IMG/VR virus record: IMGVR_UViG_3300036790_000265 | Coordinates: 1 to 64,000 of that record | DNA length: 64,000 nucleotides | DNA from: a virus | Lineage: Duplodnaviria; Heunggongvirae; Uroviricota; Caudoviricetes | Reading direction: 5' to 3' (one strand) | In this document: positions 1 through 64,000 of the stretch, piece by piece | How the letters are laid out: each line of letters starts with the position of its first letter | Position numbering within the stretch: the stretch's first letter is position 1 | Program-made: the position numbers and the translations under genes | The notes under the pieces: generated by a model | Databases searched by the model: none | What the model was told of the DNA's origin: nothing | The model's input: the letters and a program-made list of their open reading frames with translations, nothing else

Positions 1-150
1 TGGATGCAGATGGCGGCCCAGTCCTGGCTGGTGCTCACCCTCACCCATTCCAGCACCGACATCGGGTTCGCGGTGGCGTTGCAGACCATCCCGGTACTCC
101 TCCTCGCTCCGTACGGTGGCGTGGTACCGGATACGTTAGGTGTAGCATAG
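1..150 (+). pseudogene. 5' fragment of host MFS-transporter gene, reading frame ends ...LLAPYGGVVPDTLGVA*; disrupted by element insertion
   Basis: Frame-1 translation WLVLTLTHSSTDIGFAVALQTIPVLLLAPYGG matches the TM1-loop-TM2 signature of MFS_3 transporters, then diverges and stops just before the serine recombinase. Confidence 0.4.
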
Positions 151-155
151 GGCGC

Positions 156-1676
156 ATGGAACGGCCTGGCAACATCCGGGGCGGCCTTCGCGCCGGGATC
201 TACGACCGGGTGAGCAAAAAGCCCACTGGCAAAGAGGCACGCTCGGTGGCCAGCCAGAACAAGGCCAACCGTCTCGCATGCAACCGCTACGAATGGACGG
301 TGGCAGCCAAGTACGCCGACCCGGGCGTCTCGGCGTCCAGGCACGCCAAGACCAAGCGCCGCGACGACTACGAGCGGCTGCGCGATGACGTGCGAGCCGG
401 CACGCTGGACGTGATCGTGTTCTGGGAATCTTCCCGCGGCGACCGGAAACTGGGGGAGTGGGCGTCGTTCCTGGATGACTGCCGGGACCACCACGTCTTG
501 ATCTACATCACCTCCCACGACCGGCTCTACGACATGTCCCGCAGCCGGGACCGGCGCAGCCTCGCCGAGGACGGGGTGGACTCCGAGTACGAGACCGACA
601 AACTGTCCGAGCGCGTCACGCGCGGGCTGAACACGAGCCTCGAACTCGGCCGCCCACACGGCGTGACCCCGTTCGGGTGCGTCCGCACATACGACCGGTT
701 CCGCAACCTCGTGTCTCAGGGGCCCGACCCGGCAACAGGGTGGGTGCCCCGCGAGGTGATCACGCGGGTCGCGGACATGGAACCTGTCTCGGCGATCCGG
801 AAAGATATGGCCGCCCGCGGTGCGCCGACCGCCCGCGGCGGCCCGTGGACAGACGCGCTGGTGCGCAAGTTCGCGTTGAACCCTGCCTACGCGGCCCTGC
901 GGATCGGGCCTGACGGGGAGTTCATCGACGGGATGCAAGGCTGGGAGCCGGTTGTCCCCCGGGATGTCTGGTTGCGTGCCTACCAGCGGGTGACGTCGAA
1001 CCAGCACGGGAGCTGGCACCCGGGCGCGAAGCACCTTTACCTGCTGTCGTACCTGGCGATGTGCGGGAACTGCGGCGGCCCGTTGCGCAGGCAACCGGTC
1101 CGGGGCCTGGAGATGTACAGCTGCAAAGACAACTCGTGTGCGTCGATCAAGATGGAGTGGCTTGACGCGTACGTGCTCGGGCGCCTGTGCCGGCTCCTCG
1201 ACGACCCGGCGTTCTGGGCCGAGTTGCTGCGGGAGGACGACGGGCCGGTGAAAGCAGCCCGCGCGAAAGTGGCCGGGCTACGACTCCAGTTGCAGGGTTT
1301 TGAGGCCAAAGCCATCGAAGGCGAGATCGACCCGGAATCGTTCGCGACGATCTCCAAAGGACTTCGGGCCAAGATCAGGGAGGCAGAAGGCGGCGTTACC
1401 CCAGTGACCGTGCCAGCGCACCTGATCGCCCTTCATGAGGACGATTCGGGGACGTCGGTCCGCGAACTGGTGGAATCCTGGCCGCTCGCTACCCGGAAGG
1501 CGACCCTCCGCGATTTCTATGACGGGGTGATCCTCCTGCCGGCTGGAGGACGCGGCCGGCAGGCTGGGTTCAACCCGGGCCGGGTGCTGCTCGTCCGGAA
1601 GGGTCAGCCGGTGTGGGGAAGCGGCGCGACTCGTCAGGCAGCGTCTTGGGTTCGGGTGGTTGAGGCGGCAGCCTGA
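156..1676 (+). CDS. large serine recombinase (phage integrase type)
   Basis: N-terminal resolvase domain (GIYDRVSKK...S nucleophile region), recombinase domain, zinc ribbon CGNCGGPL..C, C-terminal coiled coil; 506 aa. Confidence 0.9.
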   Translation: MERPGNIRGGLRAGIYDRVSKKPTGKEARSVASQNKANRLACNRYEWTVAAKYADPGVSASRHAKTKRRDDYERLRDDVRAGTLDVIVFWESSRGDRKLGEWASFLDDCRDHHVLIYITSHDRLYDMSRSRDRRSLAEDGVDSEYETDKLSERVTRGLNTSLELGRPHGVTPFGCVRTYDRFRNLVSQGPDPATGWVPREVITRVADMEPVSAIRKDMAARGAPTARGGPWTDALVRKFALNPAYAALRIGPDGEFIDGMQGWEPVVPRDVWLRAYQRVTSNQHGSWHPGAKHLYLLSYLAMCGNCGGPLRRQPVRGLEMYSCKDNSCASIKMEWLDAYVLGRLCRLLDDPAFWAELLREDDGPVKAARAKVAGLRLQLQGFEAKAIEGEIDPESFATISKGLRAKIREAEGGVTPVTVPAHLIALHEDDSGTSVRELVESWPLATRKATLRDFYDGVILLPAGGRGRQAGFNPGRVLLVRKGQPVWGSGATRQAASWVRVVEAAA

Positions 1677-1912
1677 TCCGCCGCGGGCCCGGGTTCGGGG
1701 AGCTTTCCCAGGAGCCGATGGTAGGCGAGCGCGTGTCTCACGCTCGGCCGCCGGACGCCGGATTCCCACTGCGACACGGTGGACGGGGCGACGTCGAGTG
1801 TTGCGGCGACGTCGGTCTGGGTGATCATGGCGGCCTCGCGGCGGGCGCGGGCGGTCCCGTTCCCCAGCTCAATGCGGATCTGCGCTACGGCAGTCAGTTC
1901 GGATTGCTTCAC
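1634..1912 (-). CDS. XRE-family HTH transcriptional regulator
   Basis: MITQTDVAATLDVAPSTVSQWESGVRRPS is a classic Cro/CI HTH. Confidence 0.7.
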   Translation of the reverse strand: MKQSELTAVAQIRIELGNGTARARREAAMITQTDVAATLDVAPSTVSQWESGVRRPSVRHALAYHRLLGKLPEPGPAADQAAASTTRTQDAA

Positions 1913-2034
1913 ACGATCATGTTACGGATCGTGCGTCAGATCGAAAACAGTCGATTCACGAGGTAATCACATCCGTGTTACTCTAGTTACCGGGAATGTA
2001 GATTCCCGGTAGTTGACCCCGTTTCGGAGGCCCC

Positions 2035-3033
2035 GTGAGTGATCTTGAAATCGTTCCGCACAGCGACCTCGCCGCAACATCCGCGACACCACTGCGGCGC
2101 CGCGACGAGAACCCGTACTGGGTGTACCTCGCACGGTTTAGAGGCGAGTCCGAGCGCACCATGCGACGGTGCCTCGACCGGATTGCGGCGATCATCCTCA
2201 GCCGCTCCCCCGCCGACCCTGAACATGATCTTGGTGAGCAGATCCCGTGGGAACAGATCCGCTACGCCCACGTGGCCCGGCTCCGGTCCGAGTTCGCGGT
2301 GCAGTGGCAGTCGCCCAGCAGCGCGAACAAGCACCTGTCCGCGCTGCGCGGCGTACTCCACGAAGCGTGGCGACTCGGGCTGATGACCGCTGAGGACTAC
2401 CAGCGGGCCATCGACGTCGAGAACGTCAAGGGCAGCCGCCTGCTGGCCGGCCGGAACATCCACGCCGACGAGACCACCGCCATGCTCCGCGTCTGCCTGG
2501 CCGACGAGAACGCCCCGCTCGGCATCCGCGACGCCGCACTGGTCGCCGTGCTCCAGTCCACCGGCATCCGCCGCGCTGAGGCCGCAGCCGCGCTGATCGA
2601 GCGGTACGACCCCGGTGAGCGTGGGCTCAAGCTTGTCGGCAAGGGCAACAAGGAACGGATCGTGTTCATCCACCCGGGCGCGGTTCCCTACCTGGATGGG
2701 TGGCTTGTCCTGCTCGGTGTACGCCGCGGCGCGATGTTCCGGCGCGTCGACCGGTGGGGCAACATCGGTGCTGAGCGGCTGAGTGCGCGGGCGATCGGCT
2801 ACATCGTCAACCATCGCCGTGAGCAGGCCGGGCTGCCGAAACTCTCAACGCACGATTTTCGCAGGACTTTCATCGGCGACTTCATCGATGCCGGCGGTGA
2901 CCTTGTGCAGGCGCAGAAGCTCGCCGGGCACGCGTCGGCCACGACTACGGCCGCCTACGACCGGCGCCCAGACCGCGCGCTGCGTACGGCTGTGGACAAA
3001 CTGAGCCTGCCCCCGAGGGAGAAGCTCCGATGA
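2035..3033 (+). CDS. tyrosine recombinase / integrase (XerC/D-like)
   Basis: C-terminal catalytic box LSTHDFRRTF...LAGHASATTTAAYDRR (R..HxxR..Y). Confidence 0.85.
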   Translation: MSDLEIVPHSDLAATSATPLRRRDENPYWVYLARFRGESERTMRRCLDRIAAIILSRSPADPEHDLGEQIPWEQIRYAHVARLRSEFAVQWQSPSSANKHLSALRGVLHEAWRLGLMTAEDYQRAIDVENVKGSRLLAGRNIHADETTAMLRVCLADENAPLGIRDAALVAVLQSTGIRRAEAAAALIERYDPGERGLKLVGKGNKERIVFIHPGAVPYLDGWLVLLGVRRGAMFRRVDRWGNIGAERLSARAIGYIVNHRREQAGLPKLSTHDFRRTFIGDFIDAGGDLVQAQKLAGHASATTTAAYDRRPDRALRTAVDKLSLPPREKLR

Positions 3034-3048
3034 GTAATCCTTGTAGTC

Positions 3049-3069
3049 GGCCGATGAAGGGGATCGGCC
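3049..3069. terminator. hairpin GGCCGAT-n7-ATCGGCC downstream of the integrase; possible bidirectional terminator
   Basis: 7-bp perfect inverted repeat between convergent genes. Confidence 0.3.
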
Positions 3070-3070
3070 T

Positions 3071-3217
3071 CTAACCGAGCAGCGCCCCCGCGATCGTGCC
3101 CAGGGTTGTGGCCGTCTTCGGGGGCACGCCCATCTGCTCGAACACGTCGGTCGCGATCTGGTCAACGACCCATCCGACAACGGCACCGATCAGGATGCCG
3201 ACGATTTTCTTCTCCAT
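3071..3217 (-). CDS. small hydrophobic protein (48 aa)
   Basis: MEKKIVGILIGAVVGWVVDQIA... has a predicted TM helix; not in the ORF track (below 60 aa). Confidence 0.3.
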   Translation of the reverse strand: MEKKIVGILIGAVVGWVVDQIATDVFEQMGVPPKTATTLGTIAGALLG

Positions 3218-3378
3218 GGATCTACGGTACTCGGCTGTGCTGACATCCCCGGGCGCCTCAACGCCCGGACATGGGCGGCACGGCAGCCCAAAGAATCTTG
3301 GTCTGGTGCGTGGGGTAACTGCGGGCCAGCGACCTATGAGCGAGCGAACACAGCTACAACCCGGGCGCGCAGGGTCTT

Positions 3379-3669
3379 CTATGCTTCGTCGGCCCCTCGA
3401 TCTGGATCATCAGGGTGCCGCTCGGCGCGCAGCATGTACTTGAGGATGCTCTGCTGGCACTCGGTGAGGGCCTGTAGCAGTTCGATGTCGGTCAGGCCGT
3501 GGTCGCGCTGGAACTTGTCCACGAGTATCTTGAGCTCGGCGCGCGCCTGGTGGGCCCGATCGGCGCGGGGGTGCTCGTGGAGTTGCGGTGGCCCGACGAG
3601 CATCCGGGCGATCGGGCCGAGCCCTTGTAGCGATGGGTGCGGTAGCTCTTGCCTCTCGCGGTCGCTCAT
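3379..3669 (-). CDS. hypothetical protein
   Basis: ORF with ATGA overlap to the downstream gene; start chosen at an internal Met. Confidence 0.4.
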   Translation of the reverse strand: MSDRERQELPHPSLQGLGPIARMLVGPPQLHEHPRADRAHQARAELKILVDKFQRDHGLTDIELLQALTECQQSILKYMLRAERHPDDPDRGADEA

Positions 3670-4151
3670 TGCACCAGCCTGCACGACGGGCAGAACAGCT
3701 CTACTGTGCCGTGGGCGATCCGGACGTCCAGAGCCGCGCACCCTTGCGCGCACCACCCGTACGTGCACGCGCGTTCCACCTCGGCAGCGGTCACCGGACC
3801 AGCGGCGGCGAGTACCCGGTCCAGGGGCGAGTTTGAGGGTGGCCACCACTCCCCCGGCTTGTAATCCGGGTGCTTGTCCCAGATGCCCGTGAGGTAGCGC
3901 AGGTGCTCACGCCACACGTCTTCGTGGTCCGGGCCGCCCCAGGTGTCCTCAACGATCGCGCGCACGGCTTTGACCACTGCGAGCACGAGTACCGGATCGA
4001 CAGCCTTCCAGAACTCCTCGGCGGCCGGGCCACCGGCAGCGGTGAAGTCTGGTATCCGGTCTGGTATGCGGGTCGCGAAGAACAGGCCGTTCGCCCGTTC
4101 CTCCAACTCGGCGAGGCGGGCGTGGACGAAACCGGCCGGGCCCGCGCTCAC
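3666..4151 (-). CDS. hypothetical protein, C-terminal CxxC..CxxC
   Basis: GTG start in a GTGA overlap with the upstream gene stop. Confidence 0.4.
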   Translation of the reverse strand: MSAGPAGFVHARLAELEERANGLFFATRIPDRIPDFTAAGGPAAEEFWKAVDPVLVLAVVKAVRAIVEDTWGGPDHEDVWREHLRYLTGIWDKHPDYKPGEWWPPSNSPLDRVLAAAGPVTAAEVERACTYGWCAQGCAALDVRIAHGTVELFCPSCRLVQ

Positions 4152-4378
4152 GGCTTTCCTTTCCCGTGGTGGCGCAGCTTCCACCACAGGAGCGAGATCC
4201 CTCGGATCCGGTCCCATTGCGGGCCCCAGAGGAGGTTGTACGCCCGGCGTCGCCAGTACGCCCCGCAGGTCGCGCATCGCCACACGCTGCCGGGTGGGCC
4301 GTCTCCGTGGGTGCGGGCGTAGCAGTCGTGATGGTAGGGCGCGGTGTAGACCATGCGGCCTGCTTCCCGGTCAGGCAT
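4148..4378 (-). CDS. hypothetical protein
   Basis: ORF in the coupled gene array. Confidence 0.35.
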   Translation of the reverse strand: MPDREAGRMVYTAPYHHDCYARTHGDGPPGSVWRCATCGAYWRRRAYNLLWGPQWDRIRGISLLWWKLRHHGKGKP

Positions 4379-4856
4379 CGGGTTCCCACTTCCACGCGGA
4401 GCGGCACGCGCAAAGCCAGACATCCCCGGCTTGGAGGTCACCGTCTACAAGCTCGGGAGGGGTGCACTGGCAGGTCCGCGTCCAGGTGCCGTCCCACCGC
4501 CATTGACCGGCGCGGGGGCCAGCCCAGGACAGCGGGCCGAGGCCGCGGCGACGCCACGCCACCCGGGTTTCCCAGCACGGAGCCGGCCCGGTGTTTCCCG
4601 GGCCGGTGTGCATCATCGTGTGCTCGTCGTAGCTCAGCGGCCGGTCGCCGCGCATCCACAACGCCTGGTACACCGATGCCGCGAACGACTCCCATGACGG
4701 GTCGGTGGCGAGCAGGGCGTTGAGGGCGGTGTCGGAGTCGCGGAACCATCCTTGGCTTACGTCGTCGTGGGTGGCGAACGGTGGGGCCGAGCAAGGCGAG
4801 AACGAGTAGTAGCTGGTTACGGGGCAGCGGTACACGGTCACGCCGCAGGTGATCAT
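4371..4856 (-). CDS. hypothetical protein
   Basis: ORF, Trp-rich. Confidence 0.4.
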   Translation of the reverse strand: MITCGVTVYRCPVTSYYSFSPCSAPPFATHDDVSQGWFRDSDTALNALLATDPSWESFAASVYQALWMRGDRPLSYDEHTMMHTGPGNTGPAPCWETRVAWRRRGLGPLSWAGPRAGQWRWDGTWTRTCQCTPPELVDGDLQAGDVWLCACRSAWKWEPDA

Positions 4857-5260
4857 GCCGGGTCTCCGGGGTGCTGGGCGTCTTTCCTCTCGGCCGGGCC
4901 AGTGAAATCGTTCCAGTCGCCGTCTCGCAGCGCCGCGGCCTGCGACTCGCTCAGGCCGGGCCAGTCTTTCGGGAGCACGACCGGTGGTGGTGGCCGGAAT
5001 CTCAGCAGGTCTGTGATCCGTTCGTCCTGCTGCATCCGCAGGTCAGCGTCGGCGGCCGAGGGGTGGCCGTACAGCAGGCAGCGGAGCACCCGCTCGGCGG
5101 TTTCACGGGGCACCTGCTCGTCGTCGAGGATCACCTCCAGGCGGCCGAGCATGTCCCGCAGAATCGCCCACTCCCACTGGTATACCGCGTCGCGTGCCCC
5201 GTCTCTGGGCAGACCGGTGCGCTCAAAGTAGCGTTCGATCAGGTGGGCAGTGAAGCTCAC
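4853..5260 (-). CDS. hypothetical protein
   Basis: ORF, ATGA coupling. Confidence 0.45.
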   Translation of the reverse strand: MSFTAHLIERYFERTGLPRDGARDAVYQWEWAILRDMLGRLEVILDDEQVPRETAERVLRCLLYGHPSAADADLRMQQDERITDLLRFRPPPPVVLPKDWPGLSESQAAALRDGDWNDFTGPAERKDAQHPGDPA

Positions 5261-5487
5261 GGTGTACCTCCCACATCGGCCGGGTTCAGCCTGTACTCAT
5301 GGGCGAGCCAGCAGTAGCGCAAGGGCCCCAACAGGGCCCAGGCGCACCAGCAGCCAGCGGCCAGGGTGTGCGGACGGTAGCCGCCGCCACCCGGGCCACC
5401 GGTCACGCAGATCGGGCAGATCGGGCAGGGGCACTCCTCGGCCAGGAAGGCGGCGAGGCTGGACTCTGGCGCGGCGACGGTGGTCAC
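5257..5487 (-). CDS. small Cys-rich protein (CPCPICPIC)
   Basis: ORF, coupled. Confidence 0.35.
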   Translation of the reverse strand: MTTVAAPESSLAAFLAEECPCPICPICVTGGPGGGGYRPHTLAAGCWCAWALLGPLRYCWLAHEYRLNPADVGGTP

Positions 5488-6077
5488 AACGGCAGACCCC
5501 GCGCGGCGGCGTCCTCACCGTAGAACCGGGTGCAGGGTCCGTAGTAGGGCGGGCCGGCTACGCAGCTCGGCGCGCTGCCGGGGTTGTCGGGGTCCGGGTC
5601 GGGGTGGTTGGTGCAGTCGCAGCAGTTGCAGCGGCAGGGTTCGAGGTGGCCGCGTTCGAGGTGGCATCCGTGCGAGCCCCAGTAGACCCGGCACGGTTTG
5701 AAACCGGGCGGGCGCGGAGGCGGGAACGGTACTTCGATCGTGACCGCTGGCCACGCCTCGGCGAACTGGATAGTGGCGGTCGGGTCTGGGGCTGAGATGT
5801 CGGTCCAGGTCGTAGACGGCTCGGTGCCTGTGCCGGCGACGGTGATCTGGTGGCCGATCGCGCCTGGTTGCTGTGTGATCCGGGCGGGCTTGTTGCCTGC
5901 CATCAGTCCGCAGGCCCGCCAGAGCCGTAGGGCGGCCGAGGCGTGGTTGTGCTCGAGCAGCCAGCTACCCGCCTGGCCGATACGGCTGTTGAACCATCGC
6001 CGCGTCCGGGACGGCTGCCCGGTCACGCTAGTCGCCTGACTGGGACAGTCAGAGCCAGATCGACCATGTAGGACCAC
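5484..6077 (-). CDS. hypothetical Cys-rich protein (start uncertain)
   Basis: ORF; CRCNCCDC cluster. Confidence 0.35.
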   Translation of the reverse strand: MVLHGRSGSDCPSQATSVTGQPSRTRRWFNSRIGQAGSWLLEHNHASAALRLWRACGLMAGNKPARITQQPGAIGHQITVAGTGTEPSTTWTDISAPDPTATIQFAEAWPAVTIEVPFPPPRPPGFKPCRVYWGSHGCHLERGHLEPCRCNCCDCTNHPDPDPDNPGSAPSCVAGPPYYGPCTRFYGEDAAARGLPL

Positions 6078-6385
6078 GGCTCATCCTTGTTCGTCCACAC
6101 CTTCAGCTGCGGGCGGGCGGTCGGCAGCAGGTCACGCTCGACCATCTCGAACGCGACCCGGCGCCGCATCTCCCGTTCGACGTGGGCGCGGAAGTCCGGG
6201 TTTTCCCATAGGTCTCGCACGACCGACATGCGGTCCTCGATCTCGTCGTCGTGCGCGGCGAGGACCGCGGCGGCGATGTCGTCGAGCGCTTCCATCGGCA
6301 GGAGCAGTTTGTGCCGGGCGGCGGCGGTGAGCGCTGCGAGCTGGGTCTTCGTCAGAGTGTCTCGGACGGTCACCGGCCGCTCCAT
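6023..6385 (-). CDS. hypothetical protein
   Basis: ORF; internal Met start chosen. Confidence 0.35.
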   Translation of the reverse strand: MERPVTVRDTLTKTQLAALTAAARHKLLLPMEALDDIAAAVLAAHDDEIEDRMSVVRDLWENPDFRAHVEREMRRRVAFEMVERDLLPTARPQLKVWTNKDEPWSYMVDLALTVPVRRLA

Positions 6386-6736
6386 TCGTGGGGCAGCGCG
6401 ACCAGGTGGTAGTCGTCGAAGCGGTACCAGGCGACGGCGAACCACAGCCACCACACGCGGACGCTGCGGAGTTTGCTCCACCGGTTGACGTGCCACCCTG
6501 GCCGCCAGTTCACCTCCCGGTCCAGGCACAGGGTGATCGTCACGGCGCTAGCCTCCTCGACCATTTGATCCGCTGCCCGATCCACCAGTCGCGTACCGTG
6601 TCCCGCCGCGGCGCAGGCTTGTCGAGCGGGCGCAGGCCGTACCGCTTGCGGGCTTCGCGGCAGCTAATGAACTCGCCTTGACCGCAAGGGCTTCCGTAGA
6701 CGCGCCAGCCTGTCTGCTGGGTACGGCGTGGCCACC

Positions 6737-7924
6737 TCACGTGATGACTCCCCACCGGACGGAACTGTCCGCGATCGCCACAACCGGGTAACCGGCATGC
6801 ATGGTCAGCGCGCCCCATAGGTTCTCGCGTACGGCGATAGCCCGGACCTGGATCGACTTCCGGGCCAGCCGGTCCAAGAGTCCTTCGATCTCGCCCCGGA
6901 ACTGCCACCAGGACGGGACCTGCCACATCGGCTGTTCCGCGATGATCGCCCGCGCGATCAGCTCATCCGCTCCCCCACCAGACAGGCCAGCCCTGAGCTT
7001 CCCAATGACCAGTTGCCCTACGTCACCGGCTGGTTCGGGGGCGGTCAGCACTCCCCATTCCAGTGCTGATGTCGCGACACGGATCACGGAATGGCCACAC
7101 GCTGTGACGAGGCCGGGTCGGAAGCCTTCCCGCATCACGATCCCGGTTACCGGGATGGCGTGGACCGCGAGCTCGTCCAATGCGGCCCACATCTTGTCGC
7201 CCTCATTGGCAGGTGGCGGCTCCTGCGGCGGTACAGGGGTAACAGCGAACCCGGTCATTCGCCGGTGAGCGCGTACTTCGGGGTGTTCTTCCCACGCCCG
7301 GGTGAGCGTGTCGGGCAGCCCGAACGCGTCCGCGATCTCGCCGGCGACCCGGCGTGCCTGCTCGGACCGGGCAGCAGCGGCCCTGGCCTTGTCAGCGGCC
7401 ATATGCCAAGCGCGGCCAGCCTGGAACCTGTTGGCGTACTTGCCAGCGCAGGCGGCGAGTTGGTCGAACTCGGCGGCCAGTTCGAGGAGCGCGATCGTGC
7501 GGGCGGCCGACCTAGGCAGCATCAGCGGCACCTGCGGCGGTTCAGGCTCGCCGTGCTCGATCGTGACCAGGCCCAGGCGGCGGCGCACGTCGTCGAGCCA
7601 CGCCTGCCGATCGGCGACCTCCTCGTCCCGGTCGATGACCGGGAGCCCCCACAGCGTCGCCGGCCAGCGGAACACGCGGCGCAGCGGGTGCCGCACGTTC
7701 TCGCTCTGGTTGATCGCCTCGGCCAGGGCGTCGGCGAGTTGGTGTGCCGAGTCGCCGTGGTACAGGCCAAGGGTGCCGACGTAGAAGTTGTCACCCTCGT
7801 ACAGGTCCACCGAGCGGTCGGAGCGGCCGGGGCGCAGCGTCAGTTTGCCAGTGCAGCTCTCGGTGACGCCGTTGACTGTTCGCTGGTGGAGTATCGGGAT
7901 CTCGCGGAACCGTTGGCTTGCCAT
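6737..7924 (-). CDS. hypothetical protein (395 aa)
   Basis: Long ORF; start at MASQRFREIP; no recognisable motif. Confidence 0.5.
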   Translation of the reverse strand: MASQRFREIPILHQRTVNGVTESCTGKLTLRPGRSDRSVDLYEGDNFYVGTLGLYHGDSAHQLADALAEAINQSENVRHPLRRVFRWPATLWGLPVIDRDEEVADRQAWLDDVRRRLGLVTIEHGEPEPPQVPLMLPRSAARTIALLELAAEFDQLAACAGKYANRFQAGRAWHMAADKARAAAARSEQARRVAGEIADAFGLPDTLTRAWEEHPEVRAHRRMTGFAVTPVPPQEPPPANEGDKMWAALDELAVHAIPVTGIVMREGFRPGLVTACGHSVIRVATSALEWGVLTAPEPAGDVGQLVIGKLRAGLSGGGADELIARAIIAEQPMWQVPSWWQFRGEIEGLLDRLARKSIQVRAIAVRENLWGALTMHAGYPVVAIADSSVRWGVIT

Positions 7925-7926
7925 GA

Positions 7927-8274
7927 TCAGGTGGGCTGTCCTTCCTGGGGGACGGGCATGGCGCCCCACGCTTCCTGGTAGCCGGGCCGGTACCGGTAGC
8001 CGCTAGCCATGAGGCGGACCGTAGGGCAGGGCAGGTGCTGAAAATCGCACACGACACACCACGCGCCTCCGATGGCAGAGTCGGGGTCACCTAGATGGCG
8101 CTCCAGGATGGCCAGCTTTGCCTCGCAGTCTGCGATCACATCCTGCGGGCCGTGGCGGACGATGTGGCGGATGGCGTGCTCGCGCTTCTCGCCGAAGCCG
8201 CTGGTCTCGGCTATCTTCTTGTCGCCTTCGATCGTGGCCCGCAGCCACGCCACCGGGTAAAAGGCTGGCGGCAC
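7927..8274 (-). CDS. hypothetical protein
   Basis: ORF, coupled. Confidence 0.45.
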   Translation of the reverse strand: MPPAFYPVAWLRATIEGDKKIAETSGFGEKREHAIRHIVRHGPQDVIADCEAKLAILERHLGDPDSAIGGAWCVVCDFQHLPCPTVRLMASGYRYRPGYQEAWGAMPVPQEGQPT

Positions 8275-8277
8275 GGT

Positions 8278-9045
8278 TCAGGCCGCCTTGAGGCAGGGCA
8301 GGACCGGGATGGCCTCGGCCAGCCAGTTACCAGGCTCGGCCGCGAACCGGGGAGCTGGCATCGGTAGCCAGTGCGCCCACGGCAAATCGGTCTCGGAGGT
8401 GATACGGCGGCAGATGCGGCCGCGGCGGGCCCCTTCCGGGTAGTCGTTCCAGTTGATCCCGGCTTCCTGCCACAGCAGCTCTTGCATCTGGTCGCCGTTC
8501 AGGCCGTGGAGCCGGCTGTGCGAGAAGCAGGCTTGGGCGGCCATCGCGATCGAGTTCCGTACCGCGTCGCGTTGCCGCCACAGGAAGTAGTTCGCCACCT
8601 CGACCGCGCTGGGGATGGTGAACACCCGCCCGTCGAACATGGCCGGATGCGGCGGCAGCGCTTGCACCAGGCCGGGGATGGTCCGGGCGCGGTCGTTGAA
8701 CGTTGCGGTGGCCAACGCGGCGGCCGACGACGCGATCTTCTGGACGTTCCCGCCGAACCACGGTTCGGTTTGGAAGGTGGCGAAGTCGGTGAGCAGCAGC
8801 GACACTTCGTCGGATTGCTGGTAGGAGAACACGGTCCCGCTGATCTGCGAGCACAACGCGACAGCAACCAGGTTGATCGCCTGCATGACCCCGTAGTCGA
8901 ACGGGCGTTTAGCCTGGCGCAGGTAGGTGTGGAACGCGCGGCCGTCGACGCGGATGATCGTGTAGGTGCGGCGTGGAAGCACCTGCCGGGTTGGGGTCTC
9001 GTAGGCCTTCATACGGTCGCCGAGGGCTGTGCTGTCACTGCTCAA
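8278..9045 (-). CDS. Thg1-like protein (tRNA-His guanylyltransferase family, 3'-5' nucleotidyl polymerase)
   Basis: YTIIRVDGRAFH, QQSDEVSLLL and FDGRVFTIPS...YFLWRQRDAVRN align with Thg1 motifs VVVRLDGRNFH, GQSDEYSFVF and FDGRVVVYPS...YLSWRQADCH. Confidence 0.8.
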   Translation of the reverse strand: MSSDSTALGDRMKAYETPTRQVLPRRTYTIIRVDGRAFHTYLRQAKRPFDYGVMQAINLVAVALCSQISGTVFSYQQSDEVSLLLTDFATFQTEPWFGGNVQKIASSAAALATATFNDRARTIPGLVQALPPHPAMFDGRVFTIPSAVEVANYFLWRQRDAVRNSIAMAAQACFSHSRLHGLNGDQMQELLWQEAGINWNDYPEGARRGRICRRITSETDLPWAHWLPMPAPRFAAEPGNWLAEAIPVLPCLKAA

Positions 9046-9395
9046 ACGATCACGCTCGCACTCCCGGGATGGGGCTCGTAGGGGTTATCGCGGCTGTCGG
9101 TCACGTTGATGAGCGGGGCCGTGCAGGTCACCACCACCGGTTCCCCCGGCCCGACTTCATGCTTGAGGGCGAGCGAGTCCTGGTCGTCCACTTCGCTGAG
9201 GTTCATCTGCCCCTGGGCGACGGTGCGCGGGTCTTTCCCGCGGCCGGGGACTGCGCGGACGGTAACCGGGGCGATGATGTCGCCGGGGTCAGAGATCAGC
9301 ATGTCGGGCGGCAACCAGACTGTGATGACGTCGCCGGGTTGCAGGCCGTTCGGGTGACGGGTCACCCACGAGTTGTAAACCTGGTCACTGGCCAC
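9042..9395 (-). CDS. hypothetical protein
   Basis: ORF, ATGA coupling. Confidence 0.4.
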   Translation of the reverse strand: MASDQVYNSWVTRHPNGLQPGDVITVWLPPDMLISDPGDIIAPVTVRAVPGRGKDPRTVAQGQMNLSEVDDQDSLALKHEVGPGEPVVVTCTAPLINVTDSRDNPYEPHPGSASVIV

Positions 9396-10230
9396 GGAGA
9401 GACCGCCTCTCCCGGGCCGGGCCGGTCTCGGGTGACCGCCAGTCGCCGAGATCAGGCGGTGGCGGTGGGATCACGTCGCCCGCGCCGAGGGCGACGACCT
9501 CGCGGGCGGTGAACGGGCCGGCCGTTGCCAGCGCGGGCAGCACGAGCGGCCAGGTGAGGTGTTCGCCGTGGGTCCTGGTCACCCACTCGGCGTCTGGCCA
9601 CGCGGGCACCTCGGCCGGTTCCCACGTGAACGTGAGCGCGCGGTCGTCGTCGCCTGGGTTGTACTGCCACAGGTACGAGCCTTCGTCGTCAGGCGGCCAG
9701 GTGGCCTCATACCAGCCAGACGCAGGAGCCACATAGCCGCCGAGAATCACCGAGGCCCAGAAGCCGATGACATCTGGGTCGATGTCCCGCACGGTGTAGA
9801 CGCCCATAGGGGACAACGTCGTTGGATCAGACCCCGGGCAAGTGCCGTAGCGAACCTCTGGCAGGCCTTCCAACTCTCGGAGGCGGTTCAACGTCATGCA
9901 CCCGTACGACACGACATCGAACGAGCGGACGATCGGCTCACATTCGGCGTAGATCCAGCCGAGCAGACCGGAGACGGCGCGAGTTTGGGAGCCTCGTACC
10001 CAGCCGGCGTAAGGGCTGTCGTGCCAGTTCTGCGCGGCGACGTCGGCGACCGCGAGCCAGGCGGCGTATCCGTCCAGGCCGGTGTCGTGCATGACCTGAC
10101 GTACGGTCTCGATGTCGCGGGGCGGCAGGTGCGGGAACACGCGGCCGGTGCAGCGCATCGCGTCCTCGCTGACCGTCCAGTCGTCGAGGGCGCCGTCGAT
10201 CGCGGCTAGGACGCTAGCGACATCAGGCAC
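9385..10230 (-). CDS. hypothetical protein (281 aa)
   Basis: ORF between the Thg1-like and RtcB genes; GTG start in cccGTGCCTGATg context. Confidence 0.45.
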   Translation of the reverse strand: MPDVASVLAAIDGALDDWTVSEDAMRCTGRVFPHLPPRDIETVRQVMHDTGLDGYAAWLAVADVAAQNWHDSPYAGWVRGSQTRAVSGLLGWIYAECEPIVRSFDVVSYGCMTLNRLRELEGLPEVRYGTCPGSDPTTLSPMGVYTVRDIDPDVIGFWASVILGGYVAPASGWYEATWPPDDEGSYLWQYNPGDDDRALTFTWEPAEVPAWPDAEWVTRTHGEHLTWPLVLPALATAGPFTAREVVALGAGDVIPPPPPDLGDWRSPETGPARERRSLRGQ

Positions 10231-10236
10231 GGGCCG

Positions 10237-11409
10237 CTACTCTCCCTTAACGTTCACGATCTGCCGCAGCGTGTGCACGACCTCAACGAGGTCGGCCGCG
10301 TCGGCCATCACCTGATCGACTGGCTTGTAAGCGCCGGGGATCTCGTCCAGGAACGCATCGCTGTGCCGCCATTCGATGCCCTCCATTGCGGTGTCGAGCT
10401 GCTCGCGGGTGAACGTCTTGCGGGCCGAGTTGCGGCTGTGCATCCTGCCAGCACCATGCGGCGACGAGTTGAGTGCCAGCCGGTTTCCCTTTCCCCGCAC
10501 GACGTACGAGGCGGTGCCCATCGAGCCGGGAATCAGGCCCGGCGTGCCGTCGCTGGCGTCGATCGCGCCCTTGCGGCTCAGCCAGACTTTCTTGCCAAAA
10601 TGGGTCTCCTGCTCCGTGTAATTGTGGTGACACTGCACCGCCTCCAGGCCGGTGACCGGCATGCCGGTCCAGGCGTCCAGGCACAGAAGGACGCGGTGCA
10701 TCATCTCCTGCCGGTTCAGCAGGGCGAAGTGCTGCGCCCAGCGCAGGTCGCGGATGTAGGCCCAGAACTCGTCGTCGCCCTCGACCAGGTAGGCGAGGTC
10801 TGGGTCGGGGAGGCTGATCCACCGCTTCTTGCACTGCTGCTGGGCGATCTTGATGTGGCGCATGGCGAGCTTGTTGCCGACGCCGCGCGAGCCGCTGTGC
10901 AGGAACGCCCAGACGTGGCCGTGCTCGTCGAGGCTGATCTCGATGAAGTGGTTCCCGCTGCCCAGCGAGCCGAGTTGCAGCCGCCAGTTCGGGGCGATGG
11001 CCTCCGCGCTGGCCGCGCCATCGCCGAACTCCTCCAGGTCGGCGATCCGCTGCTCGGTCGCGGCGCCGAAGACGGCCTCGTTGTAGACGCCGACCGACAG
11101 CGGGATGGCCTGCTCGATGGCCTCGCGCAGCCTGCTCAGGTGCGGCAGCCCGCGCACGTCCGCAGCGGTCAGGTGGGTGCGCACGGCATGCATGCCGCAG
11201 CCGATATCGACGCCGACCGCTGCCGGCATGATCGCACCGAGCGTCGGGATCACGCTGCCCACGGTCGCGCCCTTACCGAGGTGCGCGTCCGGCATCAGCG
11301 CGATGTGCGGGTGGATGAACGGCATCGTCGACGCCAACTCGGCCTGGGTGCGCGTGTTCGGCTCCAGGATCGACGCCCAGTTGATCAGGCGTTTCGTGAT
11401 CTGCTCCAT
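10237..11409 (-). CDS. rtcB: RNA-splicing ligase RtcB (3'-phosphate/5'-hydroxyl RNA ligase)
   Basis: Near full-length colinearity with E. coli RtcB: MPDAHLGKGATVGSVIP, VGVDIGCGM, GSGNHFIEI, HSGSRGVGN, CHHNY, PGSMG, HGAGR. Confidence 0.95.
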   Translation of the reverse strand: MEQITKRLINWASILEPNTRTQAELASTMPFIHPHIALMPDAHLGKGATVGSVIPTLGAIMPAAVGVDIGCGMHAVRTHLTAADVRGLPHLSRLREAIEQAIPLSVGVYNEAVFGAATEQRIADLEEFGDGAASAEAIAPNWRLQLGSLGSGNHFIEISLDEHGHVWAFLHSGSRGVGNKLAMRHIKIAQQQCKKRWISLPDPDLAYLVEGDDEFWAYIRDLRWAQHFALLNRQEMMHRVLLCLDAWTGMPVTGLEAVQCHHNYTEQETHFGKKVWLSRKGAIDASDGTPGLIPGSMGTASYVVRGKGNRLALNSSPHGAGRMHSRNSARKTFTREQLDTAMEGIEWRHSDAFLDEIPGAYKPVDQVMADAADLVEVVHTLRQIVNVKGE

Positions 11410-11644
11410 GACCTGCCTATCTCGGATAGTGGCGCAAGGCCGAGTCCGTCACTGTGTACTAAACCCGCAGTCTCACCAGGCATTCCCTGGCAGCTTCCGC
11501 AATCCACGAAAGGGCCGGACGACCTTCCGGCCGTCCTCGCGCTCGATCAGCACGTTCCGGGGTCCGCCTCCCGGTCCCCAGCGGACCAGCACCGTGACCG
11601 GCTGGCCCCGCTCCAGGTAGGTGCGGCCGACCATGCTGGACCGG

Positions 11645-13405
11645 TCAGGCATCGACGCTCCTGGCATGCTGGGCCAGCGTCTCATCGGCGACCATCTCGC
11701 TGTAGCCGCTGATCAGCTCCAGCGTCCGCAGCCGTGACAGGGCGTTAGAGAAGGTACTGCTCGTCACCGAGTAGCCGGTCGCTGCGGACAGGTGGTCCTT
11801 GGTGGCCGGTGCGGGCCACGCATCAAGGAGTGCGCGCAGGATCGCCCGTTCCGACTTGCCCAGCCGGCTCATCCAGTACTCGATCAGGGCGTCGCCGGTC
11901 GGCAGCGGTTCCCACTGGTCACCTAGCGCCGAGACCCCGGCCTCGGTGATGGTGATGGGGTTGCTGCGATTGATCAGGCCGCCGACGCGCAGCGAGGACA
12001 GCGTGTTCCCGAACGTGCTGCTTTTCACCGAGTACCCGGAGAGGGTCGCGATCTGGTTCTTGCTGCGGCCGTCCGGGAACTGGGCGAGTACGGTCAGCAC
12101 GGCCCGTGCCGCCTTGCCCAGCGTCATCTCCTCTGGAGAGCCGGCCGGTAGTACTGCGGGCTGCGGTCGCGGCACTGTGGCCGGTGTGGCCTCCGGTGCG
12201 GCCGGTTCCGGCCGGGCGGTGGGCACCGGGCGTGCGGTGGCACGGCTGATGGCTATCTCCAGTCCGTTCGCGACGTCGCGAAGTGCGGTGATGGCCTGCT
12301 CGACGGCAGCCAGGTCGCCGGGCGTGAGCACGGAGACTTCCACACGCGCGGGCGGCTTGGCCCGCTCGGCGGCAAGTTCCGCCCGCAGGGCCGCCACGTC
12401 CTCGCTGCTGGTGCTGTCGCGAGCCTTCGCCGCGATCTGGCGCTGAAGCTCGGCGACCTGGCGGCGCAACGCCTTCGGGTCGTCCTGTGCGGCCTTCTCC
12501 GTGACCTCGGCCATGCGCTCGGTGAGCGCGCCCAGGTCGATGTCGGCCAGCGAGGCGACCGGCGCGGACTTGCGCATCGTCGGGGTCGCGCCCGAGTCGA
12601 ACGTGGACCGCTGCCGGAACCGCACCCGCTGCACCGCCGGCTGGCCTTCGCGGGCCAGCCAGTGCGGCGAGCACACCCACGCCTCGCCGTCGTCCAGGCC
12701 GGGCAGGGAACCCACCAGCTCGTGGGCGACGGCGTGGTAATCAACCCAGCCGAGGATGGCCTTGCGGTCCTGCGGGCTGGTGGTGCGCAGTGCGATCATC
12801 GTGCCGACCTGGGTCAGCGCGTCCTTGTTCACCACGGCCGACCGCTGGGAGATGAGCGTCACGCCCAGGCCCCGGCTGCCGCCCTGCTTGACCAGCTTGG
12901 TCCACGCGCCGACGCATTTAGCCTGCTCGCCGCGGACGGTCTGCGGGATGAACTCGTCGGCTTCCTCCAGGAACAGGTGGCGGGGCACCGGGTTGCGGCC
13001 GTGCAGCCGGAACAGGTGGTCGGCGAGGTCGGTGAGGAACCGCATCTGCGCGGCCTTGGATGGGAACTCGCTCACGTCCAGGACGCAGGTCAGGTTCTGG
13101 TCACAGATCAGCTCCGCGATCAGCTTCCCCGCCTCGGGCACCAGCGGCATGTCGCCGTGCAAGCCGCCGAAGATCGGGATCGGCAGCCCATCGCCTTTGC
13201 CGTCCGCCGACGAGCGCAGGCCCCACCAGTCGCCCTTGGGGTCGATGGCGACCCACGGCAAACCGGCGCGGTACATCTCCTCGGCCATCACCGCTGCCGC
13301 GTTCGATTTGCCGGCGCGGCGGACGGCCAGCAGGGCGATCGACTGGGTGATCGCGTCCAGTGGGAGGGTGAGCCGGTCGGCCACCCGCAAGCCGCTACCT
13401 GCCAT
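11645..13405 (-). CDS. HerA/DUF87-like P-loop ATPase with two C-terminal winged-helix repeats
   Basis: Walker A AVRRAGKS, Walker B-like FLEEADEF, duplicated ...GYSV(K/T)SSTF(G/S)N(T/A)LS(S/R)LR... segments at the C terminus. Confidence 0.6.
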   Translation of the reverse strand: MAGSGLRVADRLTLPLDAITQSIALLAVRRAGKSNAAAVMAEEMYRAGLPWVAIDPKGDWWGLRSSADGKGDGLPIPIFGGLHGDMPLVPEAGKLIAELICDQNLTCVLDVSEFPSKAAQMRFLTDLADHLFRLHGRNPVPRHLFLEEADEFIPQTVRGEQAKCVGAWTKLVKQGGSRGLGVTLISQRSAVVNKDALTQVGTMIALRTTSPQDRKAILGWVDYHAVAHELVGSLPGLDDGEAWVCSPHWLAREGQPAVQRVRFRQRSTFDSGATPTMRKSAPVASLADIDLGALTERMAEVTEKAAQDDPKALRRQVAELQRQIAAKARDSTSSEDVAALRAELAAERAKPPARVEVSVLTPGDLAAVEQAITALRDVANGLEIAISRATARPVPTARPEPAAPEATPATVPRPQPAVLPAGSPEEMTLGKAARAVLTVLAQFPDGRSKNQIATLSGYSVKSSTFGNTLSSLRVGGLINRSNPITITEAGVSALGDQWEPLPTGDALIEYWMSRLGKSERAILRALLDAWPAPATKDHLSAATGYSVTSSTFSNALSRLRTLELISGYSEMVADETLAQHARSVDA

Positions 13406-13622
13406 GACGACCCTCCAGTTTGATCACGTTCTCTCCTCCGTTGCGCCTCTTGCGCCGGCTGGCCAGTATCAGCCCCACGATCTCGGCCACCCTCGGATCA
13501 CGGCGGGCCTGCTCTGCGTAGGCACGCAGGGCACGACGGCGCTGCTCGGCCACGGTGGTCCGCTCGATGATGGCGAGGGTGCGCAAGGTCAGCTCGTCTG
13601 GCTCGGTGAGGTGGTCAGGCAC
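13395..13622 (-). CDS. small hypothetical protein (GTG start, VPDHLTEP...)
   Basis: GTGCCTGA stop-start junction. Confidence 0.3.
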   Translation of the reverse strand: MPDHLTEPDELTLRTLAIIERTTVAEQRRRALRAYAEQARRDPRVAEIVGLILASRRKRRNGGENVIKLEGRHGR

Positions 13623-14148
13623 GGGCTTGCTCCCTGCTCGCGAACTGGCGCAGGTCGAACAGCGCACCGGCCAGGTCCCACGGTGGCACCAGCACCGGAT
13701 GGCGGCCACCGCGCGCCGGGCCGATGACGCCGTACTCTTCCAGCAGCAGGAGCAGCCGGCCGGCCTTGACGAAGCCGACGTGCGCCTTCCGCTGGATGAC
13801 CCAGCACTCGGCGCGCTGGGTGTTCACGACCACGCGGGCAGCATCCTCGAGCATGCCGAGATCGGGGCCGATCGGCATGCTCGCCCAGGCCAGCGCTGTG
13901 GCGCGGAGGCGGCTCGCCTGCTCGCGGTAGGCGGCGGCCATGTCGCAGCCGTAGGTGTGGCTGTCGTTGCGCATCTGGGGAGCGTGGACTTTCAGCGGCC
14001 ACCAGCGCGGGCTCTCGTTGACGTCCCGGTACGGCGGCAGCCGGTGATCCTCGTACCGGTCTCCCGGCAGGATCGGTTTACGGCACTGGGCGCAGGTGTG
14101 CCCGGTCCGGGCCGTGCGGACCGCGACAGGGATGATCGTGTCGGCCAT
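13615..14148 (-). CDS. protein with FtsK-gamma-like winged-helix DNA-binding domain
   Basis: C terminus VGFVKAGRLLLLLEEYGVIGPARGG resembles the FtsK gamma domain (compare [22 protein letters not shown] in the FtsK-like protein at 49048-51183). Confidence 0.45.
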   Translation of the reverse strand: MADTIIPVAVRTARTGHTCAQCRKPILPGDRYEDHRLPPYRDVNESPRWWPLKVHAPQMRNDSHTYGCDMAAAYREQASRLRATALAWASMPIGPDLGMLEDAARVVVNTQRAECWVIQRKAHVGFVKAGRLLLLLEEYGVIGPARGGRHPVLVPPWDLAGALFDLRQFASREQARA

Positions 14149-14468
14149 CAGCAGGGCAACTCCGTCTCCTCGATCTCGGCGAACCAGACCCCGGCCCGGC
14201 CGCGCACTGGGTCTTCCACCCACCAGCCGCGGCCGTCCCGGATGCTGTCCCGCCACCAGACCAGCTCGGGCTTCACAGCGACTGCGGAGGCGTAGGTGTG
14301 CCGTTTGGCCACCACGTCGGCGAGCGCTTGGGCTCGTTCAGGGTCGTGGGTGCCGAGCACAAGCACGCTGGACGGGATCTCATCTTCGTCACCGACGATG
14401 TGGGCGACCAGTTTGCGGGGCCGGTACAGCTTCCCGTTCGGGCGCTCGATCGCGGGCAGATCAGGCAC
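14148..14468 (-). CDS. hypothetical protein
   Basis: AGGAGG RBS followed by GTG start (VPDLPAIERP...). Confidence 0.4.
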   Translation of the reverse strand: MPDLPAIERPNGKLYRPRKLVAHIVGDEDEIPSSVLVLGTHDPERAQALADVVAKRHTYASAVAVKPELVWWRDSIRDGRGWWVEDPVRGRAGVWFAEIEETELPC

Positions 14469-14700
14469 GATCGTCCTCCTTGACTGGTGTCCCGTTCGGG
14501 AGCCGCACGTACCGCCGCTCAGCGTTGATCGCGAGTTTCCGGTCCACCTCGGCCGCGAGGTCAATGCCGAGGATTTCCGCCAGCCCGGCAACGAAGATCA
14601 CCACGTCTGCCAGTTCGCCGCCGACCCCTGGCTTCTGCTTGCGCCACGCGCCGAACGCCTCGCTCAGTTCCTCCTGCGTCAGGCAGAACTCCAGCGGCAC
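14461..14700 (-). CDS. MazG-like nucleotide pyrophosphohydrolase
   Basis: EELSEAFGAWRKQ...GGELADVVIFVAGLAEILGIDL...KLAINAERRY; EExxE/ExxD metal-binding helices. Confidence 0.7.
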   Translation of the reverse strand: MPLEFCLTQEELSEAFGAWRKQKPGVGGELADVVIFVAGLAEILGIDLAAEVDRKLAINAERRYVRLPNGTPVKEDDRA

Positions 14701-14899
14701 GTCGGTGATGTTAAGCCCTTGGCCACCTTGTTGGCGTAGGCAGCATCCTGGACCTCTCGGAGGTCAGGCACGATCGGCCTCCCGCAGCGCCTCGACGACT
14801 TCGCGGGCTACCTCGTCTTGGAAGCCGTCGTTGAACAGGTGCGGCCAGGTGTCGTTCAGGTGGTCGGCCACGATCTCGATCTGATCGGCCGCTGAGCGG

Positions 14900-15622
14900 T
14901 CAGGCACGGGTGGTCTCCAGTTGGGTTCGTATGGTCTTCTCGACGGCCTCGGGTACCCGCCAGAGTTGGAGCGCGCCCTTGCACGGAACCGGATCGGCCA
15001 GCGGGCGGGGATCGGCCAGGCGCCAATGGAACTGGCCGGGTATCCCCCACTCGCGGCACGCGTCGTCTGTCTTGCATTCCCAGGCGGTCGGGTGGATGCC
15101 GGTCAGGTTGACCCGGCCGTGGATACAGCCCAGATAGAGGCTGCTGGTCCACGTGGACTTGTCGAACCGGCGGCCGTCCTGGGGAGGCGCGAGCAGGCCG
15201 GCCGCGTTCCAAGCGTGCCTTGGCGCTGCCCAGTCCACGGTCTGAGAAGCGTGAATCCATACCGGCCCTCGGTAGCCCGTCGCCCACGAACGGTTCTCCC
15301 GGGTCTTGCCGCCGTACACGATCGCGGACGCCCACGGCTGCTGGACCGACAGGGCTCGCATGGTCCCCGGTGCTTCACCGGTCAGCGCCTCGGTGATCGT
15401 GTCCAGGATGCGGGCGCCGGCCTCCTGCTTGGCCCACAACAGAGCATCAGCCTCCGCGCACTCGGGAATGGTGTCGGTGGCCATCTCGGCCCCGAGGGCG
15501 ATCAGCGCCTCGTATCCGGCGAGGAGCGCGGGCATGTCCCGGCCCATCACCTGCTGGACGTCGTTGTGCTCCAGGTGGCCACGCATCCGGGCCAGCACGC
15601 CGGCGAGGTCGTCAGCAGGCAT
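14900..15622 (-). CDS. ASCH-domain (PUA-like) protein
   Basis: ALSVQQPWASAIVYGGKTRENRSW matches the ASCH core motif (GxKxxExR). Confidence 0.55.
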   Translation of the reverse strand: MPADDLAGVLARMRGHLEHNDVQQVMGRDMPALLAGYEALIALGAEMATDTIPECAEADALLWAKQEAGARILDTITEALTGEAPGTMRALSVQQPWASAIVYGGKTRENRSWATGYRGPVWIHASQTVDWAAPRHAWNAAGLLAPPQDGRRFDKSTWTSSLYLGCIHGRVNLTGIHPTAWECKTDDACREWGIPGQFHWRLADPRPLADPVPCKGALQLWRVPEAVEKTIRTQLETTRA

Positions 15623-16040
15623 CGGATCCGGCCTCTCCGTCGATCGTGAGCTGGCCGCGTATCTGCTCGATCACAAGCCGGCTCGCCGCCTCAATCTCAG
15701 CCACGTCGTCTGGGCACAACGCCTCACCGTTCGTGGTCAGCATCCAGCCTTCTCTCGTCACGTAGCGCTCGGCTTCGAGCCGTGATTCGAAGTGAATGTG
15801 CCAGCCGTAGTCGTCGTTGTCGGCTTGCCCGCCGCAGTCCTGGCCGTCGCAGGTCACGGTCCAGCACGGGGCTGGGTACCCGGTCGCTTTCACCGTGCAG
15901 GCCGGGAAGTCCTCAGCCGGGAAGTAGTCGGATAGCGCCGCCTGGGCCTCCTGCTCGGTGTCCCAGTGTGGTACCTCAACGTCGGTGCGCTCGACGGTCT
16001 GGAGTGTCCAGCAGCGCTTCGTGAGCTGGGTAACGGGCAT
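15612..16040 (-). CDS. hypothetical protein
   Basis: ORF, GGAGA RBS. Confidence 0.4.
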   Translation of the reverse strand: MPVTQLTKRCWTLQTVERTDVEVPHWDTEQEAQAALSDYFPAEDFPACTVKATGYPAPCWTVTCDGQDCGGQADNDDYGWHIHFESRLEAERYVTREGWMLTTNGEALCPDDVAEIEAASRLVIEQIRGQLTIDGEAGSDAC

Positions 16041-16227
16041 CAAGCATTCTCCTCGACCGGCCGCCATTCGGTGCTATTGCTGGTGCCACGCTCGTACTCG
16101 TGGACGACAAGCTCACCGATGCCCCGGCCGTCCTCAGCAAGTTCGGCCTCAGCCTCCCGGCGAGAGGGAAAGGCGAAGACCACGCCGGTAGGCCAGCGGA
16201 TCCCGTATTGCTGCTCATGCATGCCGC

Positions 16228-16836
16228 TCAGCTCTCCTCGATCTTGGCCAGCACCGGCCCGACGATCCTGTTCATCTCGTCCACCAGGACAGCGACCGTC
16301 TCAGCCGCAAAATGCTCGGTCACGCCAGGCTTCGCGAATACTGGGCCGGGCTTGGCCAGCACGGTCATGGCGGCCGGCAACGGGAAGCACAGCCGGGCAC
16401 TGCACATCAGGTAAGGCCGCTGGGTCACGTCCTCACCAGACGGGTAGTCGTAATACTCGCCAGAGAACCGGTACTCGCTGCGCCAGTCCCGCCAGTTGCA
16501 GCCCAGCCCGGCCGCACGCAGGTGCCGCAGCGGTGCCGGCTGAGGGATGATCAGGCTCACGTCCGCGCCCAGCGAGCCGTCCCAGTCGTTGCGGACCACT
16601 TGGCCGGAAAGCACCCGCGAGTGGGTCCGGACGTAGCCAGGGGCCATGACCGGGCTGTTGGCAACCTCCCACGCCAGGCAGGCGAACGGGACGGTGCCGT
16701 CGTCCCAGGCGTCAGGATCCCAGGTTTCAGCGAACCGGGGCATCCGGTCGCGGACGTAGGCGGCGTAGCGGGAATCGCCCGCGTGGTTGCGGTCGTAGTC
16801 GTGGTCGATCCAGAACGCGCGCAGGTCGTCGGCCAT
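16228..16836 (-). CDS. hypothetical protein
   Basis: ORF, start at MADDLRAFW. Confidence 0.45.
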   Translation of the reverse strand: MADDLRAFWIDHDYDRNHAGDSRYAAYVRDRMPRFAETWDPDAWDDGTVPFACLAWEVANSPVMAPGYVRTHSRVLSGQVVRNDWDGSLGADVSLIIPQPAPLRHLRAAGLGCNWRDWRSEYRFSGEYYDYPSGEDVTQRPYLMCSARLCFPLPAAMTVLAKPGPVFAKPGVTEHFAAETVAVLVDEMNRIVGPVLAKIEES

Positions 16837-16864
16837 CAGGCTTGCCCTTCCTTCGGTGCGGGGT

Positions 16865-17122
16865 TCAGAACGGGGGCTCATCGGAATAGCCGGGGTCATC
16901 GGGACCGGTCGGCTCGATCGGCGTCCGCGGGCAGTCGCACACCGCGCCGCCGTGCATCTCGTCGCAGTGCTCCGCGTATTCCCGTGCATCCCAGTCGGGC
17001 TCGTCAGGCTCACGCTGGGAGCCGTCCGGGTTGATGTAGCCCATCGCGAGGTCGTCTTTGTATTCGTCGTACCGGTCGTAGCCGTCGTCGACGGCGTCAT
17101 CGTTATCCTCGAAGGTGCTCAT
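16865..17122 (-). CDS. small acidic protein
   Basis: ORF, D/E-rich. Confidence 0.35.
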   Translation of the reverse strand: MSTFEDNDDAVDDGYDRYDEYKDDLAMGYINPDGSQREPDEPDWDAREYAEHCDEMHGGAVCDCPRTPIEPTGPDDPGYSDEPPF

Positions 17123-17448
17123 TCCGTGGCTCCGGTTTGCCGGTCCACCTCGTCCAGCAGCGAAGCGAGGTCGTCGCGATCGAGCCTTCGGTATCCGCCG
17201 TCTCTGCCCCACAGCAGCGCGCGGGCGGCGTGCTCGGCGGCCGGGTGAGCGGTGATGTCCGGGTTCGCGTCGTAGAACGGTTCCAGCACTTCAAGGTCGC
17301 TGTCGTAGTCCGAGAGTGTTTCCAGGATGTCCCCGGCGTCGGCGCCCACCCAGCCGGGGTTCTGCTTGGTGAACCGGTCGCAGATACGGGCCTGCTGCTC
17401 GGTGGTGAGCGCGGCCAGCACAGCGTCCAGCGGGTCAGGGGCGGTCAC
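17119..17448 (-). CDS. hypothetical protein
   Basis: ORF, coupled. Confidence 0.4.
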   Translation of the reverse strand: MTAPDPLDAVLAALTTEQQARICDRFTKQNPGWVGADAGDILETLSDYDSDLEVLEPFYDANPDITAHPAAEHAARALLWGRDGGYRRLDRDDLASLLDEVDRQTGATE

Positions 17449-17606
17449 TTCATGGCTCCTATCAGTCGGGCGATCTGGCGGCCGTGCTCAGCCGTGTAGT
17501 GGGCTTCCATCAGGTCGTGCGCTTCCTGCGGGGTCATCCCTTGCACGGCGTGGTCTGGATTGAAGAAGCAGTGGACGGTGAACACGTCAAACAGGGATCC
17601 CGTCAT
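17445..17606 (-). CDS. small hypothetical protein (53 aa)
   Basis: AAGGAG RBS, TGATG and GTGA overlaps on both sides. Confidence 0.35.
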   Translation of the reverse strand: MTGSLFDVFTVHCFFNPDHAVQGMTPQEAHDLMEAHYTAEHGRQIARLIGAMK

Positions 17607-17842
17607 CACGGCCGCTCCTTAGCCGGTTCTGCGGGTCTGTGGTCCGGGCAGTAGTCCTGGTCGAGCCTGCGGGTGACCCTGCTGCGGACGTGCGTCCAGC
17701 CCGCTTTCGCAGCCTCTCGACGCAGCTTCGACAAGGTAGGCAAAGCGGGGGCTTCTGGCGGCGGAGTGAACTCTTTGGAGCACAAACCGTGGTCGGCGTC
17801 CCGGCCGTTGCAGAACAGGTGCGCCTTGTAGTAGCCGCTCAT
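17606..17842 (-). CDS. small Cys/His-rich protein
   Basis: ORF. Confidence 0.4.
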   Translation of the reverse strand: MSGYYKAHLFCNGRDADHGLCSKEFTPPPEAPALPTLSKLRREAAKAGWTHVRSRVTRRLDQDYCPDHRPAEPAKERP

Positions 17843-18108
17843 GGCCGGGCTTCTCCGATCGGGAACAGGGGCTCATGCTGGGCAGCGAGCGCGAACTCGA
17901 ACTCGGTCACGTCCTGGCCGTTGCGGCGGGCCCGCTCGATCCACGCGAGACCGAGCTCGCGAGTGTTTTCGGTGGCCTGCTGAAGTCCAGCGCCGTGGTT
18001 TCGGCCGCCGCAGATGCAATCGCACTCCGGATGATCAGCGCCGTAGCATTTCGCATCGCAGCGGCCTTGATCACCTCCGCTGCTGGAGTACGACAGGAGC
18101 GTCACCAT
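17839..18108 (-). CDS. Cys-rich protein (CDAKCYG..CDCICGG)
   Basis: ORF. Confidence 0.4.
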   Translation of the reverse strand: MVTLLSYSSSGGDQGRCDAKCYGADHPECDCICGGRNHGAGLQQATENTRELGLAWIERARRNGQDVTEFEFALAAQHEPLFPIGEARP

Positions 18109-18431
18109 CACGCGTCCTTCGCCTGATCGTGCTGGCGCTGGGCCTCGAGCAGCCGCAGCTTCGAGCACCGCCCGTCGAACGGCTCCCGGCCCGGAACGTC
18201 CGGATCCCAACCGTGGTTGATCGACAACACGAACGCGTTTGGTTCGATCTGGCCGCAGTCCGGGTCAGGGCAGCGCCAGCCGTTGAGCACTGTGCCTTTC
18301 GGGGTGCCACCGGCGGTGTCGTAGGGTGCTACCCAGTCGGCTCGCTCGAAATGGGCAGCCCAGTCGGCGCGGGCTTGAGCATGCTTATCGGCTTGCTCGA
18401 CCTTCCCGAACAGGTCTAGCTGAACGCTCAC
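18108..18431 (-). CDS. hypothetical protein
   Basis: ORF, ATGA coupling. Confidence 0.4.
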   Translation of the reverse strand: MSVQLDLFGKVEQADKHAQARADWAAHFERADWVAPYDTAGGTPKGTVLNGWRCPDPDCGQIEPNAFVLSINHGWDPDVPGREPFDGRCSKLRLLEAQRQHDQAKDA

Positions 18432-19165
18432 TGGCCGACCTCACCCCGGATTTGCTCGTCGTGGAACTCGTCGCCGCAGGACCGGCAGCACCACTGGTCA
18501 TCGACCCACGCGAGCGCACCGCCGCAACTGGGGCACTCGGGGTCAAGGGCGGGCGCATAGTTGAGGCACGCCACGCAGGTAGCCGGGTCGGTGGTGGGGT
18601 CCCCGAGCACACGGGGCTTGATCCGGCCGGCGGTCTCGCACAGCGCGCGGCCGGCCAGGTGGTGACGGCGGGCTGTGCGGGCGTCTATCAGCGGGACGAC
18701 GTGGACGAGCGGGCCGGTGTAGTAGGGGTTGCGGTAGCGGCGGCCTCGCGTGTTCGGGCGGACCTCGACCGGCACCCGACAGTCGGCCAGCGCGGCGTCT
18801 GACCGTTCCTGGTCTGCTCGGCTGCGGGCCTCGCGGCGGGCTTGGGCGTCAGCCTGGCGGGCGGCGTCTTCAGCGCGCCAGGCGACAATGCGGGCCGGGA
18901 GCGGCGGGTCGATACCGGCGCAGTCAGCGAGAAGGAGAAGCTCGGCCTCGGTCGAGTTGATGCGCCGCAGGCCGGTGAAGTGGAAGCCGAGTACGGCGGT
19001 ACACCAGTCGTAGCCACGCTGGGCGACGACCTGCTCCTCGTCGCGGAGATGAGCCGGATTCACAAACCGGCTCTGTTGGCGTGCCTGGGCCAGGAAGGCG
19101 GGGTACTCGGGGTAGGCCGGCTCCGGGTTGGCGCGGAGCGCGTCCAGTTCGGTGAAGGTGGGCAT
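18428..19165 (-). CDS. hypothetical protein with C-terminal zinc ribbon
   Basis: CVACLNY...CPSCGG...CCRSCG at the C terminus. Confidence 0.45.
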   Translation of the reverse strand: MPTFTELDALRANPEPAYPEYPAFLAQARQQSRFVNPAHLRDEEQVVAQRGYDWCTAVLGFHFTGLRRINSTEAELLLLADCAGIDPPLPARIVAWRAEDAARQADAQARREARSRADQERSDAALADCRVPVEVRPNTRGRRYRNPYYTGPLVHVVPLIDARTARRHHLAGRALCETAGRIKPRVLGDPTTDPATCVACLNYAPALDPECPSCGGALAWVDDQWCCRSCGDEFHDEQIRGEVGQ

Positions 19166-19167
19166 CG

Positions 19168-19500
19168 TCAGCACCGCCCGCACATCGGAACACGCTCGGC
19201 GTTGTGCTCGCCGCGGTCGTGAGCCTGGATACGCTCCAGGTTCTTCTGCGCCCAGCCGTTGGCCACGGACTTGCGGCAGCGGAGCAGCGAGGTCTCCCAG
19301 TCCACCTCGATGCGGGTCTCGGCGTGGATGATCGCCCACGGCGTGCCGGGTATCTCCAGGCGCTCGAACAGCCACACGCCATCTGTCGTCTTGGCGGCCC
19401 AGCACTCCTGGTGGGGGGTGAGGCCGCCCGCGCCGCTGCGGATCATGCGCTTGGCCATCCGAGTCTTGATGATCGGCGGGAGCGCGGTCTTGGTGGTCAT
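19168..19500 (-). CDS. hypothetical protein
   Basis: ORF. Confidence 0.4.
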   Translation of the reverse strand: MTTKTALPPIIKTRMAKRMIRSGAGGLTPHQECWAAKTTDGVWLFERLEIPGTPWAIIHAETRIEVDWETSLLRCRKSVANGWAQKNLERIQAHDRGEHNAERVPMCGRC

Positions 19501-19503
19501 CGG

Positions 19504-19734
19504 TCAGCCCTCCTGACCGATCTGCTCGCGGATCCACTGGCGGGCAGCACTGAGGCTGCCGACCTGAATGATGTGGGTGCCGTCGAGTTCGATGTTCGCC
19601 CCACGCGAGGTGTGGGTGCCCTCCCAGTTGGCGAAGGGGTAGACGTCGTAGCCCTCGATCTTCCAGTGCTCAACAACGTCCTCGACCTTGTGCTGGTCCA
19701 GGCCCTTGCCGAGGTCTCGCTTGCTGTTGCTCAT
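19504..19734 (-). CDS. hypothetical protein
   Basis: ORF. Confidence 0.4.
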   Translation of the reverse strand: MSNSKRDLGKGLDQHKVEDVVEHWKIEGYDVYPFANWEGTHTSRGANIELDGTHIIQVGSLSAARQWIREQIGQEG

Positions 19735-19737
19735 CGG

Positions 19738-20016
19738 TCAGGCCTCCGTGGTGTAGTCGGCCTGCTCGGCGCGGTACTGGGCTTCGTCGTCCGGGGTGAG
19801 GGGGGCCGGGCCGGCGAGGACGTTCTCGTAGGCGTTGACGGCGGCCCACCGGTCGAACTGGTTCTCCTCGGTCGTCCAGCCGGTCTCCCCGAGCGCGTCC
19901 ATCAGCAGAGCGGAACCCTCGTCGGCCAGGTCGCCGAAAGGGGCGATCCCGGCGTTGCGGTGCTCGCGGGCGAGGTCGATGGCCCGCTGGGCGAGGGTCT
20001 GGGTGATGGTGGTCAT
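19738..20016 (-). CDS. hypothetical protein
   Basis: ORF immediately downstream of the operator-bearing intergenic region. Confidence 0.4.
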   Translation of the reverse strand: MTTITQTLAQRAIDLAREHRNAGIAPFGDLADEGSALLMDALGETGWTTEENQFDRWAAVNAYENVLAGPAPLTPDDEAQYRAEQADYTTEA

Positions 20017-20035
20017 GGGGGGTGCCTCCCGATCC

Positions 20036-20098
20036 GGTGTATATACACCATCATAGCGGAGGTGTATCGACACAGGCAAGAGGTTCGTATATACACCG
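20036..20098. promoter_or_regulatory. operator-like palindromes (GGTGTATATACACC perfect, plus GTGTATCGACAC and CGTATATACACCG variants) in an intergenic promoter region
   Basis: 14-bp perfect palindrome at 20036-20049; related half-sites nearby; the same motif recurs at about 21.75 kb and 28.86 kb. Confidence 0.5.
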
Positions 20099-20114
20099 TG
20101 GAGATTTCTGCGGA

Positions 20115-20486
20115 TCACTCGACCGCCTCACACGACTTGCAGATCCACCGGTCCGGGTCGTCCAGATCGCGTCGGCAGGTGCGCCGCTCCTCGCAGCACC
20201 AGCAGAGCTGATTGCGCTTCTCCTCCCGCCCCGGCAGCGGCTCAGGCCCAGGCTCGGGCAGTGGGACCGCACCAACGCGCTCGCGGTAGATCGCCCGCAC
20301 CGCCTCGTCCCGCTCAGCCAGCGCCGCCACCAGATCGGCCTCCGAGAGGTCCGTCGCGACCTGCCGGAGCATCGGCCCGAACTCGGCCACACACTGCGGG
20401 CACGGGCTGGCCGGTGAGTCTGACTGGTTCCGGCAGCCGGGGAGTGCACACTCGGCGAACAGAACGAGCTGGCCGACTTCCGTCAT
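20115..20486 (-). CDS. zinc-finger-rich hypothetical protein
   Basis: Multiple CxxC pairs. Confidence 0.4.
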   Translation of the reverse strand: MTEVGQLVLFAECALPGCRNQSDSPASPCPQCVAEFGPMLRQVATDLSEADLVAALAERDEAVRAIYRERVGAVPLPEPGPEPLPGREEKRNQLCWCCEERRTCRRDLDDPDRWICKSCEAVE

Positions 20487-21304
20487 GCTGCACTCCAATC
20501 CAGGCCAAGGGAGTCCTGCTCGCCGACCGTGACAAGCCGCGACAAGAGGTCGGCGCGCCACTGGGAGGCGTAGATCAAACAATTGGCGCAGTTCTTGTGC
20601 GTGTGGCCGGGTAGCGGCGGGTTACGCCGCGCCTCATAGCTCCAGGCCATCGAGTCGGCCGAGATGAGCTTGTGCCCAAACGACCGCAATCCCTGGGTCT
20701 TCACCCCGAACGCGTGCACCGCATACTCGGGGGTCAGGGCCTCGATCAGCATGCTGATCCGCGCGGTCCCCTGCCGCCGGCACACCGACCCGACCCCGAC
20801 AACCGGATAGTCCGCCAGCTTCACCCCGGCCGCGGCGTACAGGTCAGCGCAGCGGAGGTATTCGCCGATCGTCCAGCCCTGCAACACGGGCATGAACGGG
20901 CACTCGCTGTCGCTGTACGCAGGCCAGAGGTTCACGAGCTGGAGGAAGTTCTCAACTGTCCGCCGCTGGTGCTCACCAACGCTCAGGTGGGTACCGGGGC
21001 AGCCCGCGCCGCCCTGGATGATCCACGGCTCGCACATCCAGTCCTGCGGCGCTGCCCACTCCAGGTGCCCGATCTCAGTGTCGTAGCGGGCCACGGCCGC
21101 GCAGTACTCGGCCGGGGTGGTGCGCCACTCCCCGAACTTGGACAGTTCGGTGAAGCCGCCGCTGTCGAGCGCCCAGCCGTGTGTGGACGGCTGGAAGGTC
21201 TTGTAGCGGGACAGCGCGCGGTGGCCAACGAACATCGGGAAGTCGGCGGCGGGGGTCCACAGCCAGTGGGGCTGGTGGGAGCCGAGGTAGAAGTGGCAGG
21301 TCAC
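20483..21304 (-). CDS. TGT-superfamily transglycosylase-like protein (tRNA-guanine transglycosylase / DpdA-like)
   Basis: WALDSGGFTE matches the TGT active-site motif LTDSGGFQV; VVGVGSV matches MGVGKP; CxxC near the C terminus. Confidence 0.5.
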   Translation of the reverse strand: MTCHFYLGSHQPHWLWTPAADFPMFVGHRALSRYKTFQPSTHGWALDSGGFTELSKFGEWRTTPAEYCAAVARYDTEIGHLEWAAPQDWMCEPWIIQGGAGCPGTHLSVGEHQRRTVENFLQLVNLWPAYSDSECPFMPVLQGWTIGEYLRCADLYAAAGVKLADYPVVGVGSVCRRQGTARISMLIEALTPEYAVHAFGVKTQGLRSFGHKLISADSMAWSYEARRNPPLPGHTHKNCANCLIYASQWRADLLSRLVTVGEQDSLGLDWSAA

Positions 21305-21307
21305 CGC

Positions 21308-21718
21308 TCAGCCCTCCTGGGTCTCGCGGTGGGCGCGGGCGAGCCGGCGGGCGTCCACGCGGTTGTCTCCCCAGACGACCCAGCCGCACGTGCAGAGCGC
21401 AGCGGCGGACTTGTCATGCATGGGCCGCCCGCGCTTGTCGAAGTAGCCGGTCTCAGGCATCGGGCAGAAGGTCCGCGTGTTGTGCTCAACGGCCGGGGCG
21501 GCGGGAACAGGCTCAGGGTCGCCGCAGACATGCGATAGGGCCTCCACACTCGCAGGCAGGTCCGCGAGGCAGTCCCCGCAAAACCAGGTGCTGGTGTCCT
21601 CGTCGTAGCAGCGCAGGTCCGAGCGGCCGGTGATGACTTCACGGTCGGCGAGCGTGAGGGGGCGGTCGCTGCATTGGCCTTTGCAAGACCAGTGGTTGTG
21701 TAGCTGGCCAACCGTCAT
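21308..21718 (-). CDS. Cys-rich hypothetical protein
   Basis: Start chosen at the internal Met just downstream of the operator region; the longer ORF form is a GC-frame artefact. Confidence 0.4.
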   Translation of the reverse strand: MTVGQLHNHWSCKGQCSDRPLTLADREVITGRSDLRCYDEDTSTWFCGDCLADLPASVEALSHVCGDPEPVPAAPAVEHNTRTFCPMPETGYFDKRGRPMHDKSAAALCTCGWVVWGDNRVDARRLARAHRETQEG

Positions 21719-21738
21719 GTCCGCTCCATCCTTGCGTT

Positions 21739-21775
21739 GTGTACATACACCATCGTACATTGGTGTAGAGACACC
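21739..21775. promoter_or_regulatory. operator-like palindromes GTGTACATACAC and GGTGTAGAGACACC
   Basis: Same GGTGT...ACACC family as at 20.04 and 28.86 kb, in a divergent intergenic region. Confidence 0.45.
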
Positions 21776-21826
21776 CCACAAGGAGGACAGTTGCACCCCG
21801 TCGATACACCTGCCAGCATCGGGCGT

Positions 21827-22234
21827 ATGCCCAACCAGCCGGCGACCAAGAACAAAGCCTTCCGCGCCCACCACTGGGACGAGTTCGGCGACGCCACCGA
21901 GGCGATGGGCACCAACAGGTCCGTAGTGCTGAACGCCTACATCGCCTACCACCTCGGCCTGCCCGGCGCGATCCTGCCCGACCTGCCACCCGGCCACCCC
22001 GACATGACCGGCGACCAGATACCCCCACCAGTCGAACTCGTCACCGAGCCAGCCATCGAAGCAGGCTTGGAAGCCGTCGAGGGCCAGGCCGCATGGGACA
22101 CCGCCGCGGCGGACCCGTCCGCCCGCCGGCTGCTCGTGCACCTCGCCTTGCAGGCCGCCGCGCCGCTGATCGGCACCGCAGCCCGGACGGTCGCCAGGGC
22201 GCGCCCACGGCGGACGCCTAGCGCCGGCTCCTGA
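21827..22234 (+). CDS. hypothetical protein on the opposite strand (candidate regulator or moron)
   Basis: Lone plus-strand ORF inside the minus-strand array, diverging from the operator region. Confidence 0.35.
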   Translation: MPNQPATKNKAFRAHHWDEFGDATEAMGTNRSVVLNAYIAYHLGLPGAILPDLPPGHPDMTGDQIPPPVELVTEPAIEAGLEAVEGQAAWDTAAADPSARRLLVHLALQAAAPLIGTAARTVARARPRRTPSAGS

Positions 22235-22239
22235 CCGGT

Positions 22240-22578
22240 TCACTGGCGCCCCGTGAGCACGCGCCAGGCTGCCTTTACAGCAGCGGTGATGATCACGCGC
22301 CGGGTGTAGGAGTCGTACCGGGCGAGGTGCCAGCCGCGCATCGTCTGGACCTGCTGGACCGCTGCCTCGACCGCCTCGGCCGGGTCCAGGTTGGCCATCA
22401 GATTGCCGACCACGGTCTCGGCGACAGCGGCGCCGATCCGCATGTCCACCTCACGCTGCCCGTCGTCGAGTTCGTCCCACAGGGCGAGCCAGGACGGTTT
22501 CGGGTCGGGCTGTTCGCTGGCCCAGGTGATCCAGGTGTCGCGGACTAGCCGGCCGAGGGGTTCGCGTGGGTCAGGCAC
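22240..22578 (-). CDS. hypothetical protein
   Basis: GTGCCTGA junction start. Confidence 0.4.
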   Translation of the reverse strand: MPDPREPLGRLVRDTWITWASEQPDPKPSWLALWDELDDGQREVDMRIGAAVAETVVGNLMANLDPAEAVEAAVQQVQTMRGWHLARYDSYTRRVIITAAVKAAWRVLTGRQ

Positions 22579-22972
22579 CGGGCATCCCCTCGATACCCGC
22601 CTGTCTGGCGGCGACCAGTTCGCGGACCGTCATCAGAGACCGCAGCAACCGCGTGTAAACGACCTCGAGGTCGAACACCGGCAGGCCGGCGTCAGTGAAC
22701 TCGATGACCATCTGCTTGGTGTAGACCGAGGCGTCTTCCAGTTCCTCGTACAGGTCCCGCAGCCCGTCCCGCCCATTGTGTGCTTGGAGAGGCAGGTCGT
22801 AGCGTTCGATGCCGAGGGCTTTGCGGGCGGCCAGGTCGGCCGCGATCAGCGGCACCGTCAGGTTGTCGGGGTAGGCGCGCTGGAGGTCTTCGGTCACCAG
22901 GTCGTGCATGACGGGTCCGCTGGTCGGGGTTGGGAGCGGCTGGTCGCCGGGGCGTTGGCGGGTCATCGCCAC
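22571..22972 (-). CDS. hypothetical protein
   Basis: ORF. Confidence 0.4.
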   Translation of the reverse strand: MAMTRQRPGDQPLPTPTSGPVMHDLVTEDLQRAYPDNLTVPLIAADLAARKALGIERYDLPLQAHNGRDGLRDLYEELEDASVYTKQMVIEFTDAGLPVFDLEVVYTRLLRSLMTVRELVAARQAGIEGMPGA

Positions 22973-23331
22973 TCCTCCGTTTCCGCGGCAGCGCCGAGAC
23001 GGTCGAGGGCGTCACGGGGCGCTCTCCACTTGGGAGCCACATGCAGGGCGATCAGGGTCAGCGCGGCCAGCAGGTCACCCTTGCTGACCTCGGTCTTGAC
23101 ACCACCGGGGCCGGGGCATTCCCCTTGCCGGGCGTCGACGTCGGTCACCCAGGGCTCGACCCGGGTACGGCTGATGGGCTGGCGGCAGTCGGCGCACGCC
23201 GCGTTCTGGGTTTCGTCGCTCGGCGGCGCGGCGAACCGGTACGGCACGTGCGGGCGCGTCGGCTGGGGCCACACAAGCACGCGCTCTGGGGCGGCCGCCC
23301 CGAACGGCCAGTGGTATTCGACGTTAGGCAC
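22963..23331 (-). CDS. hypothetical protein
   Basis: ORF. Confidence 0.4.
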   Translation of the reverse strand: MPNVEYHWPFGAAAPERVLVWPQPTRPHVPYRFAAPPSDETQNAACADCRQPISRTRVEPWVTDVDARQGECPGPGGVKTEVSKGDLLAALTLIALHVAPKWRAPRDALDRLGAAAETEEWR

Positions 23332-23334
23332 GGG

Positions 23335-23835
23335 TCATCCCTCCCAGACCCAGAGGCACCAGGCGATGGCAGAGCCGATCGCGAGGACGGCACCGCCAGC
23401 GATGGAGCCGATCAACGCGAGCCACATCAGCGGATGGCGGTCCCAGCCGTGGACGGTGAACACCGCCTCGGGGATCCACACCGCGGCGAGGGCACCCGTC
23501 AGGATCAGGCCGCCGTACCCAGCGCAGCGGAGCCCGTTGGCGTTCCGCCGCCGGCCAGAGTGCTCGACCTGCTGCTCCAGTTCGGGCCCGCACGGGTGCT
23601 CGGGACCGCGCGGCAGATCGGAGACGAGCTCGGCGAGCTGGGTCTCAGTCTTGGCCGCCAGCGCGCGGCCGGTTCGCCGGTTGCACTCGTCTTCGTCGAG
23701 CAGGCCAAGGCCGGTGCAGGCGGTCAGGTAGTCGGTGTAGACGCGGCGCCGGTCGTCCCCGATGCGGGTCTGGCCGGTGAGGATGTCAGGGTCGCCTGGG
23801 CCGCGTGCCGGGAGGGCTGGTGTGGTGTCGGGCAT
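23335..23835 (-). CDS. DUF1707 (SHOCT-like) membrane protein
   Basis: IGDDRRRVYTDYLTACTGLGLLDEDECNRRTGRALAAKTETQLAELVSDLP matches the DUF1707 consensus; C-terminal TM segments. Confidence 0.65.
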   Translation of the reverse strand: MPDTTPALPARGPGDPDILTGQTRIGDDRRRVYTDYLTACTGLGLLDEDECNRRTGRALAAKTETQLAELVSDLPRGPEHPCGPELEQQVEHSGRRRNANGLRCAGYGGLILTGALAAVWIPEAVFTVHGWDRHPLMWLALIGSIAGGAVLAIGSAIAWCLWVWEG

Positions 23836-24353
23836 CAGAACGGCGGCTCTCCCTCGTGCCGGTACTCGGACGCGCCGCCTTCGTCATCGACTTCCGGGCC
23901 CGGATCGTAGCCGTCGCTGTCGTCGTCCTGGTCGACGGCTTTCCACGGGTCGCCGTCGCTGGACGGCCCAGCGGTGATCGCGCGTGGCGATTCGGGCTCT
24001 AGGGGGCGCGGTGGCGTGGCCAGGTGAACGATCCGGCACGCCGGGCCCGGGACCATCTCGGCGATGATCCTGCCGTCCCAGTTGCGGACCACGGCGATTG
24101 GGACGCCGAACCGGGTTTCCTCTGTGATCCAGCCGGTGTTGCTGCGGTAGCCAGGCAGCTCGGTTCGGCCGTAGAAGCCGCCAGGCAGGGGCGCGGGCTC
24201 AGGATCGGTTTCGGCGGCGGAGGTGTCCCAGGACTCGTAGTCAGCAAGCCACTGCCTTGCGGTCTCAGCCAGTTCACCGGCGACGGGCACGCTGTTTATG
24301 TAGGCAGCGGCGGCGCGCAGTAGTCCGGCCTCGGTGCTTTCGGTTGTCGTCAT
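23835..24353 (-). CDS. hypothetical acidic protein
   Basis: ORF. Confidence 0.4.
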   Translation of the reverse strand: MTTTESTEAGLLRAAAAYINSVPVAGELAETARQWLADYESWDTSAAETDPEPAPLPGGFYGRTELPGYRSNTGWITEETRFGVPIAVVRNWDGRIIAEMVPGPACRIVHLATPPRPLEPESPRAITAGPSSDGDPWKAVDQDDDSDGYDPGPEVDDEGGASEYRHEGEPPF

Positions 24354-24426
24354 GATCCATTCCAGGTAGTGGAGGTGTTTCCTGGTGCCCCGGGGGGAAG
24401 GCCGGGGCACCAGGAGGCTGAGCCGG

Positions 24427-25335
24427 TTAGGAGTGAGAGCCGGCGAGGATGGACACACCCGAGCCGCTGGTGCACGACCAGCCCTGCGGGAGGGTGTCGC
24501 CTGCCTGTTCCATCTGCTGGGTGACGTTGATGCAGTTCTGCTCGACCACCGGCCCAGTGAGGTCGTTCTGCTCGGCCTGGTCGGCGATCCGCTGGTCCTG
24601 CGCGGTCTGCTCGTTCTGCGCGGCGACGTTGGTGTTGGCCTTGGCCTTCACGACAGCCGACAACGCAGACTCAACCTGCGGGTCATAGGCGATCTGACCC
24701 GACGACAACGACAGGATGTCCGCCACACCCGCGTACGCGGCGCGCATCGAGGTCCGCACCTGGTCAGTGAGCGTCGAGACCGTGACCCCTCCGCGCTGGC
24801 CCGCGTTGGTCTCCGACACCAGGTTGACCGGGTTGAACGTCTCGAAAACGTTGTTGTAGTACTGGGTGATCACGGCCCGGCTGAAATACGCGTTGCCCAT
24901 CCGTGAAAACGTCCGGTACTCGCGGAACTGGGAATCGGCCCCAGACGGCTTGACCTTCCAGAACACGTTCACATCGAGACACGCGGACTGCTGCCCGGCG
25001 ATGCGGATTTCGAGGCAGTTCTTGCCGGTGAAGCTGGACTGCTGAACGCTGTCGTCCCAGATCGTGACGTCTTTCCAAGGGGCGACGAGGTGGACGCCGG
25101 GGGTGAGGTCACCGTCGACGTGGCCGAACGAGGTGGTGATGCCGACCTCGGACGTGCCGACCGTCGTCCACATCTGCCCGAACAGGATCGACAGGCCTGC
25201 GACCACGATCAGCAGAGGGCCGAAGACCGCGAACGGCCACCGGTAGACTTCGCCGTCCTTGTCGAGCACGACAGCGGTGACTATCCCTGCTACGCCGATC
25301 GCGGCGAGGGCCAGCAGGAAGATGAACAATGCCAT
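24427..25335 (-). CDS. SPFH / band-7 (stomatin-prohibitin) family membrane protein
   Basis: N-terminal TM, then TSEVGITTSFGHVDGDLTPGVHLVAPW and an Ala/Gln-rich coiled coil. Confidence 0.6.
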   Translation of the reverse strand: MALFIFLLALAAIGVAGIVTAVVLDKDGEVYRWPFAVFGPLLIVVAGLSILFGQMWTTVGTSEVGITTSFGHVDGDLTPGVHLVAPWKDVTIWDDSVQQSSFTGKNCLEIRIAGQQSACLDVNVFWKVKPSGADSQFREYRTFSRMGNAYFSRAVITQYYNNVFETFNPVNLVSETNAGQRGGVTVSTLTDQVRTSMRAAYAGVADILSLSSGQIAYDPQVESALSAVVKAKANTNVAAQNEQTAQDQRIADQAEQNDLTGPVVEQNCINVTQQMEQAGDTLPQGWSCTSGSGVSILAGSHS

Positions 25336-25421
25336 CTTTGAGTGGTTCCTTCCTGGGGGTTTCCCGCTGCCCGGATCTGGGCGGCGGTTGTCCCGGCTCG
25401 CCAGGGGCGGCCGGGGAGTCT

Positions 25422-25670
25422 TTAGGCGGTGCGGCGGCTGCTGACGGGGAGGCCATTCGGCAGGAACCGGGCTGGGGAGAAGTCACGCGGCTCGGATCCG
25501 GGGGTGTGCGCGAGCTGCACGAGGGAGATCGCGATCTTGCTGTGGACGTGCCCGTTCGTCACGGCCTGGCCGATCACGGCGCGGACTTCCTGCTCGTCCC
25601 AGTCGGGGCGTTCGCTACGGACGTAGGCGACGAGGAGATCGGTGGTGCTCGCGGTCGTGGTCTCGCTCAT
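25422..25670 (-). CDS. hypothetical protein
   Basis: ORF. Confidence 0.4.
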   Translation of the reverse strand: MSETTTASTTDLLVAYVRSERPDWDEQEVRAVIGQAVTNGHVHSKIAISLVQLAHTPGSEPRDFSPARFLPNGLPVSSRRTA

Positions 25671-26449
25671 GCCGCTGACCCAACTTCCGGCTCCGGCAGG
25701 CGCTCCCCCGACGATGTGACCTCGTACAGCACTTCACAGGAGCGGACCTTGACCTTCGTGTTGTCCAGCACGACCACGTCGGCCAGCGCCACCCGGCAGG
25801 CCAGGTAACGCTTTGACGGGGTGTACAGGTAGGACCCGGCGATGCGCGGGTACGGGCTGAGATGAAGGCCGTACCCGCACTCGGTAACCGCACGGAAGTC
25901 AGGTGCCGTGACGGTCTCGCCGATCGGGTACCGCATGCCGTGGCCGGAGACCAGGTTCTCGTCCACGGCCTTGAACAAGGTCATGTGACCGTCCTCAACG
26001 GGGATGCCCTCGAACTCAGCCCACTCAGCAGGGCTCACGGTCTCGGGCACCCGGATGATCTGGCCACCAGTGATCTTCGGCCGGTTCGTGTGCTGGTAGA
26101 CGGTCGCGTACTTCGCGGCGGTGACGGTGCCGTCGTAGGCGTGGACGACTGCGGTGCCTACGGCATGCACGCTGCCGGAGCCGGTCACCCGCCCCACGCT
26201 GCCGGAGCCGTCCACCCACTCCACGCGGCCGGAGCCGTCCACCCACTCCACGCGGCCGGAGCCGGTCACCCACCCCACGCGGCCGGAGCCGGTCACCCGC
26301 CCCACGCGGCCGGAGCTGATTTCCCTGACGTATCCGGTCACGATGTGCAGGCATGCGCCCGGGTCGTTCTTGTGCTGGTCGTACTCGGTTTGGTTGTGGA
26401 TTTCGATGCAATTCACGCTGAGAGTTCCTTCGTTTTCGAGGGGTGACAT
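25667..26449 (-). CDS. hypothetical protein with nonapeptide tandem repeats (SGRV[GE][RW]V[TD]G x6)
   Basis: ORF; internal 27-bp DNA tandem repeats. Confidence 0.5.
   Translation of the reverse strand: MSPLENEGTLSVNCIEIHNQTEYDQHKNDPGACLHIVTGYVREISSGRVGRVTGSGRVGWVTGSGRVEWVDGSGRVEWVDGSGSVGRVTGSGSVHAVGTAVVHAYDGTVTAAKYATVYQHTNRPKITGGQIIRVPETVSPAEWAEFEGIPVEDGHMTLFKAVDENLVSGHGMRYPIGETVTAPDFRAVTECGYGLHLSPYPRIAGSYLYTPSKRYLACRVALADVVVLDNTKVKVRSCEVLYEVTSSGERLPEPEVGSAA
26174..26320. repeat. 27-bp direct tandem repeat, about 5.5 copies (gccggagccgKYcacccRcYccacgcK), in-frame inside the CDS
   Basis: Read directly from sequence. Confidence 0.85.
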
Positions 26450-27354
26450 TTCGGGCAGGGGCCGAGGTCCCGGCCGTCGTCTTGGGCTTGGCGACGACGG
26501 CTTGGTTCGTGGCACTCACCGCACCAAGGCGGCCGGGCCGGGCCGGGGAGCGCGAACCGGGTTACCGGGTCCGCGTCGGCTTCGATCGCTGCGCGGCAGT
26601 ACGCGGCGGGATCGTTCGGTTTGCGGCGGCCGAGGATAGTCCGGGCGATCTTCGCGGCGGTGTCAGCGTCGATGCTGCGGCCGGTGGTTTCATCGATCGT
26701 TTCGATGATCGTTTTCAAAATCAGATCATCATCGGTTGAACCGTTCTCGGCGTAATGGCTGGTGTGAGATCTGACTGATGGATCTGTGGATCTTTTAGGT
26801 TCGGATCTGGATCTGGATAGGGCGATTGGCTGGCGATCGGTATGTGACCGCTCGGAGCGATCGGTATCCGATTCACTATCCGATCGCATACCGATAACTG
26901 ACCGATCACTAGCGGGCGGGCAGTACGGACAGTTCGGGTTGGTGTGGCCGTCCGTATGCCACCTGCGGTGGTTGCCCAGCTTCCCGCCGTCCGATTTGGC
27001 TGCTATCGCGTTGGCCTGCGCCGTCGTCGCCTCAGCCTTCGTCGGATGCAACCAGAAGTAGTCGTGGATGACCCACCCGTCCACGTCCACCGGAGCGGGG
27101 CAGTCCGGTGACGGGCATTCGTGCCGGGCGTCATGCCACACCCCGCGTTGTGGTCGCGCGCACTCGGCCGCGAGCTTCGCAGGCTGACGTAGCCGGGGCA
27201 CCACCAGGGCCACGTCGTCGCGTGGGATGACACCATCGGTGCCGTTGGCGCGGCACCAGAAGATCGCGGTCGTGTGCAGGCGGAACGCGGCGTCCGACAG
27301 CCCGGCAACCTTCCGGTTGAACGGGAACTGGTCATCGAACGGGACCCAGGACAT
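26413..27354 (-). CDS. hypothetical protein (possible replication initiator), central low-complexity SDSESDTDRSERS region
   Basis: ORF; contains an AT-richer iteron-like segment at 26700-26900. Confidence 0.45.
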   Translation of the reverse strand: MSWVPFDDQFPFNRKVAGLSDAAFRLHTTAIFWCRANGTDGVIPRDDVALVVPRLRQPAKLAAECARPQRGVWHDARHECPSPDCPAPVDVDGWVIHDYFWLHPTKAEATTAQANAIAAKSDGGKLGNHRRWHTDGHTNPNCPYCPPASDRSVIGMRSDSESDTDRSERSHTDRQPIALSRSRSEPKRSTDPSVRSHTSHYAENGSTDDDLILKTIIETIDETTGRSIDADTAAKIARTILGRRKPNDPAAYCRAAIEADADPVTRFALPGPARPPWCGECHEPSRRRQAQDDGRDLGPCPKCHPSKTKELSA

Positions 27355-27463
27355 GGCCGCTACCAGCCTCCGTTCCGGGTCCGGATCGCGCCGGTCATTG
27401 GTGCTCCGCTCGTGTCAGTGGGTGACCCGGTGGCCCCACCCAGGAGGGCGGGCCACCGGCTGG

Positions 27464-28831
27464 TCAGGCTGGGATCGGGGAGGGCAGGTACTTGTCGATC
27501 CAGGCGAGGCCCTGGCGGCCGAGGACGAGCTGGGCGCGGGTGACCGTGACGTAGGCCAACATCGCGTCCTCACGGGCTACCTCGCCGTTTGAGCCGTCGT
27601 CGTTCGGCTTCGGCTCGCGGAAGTCGCTGGCGACGAGGACCCGCTTCCATTCGCGGCCCTTGGCCTTGTGAGCGGTGGAGACCACCGCATCGGGGTCGTT
27701 CTCCGCGTGGTCTTGGACCTCACCCCAGGTGCGGAACGCGAACAATTCGGGGTGCTGGGTGCCGATACCGGCCTTGAGGTCGATCGCAGCCTCGGCCATC
27801 CGCAGCATCTCGTCGCCGCCACCGACCAGCGCGACCCGGCGGCCCGCGGCGAGTTCGGTCATGACCTGCTCGACGGCTTTTGCGTTGGTGCGGCACAGCA
27901 CGGCGTCAGGGGCGGTCAGGTCGCCGTCCACGACGACAGAGTTCAGCTGCTCGAACCCGGTCACCCGTAGTTCGGCGCCCAGGATGGTGAGCCACTTGTT
28001 GGCCTCGGCGGCGACGGCCGGGCCGAACCGGAACGACTTCGACAGGTGCAGGCGGATGTCGGTGGGGAACTTGTCCATCGCGTCGATCGCGCCCCGCCAC
28101 CCGTAGATCGCCTGGCACGGGTCGCCGACCGCGACGATCTGCGCGGACTGCTGGGCGAGGATCACGGCCAGCACCGCCGGGTTAGCATCCTGCGCCTCGT
28201 CGAACAGGATGAAGTCGTACGGGAGTTGGGGGCTGCTCAGGGACCAGATTTTGAGGTAGACGTCATGGTCGAACTTGAGCTGCCCGTCCAGGCGTACGAG
28301 GTCGTCCCAGGCGCGGCAGGCGTAGGGGTGGATCGCGTCCTGGATCACGCTGCGTTCGCTGGGGGTGTCGAACCCGGGGATGTGCGGGACGTGCTTGAGC
28401 AGAACCTGGGTGTCGGCGCTGTGGCAGAAATTCGAGACGGTTTTGAGGGCGAGGCGGGCGATCTGGTTGGGCTGGATCATGCCTTCGCTGGACACCCGGA
28501 GCGCGTCGTTGATCTTGAGGATGCGGGCGGCCTGGGTGGCCGGGACGCGGGGGCCGTGGAGGCGGGCCCGGTACTTGTGCCCGTAGGCGCGGTAGGCGAT
28601 GGAGTGAGCGGTCGCGCAGAGCGTTCCTGATGGGAATGAGTTGGCCGCGTCGTTGGCGATGGCCCTGTTGTAGGCGAGGTAGAGGCCACGGCGTCGGCCA
28701 GCGGCCTCGGCCAGCATGCGGAGGCTGGTGGTCTTGCCTGATCCGGCCGCAGCAACGATCGTGACCGACAACTCGGCCAGGAACGCATCGCGGATCTTCG
28801 TTTGCTCGCCGGTTGGGGTGGGGGTGCTCAT
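27464..28831 (-). CDS. UvrD/Rep-family SF1 DNA helicase
   Basis: Motifs AAAGSGKT (Walker A), FDEAQD, GDPCQAIYGWRGA, STAHKAKGREW, YVTVTRA. Confidence 0.85.
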   Translation of the reverse strand: MSTPTPTGEQTKIRDAFLAELSVTIVAAAGSGKTTSLRMLAEAAGRRRGLYLAYNRAIANDAANSFPSGTLCATAHSIAYRAYGHKYRARLHGPRVPATQAARILKINDALRVSSEGMIQPNQIARLALKTVSNFCHSADTQVLLKHVPHIPGFDTPSERSVIQDAIHPYACRAWDDLVRLDGQLKFDHDVYLKIWSLSSPQLPYDFILFDEAQDANPAVLAVILAQQSAQIVAVGDPCQAIYGWRGAIDAMDKFPTDIRLHLSKSFRFGPAVAAEANKWLTILGAELRVTGFEQLNSVVVDGDLTAPDAVLCRTNAKAVEQVMTELAAGRRVALVGGGDEMLRMAEAAIDLKAGIGTQHPELFAFRTWGEVQDHAENDPDAVVSTAHKAKGREWKRVLVASDFREPKPNDDGSNGEVAREDAMLAYVTVTRAQLVLGRQGLAWIDKYLPSPIPA

Positions 28832-28854
28832 CTGGTCCTGCCTTCCATGAACCC

Positions 28855-28928
28855 GACGTGGTGTATATACACCACTCTAGTCAGGTGTAGTGACACCATG
28901 CAAGCCGGGAGCATATACACCACGTCGG
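28855..28928. promoter_or_regulatory. operator cluster: perfect GGTGTATATACACC, GGTGTAGTGACACC, and a 15-bp inverted repeat CGACGTGGTGTATAT...ATATACACCACGTCG
   Basis: Read directly; sits in the intergenic region upstream of the helicase gene. Confidence 0.55.
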
Positions 28929-28934
28929 CCCGGA

Positions 28935-29804
28935 TCATGCGGCGACCGCCGCCCGTTGCCCCGTGCGCCGCAACGCAGCCTGGAACGCGTTCTTGCCGAC
29001 CCTCAGCCGTTCCCGGGCCTGATCCCGCGTGTATCCCTGCGCCAGCAGCTCGGCGGCGTCCTCGGCCACGTCAGCCGCCCGGCGGGTGCGCCGGCCTGTC
29101 GGCTTCCAGCCTTCGGCCGGCCCGGCCGAGGGGTCATCGATGGTGTCGTCGTCCCACGCGAGCGGCGGCACCCACCCCCGCGCAGCCGCGTAGTTCCGCG
29201 CGTAGGACATCGCTGTCCGCTCGGCTCGTGTCCGCTGCGGCGGCGGCTGATCCCACAGCCGGTCGTAGAGCTCACGGACAGCTCGTGCCAGGGAGGCGGT
29301 GACGATGCCGCTCCGAACCGATCCACGGAGCCGTTCTTCCGGGCGACCCAGATACGCCGCTAGGACGGACTGGGGGTAGCCGACCGCTACGAGGGCCTGG
29401 ATACGGCGGACGGTACCGGCCGGTTCGACCCGCGCCCGGTAGCCGTAGGCGTTCAGCGTCGGCTTGACCGCGAGGATTCTGGTGGCAGTCTCGACGCGGA
29501 CCCGCTTAGCCGGGCCCATGATGTAGATAAGGCTGGACTGGGATAGTCCGGTCAGGGCGGACAGGCGCCCTTGGCTGATGCCAGCGGCGTCCAAGGCCAG
29601 GACGTGGTCGCGGACTGGTCCCGCGTCCGTGTAGGTGTTCCACCGGCCGTACGCCTTGGCTCGAATCCGCCGGTCCCGGGCGGCAGCCTGAGCGGCCCTG
29701 CACGGATCGCAGCGGCACCCGCGGCCTCGGATCCGGCCCGGTTCGGGGCCCCACGTGTAGCAACCGGTAGTGCCGTGCTGGCGGTAGGTGGGAGGCGCGC
29801 TCAT
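28935..29804 (-). CDS. HTH DNA-binding protein with N-terminal Cys cluster (289 aa)
   Basis: LSALTGLSQSSLIYIMGPAKRVRVETATRIL looks like an HTH; CYTWGP..CRCDPC; long N-terminal Arg/Pro extension rejected as a frame artefact. Confidence 0.45.
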   Translation of the reverse strand: MSAPPTYRQHGTTGCYTWGPEPGRIRGRGCRCDPCRAAQAAARDRRIRAKAYGRWNTYTDAGPVRDHVLALDAAGISQGRLSALTGLSQSSLIYIMGPAKRVRVETATRILAVKPTLNAYGYRARVEPAGTVRRIQALVAVGYPQSVLAAYLGRPEERLRGSVRSGIVTASLARAVRELYDRLWDQPPPQRTRAERTAMSYARNYAAARGWVPPLAWDDDTIDDPSAGPAEGWKPTGRRTRRAADVAEDAAELLAQGYTRDQARERLRVGKNAFQAALRRTGQRAAVAA

Positions 29805-32800
29805 GCGGTGGCCTCCGGGGTGTGGAGTATGGCCCGCAGCCGTGCCCCGATCCACTGGCCGACCTGCGGTGTGACGCCGTTGCCGTATCCGTCGACCTGG
29901 TCCCGCGCGCTGCCCCATACGACGAAGGAGCCTTTGTAGCCGTAGCCGGGGAAGTCGACGTCGAAGCCGCAGCCCCGGCCGACCTCGTGGGGACCCAGCA
30001 TCTTGAAGTACCAGTCCTCGAGTGGCAGGTCCCTGAGGGCTGCGGTGAGCAGCGCGGTAGTGTCGCGGCTGGTGAGCGTGCCGAACGGGTCGCTGACCGG
30101 GTGTGGCGCGGTGGCGTCGCTGCTGCGGCCGTTCTGTTTGAACCAGCCGGAGAACAGCGCCCCCTGCGTGATGGCCGAACCGACCACGGTGCCCAGCGGG
30201 TCGCTGAGCGGGTGGGTCCGGTACTTCGCCTCGTCGATCGAGCCGTTGTTCTTGATGGTGCCGCCCGCCGTGAGCAGGCCGAGCGTTTGACTGGCGGTTA
30301 CCGCAGGCATTGGGTCGGCCGGGCCGACTGGAGCGCTGGCCCGGCGAAGCGGGACAACGCCAGACGACAGGACACCGAGGCCGCCCGAGCCAGCGCCGCC
30401 GACGAGGGTCTGCATGGGCTCGGTCACGCTGCGGCTTGTGCCGTTGGTGCGGTTCGGCAGAATCCGCGCGGTCAGCAGGCCGAGGGTTTCCGAGCCGCCT
30501 TGCGTTGGCAGGGGCTCGTCTGCGCCGCGGGGGGAACCTTGGTAGTTGTCCACGGCAACTGCGATGGGGGGCGTCATCAGGCCTGTGGAGTTGGTTCCGG
30601 TTTGTGCCCACAGCGGCTGGTCGAGGCCGCGTGAGCGGCAGTTCGAGCCGGGCCGTTCGAAGGTGTGCCCGGCGGCGCCCATGATGACGCCAGTCGAGGC
30701 GATGAGGGCGGCCTTTTCGTGGGTGGTCGTCACGGTGTCCATCGGCCGGGTGATGTGCTGGCCGTCGCCGTTGTGACGGTGCGCGGGGACGACCGAGCCA
30801 GTCATGGCGACACCGGCAGTCTGGGATGTCATCGGCTGCCACGGGTGTCCGCCCGGGCCGGTCACGGCCGAAGCGGGCATCAGGACGAGAGGGAACTCGG
30901 CGGCCCGCTGGCGGCACCGTTCGGCACGCTCCATCGTCGAGGCGGCCAGCGGCTTGGCCCGGTCACCGATCCGGGTGCCGAGGTTGGTCAGGTCCAGCGC
31001 GTCCAGCGACGGGGACATGGGGGGGATGACCTCGGCGCGGCACCTCGGGCAGCGGTAGTCGTACTGTTCGCCGTAGCACACCTTCCCTGTGGCCGGGATG
31101 CCTGTACGCCAGGTCCAGACGGCTTCGACGACCTGATCGCAGCGGCTGCACCACGAGGGGGGCCGGTGTTCAAGGTCGGGCTTGGGCAGGCGCCGGTCCC
31201 AGAAGACGCCGAACCACCGGTTCCGGGACTGGGGCACTCCAAAGAACATCGAGTTCAGGTACAGGATCTTGTAGTCGTAATTGAGTTTGGTGAACTGCTT
31301 GAGCCACCAGCGGTAGGTGGAGCCGTCGCCGACCTTCCGCCGGCCGGGGATCGCTGGGCCCCAGGACTGGATCTGGGTGGTGCACTCGACGAGGATCAGC
31401 CGCGGGTGGTGGCGTTCGGCGTAGTGCAGGACGCAGTTATGAACGATCAGCCCATCGGCGACGAAGCTGTGATCCTCCTCCACCTCGATGTCGAAAACCT
31501 GGGCTTGGCGATTCTCGTCAATCACCTCGCGAACGACACCTACACACCGGCCGTTGATCGTGGCGATGGTTGATGTGCGGCGCTGCTGGGCCATCCACTG
31601 CAAGATCCACGCCGGGCGGGTGATGCCGGATCGGCCTTCGATGGTCCACTGCTCAGGCTTCCGGCAGCGGAGCGTCGGCCGGTACCCGAGACCCTGCAGG
31701 AGAAGTTTCATCCCGATCGCGAGTTTCCGGCTGACCGTGGCGCACGATCCTCGCCGACCGCCGAGGCCGGTCGCGCCATCGGCGGACAGATAACCTTCGA
31801 CTAGCGCCTTCCGGTATTCCTCGTCCATGCTCAGCGCCCACGCGGGAATCGTCTTACCGTGGGCTAGTTCGCCGAAGTGCTCCATCAGCCACCGGGCGAA
31901 CGGCCCGCTGCCACGCAGTTCGTAGCGGATTATGGTGGGGTCCTCATGGACCCGCGCAGCGGCCCACATGCCGTCGAGTTCCGCGCGCTCGGCGTGGCCG
32001 CAGCAGATGCCAACCATTACTCCGGACGGAGAGCAATGCCGGATCCATCCGTCGCCGAGCCACCGGCCGACAGTCCACCAGAAGTGATGGTCGTAAGCCC
32101 ACCCGTTAGGAGCAGGCGGAACGGCGCACTCCGGGAATTCGGTCGGCGACTGCCATGCATGGCCAATCAGATCGGCGGCGGCCGTCCAGTCCTCGGCACC
32201 GCTGAACACCCAGCCACGCCGGGTTAGCTCAGATGCCCGGGTCAGGAACTGGTGATCGGCAGTCACCTCGAGGGCGGTGTGCCCACGGCCCTTGACAGTG
32301 ATCACGCGGGAGCGGCGAGACATCGTGGCTGTCACTCGCCGCCACCGGTTCCGATGTGTTAGAACTTCGTCCCCGGCCGCCAGCTCCTCGATGGGGACCA
32401 TGCCACGTCGCGCCACCACGATGGTTCCTGCCGGGAAGCAGTTGGCGGTGGCCCGGTCCCGCTCGGAGCGGGTCACCCGCGCGTCGAAGTCCGGATCGTC
32501 GAGGTCGAACAGTGACAGCCTCTGCTCGTACGCCTTGATCGTGTTCGCCTGGGAATGGTTGACGCAGCTGACACCTGCGACCAAGAGATCGGCGGCGGGC
32601 AGATCGCGAGCGGAGTGGTAATCCGACGAGTCAGGGTCAACGAGGTCTGCGATCCAGTGTTCGGCGTGCGGGTGGTTGGCCTCGTGCACCTCGACTTTGT
32701 ACGCGTTGTGGTTGGCCGCCATGATCGTTGTGAAGCCGGCCATCTCGATGCCGCGAGTCAATCCACCGAAACCGGAGAAAAGATCAACGGCGATCAGGTC

Positions 32801-32857
32801 ATCGTGGGCGAACCTGCGACGGCGAGCGGCCGGCCGGTGCTCAGCAGTTCGCGTCAT
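29801..32857 (-). CDS. C5 DNA cytosine methyltransferase, intein-containing, large multi-TRD variable region
   Basis: Motif I DLFSGFGGLTRG; motif IV region DLLVAGVSCVNHSQA (SC in place of PC); motif VI LILVECT; motif VIII GVPQSRNRWFGVF; RxLxxxExxxMLG...FD..FP; C-terminal GNGVTPQVGQWIG (motif X). Confidence 0.8.
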   Translation of the reverse strand: MTRTAEHRPAARRRRFAHDDLIAVDLFSGFGGLTRGIEMAGFTTIMAANHNAYKVEVHEANHPHAEHWIADLVDPDSSDYHSARDLPAADLLVAGVSCVNHSQANTIKAYEQRLSLFDLDDPDFDARVTRSERDRATANCFPAGTIVVARRGMVPIEELAAGDEVLTHRNRWRRVTATMSRRSRVITVKGRGHTALEVTADHQFLTRASELTRRGWVFSGAEDWTAAADLIGHAWQSPTEFPECAVPPAPNGWAYDHHFWWTVGRWLGDGWIRHCSPSGVMVGICCGHAERAELDGMWAAARVHEDPTIIRYELRGSGPFARWLMEHFGELAHGKTIPAWALSMDEEYRKALVEGYLSADGATGLGGRRGSCATVSRKLAIGMKLLLQGLGYRPTLRCRKPEQWTIEGRSGITRPAWILQWMAQQRRTSTIATINGRCVGVVREVIDENRQAQVFDIEVEEDHSFVADGLIVHNCVLHYAERHHPRLILVECTTQIQSWGPAIPGRRKVGDGSTYRWWLKQFTKLNYDYKILYLNSMFFGVPQSRNRWFGVFWDRRLPKPDLEHRPPSWCSRCDQVVEAVWTWRTGIPATGKVCYGEQYDYRCPRCRAEVIPPMSPSLDALDLTNLGTRIGDRAKPLAASTMERAERCRQRAAEFPLVLMPASAVTGPGGHPWQPMTSQTAGVAMTGSVVPAHRHNGDGQHITRPMDTVTTTHEKAALIASTGVIMGAAGHTFERPGSNCRSRGLDQPLWAQTGTNSTGLMTPPIAVAVDNYQGSPRGADEPLPTQGGSETLGLLTARILPNRTNGTSRSVTEPMQTLVGGAGSGGLGVLSSGVVPLRRASAPVGPADPMPAVTASQTLGLLTAGGTIKNNGSIDEAKYRTHPLSDPLGTVVGSAITQGALFSGWFKQNGRSSDATAPHPVSDPFGTLTSRDTTALLTAALRDLPLEDWYFKMLGPHEVGRGCGFDVDFPGYGYKGSFVVWGSARDQVDGYGNGVTPQVGQWIGARLRAILHTPEATA
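31436..32440 (-). mobile_element. intein (about 335 aa) with LAGLIDADG-type homing-endonuclease motifs, inserted between MTase motifs IV and VI
   Basis: Begins ...ATAN|CFPAGTIVVARRG, ends ...FVADGLIVHN|C; internal WLGDGWI and YLSADGATG blocks. Confidence 0.7.
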
Positions 32858-33516
32858 GCCCGGTCTCCTTTGACCCGGCTGACGCGTGAGTCGGCGGCGT
32901 CGTAGCCGCCGAACGGAGTCCGGTTGGGGACATGCCGGTTACCCGGCGACTCCCGGTGGGTGCGGATCGGGCCACCGGCTTCCAGCCACCCAGGCGGGTA
33001 GACCGCGGTGACCGTCTCGACCCAGTGGGCGAGAGCCTTCGCCCCCTGCCTGCCGGCCGTGTCCCTGGGCAAACTCGCGACGACCGGCAGGTCCCGCCAG
33101 CCGGGCCACGCGTGGTCGAGCCCGGCGGCGGCGGCTTCGCTCTCGTCTCCTACGGGGTCGCCTTCCCAGTTACAGGCCGGATGGAGGCAGCAGCCCCGGT
33201 AGCGCTCGTACCTGCCGATCTCGTGGGTGCAGCCGACAGGCGGGTCGCCCCGGTAGGGGTTGGCGGTGTCTGCGGAGAGGACGGTCACCTGGCATCGGTC
33301 AGTGGGCTTGTCCGGGCAGGTGATGTAGACGGTCCAGGCGTGCGCCCTGGCCGCCGCGCTGCTAGTGCCGTACTCGGCCGCCCACGCTTCCAACTCAGCC
33401 GCCCGGGCGGCCAGGCCACGGGCAGGCGATGCGTACAGGCACGGCGCGGGCTTGTCTTGTTTGGCCAGCTCGAGTGCTTCGAACAGGTCGATCTGGCCGT
33501 CTAGCTGGGCGGTCAT
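32854..33516 (-). CDS. hypothetical protein
   Basis: ORF. Confidence 0.4.
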   Translation of the reverse strand: MTAQLDGQIDLFEALELAKQDKPAPCLYASPARGLAARAAELEAWAAEYGTSSAAARAHAWTVYITCPDKPTDRCQVTVLSADTANPYRGDPPVGCTHEIGRYERYRGCCLHPACNWEGDPVGDESEAAAAGLDHAWPGWRDLPVVASLPRDTAGRQGAKALAHWVETVTAVYPPGWLEAGGPIRTHRESPGNRHVPNRTPFGGYDAADSRVSRVKGDRA

Positions 33517-33640
33517 CGGTTCTCACTCCAGATGTTCGAGGGGCCTGCCGAGCGCTCGTCATCGATCCGGCCCCACTTCCGGTAGGTGCGGACCGCCTGG
33601 ACGACAGCGAGAGCCGCTGCGGCACCGACCAGGTAGCGGG

Positions 33641-33919
33641 TCACTGGGTCGCCGCCGATCCGGCCAGCGCGGCGCGGCCGGCTTCCATCAGTTCGTTGCC
33701 GCGTTTACAACTCGTGGCGTGGAGGATCATGTTGAGCAGGCCGAGTTCGGTGGCGTCCGGGCCGAGGTTGGGCATCGGCGGTGCGGCGCGCATGCCGCGT
33801 AGCTTGCTGCCGACGCCCTTGCGCAGGGTTGAGGCTTCGGCGCCGCACCGGCACCGGATACCAGGGGTGCCGTGCTTGTCGCGGACGATCAGCAGCGGAA
33901 GGACGGTGAAGTCGCTCAC
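33641..33919 (-). CDS. hypothetical protein
   Basis: ORF. Confidence 0.35.
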   Translation of the reverse strand: MSDFTVLPLLIVRDKHGTPGIRCRCGAEASTLRKGVGSKLRGMRAAPPMPNLGPDATELGLLNMILHATSCKRGNELMEAGRAALAGSAATQ

Positions 33920-34410
33920 GGCACCCTCACCGGCCTTGTAGCTGCCGACTTGGCGTGCCGGTCATGCAGCAGGATTGAGCCCGCGCATGCGACGTTCATT
34001 GACTGCGAGACGACCGTCTCGACCTGGGTCAGGTAGTGACACTGGTCGAGTACCGAAACAGGCAGCCCGTGGTCTTCCGCGCCGAGTAGGTAGCACGCCC
34101 GTTCCGGGTGCACGAACGACGCGAGGTGTTCGGCGCGCGGGTCGAGTTCGACGCCGACGAGCGGGCACGACCACGGCAGGTGCGTGACCAGGTCGTCCAA
34201 GTCGGTGAAGTGGAACATCGGGGTGCGCTGCGGGGTGTCGATCGTGTCGCTGGCCTGCCTGGTATAGCGGTGGCCGACCGTGAACACGAACGCGCAGTCG
34301 AACAGGAACGCTGACCGCCACAGCGACCCGACGTTGATCTTGGTCTTCGGATGCCAGATGCCGATCGCGGCGAAGCCCCGGCCAGCTCGGGCGTAGGTGC
34401 GGCGGGTCAC
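33916..34410 (-). CDS. SPOUT-superfamily RNA 2'-O-methyltransferase (SpoU/TrmH/TrmL-like)
   Basis: GFAAIGIWHPKTKINVGSLWRSA (motif 1) and LLGAEDHGLPVSVLDQCHYLTQVETVVSQSMNVACAGSILLHD (motifs 2-3, trefoil-knot SAM site). Confidence 0.7.
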   Translation of the reverse strand: MTRRTYARAGRGFAAIGIWHPKTKINVGSLWRSAFLFDCAFVFTVGHRYTRQASDTIDTPQRTPMFHFTDLDDLVTHLPWSCPLVGVELDPRAEHLASFVHPERACYLLGAEDHGLPVSVLDQCHYLTQVETVVSQSMNVACAGSILLHDRHAKSAATRPVRVP

Positions 34411-35318
34411 GCGGCCTCACCGACCCGGGGGAACTCGCGGATGCGGAGGTCTGCTGGCCAGCGGTCCCAGTCGCCGCCTTTCGGACCCGCGTCGAACTCG
34501 CGGCCGAGGACCCGGCCCATCTGCTTAACGAACACGGGCGTGCCGGTGACCTGGCACTCCTCGACGATCCACCGCGCCCAGTTCGGCCGCATCTCCCGGG
34601 CGCCTGGTCCTGACTCGCCGCCGACGATCACCCAGTCCAGCGTCGGCCCAGGTTCGGCCCACGGTTCGGCCAGGTTGACGCGGGGCCCGCCACCGAGCGG
34701 TGGCAGCCACTCGCCCGGCCGGAACCCGATCGGGCCGAGCAACGGTTCGGCGCTGACCCCGCGCACCGCGGCGGGGGTGGCGAGCAACGCGGGGATCCGA
34801 ATGTCGGCCCACTTCTGGTTTTCGGCCGAGACGAGCAGCCAAACGTTCGGCAGTGGCCATCCTGGCCAGGAGCGGGAGTCACCAGGGATGTTCCGGTCAA
34901 GCAGCCAGTACAGGTAAGCGGCCTTGATGAAGGAATCCTGGTTGAGCAGGCTCCGCATCCGGCCGTGCCGTTTGGTCAGCACGATGAAGATGTGTTGCGG
35001 GCAGGCGGCCATCACCGCGAACACGCGGGCGATGAACCGCCAGTCGATCTGGTCGTGGAACAGGTCGCTCATCGAGTTGACGAAGATGCCCCGGGGCTGC
35101 GTCCACCGGAGCGGGATAGTCAGTCGGTCGGGCCACAACCGGACGTCGAACCCTTGCTCGAAGTGGTGGCCGGGGGTTCCGCGCCACCGCTCAGCGAACG
35201 TCTTTGCGTAACAGTTGTCACAGCCCTCGGAAGTCTCTTTGCAGCCGGTTGCCGGGTTCCATGTCGCTCCGGTACGGCCGGGGAGGCTGGTCCATTCGAT
35301 CTTGCTCTTATCCGCCAC
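34407..35318 (-). CDS. phage Gp37/Gp68-family protein (PF07505/DUF5131-like) with N-terminal Cys cluster
   Basis: TGCKETSEGCDNCYAKTF...; size and pattern typical of the actinophage Gp37Gp68 family. Confidence 0.55.
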   Translation of the reverse strand: MADKSKIEWTSLPGRTGATWNPATGCKETSEGCDNCYAKTFAERWRGTPGHHFEQGFDVRLWPDRLTIPLRWTQPRGIFVNSMSDLFHDQIDWRFIARVFAVMAACPQHIFIVLTKRHGRMRSLLNQDSFIKAAYLYWLLDRNIPGDSRSWPGWPLPNVWLLVSAENQKWADIRIPALLATPAAVRGVSAEPLLGPIGFRPGEWLPPLGGGPRVNLAEPWAEPGPTLDWVIVGGESGPGAREMRPNWARWIVEECQVTGTPVFVKQMGRVLGREFDAGPKGGDWDRWPADLRIREFPRVGEAA

Positions 35319-35607
35319 CGTCGCCCCCTTGGGCTTGCTGACGAAGCACCTTGACCGTGGTCGGGCTCAACCGGACCCCGTACTCGCCGGCGAACCAGTC
35401 GGCGACCTTGTACGCGGACCCGCGGGCCAGCAGGATCGCGGTCCGCTGCTCGTCGTCCAGGGCGGCGAGCTGCCGGTGCCAGCGGCGGGTGTCCTCGGCG
35501 GCGACCAGGTTCCGCACAGACGCTGCGTGCCGCTTGGCTTTGCGGAGTTCCCGGGTGGCTCCCCGCCCGGCCGGGCCGCTGAACCTGGGTGGCTTGGCCG
35601 GGTTCAC
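35308..35607 (-). CDS. small HTH-containing protein
   Basis: DEQRTAILLARGSAYKVADWFAGEYGVRLSPTTVKVLR. Confidence 0.4.
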   Translation of the reverse strand: MNPAKPPRFSGPAGRGATRELRKAKRHAASVRNLVAAEDTRRWHRQLAALDDEQRTAILLARGSAYKVADWFAGEYGVRLSPTTVKVLRQQAQGGDGGG

Positions 35608-35903
35608 GCCGGGGCTCCCCTGCGGGCGAGTGGGGACCGGGAGCCGATCCGGGCGCGGGCCCGGGCGGCGTACGCCATCGCTTCGGCCCGCTCGGCCCAG
35701 CCGGGAGTGTCGTGGTCGAGCGGTGCCGTGTGCATCCGGCAGGCGGGGTTACGGCTCAGGAGGTACCAGGGCTGCCCGGCTTCGAGGAAGTCCCATTCGC
35801 ATCGGCACTGCGCCGGGCCGGGGACGTCCCGCCAGTTGACGGCAATCAACGGCGGTGGCGTGGCCGCTAGGCGTTCGGGTGCGGTGAGCAGTGCCGCGGT
35901 CAC
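35604..35903 (-). CDS. hypothetical protein
   Basis: ORF. Confidence 0.35.
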   Translation of the reverse strand: MTAALLTAPERLAATPPPLIAVNWRDVPGPAQCRCEWDFLEAGQPWYLLSRNPACRMHTAPLDHDTPGWAERAEAMAYAARARARIGSRSPLARRGAPA

Positions 35904-36253
35904 TTGGTCCTCCGTGTGCGTCCGGTGAGCAGGTACTCGGCGTCAGGCCACATCCGCACGGCCAGCCGGCCCAACTCGGCTTCCTGGTCGGCGGGCAGGG
36001 GGGTAGTGAGCCATTCCGGGTGTCCGGACGGCATGCCGGTGTTCTTACGGGCGGTGTCTTCGGCTGGGTTGCCGGTGCTGACAAACGCCCGGTGGCGGGC
36101 CGTCCAGGCGAGCAGCACGACCAGGGCGGCGAACACCGCGCCGAAGGTGTAGAAGTTCCGGTAGTCGCAGAACACGCCACCGGTCACGCTGAGCAGCGGA
36201 TAAGGCCAGTAGCGGGCGACCACCCGGCGGGCCCGTCTCACGCTGCCTCCCAC
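35900..36253 (-). CDS. hypothetical membrane protein
   Basis: TM segments. Confidence 0.4.
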   Translation of the reverse strand: MGGSVRRARRVVARYWPYPLLSVTGGVFCDYRNFYTFGAVFAALVVLLAWTARHRAFVSTGNPAEDTARKNTGMPSGHPEWLTTPLPADQEAELGRLAVRMWPDAEYLLTGRTRRTK

Positions 36254-36657
36254 GAGTGGACGAGCAGCCCGAGGGCGTACGCCCAGCCGAGTTCGCTATC
36301 GGGGTCGTCCGTGAGCGTGGTGTGGCACGGCCGGCACGGCGGGGCCTGGTTGTTCTCGTCGGTGATGGAGCCGCCGCGGGCGCGGGTCAACGGCTCGTGC
36401 ACGTCGTCGGCCCACCGGCCGCACGCCGCCAGCACCTTGGCCGGGATGCCTTCGGCCCCGCCCGCGGCGAGTTCGTAGACGATGCACAGCGGCCGCTCGG
36501 GGTAGAGCTCGGCGACCATCGCGCGGCGGGCCCGGTTCTCGGCGGCGCGTTTCTTGCTGACCGGGTTGATCCGGCCCGTTCGCTGGAGTCCCTTACCGGG
36601 CTGGAACCCGGCCGACCGCTGTAGCGGCCGGCCGGGGGCTAGTGGTGTCCGCTTCAT
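36238..36657 (-). CDS. HNH endonuclease
   Basis: VHEPLTRARGGSITDENNQAPPCRPCH (H-N-H with the CxxC..CxxC zinc knuckle LCIV...C). Confidence 0.65.
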   Translation of the reverse strand: MKRTPLAPGRPLQRSAGFQPGKGLQRTGRINPVSKKRAAENRARRAMVAELYPERPLCIVYELAAGGAEGIPAKVLAACGRWADDVHEPLTRARGGSITDENNQAPPCRPCHTTLTDDPDSELGWAYALGLLVHSWEAA

Positions 36658-36842
36658 GCCGCCACCAAGACTGCGGGCATCGACACGGGCAGTTCGGTTT
36701 TGATGTGGTAGTGGCCGCCGTGCCTGACCGCGTGCATCTGGACGCCCAGGTAAGCCCACTTAGCGATCTTGCGGTTGGCGGCTTTCTTCGTCGAGTAGGC
36801 GCGTTTGCCGCCGTCCGGGCACCATTGAGCGCGGGCCATCAC
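36654..36842 (-). CDS. small basic protein
   Basis: ORF. Confidence 0.3.
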   Translation of the reverse strand: MMARAQWCPDGGKRAYSTKKAANRKIAKWAYLGVQMHAVRHGGHYHIKTELPVSMPAVLVAA

Positions 36843-37444
36843 GACTCACCACCGGTACAAACCCGGTCGAAGATGTCGCGGGCGAGACGGGCATCACCGA
36901 GGGCGGTGTGGGCCTCGTAGACGTCCGGGTTAAGGCCGACTAGCGCGGCGGCCATGGTCAGCTTCAGCGGCCACGGCAGTGGGTAGTTGCCGTCAACCTG
37001 GCCGTGGATGTAGCCGCGCACCAGCGAGCCGATGTCGGTGTAGTGGTAGTCGGCGTCGAAGGGCCGGCCGTGATTCTCCAGCAAGGCGATGAGGTGTGCC
37101 GCGTCGAACCACGGATTGGTGCCAATCAGGTGCGCGCCAGCCAGCAGCGAGGCGATGTCGAAGGCGACCGCCCAGTCCGTGACAGGCTCGCGGCCACCCC
37201 TTAGTTCGTCGCGTGCCATGCCGGGGCGCTCGTAGCGGACAGAGCACCGCTCGTGGTAGCCGCCGATCTTGAGTGATTCGGGGTCCATCGGGCCTGAGGG
37301 CCGCAGGTGCCACAGGTACTCGGTGTCGCCTGGCCGGCCGAGGGCGGGGTCGCGGACGATCAGCGCGATCTCCCACGCCTCGCTGCCGCGATCAACGCGG
37401 ATTCCGCTGGTCTCGCAGTCTGCGAACACGAGGCGGTCGTTCAT
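36839..37444 (-). CDS. DEDDh 3'-5' exonuclease (DnaQ/epsilon-like)
   Basis: Exo I VFADCETSG; Exo III YEAHTALGDARLARDIF. Confidence 0.8.
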   Translation of the reverse strand: MNDRLVFADCETSGIRVDRGSEAWEIALIVRDPALGRPGDTEYLWHLRPSGPMDPESLKIGGYHERCSVRYERPGMARDELRGGREPVTDWAVAFDIASLLAGAHLIGTNPWFDAAHLIALLENHGRPFDADYHYTDIGSLVRGYIHGQVDGNYPLPWPLKLTMAAALVGLNPDVYEAHTALGDARLARDIFDRVCTGGES

Positions 37445-38040
37445 GATGCCACCTCAGGCCCGGCGGCCGGGAGGGCCAGCAGGTCACCCACGGGGATCGC
37501 GCCGGCCCGCCACGCCTCAGCGACGATCTGCTGAGCCTCGCTGGTGAGCGTGACGGTGGGAGTCGGGTCGTCGGCTTCGGGCAGCTCGATGCCGGGGATG
37601 TCGTCCTTGGTGAGCCGTTCCCCGGCGGCGGTCACGTAGTAGCCGGGTTTCTTCAGCGACTTGATGAGGTCGTCCACCCAGTACGGGTCCGGTTCGCTGC
37701 CGGTCTCCAGTGCCCCGGGCCAGTGCTCGATGAGGTGGACGATCAGCTCGTCCTGGGGGGCGACGATCTTCACGGTGTCGCGCAGCTTCTCCGGGTAGTT
37801 CTTCCTGGTCCAGGCGAGCAGCGCGGCGGGGTCCTTCACGTAGGCGCTTTTCTGCGCAGGCTTGGGCATGGCCACCCAGGCGGCTGTCTTGCCGCCGAAC
37901 TTCACGGCGTGCCGCTCGCCGGATTCCAGTTCCCTGCGGGCGGCCGGGATCATCTCGCTGGTGCGCAGCGCGGCCAGGATCTCGGTGAGCACCTTGGCCA
38001 CGGTGAGCCGCTGCACGAGGCTCAGGGCCGGGGCGGTCAC
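37441..38040 (-). CDS. hypothetical protein
   Basis: ORF. Confidence 0.4.
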   Translation of the reverse strand: MTAPALSLVQRLTVAKVLTEILAALRTSEMIPAARRELESGERHAVKFGGKTAAWVAMPKPAQKSAYVKDPAALLAWTRKNYPEKLRDTVKIVAPQDELIVHLIEHWPGALETGSEPDPYWVDDLIKSLKKPGYYVTAAGERLTKDDIPGIELPEADDPTPTVTLTSEAQQIVAEAWRAGAIPVGDLLALPAAGPEVAS

Positions 38041-39167
38041 GCCACTGCCTCAGCGGTGTCAGCGACACGGGCGAGGATCGCCGCGCGAATCTGGCCCGCC
38101 CGGGTCTCGTCGATGTTCCCGGCCGCGAACTCGGCCTCCAGTTCAGCGATGGCCGCGTCAGCGTCGGCGTGGCATTCGACGCATTCGACCTTGGGTGCCC
38201 ACGGGTCCTCGGGGTCGAGCGGCGCGGGAGCCTCCTGGGCCGCTGCGGCGAGATCGGCGGCCCGGGCCTTGAGCAGTTCCGCGATGGCCAGCGCGGTCTC
38301 GGCGGTGATCTCGCGCGCGTTCCGCTTGGCCGCCGTCTGGCGCCATAGCGCCTGGCCTGCTTCCTCTGTGCCGAAGCACGCCGCGTGTTCCTTCATCGCG
38401 TCCACCCAGGCGGGGTCTTCCTCGATGACCTCGGCGTCCACAGGCGCGCTCGCCGGCTGCTGCCGGGAACTGGACCACGCAGCCTCTTCCACGATCTCGC
38501 CACCGACGACGTTGCCGTCCCCGTCCACTTCGGCGCCCAGTTCCTCGGGCGTGTAGTGCAGGCCGAACAGGGCTTCCTCACAGGCGTCGCGGGCGCACTG
38601 GGTGATGGCGCGGCTCTTGAGCATCGCGGCCGGGTACTTGATCCAGACGTCCTTGCCCAGCAGCTTCGCCATCTCGGCACTGGGGTTGTCGTCAGCGTTC
38701 TTGCGCAGCGTCCAGGTCACCTGGAAGGTGAAGCCGGGGTCGTCGCAGCGGACGATCTGGCAGGTGGCTGACTTACTGTCGCCGAACACGCGGAGCTTGT
38801 GCCCGGCCCGCCGCACCAGCGCGGAGATCAGCCCGGCGCTCGCGGACGGCTTGCCCTCGATCACATGCACGCCGGTCATCGCGGCCATCGGGGCCAGGCG
38901 CAGCATCTCGCCGTACTCCAGCGCCCACAGCACGTTCGCGGGCTGATTGCGGTACTGGGCAGGCAGCAGGCCAGAATCGGCCAGCAGTTCGCAGTACTGG
39001 ATTTTCGCGGGCAGAGATTGCTGCTGACGGACAGCAGGCAGGTTCGGGGCCTCCAGCGCCGCCGCAGCCGCTGCTGCGACCTCGGGGCTCTCGGGAACCG
39101 GGGCGGTGGTGTCGTCGGGGGTTTCGTCCGGCCGAGGATCTGCGTTTGTATCGGCGATGACGGTCAT
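38037..39167 (-). CDS. recT: RecT-family single-strand annealing protein
   Basis: IQYCELLADSGLLPAQYRNQPANVLWALEYGEMLRLAPMAAMTGVHVIEGKPS core. Confidence 0.75.
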   Translation of the reverse strand: MTVIADTNADPRPDETPDDTTAPVPESPEVAAAAAAALEAPNLPAVRQQQSLPAKIQYCELLADSGLLPAQYRNQPANVLWALEYGEMLRLAPMAAMTGVHVIEGKPSASAGLISALVRRAGHKLRVFGDSKSATCQIVRCDDPGFTFQVTWTLRKNADDNPSAEMAKLLGKDVWIKYPAAMLKSRAITQCARDACEEALFGLHYTPEELGAEVDGDGNVVGGEIVEEAAWSSSRQQPASAPVDAEVIEEDPAWVDAMKEHAACFGTEEAGQALWRQTAAKRNAREITAETALAIAELLKARAADLAAAAQEAPAPLDPEDPWAPKVECVECHADADAAIAELEAEFAAGNIDETRAGQIRAAILARVADTAEAVA

Positions 39168-39487
39168 TACTTCTCTCCGTAGGTCAGGGCGGCCAGCAGC
39201 GCTCGCGCAGCGGAACGGCGGCCGGGAAGGTGCGGGAGGTTCCGGCGGGGGCGCACAGGCGCACTCAGCGCAGACGCGCCGGGAAGCTGGCTGTCGTACA
39301 GGCGGGCGAACAGCACCTCACGCCTGTGGGCCAGCAGACTCTGGTGAGCCCAGCGGTCAAGGTGCTCGGACACCTCGTGCAAGGCCAGGGTGTCGGCGGA
39401 CCGGGCCAGCCATTCGAGGTTGCGGGCACGCTCGGCGTCGGTCAGGGGACGGTGGCAGGGCACGGGGCCGAGAGTCACGGTGGTCAT
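39167..39487 (-). CDS. hypothetical protein
   Basis: ORF. Confidence 0.35.
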   Translation of the reverse strand: MTTVTLGPVPCHRPLTDAERARNLEWLARSADTLALHEVSEHLDRWAHQSLLAHRREVLFARLYDSQLPGASALSAPVRPRRNLPHLPGRRSAARALLAALTYGEK

Positions 39488-39744
39488 GACTGGCGGCCGT
39501 CCCACTCGGCGGCCTGCTCACCGATGCCGAACAGGATGCGCTCAGCCCTGGCCAGCAAGGGCGAGGAGCTGATGATCTGCTCCTGGAGGGTGGCCAGCAC
39601 GGAACTCGCGGGACGCCGCGGCACGAAGGCCACGGGCGCGGCAGCGGGAACAGGTGTCTCGGGTTCGTCGACCGCACGGCGGCTGAGCAGGACGACGATG
39701 ACGGCCAGCGCCAGCAGGGTCAGGGCGACGATCAGCGCGGTCAC
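39484..39744 (-). CDS. small membrane protein
   Basis: N-terminal TM MTALIVALTLLALAVIVVLL. Confidence 0.4.
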   Translation of the reverse strand: MTALIVALTLLALAVIVVLLSRRAVDEPETPVPAAAPVAFVPRRPASSVLATLQEQIISSSPLLARAERILFGIGEQAAEWDGRQS

Positions 39745-39838
39745 CGGGGGTCACCCCACCGGGATTGCGCGAGGACACCTGCGGCGATGATCACAGCCAG
39801 CGCGGCGGCAACGATGACCACCAGGACAGCCGGGGGCA

Positions 39839-40096
39839 TCAGGCGGCGCGCCGGTCGGTATGGCCGATGACGAGCACGATCTGGCACGGGGAGAACACCA
39901 TGGACCCGCGCTGGTGGCCGATGCGGTAGTCGAGAACGGCGTGCGCCGGATCGGCCAGGTGAACGGCCTCGACCTCGACATCGAATGGGTCACGTCCGAC
40001 ACGGCGCTGGTCCACCATGTGGGGCTGGAGGTGAGCGAGCGCGCCAGGCTTCAAGTCGCGGGCGGTGACCCGGCGGCCGGTGATGTAGGTGTTCAT
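39839..40096 (-). CDS. hypothetical protein
   Basis: ORF. Confidence 0.35.
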   Translation of the reverse strand: MNTYITGRRVTARDLKPGALAHLQPHMVDQRRVGRDPFDVEVEAVHLADPAHAVLDYRIGHQRGSMVFSPCQIVLVIGHTDRRAA

Positions 40097-40160
40097 TGAG
40101 CTGGTCTCCCTTCGTGTTACCTTTGGTTCCGGCAGGTCGGGTCTCCCTTCCCTGCCGTCC

Positions 40161-40196
40161 CGCCCCGCCGGTTGCATCGGCGGGGCGAAGCTTTTT
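40161..40196. terminator. GC hairpin (CGCCCCGCCG-n7-CGGCGGGGCG) followed by a T-tract on the plus strand
   Basis: Read directly; lies between the XRE operon and downstream genes. Confidence 0.4.
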
Positions 40197-40366
40197 CAGG
40201 CCGCGTCACTTTCCTTCCGCGAGGCGGCGTCGGTGTTGTGCTGGCGGGCGCGGGCCGCGACCCGTTCGATCTCGTCTCGGGTGAGAGCAGGCGCCGGGTC
40301 AGCGGCTTCGTCAGCGACGCCGGCGGCGAACGCCTGCTCGGCCGTGACGATCCGGTCGGTGCTCAT
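40196..40366 (-). CDS. small protein (56 aa) co-transcribed with the XRE repressor
   Basis: ATGA overlap with the XRE gene stop. Confidence 0.3.
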   Translation of the reverse strand: MSTDRIVTAEQAFAAGVADEAADPAPALTRDEIERVAARARQHNTDAASRKESDAA

Positions 40367-40659
40367 GACTGGCTCGGCACGCTGAGGGGGCGCCGCGCCG
40401 CGCTTCCGTCCCGGCTCGTGCCGGTCAGGGCACCGTGCAGAGATGTGCCGGGCTTGACGATGGCCACCAGCGGGACATCCAACTCGCGGGCGATCGCGGT
40501 GAGCGTCTCCAGACCTGCGCCGCGGTTTCCGTTCTCGATGTTCTTGAGTGACGACGATGCGATGCCGACCCGCGCGGCGAACTCGTCCGGCTTCAGGTCG
40601 CGGTCCCGGCGCAGGCGCCTGATCTCGGCACCGTCCTGGTACCCACTGCTGACATCCAC
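40363..40659 (-). CDS. XRE-family HTH repressor (CI-like)
   Basis: EIRRLRRDRDLKPDEFAARVGIASSSLKNIENGNRGAGLETLTAIARELDVPL. Confidence 0.8.
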   Translation of the reverse strand: MDVSSGYQDGAEIRRLRRDRDLKPDEFAARVGIASSSLKNIENGNRGAGLETLTAIARELDVPLVAIVKPGTSLHGALTGTSRDGSAARRPLSVPSQS

Positions 40660-40885
40660 AAGGACACTCTAGGATTCACGAGGAATCAGCGTCAAGTCCT
40701 CTGGAGCATCTTTTGCCACATCAGAGACCTAGTGAATCATCCTGAACCTTAGTAGACGCACGAGAAACCCTTATGGTTTACCGGCTGACTTGACAGATTC
40801 GGGCGTGCTGGGAGACTCTAGGCCGGGAGCGGATTCCCCCTGAATCCCTAGGCCGCCGCCTGGGCCACACGGAGGCACACCCCTG
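40660..40885. promoter_or_regulatory. divergent promoter/operator region; GGATTC-n5-GAATCC inverted repeats at 40672-40687 and 40831-40847, CTAGG repeats
   Basis: Read directly; AT-richer than surroundings. Confidence 0.55.
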
Positions 40886-41308
40886 ATGGCAGCAGACCCG
40901 CGCTGGGTGCACCTGGGTACCCTCCTGGTACGCAGGCGCGTCGAGATGAACCCCAGGTTCCGCAACCGGCGCACCTTCGCAGCCGAGCGCAAGATCGAGT
41001 ACCGCTACGTCAGCGACATCGAGCGCGCAGCCCGCTCCAACTTCGAGGCACAGACCATCGCCCAGTTCGAGATCGCCTACGACCTGCCCGCGGGCGCGAT
41101 TGAGCGCGCCATCGCCACGGGAGTACTTGTCACCGGCGATGACGTGCCCGAGCCGGTGCCAGCCCCAGAACCAGAGAACACGGACCTGGCGTATGTGCGG
41201 AAGTCGCTCCCGCATCTAGAGCCGGCGCACCTCGCCGTCCTGGCCGGCCTCGTGAAGTCCTGGATCGAGCCGATTCCACCGGCCGTGGACCAGCGGCACA
41301 CCGCCTAA
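40886..41308 (+). CDS. HTH DNA-binding protein (Cro/antirepressor-side gene of the switch)
   Basis: RRTFAAERKIEYRYVSDIERAARSNFEAQTIAQFEIAYDLPAGAI. Confidence 0.55.
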   Translation: MAADPRWVHLGTLLVRRRVEMNPRFRNRRTFAAERKIEYRYVSDIERAARSNFEAQTIAQFEIAYDLPAGAIERAIATGVLVTGDDVPEPVPAPEPENTDLAYVRKSLPHLEPAHLAVLAGLVKSWIEPIPPAVDQRHTA

Positions 41309-41949
41309 CTGGCGCAGACCCTCACCCGGATTCCAAGTAGTCCGATCTTCACGATGCACTGCACCTGATGCCCGGGTGGTGTCGTCCCCGGCGGCGTCGT
41401 GACGGGCTGTGTCGGCGTGATCGTGACCGGCGGCGGTGAAGGCCCCCGAGAGGACGACGGGCCGGACGGGAGCGCCAGGCGCGTGTGAGCGGCCAGGACC
41501 GCCGCAGGGCTGCCAGCCTCATGCTGCGGCGTGGTCCTGGCCGCGACCTCTCGCCGCGGACGATCCGTGCGTGGTGGTGGAGGAACGGTCGCTGTTGTGG
41601 TCGCGGCGGGAGGGGTGCTCTGCGGCTCCCCCGCGGGGTGCGGGACCGCAGACGCTACGAGGGCCAGCCCGGCCGCGGTGCCTGCTGCAACGACAGCTGA
41701 GGCGGCGGCGGGGATGCCGGGATGCCGGTGCGCCGCTTCAGCGGCCCCAGCAGCGAACAACGCGGCGGGCACGAGTACCAGATCGCGGCGGTCAGTGCCC
41801 AGCAGGCGCTTGGCTTCGCGGACGGCTTCGGTTCTTTCGTGCCGCGATAGACCTCGCCAGATGAGGAAGACGGGCTGTCCGTCCTCCATTTTCACGACGA
41901 CGGGGCCTTCGGGGGGAAGGTCGTCAACGTAACGGTAACCGCGGATCAT
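41305..41949 (-). CDS. membrane protein with Pro/Thr-rich C terminus
   Basis: Two TM segments, PPPVTITPTQPVTTPPGTTPPG. Confidence 0.45.
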   Translation of the reverse strand: MIRGYRYVDDLPPEGPVVVKMEDGQPVFLIWRGLSRHERTEAVREAKRLLGTDRRDLVLVPAALFAAGAAEAAHRHPGIPAAASAVVAAGTAAGLALVASAVPHPAGEPQSTPPAATTTATVPPPPRTDRPRREVAARTTPQHEAGSPAAVLAAHTRLALPSGPSSSRGPSPPPVTITPTQPVTTPPGTTPPGHQVQCIVKIGLLGIRVRVCAS

Positions 41950-42266
41950 GAGAGATTCCGGGCGATGTGCTGCCATGCCTCCCCAGCGGACCTATTCCCG
42001 ATTGCGTCACGGGAAATAACAACGACTGCGCCGCCGGGCAGGCGGATCGCCTGGAATGCGCGCGTGCAGGAATGATAGGCGGCGACAAACTGGGGCGGGG
42101 GGTCCGACCATTGCGGGCGCCCGAGGTTCGCGCATGCGGCGTTGAGAGCTGCCTGGGCGGCGGCTGCGCGGGCCTCGGCTTGGTCCGCGCGGTCGCGTTC
42201 CTGCTTGATCTGGGCACGCAGGCCGCCGCTGTCGATGTCTCTCACTGCACGCTCAGGGGTTGTCAT
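41946..42266 (-). CDS. hypothetical protein
   Basis: ORF. Confidence 0.4.
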   Translation of the reverse strand: MTTPERAVRDIDSGGLRAQIKQERDRADQAEARAAAAQAALNAACANLGRPQWSDPPPQFVAAYHSCTRAFQAIRLPGGAVVVISRDAIGNRSAGEAWQHIARNLS

Positions 42267-42717
42267 CTCCGCCTTCCCTAGCCGCTGGCTGACTCGGGGT
42301 GTGGCGCAGGATCGCTGTCCAGGCGGGTGGGCAGGATGGTGCGTCGCGAAAGCGATAATAGGTCCGCCGTTTCCCGTTTTGCAACATGCCGTTTCCCGCG
42401 AGGTCAGCGAAAGTTTTGCACGTCATTCCATGTAAACCGCTGCCCGTCGGTGGGCGTCTCATGCGTCATCATCAGGACATTCTTGTCCATGCGAATTAAC
42501 TGCGTTCTGGGGCAAACAGCCAACTTTACCTTCACGTTACTTTCACCACCTATTTACGGACGCAGGTAAATAACCGGCTGTGGTTCCTCGTGCGCAGCCG
42601 GTCCTCTCCACTGGCAGCCCCCAGTTGCCGGGGACGCTGCCAGACAGTCATGTCCCGGCAGCCCCGCAGGCTACTCCTGCCCGGCAACCTACTCCCGGCG
42701 CAGAGGGGGTGTCCAGG

Positions 42718-43029
42718 GTGACCGGGTTATCCCCGGTGATCGGGCTGATCCAGGTACTCGCTAAGAACTGGTGGATCATGGAAATCGACCGGTTCGGGCC
42801 CGAGCCCGCCTACGTGCAGATAGCCAACTGGCTCAGGCAGCGGATCACCAGCGGCGATCTGCCACCAGGCACCCCCATCCCCAGCAAGAAGCAGATACGC
42901 CAGGAACTCGGCGTCGCCGGCCAGACAGTGGACAAAGCTGTCCAGATACTCAAAGACGAAGGCCTCGTGGCCACCGCCCGCGGCCTCGGCATCTACGTCA
43001 TCGACACCAAGAAGCCCCGCCAGCCATAA
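42718..43029 (+). CDS. GntR-family winged-HTH regulator (short, HTH-only)
   Basis: PAYVQIANWLRQRITSGDLPPGTPIPSKKQIRQELGVAGQTVDKAVQILKDEGLVATARGLGIYV. Confidence 0.75.
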   Translation: MTGLSPVIGLIQVLAKNWWIMEIDRFGPEPAYVQIANWLRQRITSGDLPPGTPIPSKKQIRQELGVAGQTVDKAVQILKDEGLVATARGLGIYVIDTKKPRQP

Positions 43030-43068
43030 GCGCTGGCGGGGCCATGCGGCACCAGACGTGCGGTAACC

Positions 43069-43752
43069 CTACCCGGCGGTATTCGCGTCCTCCCACTTAC
43101 CGCTCAGCGGGTCCTGCACGATCTCACACGACGCAATGTTGTAGCTCCCGGTCGCCGTCGCGGCCGAGACCAGCTTGCCGTCCACCAGGATCCGGCAGTG
43201 CACCGCCCCGCCGCCATTCAACTGGGCCTCGATGGAGTAGTCGTCGGCGTGCTCGAGCTTCCCGGTCACCTTCATCGGCACGTGGCCGGTCAGCGATGAT
43301 CCCTGCGCGCCGTAGGTCACGTCCGCGGCCGAGCCGGTGACTTCGTAGGTGACCGTGCTCGGCACCGCGGCTGCGGCGCTGGCCGGGTGGCTCGCGGGCG
43401 CACTCGACGGTGTGCCCGCGGCGGGAGTGGTGGCCGCGGCGGGGGTTTTCTTGCCGCTAGCCGATCCCGCAACCGCGGCAATGATGAAGACCACGACCGC
43501 AGCGGCGCAGATCAGCACGATGTTCCGCGTGGTGTGCTTACGCTTTGGCGGCCTCGGCGGCGGCTGGTATCGCTGTGGCGGCAGGTAGCCAGGATCCTGC
43601 GGCGGCGGGTAGCCCTGGCCAGGAGGCTTGTACTGCTGCTGGGGTGGCGGCTGGCGCCCCAGCATATGTGCAGGCGGCGGCCGGTCGCCTTGCTCCCAGG
43701 GTTGCGGAGGGCGGCCGGAACGCTGTGGAGGTAATCCGTACTGATCGCTCAT
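43069..43752 (-). CDS. Pro-rich membrane-anchored protein (single TM, extracytoplasmic domain)
   Basis: PPQ repeats, TM IVLICAAAVVVFIIAAVAG. Confidence 0.5.
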   Translation of the reverse strand: MSDQYGLPPQRSGRPPQPWEQGDRPPPAHMLGRQPPPQQQYKPPGQGYPPPQDPGYLPPQRYQPPPRPPKRKHTTRNIVLICAAAVVVFIIAAVAGSASGKKTPAAATTPAAGTPSSAPASHPASAAAAVPSTVTYEVTGSAADVTYGAQGSSLTGHVPMKVTGKLEHADDYSIEAQLNGGGAVHCRILVDGKLVSAATATGSYNIASCEIVQDPLSGKWEDANTAG

Positions 43753-43824
43753 GCCCGGTAAGACGCACCACCGGGCTCCGTGGTTTACCCTGGCCGTGGT
43801 TTCCCCGCAGCCCAGCGAACTGGC

Positions 43825-44673
43825 TCATATGATCAGATCCCGCGCGGCCCTGGTCAGCAGTTCCCGCGCACCGGCGCCCGTTTCGGCCGCGGCGAGCAGA
43901 TCGTCCATGATGTTGCCGTACCGCGAAGCCTCGGCGAGTTCCGGCTTCACCTCGGACGTGTAGGTCTCCATGATCACGAGGTCGTCCACCATCAGGAACC
44001 CGAGGATGGGCACCACGGCTAGTTCCCGGCCCGGTGGGATGACCCCGAACGTCACGTTGGCCAGCCCCGTCACCGTGAGCAGCCGGTCGATCTGCGCAGA
44101 CATCACTGGCACCGGGCACGTCAGGTAGCGGACCGCGGCCTCGCAGATCACGAACTCGAACGTCTTACCCGAGTCGTACAGCACTTCCTGCCGGCGCGCC
44201 CGCGCGGCGACCGCTTCCTCAACACCATCCGGGCTTTCCCCGAACCGGCGTGCCGATATCTCCATCTGGGAGCGGGCGTAGTCCGGGGTCTGGAGCAGGC
44301 CCGGGACTAGCAGCGTCTCGAAGTTACGGATGCGGGATGCCCCGCGCACGATCGTGTCGTACTCGGCTTGGAGCGCGGCGTGGCCGCTCCGCAGCCGCAG
44401 CCGCCATTCCCGGTACACGGACTGTGCCTCGTCCAGCAGCGCCAGCAGGTCAGCACGTTCGTCTGGCTGGCCGCAGGCAGTGACCCAGCCTGTGATGTCG
44501 GCCTCGGTGGGCATCTGGCGGCCGTTCTCCAGCTTGGGCACCTTGCTGCGGGGCCACCCCAGCTGGGCGGCAAGTTCGACACCAGTGAGCCCGGCGGTCT
44601 TGCGGATGCGCACCAGGCGCTCCGCGAGGCCGCCGGGCTGATTGAGCCATACTCCAGTCGGCTGCACGGTCAT
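43825..44673 (-). CDS. XRE-family HTH regulator with DUF5753-type C-terminal domain
   Basis: LVRIRKTAGLTGVELAAQLGWPRSKVPKLENGRQ; actinomycete Scr1-like architecture. Confidence 0.7.
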   Translation of the reverse strand: MTVQPTGVWLNQPGGLAERLVRIRKTAGLTGVELAAQLGWPRSKVPKLENGRQMPTEADITGWVTACGQPDERADLLALLDEAQSVYREWRLRLRSGHAALQAEYDTIVRGASRIRNFETLLVPGLLQTPDYARSQMEISARRFGESPDGVEEAVAARARRQEVLYDSGKTFEFVICEAAVRYLTCPVPVMSAQIDRLLTVTGLANVTFGVIPPGRELAVVPILGFLMVDDLVIMETYTSEVKPELAEASRYGNIMDDLLAAAETGAGARELLTRAARDLII

Positions 44674-44682
44674 CCCTGTTGA

Positions 44683-45222
44683 TCAGGCGGCGGCTGACGC
44701 CCCCGCCGGCGTGGCGTAACGGACTGCCAGGTCCCGCCATCGCTGGTACCGGGCAACCTCACCCGGCTCATTGATCAGCGTTTTACCATCGATCTCACCT
44801 GTGGCCGTGAACCGCATCACGATCACGGCCGCGTCGTCGAGCAGCCACCAGTCATGCTCCAGCGGCAACCCGGCCTCCCGCGCGCGGGAGCGTGCCAGGT
44901 AGCTGATCCGCTCCCCCGCCTCGGCGTGCCAGGGATCGGCTGCCATAAGCCACCGCTGGTAGTCGCTCGGCGGCTCGGCGAGGATGCGGACACGGCTCAT
45001 CACGCGGCCTTCGCGGGTGAGCTGGGCCACCTGGTCGAGCCACGGCCGCCACCAGTCCACCTCGAGCGGGTTGACTGTCCCGGTGGCGAGGAAGCTTTCG
45101 AAGTCGGCCCGTTCGTAGTCCAGGGCGTAGGCGTCGAGAGTTTCAAGCCGGAACGCTGAGCGGCTGTACCCGGCCAGGAGCCGGTTGAACTCTTCTTCGG
45201 TGACCGGGGTGCCGGACGTCAC
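44683..45222 (-). CDS. hypothetical protein
   Basis: GTG start in a GTGA overlap. Confidence 0.4.
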   Translation of the reverse strand: MTSGTPVTEEEFNRLLAGYSRSAFRLETLDAYALDYERADFESFLATGTVNPLEVDWWRPWLDQVAQLTREGRVMSRVRILAEPPSDYQRWLMAADPWHAEAGERISYLARSRAREAGLPLEHDWWLLDDAAVIVMRFTATGEIDGKTLINEPGEVARYQRWRDLAVRYATPAGASAAA

Positions 45223-45422
45223 GAGGTCAGGCCGTCGATCACGTCGGCGGGCACCCAAACACCGTCCTCGTCGTTGCCGAGGTCGCGCAGCTGGGCTCGT
45301 ACCTCGTCGGTCAGGCGCTTGCCTTGGATGACGTAGCCGCCTTCGGCGCTGGTCACCTTGTAGCGGGCTGGGCAATTGCCGGTCGCCGAGCTTGCCGTCT
45401 TCCACTGGAACTGGATCTTCAT
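45219..45422 (-). CDS. DUF397-like small protein
   Basis: FQWKTASSATGNCPARYKV resembles the DUF397 WRKSSYS..GNCVEV motif; GGAGGAG RBS. Confidence 0.4.
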   Translation of the reverse strand: MKIQFQWKTASSATGNCPARYKVTSAEGGYVIQGKRLTDEVRAQLRDLGNDEDGVWVPADVIDGLTS

Positions 45423-45480
45423 CGCTGGACTCCTCCGATGTTCTCGGGTGCCTGGTTCCGTTCTCGATTGTTCTTCATAA

Positions 45481-45553
45481 CCCCCCACCGCGTCCAGCCT
45501 GCGGTGGGGGGCCGGAACCTGGCTATCTCAGTGTAGAACATTGGCGAATGTTC
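45481..45553. promoter_or_regulatory. 11-bp perfect hairpin CCCCCCACCGC-n9-GCGGTGGGGGG plus palindrome GAACATTggcgAATGTTC upstream of the xis-like gene
   Basis: Read directly. Confidence 0.5.
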
Positions 45554-45582
45554 TTGACTGTTCTCCACCACGGACTTACGGT

Positions 45583-45840
45583 ATGTCCAGATCGGCAGAA
45601 CCGCCGAGAACACCCAATACGGCGAGATGGGCAGAAGCCTTGGACACTCCCCAGCAGGTCGAGGACGAGCTGCTGCCGCCTGCTGCGGTAGCCAAACGCT
45701 TCGGCGTGGATCCGCGCACGCTGCGCGGCTGGGCGGCGGCAGGGAAGATCAACGCCCGCCGCACGCTCGGCGGCCACCGCCGCTACCGGGCATCCGAGGT
45801 CAGCGCGTTGCTCGCCGCTACAGAAGCGGCCACATCATGA
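45583..45840 (+). CDS. xis: excisionase-family (MerR-like) HTH protein
   Basis: LLPPAAVAKRFGVDPRTLRGWAAAGKINARRTLGGHRRYRASEV. Confidence 0.7.
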   Translation: MSRSAEPPRTPNTARWAEALDTPQQVEDELLPPAAVAKRFGVDPRTLRGWAAAGKINARRTLGGHRRYRASEVSALLAATEAATS

Positions 45841-45924
45841 CTGGCCGCGCAAACAACAGCGGCCCAGGTGTGTCACCACCTGAGCCGCTCACAACCAGAA
45901 CCCCTGCTCGAAAGGGACTAGCCG

Positions 45925-46119
45925 ATGGCAACGGTAGCAATTCACCGCCCCCCAGCCAAGCATCATGTCGCCCGTGTGACCGCCGTCATGCTCCGGCGCC
46001 GGTTCAGGGAGGGCGACCGAGCCCCCTGCCACCGTACGGAACGGCTGGCCGACGACCCGCGGGAGCCCGCGAAGGTGTTCTGCCCCGAGGGCGGCGAACT
46101 GTACCTGCGGACGGCCTGA
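45925..46119 (+). CDS. small hypothetical protein
   Basis: AAAGGGA RBS. Confidence 0.35.
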   Translation: MATVAIHRPPAKHHVARVTAVMLRRRFREGDRAPCHRTERLADDPREPAKVFCPEGGELYLRTA

Positions 46120-46276
46120 TTACCCGAACCTCCCGATCGTCCCTGCCGGGCACCCGGCAGGGACCCGGAAGCCGTCAGGCGCGCGGACGCTGGGGCTTCG
46201 CCCCCGTCGCCCTGGCCGTGGCATCCACTCCCCGGGGTGCCTGCCGCGCGCCTGACGGCCGAAGGAGAACCGCCTG

Positions 46277-46810
46277 ATGGCCGGCAAGAACGGCGCAGGG
46301 AAGGCCCTGTTCGCAGCGTTCATCGTCGCCGGACTGGCCTCCGGAGCGCACGCTGGCGCAAGCACCGGCAGCCACAACGGAGGCGATCCCGACTCGATGG
46401 CGGCCACTCCCGCTGGTGCCGCCAACGCGACGAGCGCCGTCGCCTACGCCAAAGCGCAACTCGGTTGCCCGTACACGTGGGGTGGCACCGGGCCGTGCTC
46501 GGCCGGGTACGACTGCTCGGGCCTGGTGCAGCAGGCATGGGCGGCAGCTGGTGTGAGCATCGAGCGCACCGCTGACGAGCAGTGGAACTCGCTGCGTCAC
46601 ATCCCGGCCAGTCAGCGCGCGGTGGGGATGCTCGTGTTCGCGCCTGGGGCGGACGGTACATGGTCTGCACCGGGCCACGTCGGGATGCTTCTCGGCCGCT
46701 GGAGCGTGATCGAGGCTTACGCCACCGGCTACCCGATCAAGATCGTCTCGCTCAGCACCTTCGGCGCGAAAGCAGGCGGGATCATCGGCTACGCGGAGGT
46801 ACAGCAATGA
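46277..46810 (+). CDS. secreted NlpC/P60-family peptidoglycan endopeptidase
   Basis: Signal peptide; YAKAQLGCPYTWGGTGPCSAGYDCSGLVQQAWAAAGV...GHVGM. Confidence 0.85.
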   Translation: MAGKNGAGKALFAAFIVAGLASGAHAGASTGSHNGGDPDSMAATPAGAANATSAVAYAKAQLGCPYTWGGTGPCSAGYDCSGLVQQAWAAAGVSIERTADEQWNSLRHIPASQRAVGMLVFAPGADGTWSAPGHVGMLLGRWSVIEAYATGYPIKIVSLSTFGAKAGGIIGYAEVQQ

Positions 46811-47250
46811 CCCGCCTGCGCGGGGCCGCCGCCGCGGCCGTCGTCGGGATCACGCTGGCCGCAGTGTCGCAAAGCCACGGCGGCCACCAGGTCTTGACGC
46901 ACGTCGCCGCGGCCATGCAGCAACCGGGCACCAGTTCCACCAGCCCGGCCGCGAACAAGGCTCTCGCGGACCGGATGGCGGCCGCGGCCGGGTGGGACAG
47001 CCGGGAGATCGGCTGCCTGAACGAGGTCTGGCAGCGCGAGTCCGGGTTCCGGGTCACGGTGTGGAACTACCAGGGCGCGGACGCTTACGGCATCCCGCAG
47101 GCGAACCCCGCCGACAAGATGGCCAGCGCCGGCCCGGACTGGCGCACTGATCCCGCGACCCAGATCAAGTGGGGCCTCGGCTACATCAAGGATCTCTACG
47201 GCTCGCCCTGCGGGGCCTGGTCGCACGAAAAATCGCACGGCTGGTATTAG
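46807..47250 (+). CDS. secreted lysozyme-like / transglycosylase-like protein
   Basis: Signal peptide; CLNEVWQRESGFRVTVWNYQGADAYGIPQANP. Confidence 0.5.
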   Translation: MTRLRGAAAAAVVGITLAAVSQSHGGHQVLTHVAAAMQQPGTSSTSPAANKALADRMAAAAGWDSREIGCLNEVWQRESGFRVTVWNYQGADAYGIPQANPADKMASAGPDWRTDPATQIKWGLGYIKDLYGSPCGAWSHEKSHGWY

Positions 47251-47287
47251 GCCAGCCGGCACCAACCAAGGAAGGGAACCACCCGCC

Positions 47288-47539
47288 ATGTCTGGCACCA
47301 CCACCGCAGTTGCACAAAAGCTGCATCCGGTCGTCCTGACCGCGCACAAGGTCACGCTCACCGCGCTGGCCCCGGCTAAGCACGCCGTGACCAACGCGTG
47401 GGCCGACCAGCCTGGCCACCCGCACATGACCCCGAACGAGGGGGCCGTTCTCGCCGGCGTGATCCTGCTCCTCATCGTGATCGGGGTCATCTTCGCCATC
47501 TCCACCGCCATCTCCACCGCCATCGACTCTCGCCGCTGA
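47288..47539 (+). CDS. small membrane protein
   Basis: TM LAGVILLLIVIGVIFAI. Confidence 0.45.
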   Translation: MSGTTTAVAQKLHPVVLTAHKVTLTALAPAKHAVTNAWADQPGHPHMTPNEGAVLAGVILLLIVIGVIFAISTAISTAIDSRR

Positions 47540-47557
47540 TCTTCGAAGGAACACCTG

Positions 47558-47884
47558 ATGGCTACCAGTGCTGCCGACCGCGCGGCCAACCGCGCCGAGT
47601 CGGTCGAGGTTGCCGTCAGGAGGCTCCTGGCCGAGGGCAACCCGCACGCGGCGCTGAACCTGGCGGTCGGGACATTCCAATCCGAGGCCGCCAAGGTCCG
47701 CCGCCGCCGCCCAGCCGACGCGGCGCTCATCGACGCCGAGCTGGCCGGGTCGCTCCTCGCGCTCGCGGCCCAACTCCACACCTACAAGCCGACCCGGCCA
47801 GCCGGACGCTCTCGGGTACCGGGCCCGGCTGACCTGCTCGCGATGCTCGACTCAAGCCTGGGAAAGGGGCAGACTCATGGGTGA
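47558..47884 (+). CDS. hypothetical protein
   Basis: GAAGGAA RBS. Confidence 0.45.
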   Translation: MATSAADRAANRAESVEVAVRRLLAEGNPHAALNLAVGTFQSEAAKVRRRRPADAALIDAELAGSLLALAAQLHTYKPTRPAGRSRVPGPADLLAMLDSSLGKGQTHG

Positions 47885-48371
47885 CCAGCTACCAGCCCTG
47901 CTGAGTTTCCTTCACGATGGGGAGACCTCTCCTGAGCCTGCCGCCCCGGCCGCGCCGGCCACAGACCCGGCGCCGCAGGCCACGCCCGCGGTGGCGTTGC
48001 GGGGTGGCCAGTTGAGCACGGGCGAGCAGGCGCGGGCGATCATGGAGCTGGCGTGGCGTAGCAGTCGCCGCCGCTGGCTGGACACCGTACGCCGGCAGGG
48101 CGGCGTCGTGAACTGGCTGATGTCCACTCAGCCGCCGAGCGTCCTCGACCAATGCGAGTACGCGCAGTCGCGGGCATGGGTTCCAGCCGGCCACGAAGGC
48201 AAGTTCGCCGAGAAAGAGGGCGTGATCTTCCACGCCACGATCGGCAGGGGCGGTGTCGCGCTCGGCAACGCCATCTCGGCTATCTGCTCGCGCCAAACCT
48301 CCTTCTGGATCGCGTTCTTCGCGTTCCTCCTCCTCGCGGTGACTGTGACCGCACTCATTCTGTTCGCCTGA
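47877..48371 (+). CDS. membrane-anchored hypothetical protein
   Basis: C-terminal TM. Confidence 0.45.
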   Translation: MGDQLPALLSFLHDGETSPEPAAPAAPATDPAPQATPAVALRGGQLSTGEQARAIMELAWRSSRRRWLDTVRRQGGVVNWLMSTQPPSVLDQCEYAQSRAWVPAGHEGKFAEKEGVIFHATIGRGGVALGNAISAICSRQTSFWIAFFAFLLLAVTVTALILFA

Positions 48372-48402
48372 CCAGCGGACCACCTCATCGTCTTAAGGAC
48401 TC

Positions 48403-49047
48403 GTGTTTGCCATGACCCCTGTGGCTTTTCTCGGCATAGGCGCAGCCGCCTTCGGCATCTGGACGTGGGCGTACCAGAAGATGCCCCGGTTCACCTGCGT
48501 GATGCTGCTCCTGGCCGGGTTCCTGCTCACGATCGGCGTTCCTGTCCTCCTGGACGCGCTCGCCCGCGCAATCGCCGGTAACGCCGGCACCATCGTTCTC
48601 GGCATCGTTGATCTGTGCGGCCTGTGGAGTTTCTGGCACGAGGTCGTCCGCAGGCACCTGCACCACCGGATCCGGACCCCGGCTCTGTCGCTGGTGCTCG
48701 GGGTGGCGCTCGTGTTGTCGTGGGCCAGCCTGACCAGCCTGCTCAGCGAGGCCGTGCACAGCCCCGTCCAGGCGGGGAGCGCGCTCAGCCACGCCACCAC
48801 TGCGGTACGTTCCGGCCACGCCGCCGCAGCGGTAACCCCGGACAAGCAAATGATCGTCCTGGTCGCCGCGGCTGTGTTGCTGGCTCTGCTGGTGATCGGC
48901 GGGTTCCGGGCCGAACGTGGCGGCCGTGGCCGCAGTTCCGCCCGCGGCGGTGCTAGCCGGGGCGGCAGCCCGGTCGCGAGCAGGATCCCGGTCGCTCCGA
49001 GCGGTGGCCGCCGGCCCGCCGCGCTGCCCGGGGGGAAGCGCCGGTAG
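48403..49047 (+). CDS. polytopic membrane protein
   Basis: 4-5 TM segments. Confidence 0.5.
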   Translation: MFAMTPVAFLGIGAAAFGIWTWAYQKMPRFTCVMLLLAGFLLTIGVPVLLDALARAIAGNAGTIVLGIVDLCGLWSFWHEVVRRHLHHRIRTPALSLVLGVALVLSWASLTSLLSEAVHSPVQAGSALSHATTAVRSGHAAAAVTPDKQMIVLVAAAVLLALLVIGGFRAERGGRGRSSARGGASRGGSPVASRIPVAPSGGRRPAALPGGKRR

Positions 49048-51183
49048 ATGAACAGCCGCTGGCACGACCACGACAACGATCAAGACGACGATCAGGCTGA
49101 GCCGCTGCCGCCGCCGCGGAGCGAGCTTCGGGCGCTCGTCGACCAGCACCGCGCCATCCTCACCCCGTTCGCGTGGATGGCCGCGGCCGAGCTGGTCGCG
49201 CTGACCGCCTGGGGGGTCCTGCACGGACTCGGCAGCCTCCTCCAGGTGATCATCGCTGCCGTGGTCGCGCGGCTGATCATCTGGCGGCGGACCCGGAGCC
49301 GCAGGAAGGGACACGGCAGCCGGACTCTCGTCTGGGCTCTCGGGTCGGCGTGGATGCTGATCGCGACGGTGGTCGGCCCGAGCCTGGTCGGCCAGCTCGT
49401 CCTGCTCGTCCTGCTCGTGTTCGGTGGCTCTATCGCGTCGGCGAAGCACTGGCTCAACAACCGGGTGCACCACACCGGACCGCGCACCCTCCGCGGCGAC
49501 ACCATCGACGACGAGGTCCCACCCGCTGACGATGACGTACCCGGTCGGCCTGTGCTGCATGTGGTCGCCGGGGAGCCGTACTCGAACCCGGTCGTACCCG
49601 CCGCCGGACCTGTACCCGCGAGCGCACCTGCGGGTGCACCCGGGACCGTACCCGCACCCGAACCTCCCTCGGGTGCGGGTACGGTCCAGACGGCCGGGTA
49701 CACCGCACCCGGGACGGGTGCGCTCAAGCCAGGTACGGCCCCGAAAGCACGCACATCGGCGTCGGACAGCATCCGCGAAGCGATCCAGACCGTACTCGAC
49801 GACTTCCAGGTGTCCGCCGACGTGTCGGGGTACGTCCGCGGCCCGGCGGTCACCCGGTACGAGATCGTCCCGGCTCCGGGGGTCAAGGTCGAGAAGGTCA
49901 CCGCCTTGTCCAAAAACATCTCGCTCGCGGTGAAAAGCGGCGCCGTGCGGATCCTGTCCCCGATCCCGGGGAAGTCCGCGATCGGGATCGAGATCCCCAA
50001 CACTGACCGTGAAGTAGTCAGCCTCGGTGACATCCTCCGCTCTCCCCTCGCGGCCTCTGACCATCACCCGCTGCTGGTCGGGCTAGGCAAAGACGTCGAA
50101 GGGCACGTGGTGGTGGCCAACCTCGGGAAGATGCCGCACATCCTGATCGCCGGCGCGACCGGCGCGGGCAAGTCCACCTGCATAAACACGTTGATCGTTT
50201 CCCTGCTGGCCAGGGCCACACCTGAGGAGTTGCGGCTGATCCTGATCGACCCGAAGCGGGTCGAGCTGGCCGCCTACCAGGGTGTGCCGCACCTGCTGAC
50301 CCCGATCGTCACCAACCCGAAGAAGGCCGCTGAGGCGCTGGAGTGGGTAGTCGGCGAGATGGAACGCCGCTACGACGCGATGGCCAGGCACGGGGTACGG
50401 AACATCACCGAATTCAACGTCAACGCGGGCAAGGGCATCCTGGTCGACCGCGAGACGCACAAGCCGGTCAGCCCGTACCCGTATCTGCTGGTGATCGTGG
50501 ACGAACTCGCCGACCTGATGATGGTCGCGCCGCGGGACGTGGAGGATTCGGTCGTCCGGATCACCCAGCTCGCCCGGGCGGCCGGCATCCACCTGGTGCT
50601 GGCCACCCAGCGGCCCAGCGTGGACGTGGTGACCGGCCTGATCAAGGCGAACGTGCCGTCGCGGCTGGCGTTCACCACTTCCAGCCTGGCGGACTCCCGC
50701 GTGATCCTGGACCAGCCCGGCGCGGAGAAACTTGGCGGCCAGGGCGACGCGCTGTTCCTTCCGATGGGTGCCAGCCGGGCGATCCGGCTGCAAGGCGCGT
50801 TCGTGAGCGACGACGAGATCGCGGCGGTTGTGCGCCAGTGCATCGCCCATGCGCCCCGGATGCCGCAACTCGAGCTCGTACCCGAGCCGGTACCAGTCAG
50901 CGGCCCGGCTGAGGCGCCGGTGGATGACACCGAGGTGGAGTTGCTGGCCACGGCGGCCGAACTGATCATCAGTACGCAGTTCGGTTCGACGTCGATGTTG
51001 CAACGGAAACTGCGGGTCGGGTTCGCGAAGGCTGGGCGGCTGATGGACCTGCTGGAGTCGCGGGGGATCGTCGGCCCGAGCGAAGGCTCCAAAGCTCGCG
51101 ACGTACTCAAACTGGCCGAGGAAGCTGCCGAGGTGGCTGATCGCATCCGGGCCGGCGAACCCGAGGTCAGGAGCGCAGGATGA
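49048..51183 (+). CDS. FtsK/SpoIIIE-family DNA translocase (Streptomyces TraB-like)
   Basis: N-terminal TMs; [19 protein letters not shown]; [12 protein letters not shown]; [15 protein letters not shown]; C-terminal gamma wHTH. Confidence 0.9.
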
Positions 51184-51485
51184 CCCCGGCAGAGCTGATG
51201 GCCGCTGGCGTGCTGGCCGTGTTCATCCTGGTGGCCGGCTCGCGCCGGGTCCGGCACAGCGGCGCGGGCGCTGTCGCGTTCCTCGGCGCGGTCGCCTTGG
51301 TCGCGGTCGAGATCGCGAAGCACCAGCAGCCGGCCGCGGCCCGGCCGGTCGTCGTGACCCGCACAGTCGTCGAACACACCACGGCGAGTCACCCGGTGCT
51401 GTCGGGCTGGCCGCTGGTGGTGGTCATCGGCGTGGCCCTGGTGGTCGCGCTCGTCATCATGCTCAACATTCGATCAGGAGAATAG
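51180..51485 (+). CDS. membrane protein
   Basis: ATGA overlap with the FtsK-like gene; 3 TM. Confidence 0.5.
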
Positions 51486-51496
51486 GCAAGATCATC

Positions 51497-51901
51497 ATGG
51501 GACTGTTCGGCCGACGAACCCGCAGTAACCCGGCCGCCGAAGCCGCGCAATGGCAGCCAGAAGAGTGGATCGGGACTTCCTTGCGGTACCTGAACGCTGC
51601 CCTGCCCGGGGCATCGGTCGATATCACCGCCGAGCCTGTCAACTACGAAGGCCCGTGGCGCGTGGAAATCCGGGCCGTCTGGACGGCTCCCGGGTGGCAG
51701 CACGAGCAGGGGGAACTCCTGGCCCTTGTCTACGACACCGACGAAGACGCAGAAGCGGACGCTGCCACGATCATGAAGTGGCTGGGCGAAGGCTGCGCCC
51801 CCGCCGAGTTGCTGCCGGACCTGCATAACGATCAGATGCTTGCACTCATCTGCGGGTGGGACGGTCAGCCGTTCTCCGTGGCCGAAGCCGGAATGATCTG
51901 A
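51497..51901 (+). CDS. tandem paralog 1 (MGLFGRR...WDGQPFS family)
   Basis: Shares N-terminal MGLF.R and C-terminal (F)EWDG.PF with the three following genes. Confidence 0.6.
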   Translation: MGLFGRRTRSNPAAEAAQWQPEEWIGTSLRYLNAALPGASVDITAEPVNYEGPWRVEIRAVWTAPGWQHEQGELLALVYDTDEDAEADAATIMKWLGEGCAPAELLPDLHNDQMLALICGWDGQPFSVAEAGMI

Positions 51902-52344
51902 TGGGACTGTTCAGCAGGAACCGCAGCGCCGCACCCCAGTGGAGGCCGGTGATTGGCGCCAGCGTGGATGTGACCGGTTACGAAGCGGACATGAACGATG
52001 AAGGGCAAGTGCCCGACCGCGCCTACCTGGTGATGTTCGGGATGGTTCATCCCGACGGTGCAGTGATCACTATCTGGACGTACGCCAGCTACACGGGCGA
52101 CGGCCGTTACTGTGTCAGGCTGCGTTACCGGTACACCTCCGAAGCTCACCCTGACTGGTCATTCACAGGGCACGCAGGTGACCCGCTGGAGGAGACCTAT
52201 CCTGACCCAGCCACCGCGGAATACGAAGCGGCAGCGTGGTCCGACAGCCTCGCAAGCGGGAGCCAGCCCACCATGGCCAACCTTCCGGAGGTCTTCGACT
52301 GGGACGGTCAGCCGTTCTCGGCGGCCCCGGCCGAGGTGATCTGA
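51901..52344 (+). CDS. tandem paralog 2
   Basis: TGATGGG junction; ITIWTY..Y...Y..RY core. Confidence 0.6.
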   Translation: MGLFSRNRSAAPQWRPVIGASVDVTGYEADMNDEGQVPDRAYLVMFGMVHPDGAVITIWTYASYTGDGRYCVRLRYRYTSEAHPDWSFTGHAGDPLEETYPDPATAEYEAAAWSDSLASGSQPTMANLPEVFDWDGQPFSAAPAEVI

Positions 52345-52766
52345 TGGGCCTGTTCGGGCGCACCCGCCAGGTCCAGGTGCAGACGGAGACCTGGCAGCCC
52401 CAGCCGGGGATGGGCCAGATCGCCAAGTCCTACGACATGGACGACGACCGCACCGAAGGCGGCAGCGCCTATGGGGTCACATTCGCCTTGGATGGCTCAC
52501 CGGGCGCCCAGATCACCGTCTGGACCTACATCACCCGGGCGCCGAGTCACTGGCCAGGCAAGTACACGGTCGGCTACCGGTGGGATCACATCTACCGAGG
52601 CCAGTCTGTGCAGACGTTCTACGGCGCGGACGAGCAGCCGTACAGGCGCTGGTCCGATTGTGATGAGGCTGCCCGCGCCGCCGCGCGTCAACTCGCCGAG
52701 ACTGTCCGCACCGTCCCGGCCGACGATGACCTGCCGTTTTTTGAGTGGGACGGGAGGCCGTTCTGA
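52344..52766 (+). CDS. tandem paralog 3
   Basis: As above. Confidence 0.6.
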   Translation: MGLFGRTRQVQVQTETWQPQPGMGQIAKSYDMDDDRTEGGSAYGVTFALDGSPGAQITVWTYITRAPSHWPGKYTVGYRWDHIYRGQSVQTFYGADEQPYRRWSDCDEAARAAARQLAETVRTVPADDDLPFFEWDGRPF

Positions 52767-53215
52767 TGGGGTTGTTCAACAGGCAACGGTCGGTGGCCGT
52801 CGAAACTGATTGCGCTGTATGGCAGCCGGTCAGCAGCCAGATCGACACGGTGCCCGGCTGCGAGATGGACGATCAGGGCTGCGCCGGCGACTACGCCTAC
52901 GGTGCCAGATTCGCCCTAGCCAGCGCCCCAGGCGCCACGATCACTGTCTGGTGTTATCCGGTCTACGGACCGCTGGACATGCTCGGGACCTATCAGATCG
53001 GCTACCGGCGCGACTACCACTTCGACCCCGGCGCTGGCCTTCCGTGGCACGCATCAGATTACGACGGAGACGCCGAGTTCTACGAGAGCCTGGATGAGTG
53101 CGCTGCGGTTGCTAGAGAGTGCGCGGTAACGCTCGCGGTGACACGCCGAGATGGCCTCACCTCGGACCCTGACGACAACAACCTGTTCTTCGAGTGGGAT
53201 GGGGTGCCGTTCTGA
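52766..53215 (+). CDS. tandem paralog 4
   Basis: As above. Confidence 0.6.
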   Translation: MGLFNRQRSVAVETDCAVWQPVSSQIDTVPGCEMDDQGCAGDYAYGARFALASAPGATITVWCYPVYGPLDMLGTYQIGYRRDYHFDPGAGLPWHASDYDGDAEFYESLDECAAVARECAVTLAVTRRDGLTSDPDDNNLFFEWDGVPF

Positions 53216-53255
53216 TGGGAGCGGGTGTGGTGTCGAATACGTTTGCGACGACACG

Positions 53256-53275
53256 CCGGCGGGGGAGCCCGCCGG
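53256..53275 (+). terminator. hairpin CCGGCGGG-ggag-CCCGCCGG after the paralog array
   Basis: 8-bp perfect inverted repeat. Confidence 0.35.
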
Positions 53276-53360
53276 GGTGGTCTGCCCTGTTTGACTGGCC
53301 GGGTGGCCGCAGCAACCCCTCCCCTGCCGACCCCGATCGGCCCCTCTCGGGGCTTCTACG

Positions 53361-53410
53361 CGCGGGTATACGCACACCCGCACACCCGCACACGCGTATG
53401 CGCGCGTAGC
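53361..53410. repeat. three 8-bp direct repeats CGCACACC/CGCACACC/CGCACACG flanked by an imperfect inverted repeat (GTATACGC...GCGTATGC)
   Basis: Read directly; candidate cis site (clt/iteron-like). Confidence 0.5.
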
Positions 53411-53465
53411 ACCGACCGACCGCGATTTTCAAGCATCCCCGCCCTGTAGAACCGAGGAGACCCCG

Positions 53466-54401
53466 GTGGACACCGGCAAGTTCATCTCTTTCATCTCTCG
53501 GCACGTCGGCCGCGAGCGCCTGGCGGCCATCTGGAAGCGGCGCCCGCAGCGGACCCGGCCCGCGCCGGGCACCATTTCTCCTGGTGCGAAGAAGGCGATC
53601 CTTGCGGCCACCGCCGGCGTGGTGACCGCGGTGGCGTCGTTCGCGGGGATCCAGTCGTACAGCCATATCTACTGGCTGGCCGCGACTCACCGGCAGGACC
53701 GGTTGGACTCTGCCCTGGCGCCTCTGTCGGTGGACGGCCTGATCGTGGCGTTCTCGCTGGTGATCTTGTTCTTCTCCGTCACCGGCCGCCCAGTGCCGTT
53801 CCTGGCTCGCTGCGCCCTGTGGCTCGGCGTCGGTGTCACCGTCGCCGCGAACGTCGCGTTCGGAATCCCGGCCGGGATCATCGGCGCGCTGGTGTCGGCG
53901 TGGCCAGCGGTCGCGTTCGTGCTCTCAGCCGAGGGCCTGATGATCCTTGTACGCGCGGCGACGGGTACGCGCATCGCACCCGCGCACTCGAGTGCACCCG
54001 AACCGGGGTACGATTCGGCCGCACCTGTACCCGTACCCGTACCCGGAGGCGCGCTCCGCACTTTCGAACCCGCACCCGCTGCACCCGTACTCGACACCAC
54101 CGCCGAACCCGCGTCTGTACTCGCCAGCGCACCCGCTCAGCGTGGCCGCACTCAGCGAACTCGACAGGTGCAGCGCACCCCGAACGGAGACTCGGCCGTA
54201 CCCGACTGGGCGACGACCTACCCGGGGGCGTACGCCAACCGCCACATCCCGTCAATCCGCGTGATCCGCGACAAGATGGGTGTCGGCCAGTCCACGGCGC
54301 AGGTCCACCAGGCCCATTACCGCGCCCAACTCGACGCAGAAAGGGGTCGCGGCGACGACGCGGAACAGGAGGGCGAGCCGGCGATGGGCGCCGCCTCGTA
54401 G
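53466..54401 (+). CDS. DUF2637-like membrane protein with C-terminal HTH
   Basis: GAGGAG RBS + GTG; FAGIQSYSHIYWLAATHRQDRLDSALAPLSVDGLIVAFSLVIL; 4 TM. Confidence 0.5.
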   Translation: MDTGKFISFISRHVGRERLAAIWKRRPQRTRPAPGTISPGAKKAILAATAGVVTAVASFAGIQSYSHIYWLAATHRQDRLDSALAPLSVDGLIVAFSLVILFFSVTGRPVPFLARCALWLGVGVTVAANVAFGIPAGIIGALVSAWPAVAFVLSAEGLMILVRAATGTRIAPAHSSAPEPGYDSAAPVPVPVPGGALRTFEPAPAAPVLDTTAEPASVLASAPAQRGRTQRTRQVQRTPNGDSAVPDWATTYPGAYANRHIPSIRVIRDKMGVGQSTAQVHQAHYRAQLDAERGRGDDAEQEGEPAMGAAS

Positions 54402-54500
54402 GAACAACAAAGACGGCCCCGGCCGCTCCTCCCGCGAAGGGAAGGGCGGCCGGGGCTGTTCTATTGCCGGGGCTGGCCCGGCGGCGCATCGTGCGTCCGG

Positions 54501-54809
54501 TCAGGCCGGATCGGGCTTGCTCGGCAACTTGGCCTCGATCAGAGCCAGGATGCGGGCGGTCTCGGTGCCCGCTTTCTTGACCGCGGCGACCGCCGCTACG
54601 ACAGCCGGGGTCGCGGCCGGGTCGAGGGTCTTGGCCAGATTCTCCAGCGTGTCCGCGACCGCGGCCGCGCGGGTCTCGTTCGCCTTCGCGTACTCGCCGA
54701 CGTGCTCGAGTACATCCTTGACGGCGACCAGGCTGTCGATGACCTCGGGTACGAGGTGCTCCTCCACTCGTTCGCGCAGGCTCTCGATGATGGCGTCGAT
54801 GTGCAGCAT
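54501..54809 (-). CDS. hypothetical helical protein
   Basis: ORF. Confidence 0.4.
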   Translation of the reverse strand: MLHIDAIIESLRERVEEHLVPEVIDSLVAVKDVLEHVGEYAKANETRAAAVADTLENLAKTLDPAATPAVVAAVAAVKKAGTETARILALIEAKLPSKPDPA

Positions 54810-54877
54810 GGTTGTGGTTCCTTCCGGGTTGGGGTGCGGGCGTCCCGCAGGGGGTGTACTCGGGGTTCGGACAGGGG

Positions 54878-55603
54878 TCAGGCCGCGATCTGGTCCAGGT
54901 CGGCCACGAGCGCGTCGTAGGCCACGCCGCGGCCGTCTCCGTGGTCGAGCTCGCCGGTCATCACGGCCCACGCCTCGGTGGCCATGAAGAACCACGCCGG
55001 GTAGGTGATCCGCTGCACCTTCCCCCACGTGACCGCGTACAGGTGGTGGTCGTCGTAGCCGACAACCGGGATGCAGTGGCCACCAGCGACGGGGCTCAGC
55101 AGGTCTTCCAGCGTCCACGCGCCACCGGCCGCGAACTTCTGCTGCATCGCCTGCGTGACCTTGATGCCGGTGTAGGAGAAGTCGTACAGGTTCACCACCG
55201 ACTGGAGGGTGGCGATGTCCTGCGGGCTGAAGTGGGTGAACGCGCCCACGGTGTGCCCGTAGTAGCCGTGCTGGCGGACGTAGCCCAGGAAGGCGGACAG
55301 GACGACACCGACGTCCTGGCCCTTGTTGTAGGCCAGGTAGTAGCTCACGGCCTGCTCGGCGGTGGCGAAGCTTTCCTGCTCGGCGGTGACCGCGGCACCG
55401 GCCATGAAACCGTGCTCCAGGCCAGCGACGCCACAGTCGCCGTACTGGTCGTTGCCGAGCATTTCCCAGTCGGCGACCGGGGGGGCCGCGATGCTGGTGG
55501 GTGGCTTGGGTAGCGAACCGGCGACGTAGTGGCTGAGCGGCTTGAGGCCGACTGGTATCTGGCCGGGCAGGCAGCCGAGTTTGAGCGACGCGATTTCAGG
55601 CAT
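54878..55603 (-). CDS. papain-like (C1-type) cysteine peptidase-like protein
   Basis: GNDQYGDCGVAG (Cys), GGHCIPVVGYDDHHLYAVTWG (His), GGGAG RBS. Confidence 0.5.
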   Translation of the reverse strand: MPEIASLKLGCLPGQIPVGLKPLSHYVAGSLPKPPTSIAAPPVADWEMLGNDQYGDCGVAGLEHGFMAGAAVTAEQESFATAEQAVSYYLAYNKGQDVGVVLSAFLGYVRQHGYYGHTVGAFTHFSPQDIATLQSVVNLYDFSYTGIKVTQAMQQKFAAGGAWTLEDLLSPVAGGHCIPVVGYDDHHLYAVTWGKVQRITYPAWFFMATEAWAVMTGELDHGDGRGVAYDALVADLDQIAA

Positions 55604-55692
55604 GGGTGTACTCCCGGGTCGAGGGGCGAGGTTGAATACGCAGCAGGCCTGGTCGGGCCGGCGCGTGAAGGTGGAGCGGGAGAAGAAAGGGT

Positions 55693-56193
55693 TCAGGCGG
55701 TGATGGCCAGCGGCACCATGCCGGGCTGGCGGGCGAGGTCGGACGGCCGCACCTGGCACGGCTGGCCGCGGTCGCACAGCCAGTTGAGCCCGGCTGCGGC
55801 CCCGCACTCGGTGGCGTACTGCGAGCAGATCAGCGCGTGATCAGCCCGGGAGTAGTGCAGCAGCCACTTCCAGTGGATGCCGAGGTCTTCCAGGCCGAGG
55901 TCGGCGAGGTCGGGGAAGTTGTAGACCGTGCCGACACGGTGTAGTGCAGCTGCGGTGACCTGCCCGCGTTGCTTGCTGGTCATCGGCTGGAGCGTGTTGA
56001 TCATGGCCCGGCAGCCGGCGTACTCGCTGAGTGCGGCGACCCGCACCCCTGCAGAGGGGACAGCCTCAGCGATCTGGCCGTTCCCGAGCGAGATGGCCAC
56101 GTGGTCGTAGGGGCTGTGGGTGGCCCACTGGATGAGCTTCCCGCACCAGCCGGGGACCTGGATGACGATGTAGCGGCCGGCCTCGACGTCCAC
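55693..56193 (-). CDS. hypothetical protein (possible permuted papain-fold hydrolase)
   Basis: His...Cys order (YDHVAI...LICSQY). Confidence 0.3.
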   Translation of the reverse strand: MDVEAGRYIVIQVPGWCGKLIQWATHSPYDHVAISLGNGQIAEAVPSAGVRVAALSEYAGCRAMINTLQPMTSKQRGQVTAAALHRVGTVYNFPDLADLGLEDLGIHWKWLLHYSRADHALICSQYATECGAAAGLNWLCDRGQPCQVRPSDLARQPGMVPLAITA

Positions 56194-56197
56194 CGGC

Positions 56198-57166
56198 TCA
56201 GGCCGCCTCTGGCTGCTCGGCCGCGGCCTGAGCGAGGCGGGCGGCGGTCGCGGCCTTGGTCTCGGTGTAGACGGTCGCGGCGACGTAGTGCGTGCCGGTG
56301 TCTTCCCGGTACACGCAGGCGCCTTCGACGCCGGCCGGGATGGTGAGCACGGGCCAGGTCCCCTGCGGGTCCACGGTGACCGCGACCGGGTCGAGGTCGG
56401 TGCCGTGCCAGTTCACCGACAGCGACGCGGACGGGAACGTGCCCGAGGAGCCGAACACGGTCGTGAACCGGATCGCGTTGGCGCCGTCTGGGATGGCGAT
56501 GGGCGTGGGGGTGCCCTTGGGCAGTAGCAGCATGGTTGGCTCCTCCTGGTCGAGCACGGCAAACGGAATGGACGGCGGCGGTGGCGGGTCGGTGTGGGTC
56601 TCCGTGTAGGTGGCGAGCCAGGCGCGCAGGTCGTCGACGGTGCCGTTGAACACGTCGAGATCGACGGGGCCGCTGATCGAGTACTGCCAGAACCGCCACG
56701 TCTTCCACGGCCCGACCGGGCCTGGTGGGACGTCACCTGGCCACGTGGCCCACAGGTCATATCCGCCGCAGGACCACAGGCCCTTGGCGACCGACAGGTC
56801 GGTGTAGACGAGGACTGGGCAGTGTGGACCGGCCAGGTACGCGGTCCGGTCGCAGAACGCCTTGACGGAGGTGTCGGTGACTCCCGGGTAGTCCGACGCG
56901 ACGACCGCGAGCATGTCACCCGGGCGCAGGCCCCGGGCTTTGACCGTGGCGACGAAGAAATCCGCCTGGGCTTCGGCTGACGCGTCGGTGAGTTCGTGGT
57001 AGGCGCCGCGGGGGATGTTGGCGCGGGCGATACCGGCCCAGTTGTCGGTGAACTTCTCGTCGACGTAGTCGGGTCCGTTGGTGGCCTTGCACCATCCGAA
57101 GTTCTCGCCGGCCCAGGTGGTGACTGCCTGGTAGTCGGACCGGTCTTGACCGTGTGCGCTGGTCAT
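56198..57166 (-). CDS. GH25 muramidase (endolysin LysA-like) with C-terminal domain
   Basis: GQDRSDYQ...CKATNGPDYVDEKFTDNW...GAYHEL matches GH25 DxSxxQ / KATEG / YHF motifs. Confidence 0.75.
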   Translation of the reverse strand: MTSAHGQDRSDYQAVTTWAGENFGWCKATNGPDYVDEKFTDNWAGIARANIPRGAYHELTDASAEAQADFFVATVKARGLRPGDMLAVVASDYPGVTDTSVKAFCDRTAYLAGPHCPVLVYTDLSVAKGLWSCGGYDLWATWPGDVPPGPVGPWKTWRFWQYSISGPVDLDVFNGTVDDLRAWLATYTETHTDPPPPPSIPFAVLDQEEPTMLLLPKGTPTPIAIPDGANAIRFTTVFGSSGTFPSASLSVNWHGTDLDPVAVTVDPQGTWPVLTIPAGVEGACVYREDTGTHYVAATVYTETKAATAARLAQAAAEQPEAA

Positions 57167-57183
57167 GGGCACCTCCTCGGGGG

Positions 57184-58029
57184 TCACGCGGAGCATTGGG
57201 CGCCGACCGACTGGAGCGCGGCCAGCGCGGCGGCAGGAGGCGGGAAGACGTATTCGTGTTGGCTGCCTTCACCGCCTTGCCCCCAGAACGTGGCGATCAA
57301 GGTCCCGTTGCGGCTGGTCAGCCAGTCCCAGCAGGAGGTGAACCAGCCGCCGGTCGGGTCAATGCTGTTGGTTTCGCTGATGGCCGGGCGGGCGTCCGGG
57401 GCGACGGTCAGGATGTCTTGCCACGCCTGCCCGAACACGGCCTCGGGGGTCGAGTTGCCGTCCGGGTCGTAGCCGTCCATCGAGTACCAGCCCAGCCCAG
57501 GGCAAATCCACGGCGTGACGTCCTGACCAGCCCGGACCGGACTCGTCGAGATGCATTCGCCGTACAGCACGCCCGGGTTGACCTGCTGCACCAGGTTGTG
57601 CAGGTACCCGTGCAGGTCGGTGAGCTGGGCAGCGGACGAACCGGACAGCGATTGGTACGGGCCACCTGGCCGGTTCGCTTCCTGCCAGCCGGTCAGCCAC
57701 GACCCTTCCGGGGCCTGCTCGATGTAGGCGCTCAACTGCGACTTGAGCGTCCCGGCCAGGGTCATGGCCGGGTCCGGGTCGAAACACACCAGCGCGGTAG
57801 CCCCGGCCGGGACCGGGTTAGCCGGGTTACCAGGCCATTTCACGGGGACGCCGTTGCCGCTGCTGTCGGCGAACACCTTCACCCAGGTCAAGCCGTCCAG
57901 CGACGGGGAAACCGCGGCGTAGGCGGTCAGGTTCACCCCGAACGGGACCCGGACGCTCGCCGACGCTTCCGCGGTCGAGGAGGTGCCGGCGGCCGGGTCG
58001 TCGACCTGGACTGGGACGGTGAGGATCAC
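57184..58029 (-). CDS. hypothetical protein (possible hydrolase)
   Basis: ORF. Confidence 0.4.
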   Translation of the reverse strand: MILTVPVQVDDPAAGTSSTAEASASVRVPFGVNLTAYAAVSPSLDGLTWVKVFADSSGNGVPVKWPGNPANPVPAGATALVCFDPDPAMTLAGTLKSQLSAYIEQAPEGSWLTGWQEANRPGGPYQSLSGSSAAQLTDLHGYLHNLVQQVNPGVLYGECISTSPVRAGQDVTPWICPGLGWYSMDGYDPDGNSTPEAVFGQAWQDILTVAPDARPAISETNSIDPTGGWFTSCWDWLTSRNGTLIATFWGQGGEGSQHEYVFPPPAAALAALQSVGAQCSA

Positions 58030-58490
58030 GGCTCCGCCGGATGCGGCTCAGGCCACTCCGGGGTGCCGTCGCCACCGCCAGCGAAGACGCGGCGATGGCC
58101 GAGGCCGAGCGGGTTACGGGGCTGGCTGTAGCGTTCGTTCGCGATGTCGGACCGCTGGATCTGGAAGTCGATGGGGAGCCCGGTCCGGTCGCGCAGGTGG
58201 GTGCTGATGGCCATGCACAGCAGTTCCCACCGCTCCAGGGTCGGGCACACGGCGGCGAACTCGGCTTCGTCGAGCATCATCCGCACGTCCACATCGCGGT
58301 AACTGTCGGCTGTCCCGTGACCTGCCGTGCCGACCAGGTAGGGCGGCCGCCCGCCGAACGCCCGGGTGATCGGCTGGCAGGCCACGTCGAGGTTGTGCAG
58401 CTCGCTGGTGGTCAGGCGTGTTGAGCGCGGCGTGGTGGTCATCAGGCCGGCACTAGCCCTCAGGCTTCCGCCGTCAGCTCGCACGACCAT
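58026..58490 (-). CDS. nucleotidyltransferase-fold-like protein
   Basis: LVGTAGHGTADSYRDVDV resembles the GS..G....SDxD minimal NTase motif. Confidence 0.35.
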   Translation of the reverse strand: MVVRADGGSLRASAGLMTTTPRSTRLTTSELHNLDVACQPITRAFGGRPPYLVGTAGHGTADSYRDVDVRMMLDEAEFAAVCPTLERWELLCMAISTHLRDRTGLPIDFQIQRSDIANERYSQPRNPLGLGHRRVFAGGGDGTPEWPEPHPAEP

Positions 58491-58792
58491 TCGCCGGTGG
58501 AAGCGTTGAACGTCGGCGTGCCCACGGCCCAGGTGCGGCCAGTCGCGTCTTTGATCGATCCGGCGAGCTGGTTGAACGCCGCGAGCGCGGCCGTGGCGGT
58601 GGTGGTGCTCGTCGCCGCGGGCACCACCGCGTCAGCGACGGTGACCGGCACTGAGTACGGGGTGTTGGTCGTGTTCAGGGATTTGGCCACGGCGGTGATG
58701 ACCATCTGCTCGCCGGACCCGGACAGGTAGCTGCCGGACGCGGGGATGTTGGTGAACTCGGCGCTGACGATCGTGGGGTTCTGCGCGGCCAT
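58460..58792 (-). CDS. hypothetical protein
   Basis: GGAGG RBS before MAAQNPTIV. Confidence 0.45.
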   Translation of the reverse strand: MAAQNPTIVSAEFTNIPASGSYLSGSGEQMVITAVAKSLNTTNTPYSVPVTVADAVVPAATSTTTATAALAAFNQLAGSIKDATGRTWAVGTPTFNASTGEWSCELTAEA

Positions 58793-58908
58793 GACGCCTC
58801 CGGGTAGGTGCAGGAAGGTGAGCAGCCGCTTCCACACCGGCGGCTGCGGAGAGGGAAGGACCCGAACAGGGCCCGCTGAGATGACCCGAAGGTCAGGCGG
58901 CGGGGTCA

Positions 58909-59724
58909 TCAGCACCCGGCCGGGTCGCACACGGCGTAGCTGTTCACCTGCGCGCCTTTGCCGCCCCGCCAGAGCTCGAACCCGGCCTCGACGTCGGCGA
59001 GCGCCCACCCGGCGGGCAGGAACCCGAGGTTTTCGGTGTAGGCCACGAACGGCCCGTAGCCCAGGCCGGTGACGCTCGTCCGGTGCGCGGTGAGCACGTA
59101 GATGACGAGCGCGACTGTGTGGGCCGCGTTCGTCCAGGAGCCGTAGACGTCGAAGGTGTGGCTGCCGATCCGCACGTCCGTGGCCAGTTCGCTGCCTGGG
59201 GTGACGCCCCGTGAGTCCAGGAACACCATGATCTCTGTCTGCGGTCCCGGCCTGCTCGCGCCCGGGGGCGTGAAGAACGTGTCGAAGTCCAGGTCCCAGA
59301 CGCCAGCGCGTGGCAAGGTGGCCGACATGCTCAGGTGAACCGGGTCGCGGGTGCTGGTGAAGTCCGCCGCCGGGATGGGCAGCCCGGACCGGGGTGAGAT
59401 CGCCGCGCCATAGCCGTGGTTGCCCCGGTAAATCGAGGCGTACGCCGCCGGGGCGCTGCCGGTCGGGGTGTCCAGGGAGCTGGACTCGACGGTGAAGCTG
59501 GTGCCGCCGTCGCTGCACACCTTGTAGGGGGCGTTCGAGTTGTACTCGTTCCCCGAGAACTCGTAGACGTGGCCATTCGGTGAGGTGACCGGGTAGATCT
59601 GGGACTGGTTGCCGTTGCTGGTGCAAACCTGCGAGGTCGCCGGGGTGACGCTGGCCTGCGCAGGCGCGGCGAGGGGCAGGATTGCCAAGGCAGCACAAAG
59701 TGCCGCCACGAGGCGGGTACGCAT
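58909..59724 (-). CDS. secreted GH12-family glycoside hydrolase
   Basis: Signal peptide MRTRLVAALCAALAILPLAAPAQA; QTEIMVFLDSRGVTPGS...RIGSHTFDVYGSWTN matches the GH12 E[IL]M[IV]W block. Confidence 0.6.
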   Translation of the reverse strand: MRTRLVAALCAALAILPLAAPAQASVTPATSQVCTSNGNQSQIYPVTSPNGHVYEFSGNEYNSNAPYKVCSDGGTSFTVESSSLDTPTGSAPAAYASIYRGNHGYGAAISPRSGLPIPAADFTSTRDPVHLSMSATLPRAGVWDLDFDTFFTPPGASRPGPQTEIMVFLDSRGVTPGSELATDVRIGSHTFDVYGSWTNAAHTVALVIYVLTAHRTSVTGLGYGPFVAYTENLGFLPAGWALADVEAGFELWRGGKGAQVNSYAVCDPAGC

Positions 59725-59765
59725 AGCGGGGGTGCTCCGATCGGATGGGGAGGGGCGACGGTGGT

Positions 59766-60203
59766 TCAGCCGGTGCCGCCGGGCATCAGCACGGCAGCCG
59801 CGATCGACACGGCCAGCACGACACCGAGGACAGCAGCGGTTTCGAGGTAGGGGTGCGCGCGGTGGGCCCGCAGGCGGGCGACCACGAACGCGACGACACC
59901 GAGCATCAGCATCGACGCGGCCAGGGCATGCCAGCCGCGTAGGAACGCGTACGGCAGCGCGGGGAGCACGGAGCCGGTGAGGGTGGCCGCGCCCATCACC
60001 AGGGCGGCGCGGGGGCCACGACCAGACCGGCTCAACCATTCGTTACCGGCCATGCTCGCTGCGGCGGACAGGCCACCAGACAGGGCCAGCCACAGCACGA
60101 GGCCGCTGTGTCCGGTGGCGTAGGCGATGACGCCGATGATCGACATGGCCCCGTCGCCGAGGCCCATGATCGCGGCCGGGGTCAACCGGTCGTCGTCGCT
60201 CAC
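59766..60203 (-). CDS. VIT-family (CCC1-like) membrane protein
   Basis: AIMGLGDGAMSIIGVIAYATG... Confidence 0.5.
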   Translation of the reverse strand: MSDDDRLTPAAIMGLGDGAMSIIGVIAYATGHSGLVLWLALSGGLSAAASMAGNEWLSRSGRGPRAALVMGAATLTGSVLPALPYAFLRGWHALAASMLMLGVVAFVVARLRAHRAHPYLETAAVLGVVLAVSIAAAVLMPGGTG

Positions 60204-60781
60204 CTGGTGGCCCCGGCCGGGCGGGCGAACGCCATCATGGCGACCGGGTGGTCGGCGTCGAGGACGTGCACCAGGCCGGCAGCGAGCGCGTCGGCGTGCT
60301 CGCGGTGCAGCTGCGATCCGGGGGTGGCGTAAAGCACCTGCACCCGGCCGTCCAGCTCGCGGGTGGGCACGACCGCGGCCGGCTGCCCTTCACCGTCCAC
60401 GACCCACAGGTTGAAGTCGTCCCGCTTGGTGAGCTGGATGTCCCAGATCGATTTCGGGTAGTGGTGCCAGCCGCCGACCTGCGCCCGTTCGGACACGATC
60501 CCCTGATGCAGCTCCGGGCTCAGGAGCACGCAGGCGTTGAACAGGCTGTCGGTCCACCTGGCGACGGCCGCGGCGTCGGTGATCGGGGTGTCGAGGATCG
60601 CGCGGGCCTCGGTGTAGCCGAACTTCTCGAGTTCGGTCAGGGTCTCGGGGAACCGGGCGTACAGCCGTTTGGCGTTCTGCCGCAGCAGGTCCACCTTGGC
60701 CGGGTCGGCGGACCATTGCGCGGACCATTCGACGCCGGCGACGTTGAGGACGAGGAACCAGCCGTCGCCGTCGAACAGCAT
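60200..60781 (-). CDS. hypothetical protein
   Basis: ORF, start uncertain. Confidence 0.4.
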   Translation of the reverse strand: MLFDGDGWFLVLNVAGVEWSAQWSADPAKVDLLRQNAKRLYARFPETLTELEKFGYTEARAILDTPITDAAAVARWTDSLFNACVLLSPELHQGIVSERAQVGGWHHYPKSIWDIQLTKRDDFNLWVVDGEGQPAAVVPTRELDGRVQVLYATPGSQLHREHADALAAGLVHVLDADHPVAMMAFARPAGATR

Positions 60782-61055
60782 CAGCGACCCGGCGTGGTGT
60801 GCCTGCACCCCCTGGACGGCGGTCACCGCAGGCCCCCGTCCGCCAGCGCGACCAGGAGCGCGGCGGACTGGTCGCGGCGGGCCGCGGCGAGGATCTTGTG
60901 TGCGGTGGTTTTGGCCCGCCGGAACCCCGTGCTCTCTGTGCGGCCCGGGTGGTCGGGGATATCTACGGTCCAGGAGTGGTCTTCGTGTTCGGTGTGCACG
61001 CCGCCGCCCGGCTTGTGGCTGGCCGGGCCGCCTGGGCACCGGCAGGTCGCATCAT

Positions 61056-61436
61056 TCATTCGGATGCCTTTCCTAGGCTCTGCTCGACGTGGTGAAGTCG
61101 CCGGTCGTGGTCACGGAGCTGTCCGGCATGCTCGTGTAGGGCGGTGTTGGTTTCGCCTTGAAACCGGTCGAGCTGCCGGCCAAGGGCACCGATCGCCTTG
61201 GTGTTGGCCTCGGCAGCCTTGGTGTTGGCTTCCATCGCCTCGGTGTGCTTGCGTTGCCGCTCGCCCTCAGCGGTCCACTTCTGCCGCTGGCCGGTGAACC
61301 AGCGGCGCACACCCCAGACGCCGCCGAGAGACACGACAACGGCCGAGACGATGCCGGTCAGGTAGTAGGCCGGGATCAGGTTGTCTCCCGGGCTTGACTG
61401 GGCAGCCGCGGCGATCAGGGTGAGCGCAGTCAGCAT
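61056..61436 (-). CDS. membrane protein with coiled coil (holin-like candidate)
   Basis: TM then EANTKAAEANTKA repeats. Confidence 0.35.
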   Translation of the reverse strand: MLTALTLIAAAAQSSPGDNLIPAYYLTGIVSAVVVSLGGVWGVRRWFTGQRQKWTAEGERQRKHTEAMEANTKAAEANTKAIGALGRQLDRFQGETNTALHEHAGQLRDHDRRLHHVEQSLGKASE

Positions 61437-61822
61437 CCGAGGTCCCCCGGCAGCTCCCCGAGGATCGCGTACTGGTTTTGGTCGTAGCGGCGGCTCGGAT
61501 TCTTGAGGGGGTTCCCGGCAGGCGGCTTGTTCTGGTGCAGTTTGGTGAAGGTGACGCAAATCTTCGCTTCGGCGCGGGCGCCTTCCTCCTGTCCGAGGCG
61601 GATCGCGTGGGCGGTTTCCTGCTGGCCCACCTGGATCGCGTGAGCGTTCTGGTGTTTGGCCTGATTGATCGCGTAGGTGGTGTAACCCCAGTTCAGGACC
61701 GCAGACAGGATCACTCCGATAGCGAACGCCACGATCGCCACCGCGAGCCGCCGTCCGTCTGGTGGCTTCGACCTGGGTTCGGGTTCGGGAGTGGGCAGGT
61801 CGGCAAGCGACGGTTCGGACAT
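61430..61822 (-). CDS. membrane protein
   Basis: TM LAVAIVAFAIGVILSAVL. Confidence 0.4.
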   Translation of the reverse strand: MSEPSLADLPTPEPEPRSKPPDGRRLAVAIVAFAIGVILSAVLNWGYTTYAINQAKHQNAHAIQVGQQETAHAIRLGQEEGARAEAKICVTFTKLHQNKPPAGNPLKNPSRRYDQNQYAILGELPGDLGC

Positions 61823-61851
61823 GACGGGGACTCCTCCCGGGGCGGGGATGG

Positions 61852-63981
61852 TCAGAGTTGGACCCAGGCGATCTGGATCAGGCACCGCTGCCCGACAGCT
61901 GTGCTGGCGCTGCCTGCGCTGTTGCCGTTCCACCACGCGTACGCGGACACGGCGTCCTGCCCGCCGGCGAGCGAGACCTCTGTTGACCCGCTGGCGATAC
62001 CAGGCTGGGTTTGCGGCACCCACGTGTTATCGGCCGTGTAGACCAGCGACCCGTTCAACGCGATCGCCGGCTGGAGCGTCGAAACGGCGTCGGTGGCGTG
62101 GTTCGCCGCGGCGGTGACCGAGATGCGGTAGGTACCGGACATCCCCTGCGGGCACAGCCACGAGCTCGTGGCAGCGTCCCACCCGCCGTAGACGTCTTCG
62201 AAGATGCCGTTGTACGGGATCAGCGTGTTCTCGCCCGCCGGGAACGCGAGCGCGGTGGTGAGTTGCGCCCGGAACACAACCTTCCTGGTCAGGAAGGTGA
62301 GGGGCGCTTGAATCCAGGTGTCGAAATCGGAGTCGGCCGGGTCGTAACCAGGGGGGAAGTACGGGGCCATGACCGGCTGGTTGCCGCCGTCCGGCGGCTG
62401 CGGCGGCGGTGAAGGCGCGCCGTACAGGAATGTCGTCACCGACGCCGACCAGGTGGCGCTTGTGATCATCGCCGAAGCGGTGACTGGTGACACGGCGTCG
62501 GTGATCTCGTCGAACACGGTCAGGTAGTTGCCAGGGTTGATGGTCTCGGCGGTGCCGAACGACACGTCGGCGGGTGCGCCGCCGTTGGAGTTGTTGCCGA
62601 TCACCCCGATGACCCACTCCTGGAGCTGGGCCAGGCCTTGGGTCGGTCCGGAGCTCGGGGACCCGTTCGACGCGTGGGCGACGACTGCCTGATCGGGGGT
62701 CGCCGAGAGGATGTCCGAGCAGCCGCGGGCGATCAGGCCCTTGGAGCCGGTCGAGAGAGCGAACGTGACGGTGATGACGTCCAGACCCGAGATCAACGGC
62801 ACGTCGGTCAGGGACACCCACAGCCAATGGTTTTGCGCGGACCCGCCGCTGTATCCGTTGACCGGGTAGTACTGGTTCCCCTGGCTGTCGAACACCGATA
62901 CGACCGACTGGCCGGCAGCGGCAGCGTTCAGCGCGACGGCCACCAGGTCGCCGCCGCTGGTGCTCCGCGGCGAACCTTCTGCCCCAGTCCCTACAGTGAC
63001 CTGGAAGACCGCCGACCCGGCCGCCTGGGTGCCGTTGCACACGTCGTACGGGGCTGCGGCGGCTGTGCTGGTGAGCGTGTCGTAGAGCTGCTGGAGGTAG
63101 GGGACTTTCCAGTCGCTCGGGGGCGCCCGGTCGTCGTCTGGGGCGTATCCGACGACGCAGGTGTAGGTGTCGTCGCCAAGGTTCGTGTTCCAGAAGATCA
63201 CCGCGTAGTTCGGCAGGCCCGCAGCTTCCCGGCTGGTGAATAGGCCGGTCAGGTAGCTGATGAACGCCGCCCAGTCAGCTTCGGTCAGGGAGACGTGGTT
63301 GTTACCGAACTCGGTGACCCCGAACTTTTTGCCCTCGGTGGTGGCGAGGCTGGCGAGGTCGTCGACGCGGCCACCTGACTGGTAGTCGTGGTCGTAGAAG
63401 TCGCAGCAGATCGCATACCAGGTGTAATCAGCGCCGTTGTACCCGTCGCCCGGGTAGTAGGCGATACAGGAATCCATGTCGGACGCGCCGCCGACATACA
63501 CCAGATTGAGGCCGGCCGCGGTGACCGCGGGGGCGTAAAACGCGACGTAATCCCAGTACGCTTCCGCTGAGGGGAAGAACCCGTCGTTCGGTTCTTGCCA
63601 CAGGCACACGTCCGGGTAGATGCCGTTGGCTTTGAGGGTGGCCAGGCAGGCCGCGAACTCGGCGAACTGGGTGTTGGTGTAGGTGTCGTGGCCGTAGGAG
63701 CCGGTCGGGTCGGGGGTGCCGGAGAACCCCGCCCTGCCTGGTTTCATGCAGGCCAGCGCCCGCCAGCCGGTGCCCGCGCCGGCGAGTTGCGCCATGCCGG
63801 TCGGCACCCCGCCGAATACGCCTTCCTGGAAGAAAAACTTCCCGAACGTCTGCGCCATCGGCCGCAGCGTGCCGTCATCGCTGGACAGGTAGGTGTCGAG
63901 TTGCTGCGCGGTCTGCACCCACTGGGATTCGGTGAGGCCGTAGTCGTTGTAGTTGATCGTCGCGCCGACGACGGTAGCCAT
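61852..63981 (-). CDS. large structural-like protein: N-terminal clan GH-A glycosidase-like domain + C-terminal jelly-roll/fibre-tip-like domain (tail fibre / depolymerase candidate)
   Basis: No signal peptide; LWQEPND and GVTEFG (NEP / TE catalytic-pair pattern); Gly/Ser/Thr-rich C terminus. Confidence 0.45.
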   Translation of the reverse strand: MATVVGATINYNDYGLTESQWVQTAQQLDTYLSSDDGTLRPMAQTFGKFFFQEGVFGGVPTGMAQLAGAGTGWRALACMKPGRAGFSGTPDPTGSYGHDTYTNTQFAEFAACLATLKANGIYPDVCLWQEPNDGFFPSAEAYWDYVAFYAPAVTAAGLNLVYVGGASDMDSCIAYYPGDGYNGADYTWYAICCDFYDHDYQSGGRVDDLASLATTEGKKFGVTEFGNNHVSLTEADWAAFISYLTGLFTSREAAGLPNYAVIFWNTNLGDDTYTCVVGYAPDDDRAPPSDWKVPYLQQLYDTLTSTAAAAPYDVCNGTQAAGSAVFQVTVGTGAEGSPRSTSGGDLVAVALNAAAAGQSVVSVFDSQGNQYYPVNGYSGGSAQNHWLWVSLTDVPLISGLDVITVTFALSTGSKGLIARGCSDILSATPDQAVVAHASNGSPSSGPTQGLAQLQEWVIGVIGNNSNGGAPADVSFGTAETINPGNYLTVFDEITDAVSPVTASAMITSATWSASVTTFLYGAPSPPPQPPDGGNQPVMAPYFPPGYDPADSDFDTWIQAPLTFLTRKVVFRAQLTTALAFPAGENTLIPYNGIFEDVYGGWDAATSSWLCPQGMSGTYRISVTAAANHATDAVSTLQPAIALNGSLVYTADNTWVPQTQPGIASGSTEVSLAGGQDAVSAYAWWNGNSAGSASTAVGQRCLIQIAWVQL

Positions 63982-64000
63982 TACGACGATTCCCAGACGA

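Follow-up and report, generated by a model that had tools for sequence, protein, structure and literature searches.

Does a block of transfer genes found within a prophage belong to the phage, or is it what is left of another mobile element? The question is raised by positions 45583–54401 of the window (the whole stretch of 64,000 nucleotides that was analysed), where the original prediction described a transfer and spread gene set on the + strand, with a GntR regulator upstream. The gene set is present on that strand, with the regulator within 42580–43029; each listed gene was found where described, intact and with coding-type GC3 (0.75–0.89), and an independent assembly gives every module gene in identical, intact form. 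Including a regulatory arm, the block measures 12–13 kb, comprises approximately 15 consecutive intact genes and four regulators, and fills the slot between lysis genes and early genes.

The surroundings are the prophage of a tailed phage in a high-GC actinomycete, temperate, siphovirus-like and at least 80 kb long; as capsid, portal and terminase genes were not seen in the DNA covered, it could be defective. At the left end (1–155, + strand), a host MFS-transporter reading frame is truncated at its 3′ end: its translation, WMQMAAQSWLVLTLTH...LLLAPYGGV, shows a 56–58% match to annotated MFS transporters up to residue 40–41 and stops there, at a predicted attL junction (~nt 114–155), and a separate Logan contig that represents this DNA begins at window nt 114. 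Abutting the broken gene is a large serine recombinase with Resolvase, Recombinase and Zn_ribbon_recom domains (156–1676, + strand), the likely prophage integrase. It is followed by a Xer-like tyrosine recombinase (2035–3033, + strand; Phage_integrase and Phage_int_SAM_1 domains), whose gene is also called on contig L094. Reading from 40 kb towards 5 kb, the early genes encode a RecT-like protein (a label from sequence inspection only, the sole Pfam match being sub-threshold and unrelated), an exonuclease, DUF5131/Gp37-Gp68, DpdA, a Cro-like HTH protein and an intein-containing methyltransferase; RtcB and HerA genes also lie within the 0.1–54.4 kb stretch.

On the far side, the end of the late operon converges with the module from the − strand (54501–57196) and encodes a 102-aa protein, a phrog_19005 protein, a C92-like amidase and a GH25 endolysin (56198–57196), with a terminator-like hairpin on the − strand at 54426–54413. 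A 709-aa protein without a family match occupies the tail-fibre position (61852–63981, − strand). In an identical public contig (L083), a tape-measure gene (PF10145) and large ORFs of minor-tail size, placed where minor-tail genes usually lie, are found just past 64 kb, and the 709-aa gene comes after the tape-measure gene and genes for proteins of 163, 1680 and 378 aa. The neighbours on the opposite strand are phage-like, as had been predicted. Early and late genes share one direction, and the module stands on the strand opposite to all flanking phage genes. In L088, the only detectable phage relative, this slot beyond the lysis genes is taken by glycosyltransferase and GH16 genes on the opposite strand, together with an integrase. 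ARAGORN makes a single tRNA call in the window, a tRNA-Gln (60877–60958) that could have served as an att candidate; Rfam does not confirm it.

All genes of the module proper lie on the + strand. It opens with a MerR-type HTH protein (45583–45840; MerR 2.7e-10, HTH_17 1.1e-9), for which an excisionase-like identity had been proposed. The HTH is borne out, in a BldC-/Xis-like protein: it scores 25.6 bits against the NCBIfam excisionase model (cut-off 28.8) and 74.5 bits against the BldC family (cut-off 77), so that it looks nearer to BldC than to an excisionase, and it is 50–51% identical to the BldC-family genes opening the transfer operons of plasmids pSROS01 and pAGRA3207_1. An uncertain 64-aa basic ORF (45925–46119), for which the sole support is a GC3 of 0.80, precedes a strongly structured intergenic region (46125–46275) with an 11-bp hairpin and a 16-bp perfect inverted repeat, whose DNA fold of −52.8 kcal/mol (z = −5.1) was equalled by 0 of 200 shuffles. 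Two predicted secreted hydrolases follow: an NlpC/P60 peptidoglycan endopeptidase (46277–46810; PF00877, 2.9e-16) with a hydrophobic, signal-peptide-like N terminus, kept in loci L025, L005, L008, L019, L080 and L085, and an SLT/Apf-type lysozyme-like protein (46807–47250), the start of which overlaps the preceding stop in an ATGA. The latter matches SLT (PF01464) exactly at the Pfam cut-off of 21.3, a phrog_12661 transglycosylase (6e-28) and the NCBIfam Apf-C-terminal-like domain NF052397 (105 bits).

Between the hydrolases and the translocase lie four small proteins (47288–49047), three of them with transmembrane (TM) segments. These are an 83-aa protein (47288–47539; GC3 0.87) with a single TM segment at residues 53–71; a 108-aa basic protein (47558–47884), kept across the module family with 48–55% identity in L025, L005, L023, L002 and L085; a 164-aa protein (47877–48371) anchored at its C terminus by residues 145–163, also kept across the family (32–51% identity in L025, L023, L002, L008, L001, L019, L084 and L085); and a 214-aa basic membrane protein (48403–49047) with four TM-like segments and a weak DUF6524 match, SpdB2-like by topology alone, with counterparts in L005, L023 and L002. 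Downstream of the translocase gene are an ORF for a 101-aa protein with three predicted TM segments (51180–51485) and four tandem acidic paralogues of 134, 147, 140 and 149 aa (51497–53215), with 33–34% identity to par2, which heads their alignment, and translationally coupled through overlapping TGATG junctions. A DUF2637 protein with four TM segments and a basic, HTH-like C terminus (53466–54401; PF10935, 2e-8) closes the module; the pSROS01 and L084 transfer operons contain DUF2637 genes too. None of the small module proteins has demonstrable homology to the named Spd proteins.

The centrepiece is a 711-aa membrane-anchored FtsK-type double-stranded DNA translocase (49048–51183, + strand), with FtsK_alpha (PF17854, 8e-26), FtsK_SpoIIIE (PF01580, 2e-68) and FtsK_gamma (PF09397, 2e-22) domains, at least two TM segments and intact Walker A and B motifs. 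Of the predicted TraB/FtsK-like translocase with a gamma domain, the FtsK and gamma parts were borne out, whereas a Streptomyces TraB-type identity was rejected, the NCBIfam plasmid_TraB model giving only 66.6 bits where the cut-off is 800. The N terminus is 28–36% identical to most element-type relatives (20–23% for three) and approximately 10% identical to chromosomal FtsK, marking the protein as one of the element type, with a membrane part unrelated to that of chromosomal FtsK. Its gamma domain is of the host-chromosome type, 51 of 52 core residues being identical to Streptosporangiaceae chromosomal FtsK. The motors of pSROS01 and pAGRA3207_1 are 62–67% identical to it. PADLOC SspH/mad8 models match only its generic FtsK/HerA ATPase part. 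The linker-coding part of the gene contains a cluster of GTACCCG repeats, four direct and two inverted (49537–49701, + strand), a weak clt candidate; the cluster makes repeated use of the rare GTA codon, and the motif recurs in a second cluster (53962–54198), lies in low-complexity coding DNA and is not kept in relatives. No clt was identifiable with confidence.

A regulatory arm, from approximately 40.9 or 42.6 kb to 45.5 kb, belongs with this block. The stretch in common with the AICE-like locus L001 starts on the left with a 140-aa protein (40886–41308, + strand) that is 37% identical to L001 832–1059, after which the order in L001 (GntR, XRE/DUF6879, 164-aa protein, FtsK) is the same as here. 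The GntR-family regulator (42778–43029, + strand; ORF open from 42580; PF00392, 3.8e-14) probably starts at 42778, giving 83 aa consisting of the winged helix only, and is a candidate Kor/TraR-like regulator; GntR genes also border the module in L080, L023, L008, L001, pSROS01 and pAGRA3207_1. The − strand encodes a Pro-rich single-TM protein without a family match (43069–43752), an XRE HTH and DUF5753 regulator (43825–44673; PF19054, 1e-29, and HTH_31), a DUF6879 protein (44683–45213, ORF open to 45405; PF21806, 2.6e-47) and a 67-aa protein (45219–45422; GC3 0.85, RBS-like GGAGGA upstream) that heads a divergent three-gene operon. Synteny between the XRE/DUF5753 gene and the module extends to L085 (66% identity), L005, L012, L022, L017 and L003, where this gene likewise pairs with a DUF6879 gene, and L085 has a 64-aa gene in the position of the 67-aa gene. 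Ahead of the module (45535–45582, + strand), an operator-like inverted repeat, AGAACAT-N6-ATGTTCT, overlies a promoter-like TTGACT-N17-TACGGT, both read from sequence; the window has this repeat once, and the number that chance would give is 0.

The genes for NlpC/P60, SLT, the 108-, 164- and 214-aa proteins, FtsK and the paralogues, with GntR and XRE/DUF6879, are syntenic in seven IMG/VR loci (L025, L005, L023, L002, L008, L001 and L019), and module synteny extends to L080/L081, L084 and L085. Five of these loci (L001, L005, L023, L025 and L084) are judged AICE-like because the module directly adjoins DUF3631 or AAA_25 replication-type genes downstream, in L023 together with a tyrosine integrase. 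Relatives also occur in plasmid-like records and in true plasmid records. On a 91–95 kb contig a related module adjoins ParA and primase genes, and in the real plasmids pSROS01 and pAGRA3207_1 a GntR gene diverges from a BldC-to-FtsK operon. Homology and synteny thus uphold the assignment to actinomycete FtsK-dependent transfer and spread systems, and the relatives are elements and plasmids of Streptosporangiales type. The supposed likeness in sequence to Streptomyces plasmids was not sustained: outside GntR and, for pSLE1 only, an exonuclease, no similarity to pZL12 or pSLE1 was detectable. As a precedent, pZL12, a plasmid-phage of Streptomyces that has been characterised by experiment, is analogous without being homologous, the record of this precedent having a GntR-to-FtsK/SpoIIIE operon within a phage genome.

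Such kinship invites the explanation that the block is a decayed AICE of the L023 or L001 type, nested in or recombined with the prophage, its integrase and replication genes lost, and the remaining tra/spd genes passenger DNA without a phage role, at most mobilising other DNA. The DUF3631/AAA_25 genes and L023 integrase of the closest syntenic relatives are indeed absent here, and the opposite orientation of the block would fit an insertion. Yet the genes and four regulators are uninterrupted, no Int or Rep remnants or pseudogene fragments were found beside the block, and there is no GC discontinuity. The search for a second att pair delimiting 42–54 kb as an independent insertion found none, nor any flanking repeats: exact direct repeats common to the two module flanks reach 13 nt at most, the level of shuffled sequence (mean 12.8, maximum 15). 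The paralogue array, moreover, numbers four copies here against one or two in relatives, an expansion favouring ongoing selection over decay. Decay is therefore unlikely.

A resident module might instead serve the infection cycle: once a hyphal compartment is infected or induced, the FtsK/Spd-like machine would carry phage DNA, as it replicates, through the cross-walls of that mycelium, or would secure the phage genome in spore compartments, as suggested for SpdB2 homologues on actinophages (Thoma et al., PMC4447253). Actinophages often carry a solitary FtsK-like motor (156 records from Mycobacterium phages and 23 from Gordonia phages), the one in JuicyJay adjoining the repressor gene, and a host-type gamma domain would suit this role. 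However, a block opposed to both early and late operons, with its own kor-type regulators, fits expression in the prophage state or autonomously better than lytic expression, and the whole set, including secreted hydrolases, is that of non-phage AICE-like elements and plasmids; we regard this role as unlikely.

It is improbable that two adjacent elements are present, a large integrative conjugative element at 0.1–54.4 kb, made up of recombinases, cargo for DNA metabolism and the FtsK module, and a separate, possibly defective, prophage from 54.5 kb. The early-type genes at 5–40 kb were not found linked to tail and lysis genes in any relative, both integrase genes lie at the far left, and genes such as DpdA, RtcB, HerA and the methyltransferase may be the cargo of an island. 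Against this, neither an integrase nor an att or repeat lies at 54.4–54.9 kb, the genes tested include no par or rep, and the 5–40 kb genes include typical phage early functions and run in the late-gene direction, as the genes of one phage would; that the early region and the late region beyond 54.5 kb form a single phage is the simplest reading. It is very improbable that the prophage expresses the block as an island for anti-phage defence or superinfection exclusion, since, although the slot is usual for prophage defence or moron genes and the PADLOC models match the motor, no other block protein matches defence families and the synteny is with plasmid and AICE-like transfer regions.

The reading that we favour, with about even confidence, is of a resident FtsK-dependent double-stranded DNA transfer and spread module in a temperate prophage, giving a phage with virion and conjugation-like routes. 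The element would be a phage/AICE chimera, possibly a ‘conjugative’ prophage; the chimera in the original prediction is retained, but not a strictly extrachromosomal phage-plasmid, given integration in the broken MFS gene and no par or rep gene having been seen. Placed on the opposite strand in the ‘lysogeny/moron’ slot, where the late (tail–lysis) operon has ended and the early operon has yet to start, the module would be transcribed from its own promoter at approximately 45.55 kb, separately from both, and be restrained by the GntR, BldC-like and XRE/DUF6879 regulators, comparable to Kil-Kor (TraB/TraR) control. In Streptomyces, TraB and Spd proteins form the apparatus for double-stranded DNA transfer and spreading, under the GntR regulator TraR. 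Here, the secreted NlpC/P60 and SLT-like enzymes would open peptidoglycan at hyphal contacts or cross-walls, and a membrane-anchored FtsK hexamer, loading onto double-stranded DNA through its gamma domain, would pump the phage genome, excised as a circle, into an adjacent hypha. As the gamma domain is of the host-chromosome type, chromosomal DNA may be pumped too. The small membrane proteins, four acidic paralogues and DUF2637 protein would take the Spd role, spreading DNA through the septate mycelium. Having no integrase, replication gene or att of its own, the module would depend on the phage serine recombinase in the MFS-transporter gene. With an intact block of DNA-transfer genes in the prophage, a second, virion-free mode of spread may exist; if so, the phage would be transmitted both in virions and by conjugation-like transfer.

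The transfer-type module occupies 45583–54401 of the window as an uninterrupted plus-strand array in GC3 frame-plot calling, which places nearly all genes at 4.8–40.7 kb and 54.5–64 kb on the minus strand. GC content is approximately 68% throughout the window, and the block shows no compositional break. Its genes were identified by Pfam, PHROG and NCBIfam scans combined with a hydropathy scan; every item of the gene list in the original prediction is present, with two corrections, concerning the HTH protein and the type of translocase. The array opens with a MerR/HTH_17 protein (45583–45840, +; Pfam and NCBIfam scans), which had been read as excisionase-like. The HTH is there, but it is closer to BldC than to an excisionase, scoring 74.5 bits against the curated cut-off of 77 for the BldC family (NF033787) and 25.6 bits against 28.8 for the excisionase model TIGR01764, and it is 50–51% identical to genes of pSROS01 and pAGRA3207_1 that PGAP annotates as BldC-family. 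A strongly structured intergenic segment (46125–46275, z = −5.1) is followed by a secreted NlpC/P60 endopeptidase (46277–46810, +) and an SLT/Apf-type lysozyme-like protein (46807–47250, +), whose start overlaps the NlpC stop. Four small proteins (47288–49047, +), three of them with transmembrane (TM) segments, include o108 (108 residues, 47558–47884), o164 (164 residues, 47877–48371), which matched only itself in a word-index search, and a basic 214-residue 4-TM protein (48403–49047). These are followed by a 711-residue FtsK (49048–51183, +) composed of an N-terminal membrane part and alpha, motor and gamma domains, a 3-TM protein (51180–51485, +), and four acidic paralogues (51497–53215, +) joined by TGATG stop/start overlaps. 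The paralogue fold is predicted confidently as a beta-sheet-plus-helix domain (pLDDT 86.9), with no convincing match in the PDB. The last gene encodes a DUF2637 protein with four TM segments and a basic C terminus (53466–54401, +), which passes the PF10935 gathering score (34.7 against 22.8 bits) and has no match in any isolated phage of the collection searched.

The translocase has intact Walker A (GATGAGKS) and Walker B (DELADLMM) motifs and the alpha, beta and gamma domains of FtsK, with PF17854, PF01580 (2e-68) and PF09397 all above cut-off; the PF01580 match also makes it an FtsK/SpoIIIE-domain Tra protein of the kind found in actinomycete integrative-conjugative elements (AICEs). It had been described as TraB-like and is instead of the FtsK type: its score with plasmid_TraB (NF041214) is 66.6 bits where the cut-off is 800, in a match limited to the P-loop core (residues 364–555). 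It also scores below cut-off for the FtsK model NF007615 (401 against 1566 bits) and, unlike most chromosomal matches, has no FtsK_4TM (PF13491) match. Chromosomal FtsK proteins of Streptosporangiaceae are 820–950 residues long, whereas the translocase, at 711 residues and in a mobile-element operon, has a short N-terminal membrane part that is unrelated to theirs (approximately 10% identical). These 215 N-terminal residues are 28–36% identical to most element-type relatives and 20–23% identical to three of them, and are rare, with 12 cluster representatives at E ≤ 0.001 among 1.84 billion proteins; over their full length, relatives of the translocase are 54–59% identical to it. The motor is approximately 75% identical to both the element-type and the chromosomal group. 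The alpha (66–72%) and gamma (77–83%) domains resemble chromosomal Streptosporangiaceae FtsK slightly more than they do the other element copies, giving identities of 66–83% across alpha, motor and gamma, and the recognition region of gamma is essentially identical, with 51 of 52 core positions shared with a chromosomal FtsK. Judged by these affinities, the translocase is a mobile-element FtsK that falls outside the Streptomyces TraB family, and it may load onto DNA with the specificity of the host FtsK. The second-best database match to the translocase, P0002, combines in one chain of 1180 residues protein-kinase domains with the alpha, motor and gamma domains of FtsK.

Upstream of the array, a short winged-helix GntR protein (42778–43029, +) lies where a GntR regulator had been predicted. 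It is followed on the minus strand by a Pro-rich membrane protein (43069–43752), an XRE regulator with a DUF5753 domain (43825–44673), a DUF6879 protein (approximately 44683–45213) and a 67-residue protein (45219–45422). The segment 45430–45620 forms a divergent control region between the 67-residue/DUF6879/XRE operon and the BldC-like gene. It contains five TGTTCT half-sites, a G/C-rich hairpin (45481–45512) and, at approximately 45.55 kb, a perfect palindrome, AGAACAT-N6-ATGTTCT, that is unique in the window and lies over a promoter-like site, TTGACT-N17-TACGGT. Clusters of GTACCCG are found in the coding region of the FtsK linker (49537–49701) and in the DUF2637 gene (53962–54198). The clt of TraB systems consists of 8-bp direct repeats (TRS) read by the C-terminal winged-helix domain. 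The GTACCCG clusters, which are not conserved across relatives of the module, are weak clt candidates, and the structured segment at 46125–46275 is a similarly weak candidate for a cis-acting site.

Synteny, assessed by tblastn of window proteins against fetched loci, is kept in seven IMG/VR loci (L025, L005, L023, L002, L008, L001 and L019) and in the further relatives L080/81, L084 and L085. The conserved set comprises NlpC/P60, SLT, o108, o164, the 4-TM protein, FtsK and one or two paralogue copies, often accompanied by the GntR gene and the XRE/DUF6879 pair. Since the order shared with L001 begins at a 140-residue protein (window 40886–41308), the imported segment probably spans approximately 40.9–54.4 kb. 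Replication-type proteins with DUF3631 or AAA_25 domains are encoded directly downstream of the module in L001, L005, L023, L025 and L084, together with a tyrosine integrase in L023, and from this gene content these five loci are AICE-like elements. L080/81, a contig of 91–95 kb, appears plasmid-like because it encodes ParA and a DnaG-like primase. This synteny upholds the assignment of the block to the transfer gene set of actinomycete plasmids and AICEs. The label 'Streptomyces-plasmid-like' is not supported: the relatives are of Streptosporangiales type, the FtsK motors of plasmids from Streptosporangiales and allied orders are 62–67% identical to that of the window, and beyond GntR and, in pSLE1, an exonuclease there is no detectable protein similarity to the Streptomyces plasmid-phage pZL12 or its relative pSLE1.

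At its left end, the element that carries the module abuts a host gene. Codons 1–41 of the window are 56–58% identical to annotated MFS transporters, the similarity stopping at 'GGV', and the gene of a large serine recombinase begins at nucleotide 156, followed by a Cro-type HTH protein and a Xer-like tyrosine recombinase. L094, a Logan contig of identical DNA from an independent assembly (SRR11833918), begins exactly at nucleotide 114, the predicted attL junction, as would be consistent with a branch point between att variants in the assembly graph. A second contig from this source, L083 (29 kb), breaks inside the FtsK motor-coding region at a computed position of approximately 50,640, where k-mers shared with the host ftsK could be the cause.

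The early region, from 40.7 down to 4.8 kb, lies entirely on the minus strand and contains typical phage early and DNA-metabolism genes: a Cro-like HTH protein, a RecT-like protein, an exonuclease, DUF5131 (Gp37/Gp68) and DUF6349 proteins, a C5 methyltransferase with an intein, a SpoU methylase (33916–34410), a UvrD-type helicase, SPFH, DpdA, a HerA-like ATPase, a second FtsK-gamma protein, RtcB and a Thg1-like protein. The ATPase (HerA/DUF87-type, 586 residues, 11645–13405, −) ends in repeated HTH-like segments, and with a 213-residue FtsK_gamma protein (13615–14256, −; 1.3e-9) it forms a second DNA-translocase-like pair. The C5 cytosine methyltransferase gene (29801–32857, −), a 1018-residue ORF, is interrupted by an intein with Hint, intein-splicing and LAGLIDADG matches. 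RNA-repair and DNA-modification genes at 8278–11409 and 20483–21304 (−) encode the Thg1-like protein (PF04446), RtcB ligase (2.6e-117) and DpdA (4.8e-102), with no QueC/D/E-type partner among the neighbours scanned. A DUF7666-domain gene (25667–26515) contains six tandem copies of a 27-nucleotide unit (26141–26343) that encodes a nine-residue peptide repeat. Five copies of the 14-bp palindrome GGTGTATATACACC, of which two are exact and three have two mismatches (0.02 expected), lie at 20036, 21738, 21762, 28860 and 28908, all within the early region and for the most part close to the boundaries of genes; a phage regulator probably uses this palindrome as its operator.

To the right of the block, and convergent with it, the late region contains a 102-residue gene, a phrog_19005 protein, a C92-like amidase and a GH25 endolysin (GH25 and phrog_291 matches), followed by uncharacterized genes, a DUF6424 gene and a 709-residue protein. 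A tRNA-Gln called by ARAGORN at 60877–60958 (82 nucleotides) was considered as an att site and rejected: a search of the window with Rfam gives no tRNA, the called stretch falls within the long ORF of DUF6424, upstream of the Pfam match to that family, and it is probably a false positive. The 709-residue protein is encoded exactly on L083, whose proteins are 100% identical to those of the window across the overlap. The Logan contigs of SRR11833918 extend the view 10 kb beyond the window. Past nucleotide 64000, L083 carries genes for proteins of 378, 1680 and 163 residues, assigned to the minor tail by position only and having no family match, and then a tape-measure protein of 1114 residues (PF10145). 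The lysis and tail genes that had been predicted to adjoin the block are therefore in place, with the endolysin convergent with it and the tape measure beyond 64 kb. The suggestion to look past 64 kb for capsid, portal and terminase genes is answered as far as the tail, which is confirmed up to the tape measure. With the tape measure, minor-tail-position ORFs, the endolysin and a serine recombinase abutting a truncated MFS gene, the element has the features of a temperate tailed phage; the prophage call rests on tail, lysis and integrase genes, and head genes would lie beyond approximately 80 kb in window-equivalent coordinates. Searches with the RecT-like protein returned no relatives of the phage, the 1680-residue protein has no relative among isolated phages, and the phrog_19005 protein matches two loci at 59% identity. 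At the nucleotide level there is no similarity to known phages, and similarity to known plasmids is confined to the FtsK motor (approximately 76%). In L088, a locus of a related phage, family-2 glycosyltransferase and GH16 genes (11476–14384) follow the lysis genes, and family-2 glycosyltransferase genes adjoin the FtsK module in the relative L042 (15173–17179); these are possibly lysogenic-conversion cargo.

How the module came to lie within this prophage was addressed by repeat searches and a shuffle test. No direct repeats of 18 nucleotides or more span the block, the longest exact repeat between 40.6–46.3 and 53.2–55.9 kb is 13 nucleotides (shuffle mean 12.8, maximum 15), and searches at seeds 14 and 8 found nothing above chance around it. 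The sole recombinases, at 156–3033, lie approximately 40 kb away at the prophage end, with none inside or beside the block, and L088, the only detectable phage relative (59% in the phrog_19005 protein), has glycosyltransferase, GH16 and integrase genes on the opposite strand after its lysis genes, which is the usual lysogeny/moron slot. The block genes are all intact, with the paralogue expanded to four copies. Because flanking repeats and an adjacent recombinase are lacking, the genes are intact and L088 uses the same slot, we favour capture of the module into this lysogeny/moron slot. The block may otherwise represent an old, decayed insertion, or one made through the two-bp core of a serine recombinase. 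Apart from the Tra protein, the features in the operational definition of an AICE by Ghinet et al. (2011) are lacking: the block has no integrase of its own beside att repeats, no above-chance repeats flank 40.6–55.9 kb, none of 60 window proteins scanned has a Rep-type Pfam match (RepSA, RepAM or Prim-Pol type), and tblastn finds no trace in the window of the relatives' Rep and Int proteins, including those with DUF3631 or AAA_25 domains. A 41-nucleotide match of 76% identity at 41673 and 54581 is at noise level. Of the readings first proposed, that of a chimera is supported. The accompanying label of phage-plasmid is not sustained, as no ParA, ParB or Rep match was found among the window proteins scanned and the junction with the MFS gene argues against an extrachromosomal state. 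A reading as a defence system was discarded, PADLOC matching only the generic ATPase core.

Among known systems, the closest in concept is pZL12/phiZL12 (GQ919031; Zhong et al. 2010), an experimentally characterized Streptomyces plasmid-phage. Like the present element, pZL12 and pSLE1 combine a tailed-phage genome with a GntR-controlled FtsK/SpoIIIE operon, the concept in common being one element with two transmission modes; in the pZL12 record a GntR gene (pZL12.80) diverges from an operon (pZL12.79c–71c) whose last gene is of the FtsK/SpoIIIE type, beside head genes, and conjugal transfer requires the major tra gene together with two genes adjoining it (PMC3583192). At the protein level, matches at E < 1e-10 are limited to GntR (pZL12) and an exonuclease (pSLE1), with a marginal pZL12 match at 3e-4. 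The translocase lineage and accessory set differ: pZL12 is an extrachromosomal ParAB plasmid-prophage with a TraB-type translocase, whereas the element described here is integrated through a serine recombinase, with no par or rep genes seen, and pairs an FtsK (alpha–beta–gamma) translocase with NlpC/P60, SLT, paralogue and DUF2637 proteins. PhiNon1 of Nonomuraea has been described as reminiscent of pZL12, and SpdB2 homologues on actinophages were noted by Thoma et al. (PMC4447253). The FtsK-like proteins of isolated actinophages (for example Mycobacterium Omegavirus/cluster J, JuicyJay gp193) have motors approximately 50% identical over residues 213–598, but are solitary, soluble proteins of 442 residues without TM segments, a gamma domain, or hydrolase, membrane-protein or DUF2637 partners.

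AICEs share the FtsK/SpoIIIE-domain Tra protein, a Kor-type regulator of the GntR family, small spd-like genes that are translationally coupled, and site-specific integration; they typically measure 9–24 kb, against at least 80 kb for the carrier phage, which has no Rep and no element-specific Int or att beside the module and does not match the classical TraSA/TraB type in sequence. The plasmids pSROS01 (NC_013596) and pAGRA3207_1 (NZ_CP059573) have a GntR gene divergent from an operon with a BldC-family gene first and FtsK last, which in pSROS01 includes a DUF2637 gene. In these two and in pVMKU (NC_015409) the FtsK motor is 62–67% and the BldC-like protein approximately 50% identical to those of the window, but their FtsK proteins have long N termini (811–907 residues), tblastn finds no NlpC/SLT/o108/o164/paralogue set, and they are plasmids rather than phages. 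The TraB–Spd systems of pSVH1 and pIJ101 follow a similar functional logic (PMC4447253): a hexameric DNA pump in the membrane, whose C-terminal winged helix recognizes DNA, is accompanied by a GntR repressor, proteins that interact with peptidoglycan, a four-TM protein and small genes that overlap; here, in contrast, the motor is approximately 75% identical to chromosomal FtsK and there are dedicated secreted hydrolases.

In the TraB/TraR/Spd system only the translocase is essential for transfer, the GntR repressor and translocase form a Kil–Kor pair, and the Spd proteins, a pore-forming 4-TM protein among them, bind to peptidoglycan and bring about spread within the mycelium (PMC4447253). By analogy we infer a mechanism in which the module would be expressed under regulation from the promoter-like site at approximately 45.55 kb, overlapped by the unique palindrome; the two secreted hydrolases would make local openings in the cell wall, the FtsK hexamer would pump double-stranded DNA, and the membrane proteins, acidic paralogues and DUF2637 protein would spread that DNA through the mycelium. 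The host-type gamma domain is the reason for which the translocase may also mobilize host chromosomal DNA. That the locus belongs to a temperate tailed phage, hosted by a mycelial actinomycete, that can also transmit itself without virions, its excised genome being pumped as double-stranded DNA and chromosomal DNA perhaps mobilized with it, is a tentative reading to which we give less than even odds.

Phages and conjugative elements are usually regarded as separate transmission routes, and to our knowledge the one characterized actinomycete exception is the extrachromosomal plasmid-phage pZL12. As read from its gene content, the locus shows the pZL12 idea built independently, as a chromosomally integrated siphovirus-like prophage with the complete FtsK-type module of Streptosporangiales-type AICEs and plasmids, but not the Rep or Int of those elements. 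The module's o108, o164, 4-TM protein, acidic paralogues and DUF2637 protein offer a defined set for probing what double-stranded DNA transfer requires, apart from the translocase, outside Streptomyces. General phage-plasmid surveys search for relaxase/T4SS conjugation genes, so FtsK-type elements fall outside their design; relaxase/T4SS-based screens such as CONJscan were likewise not designed to detect FtsK-type transfer prophages, and such prophages, should the module be functional, would escape the pipelines now used to detect phage-plasmids and ICEs. If the tentative reading is true, the prophage is a conjugative element in its own right: with a functional module, prophages of this kind could spread through the mycelium or between strains without lysis and regardless of receptors, and might mobilize chromosomal DNA.
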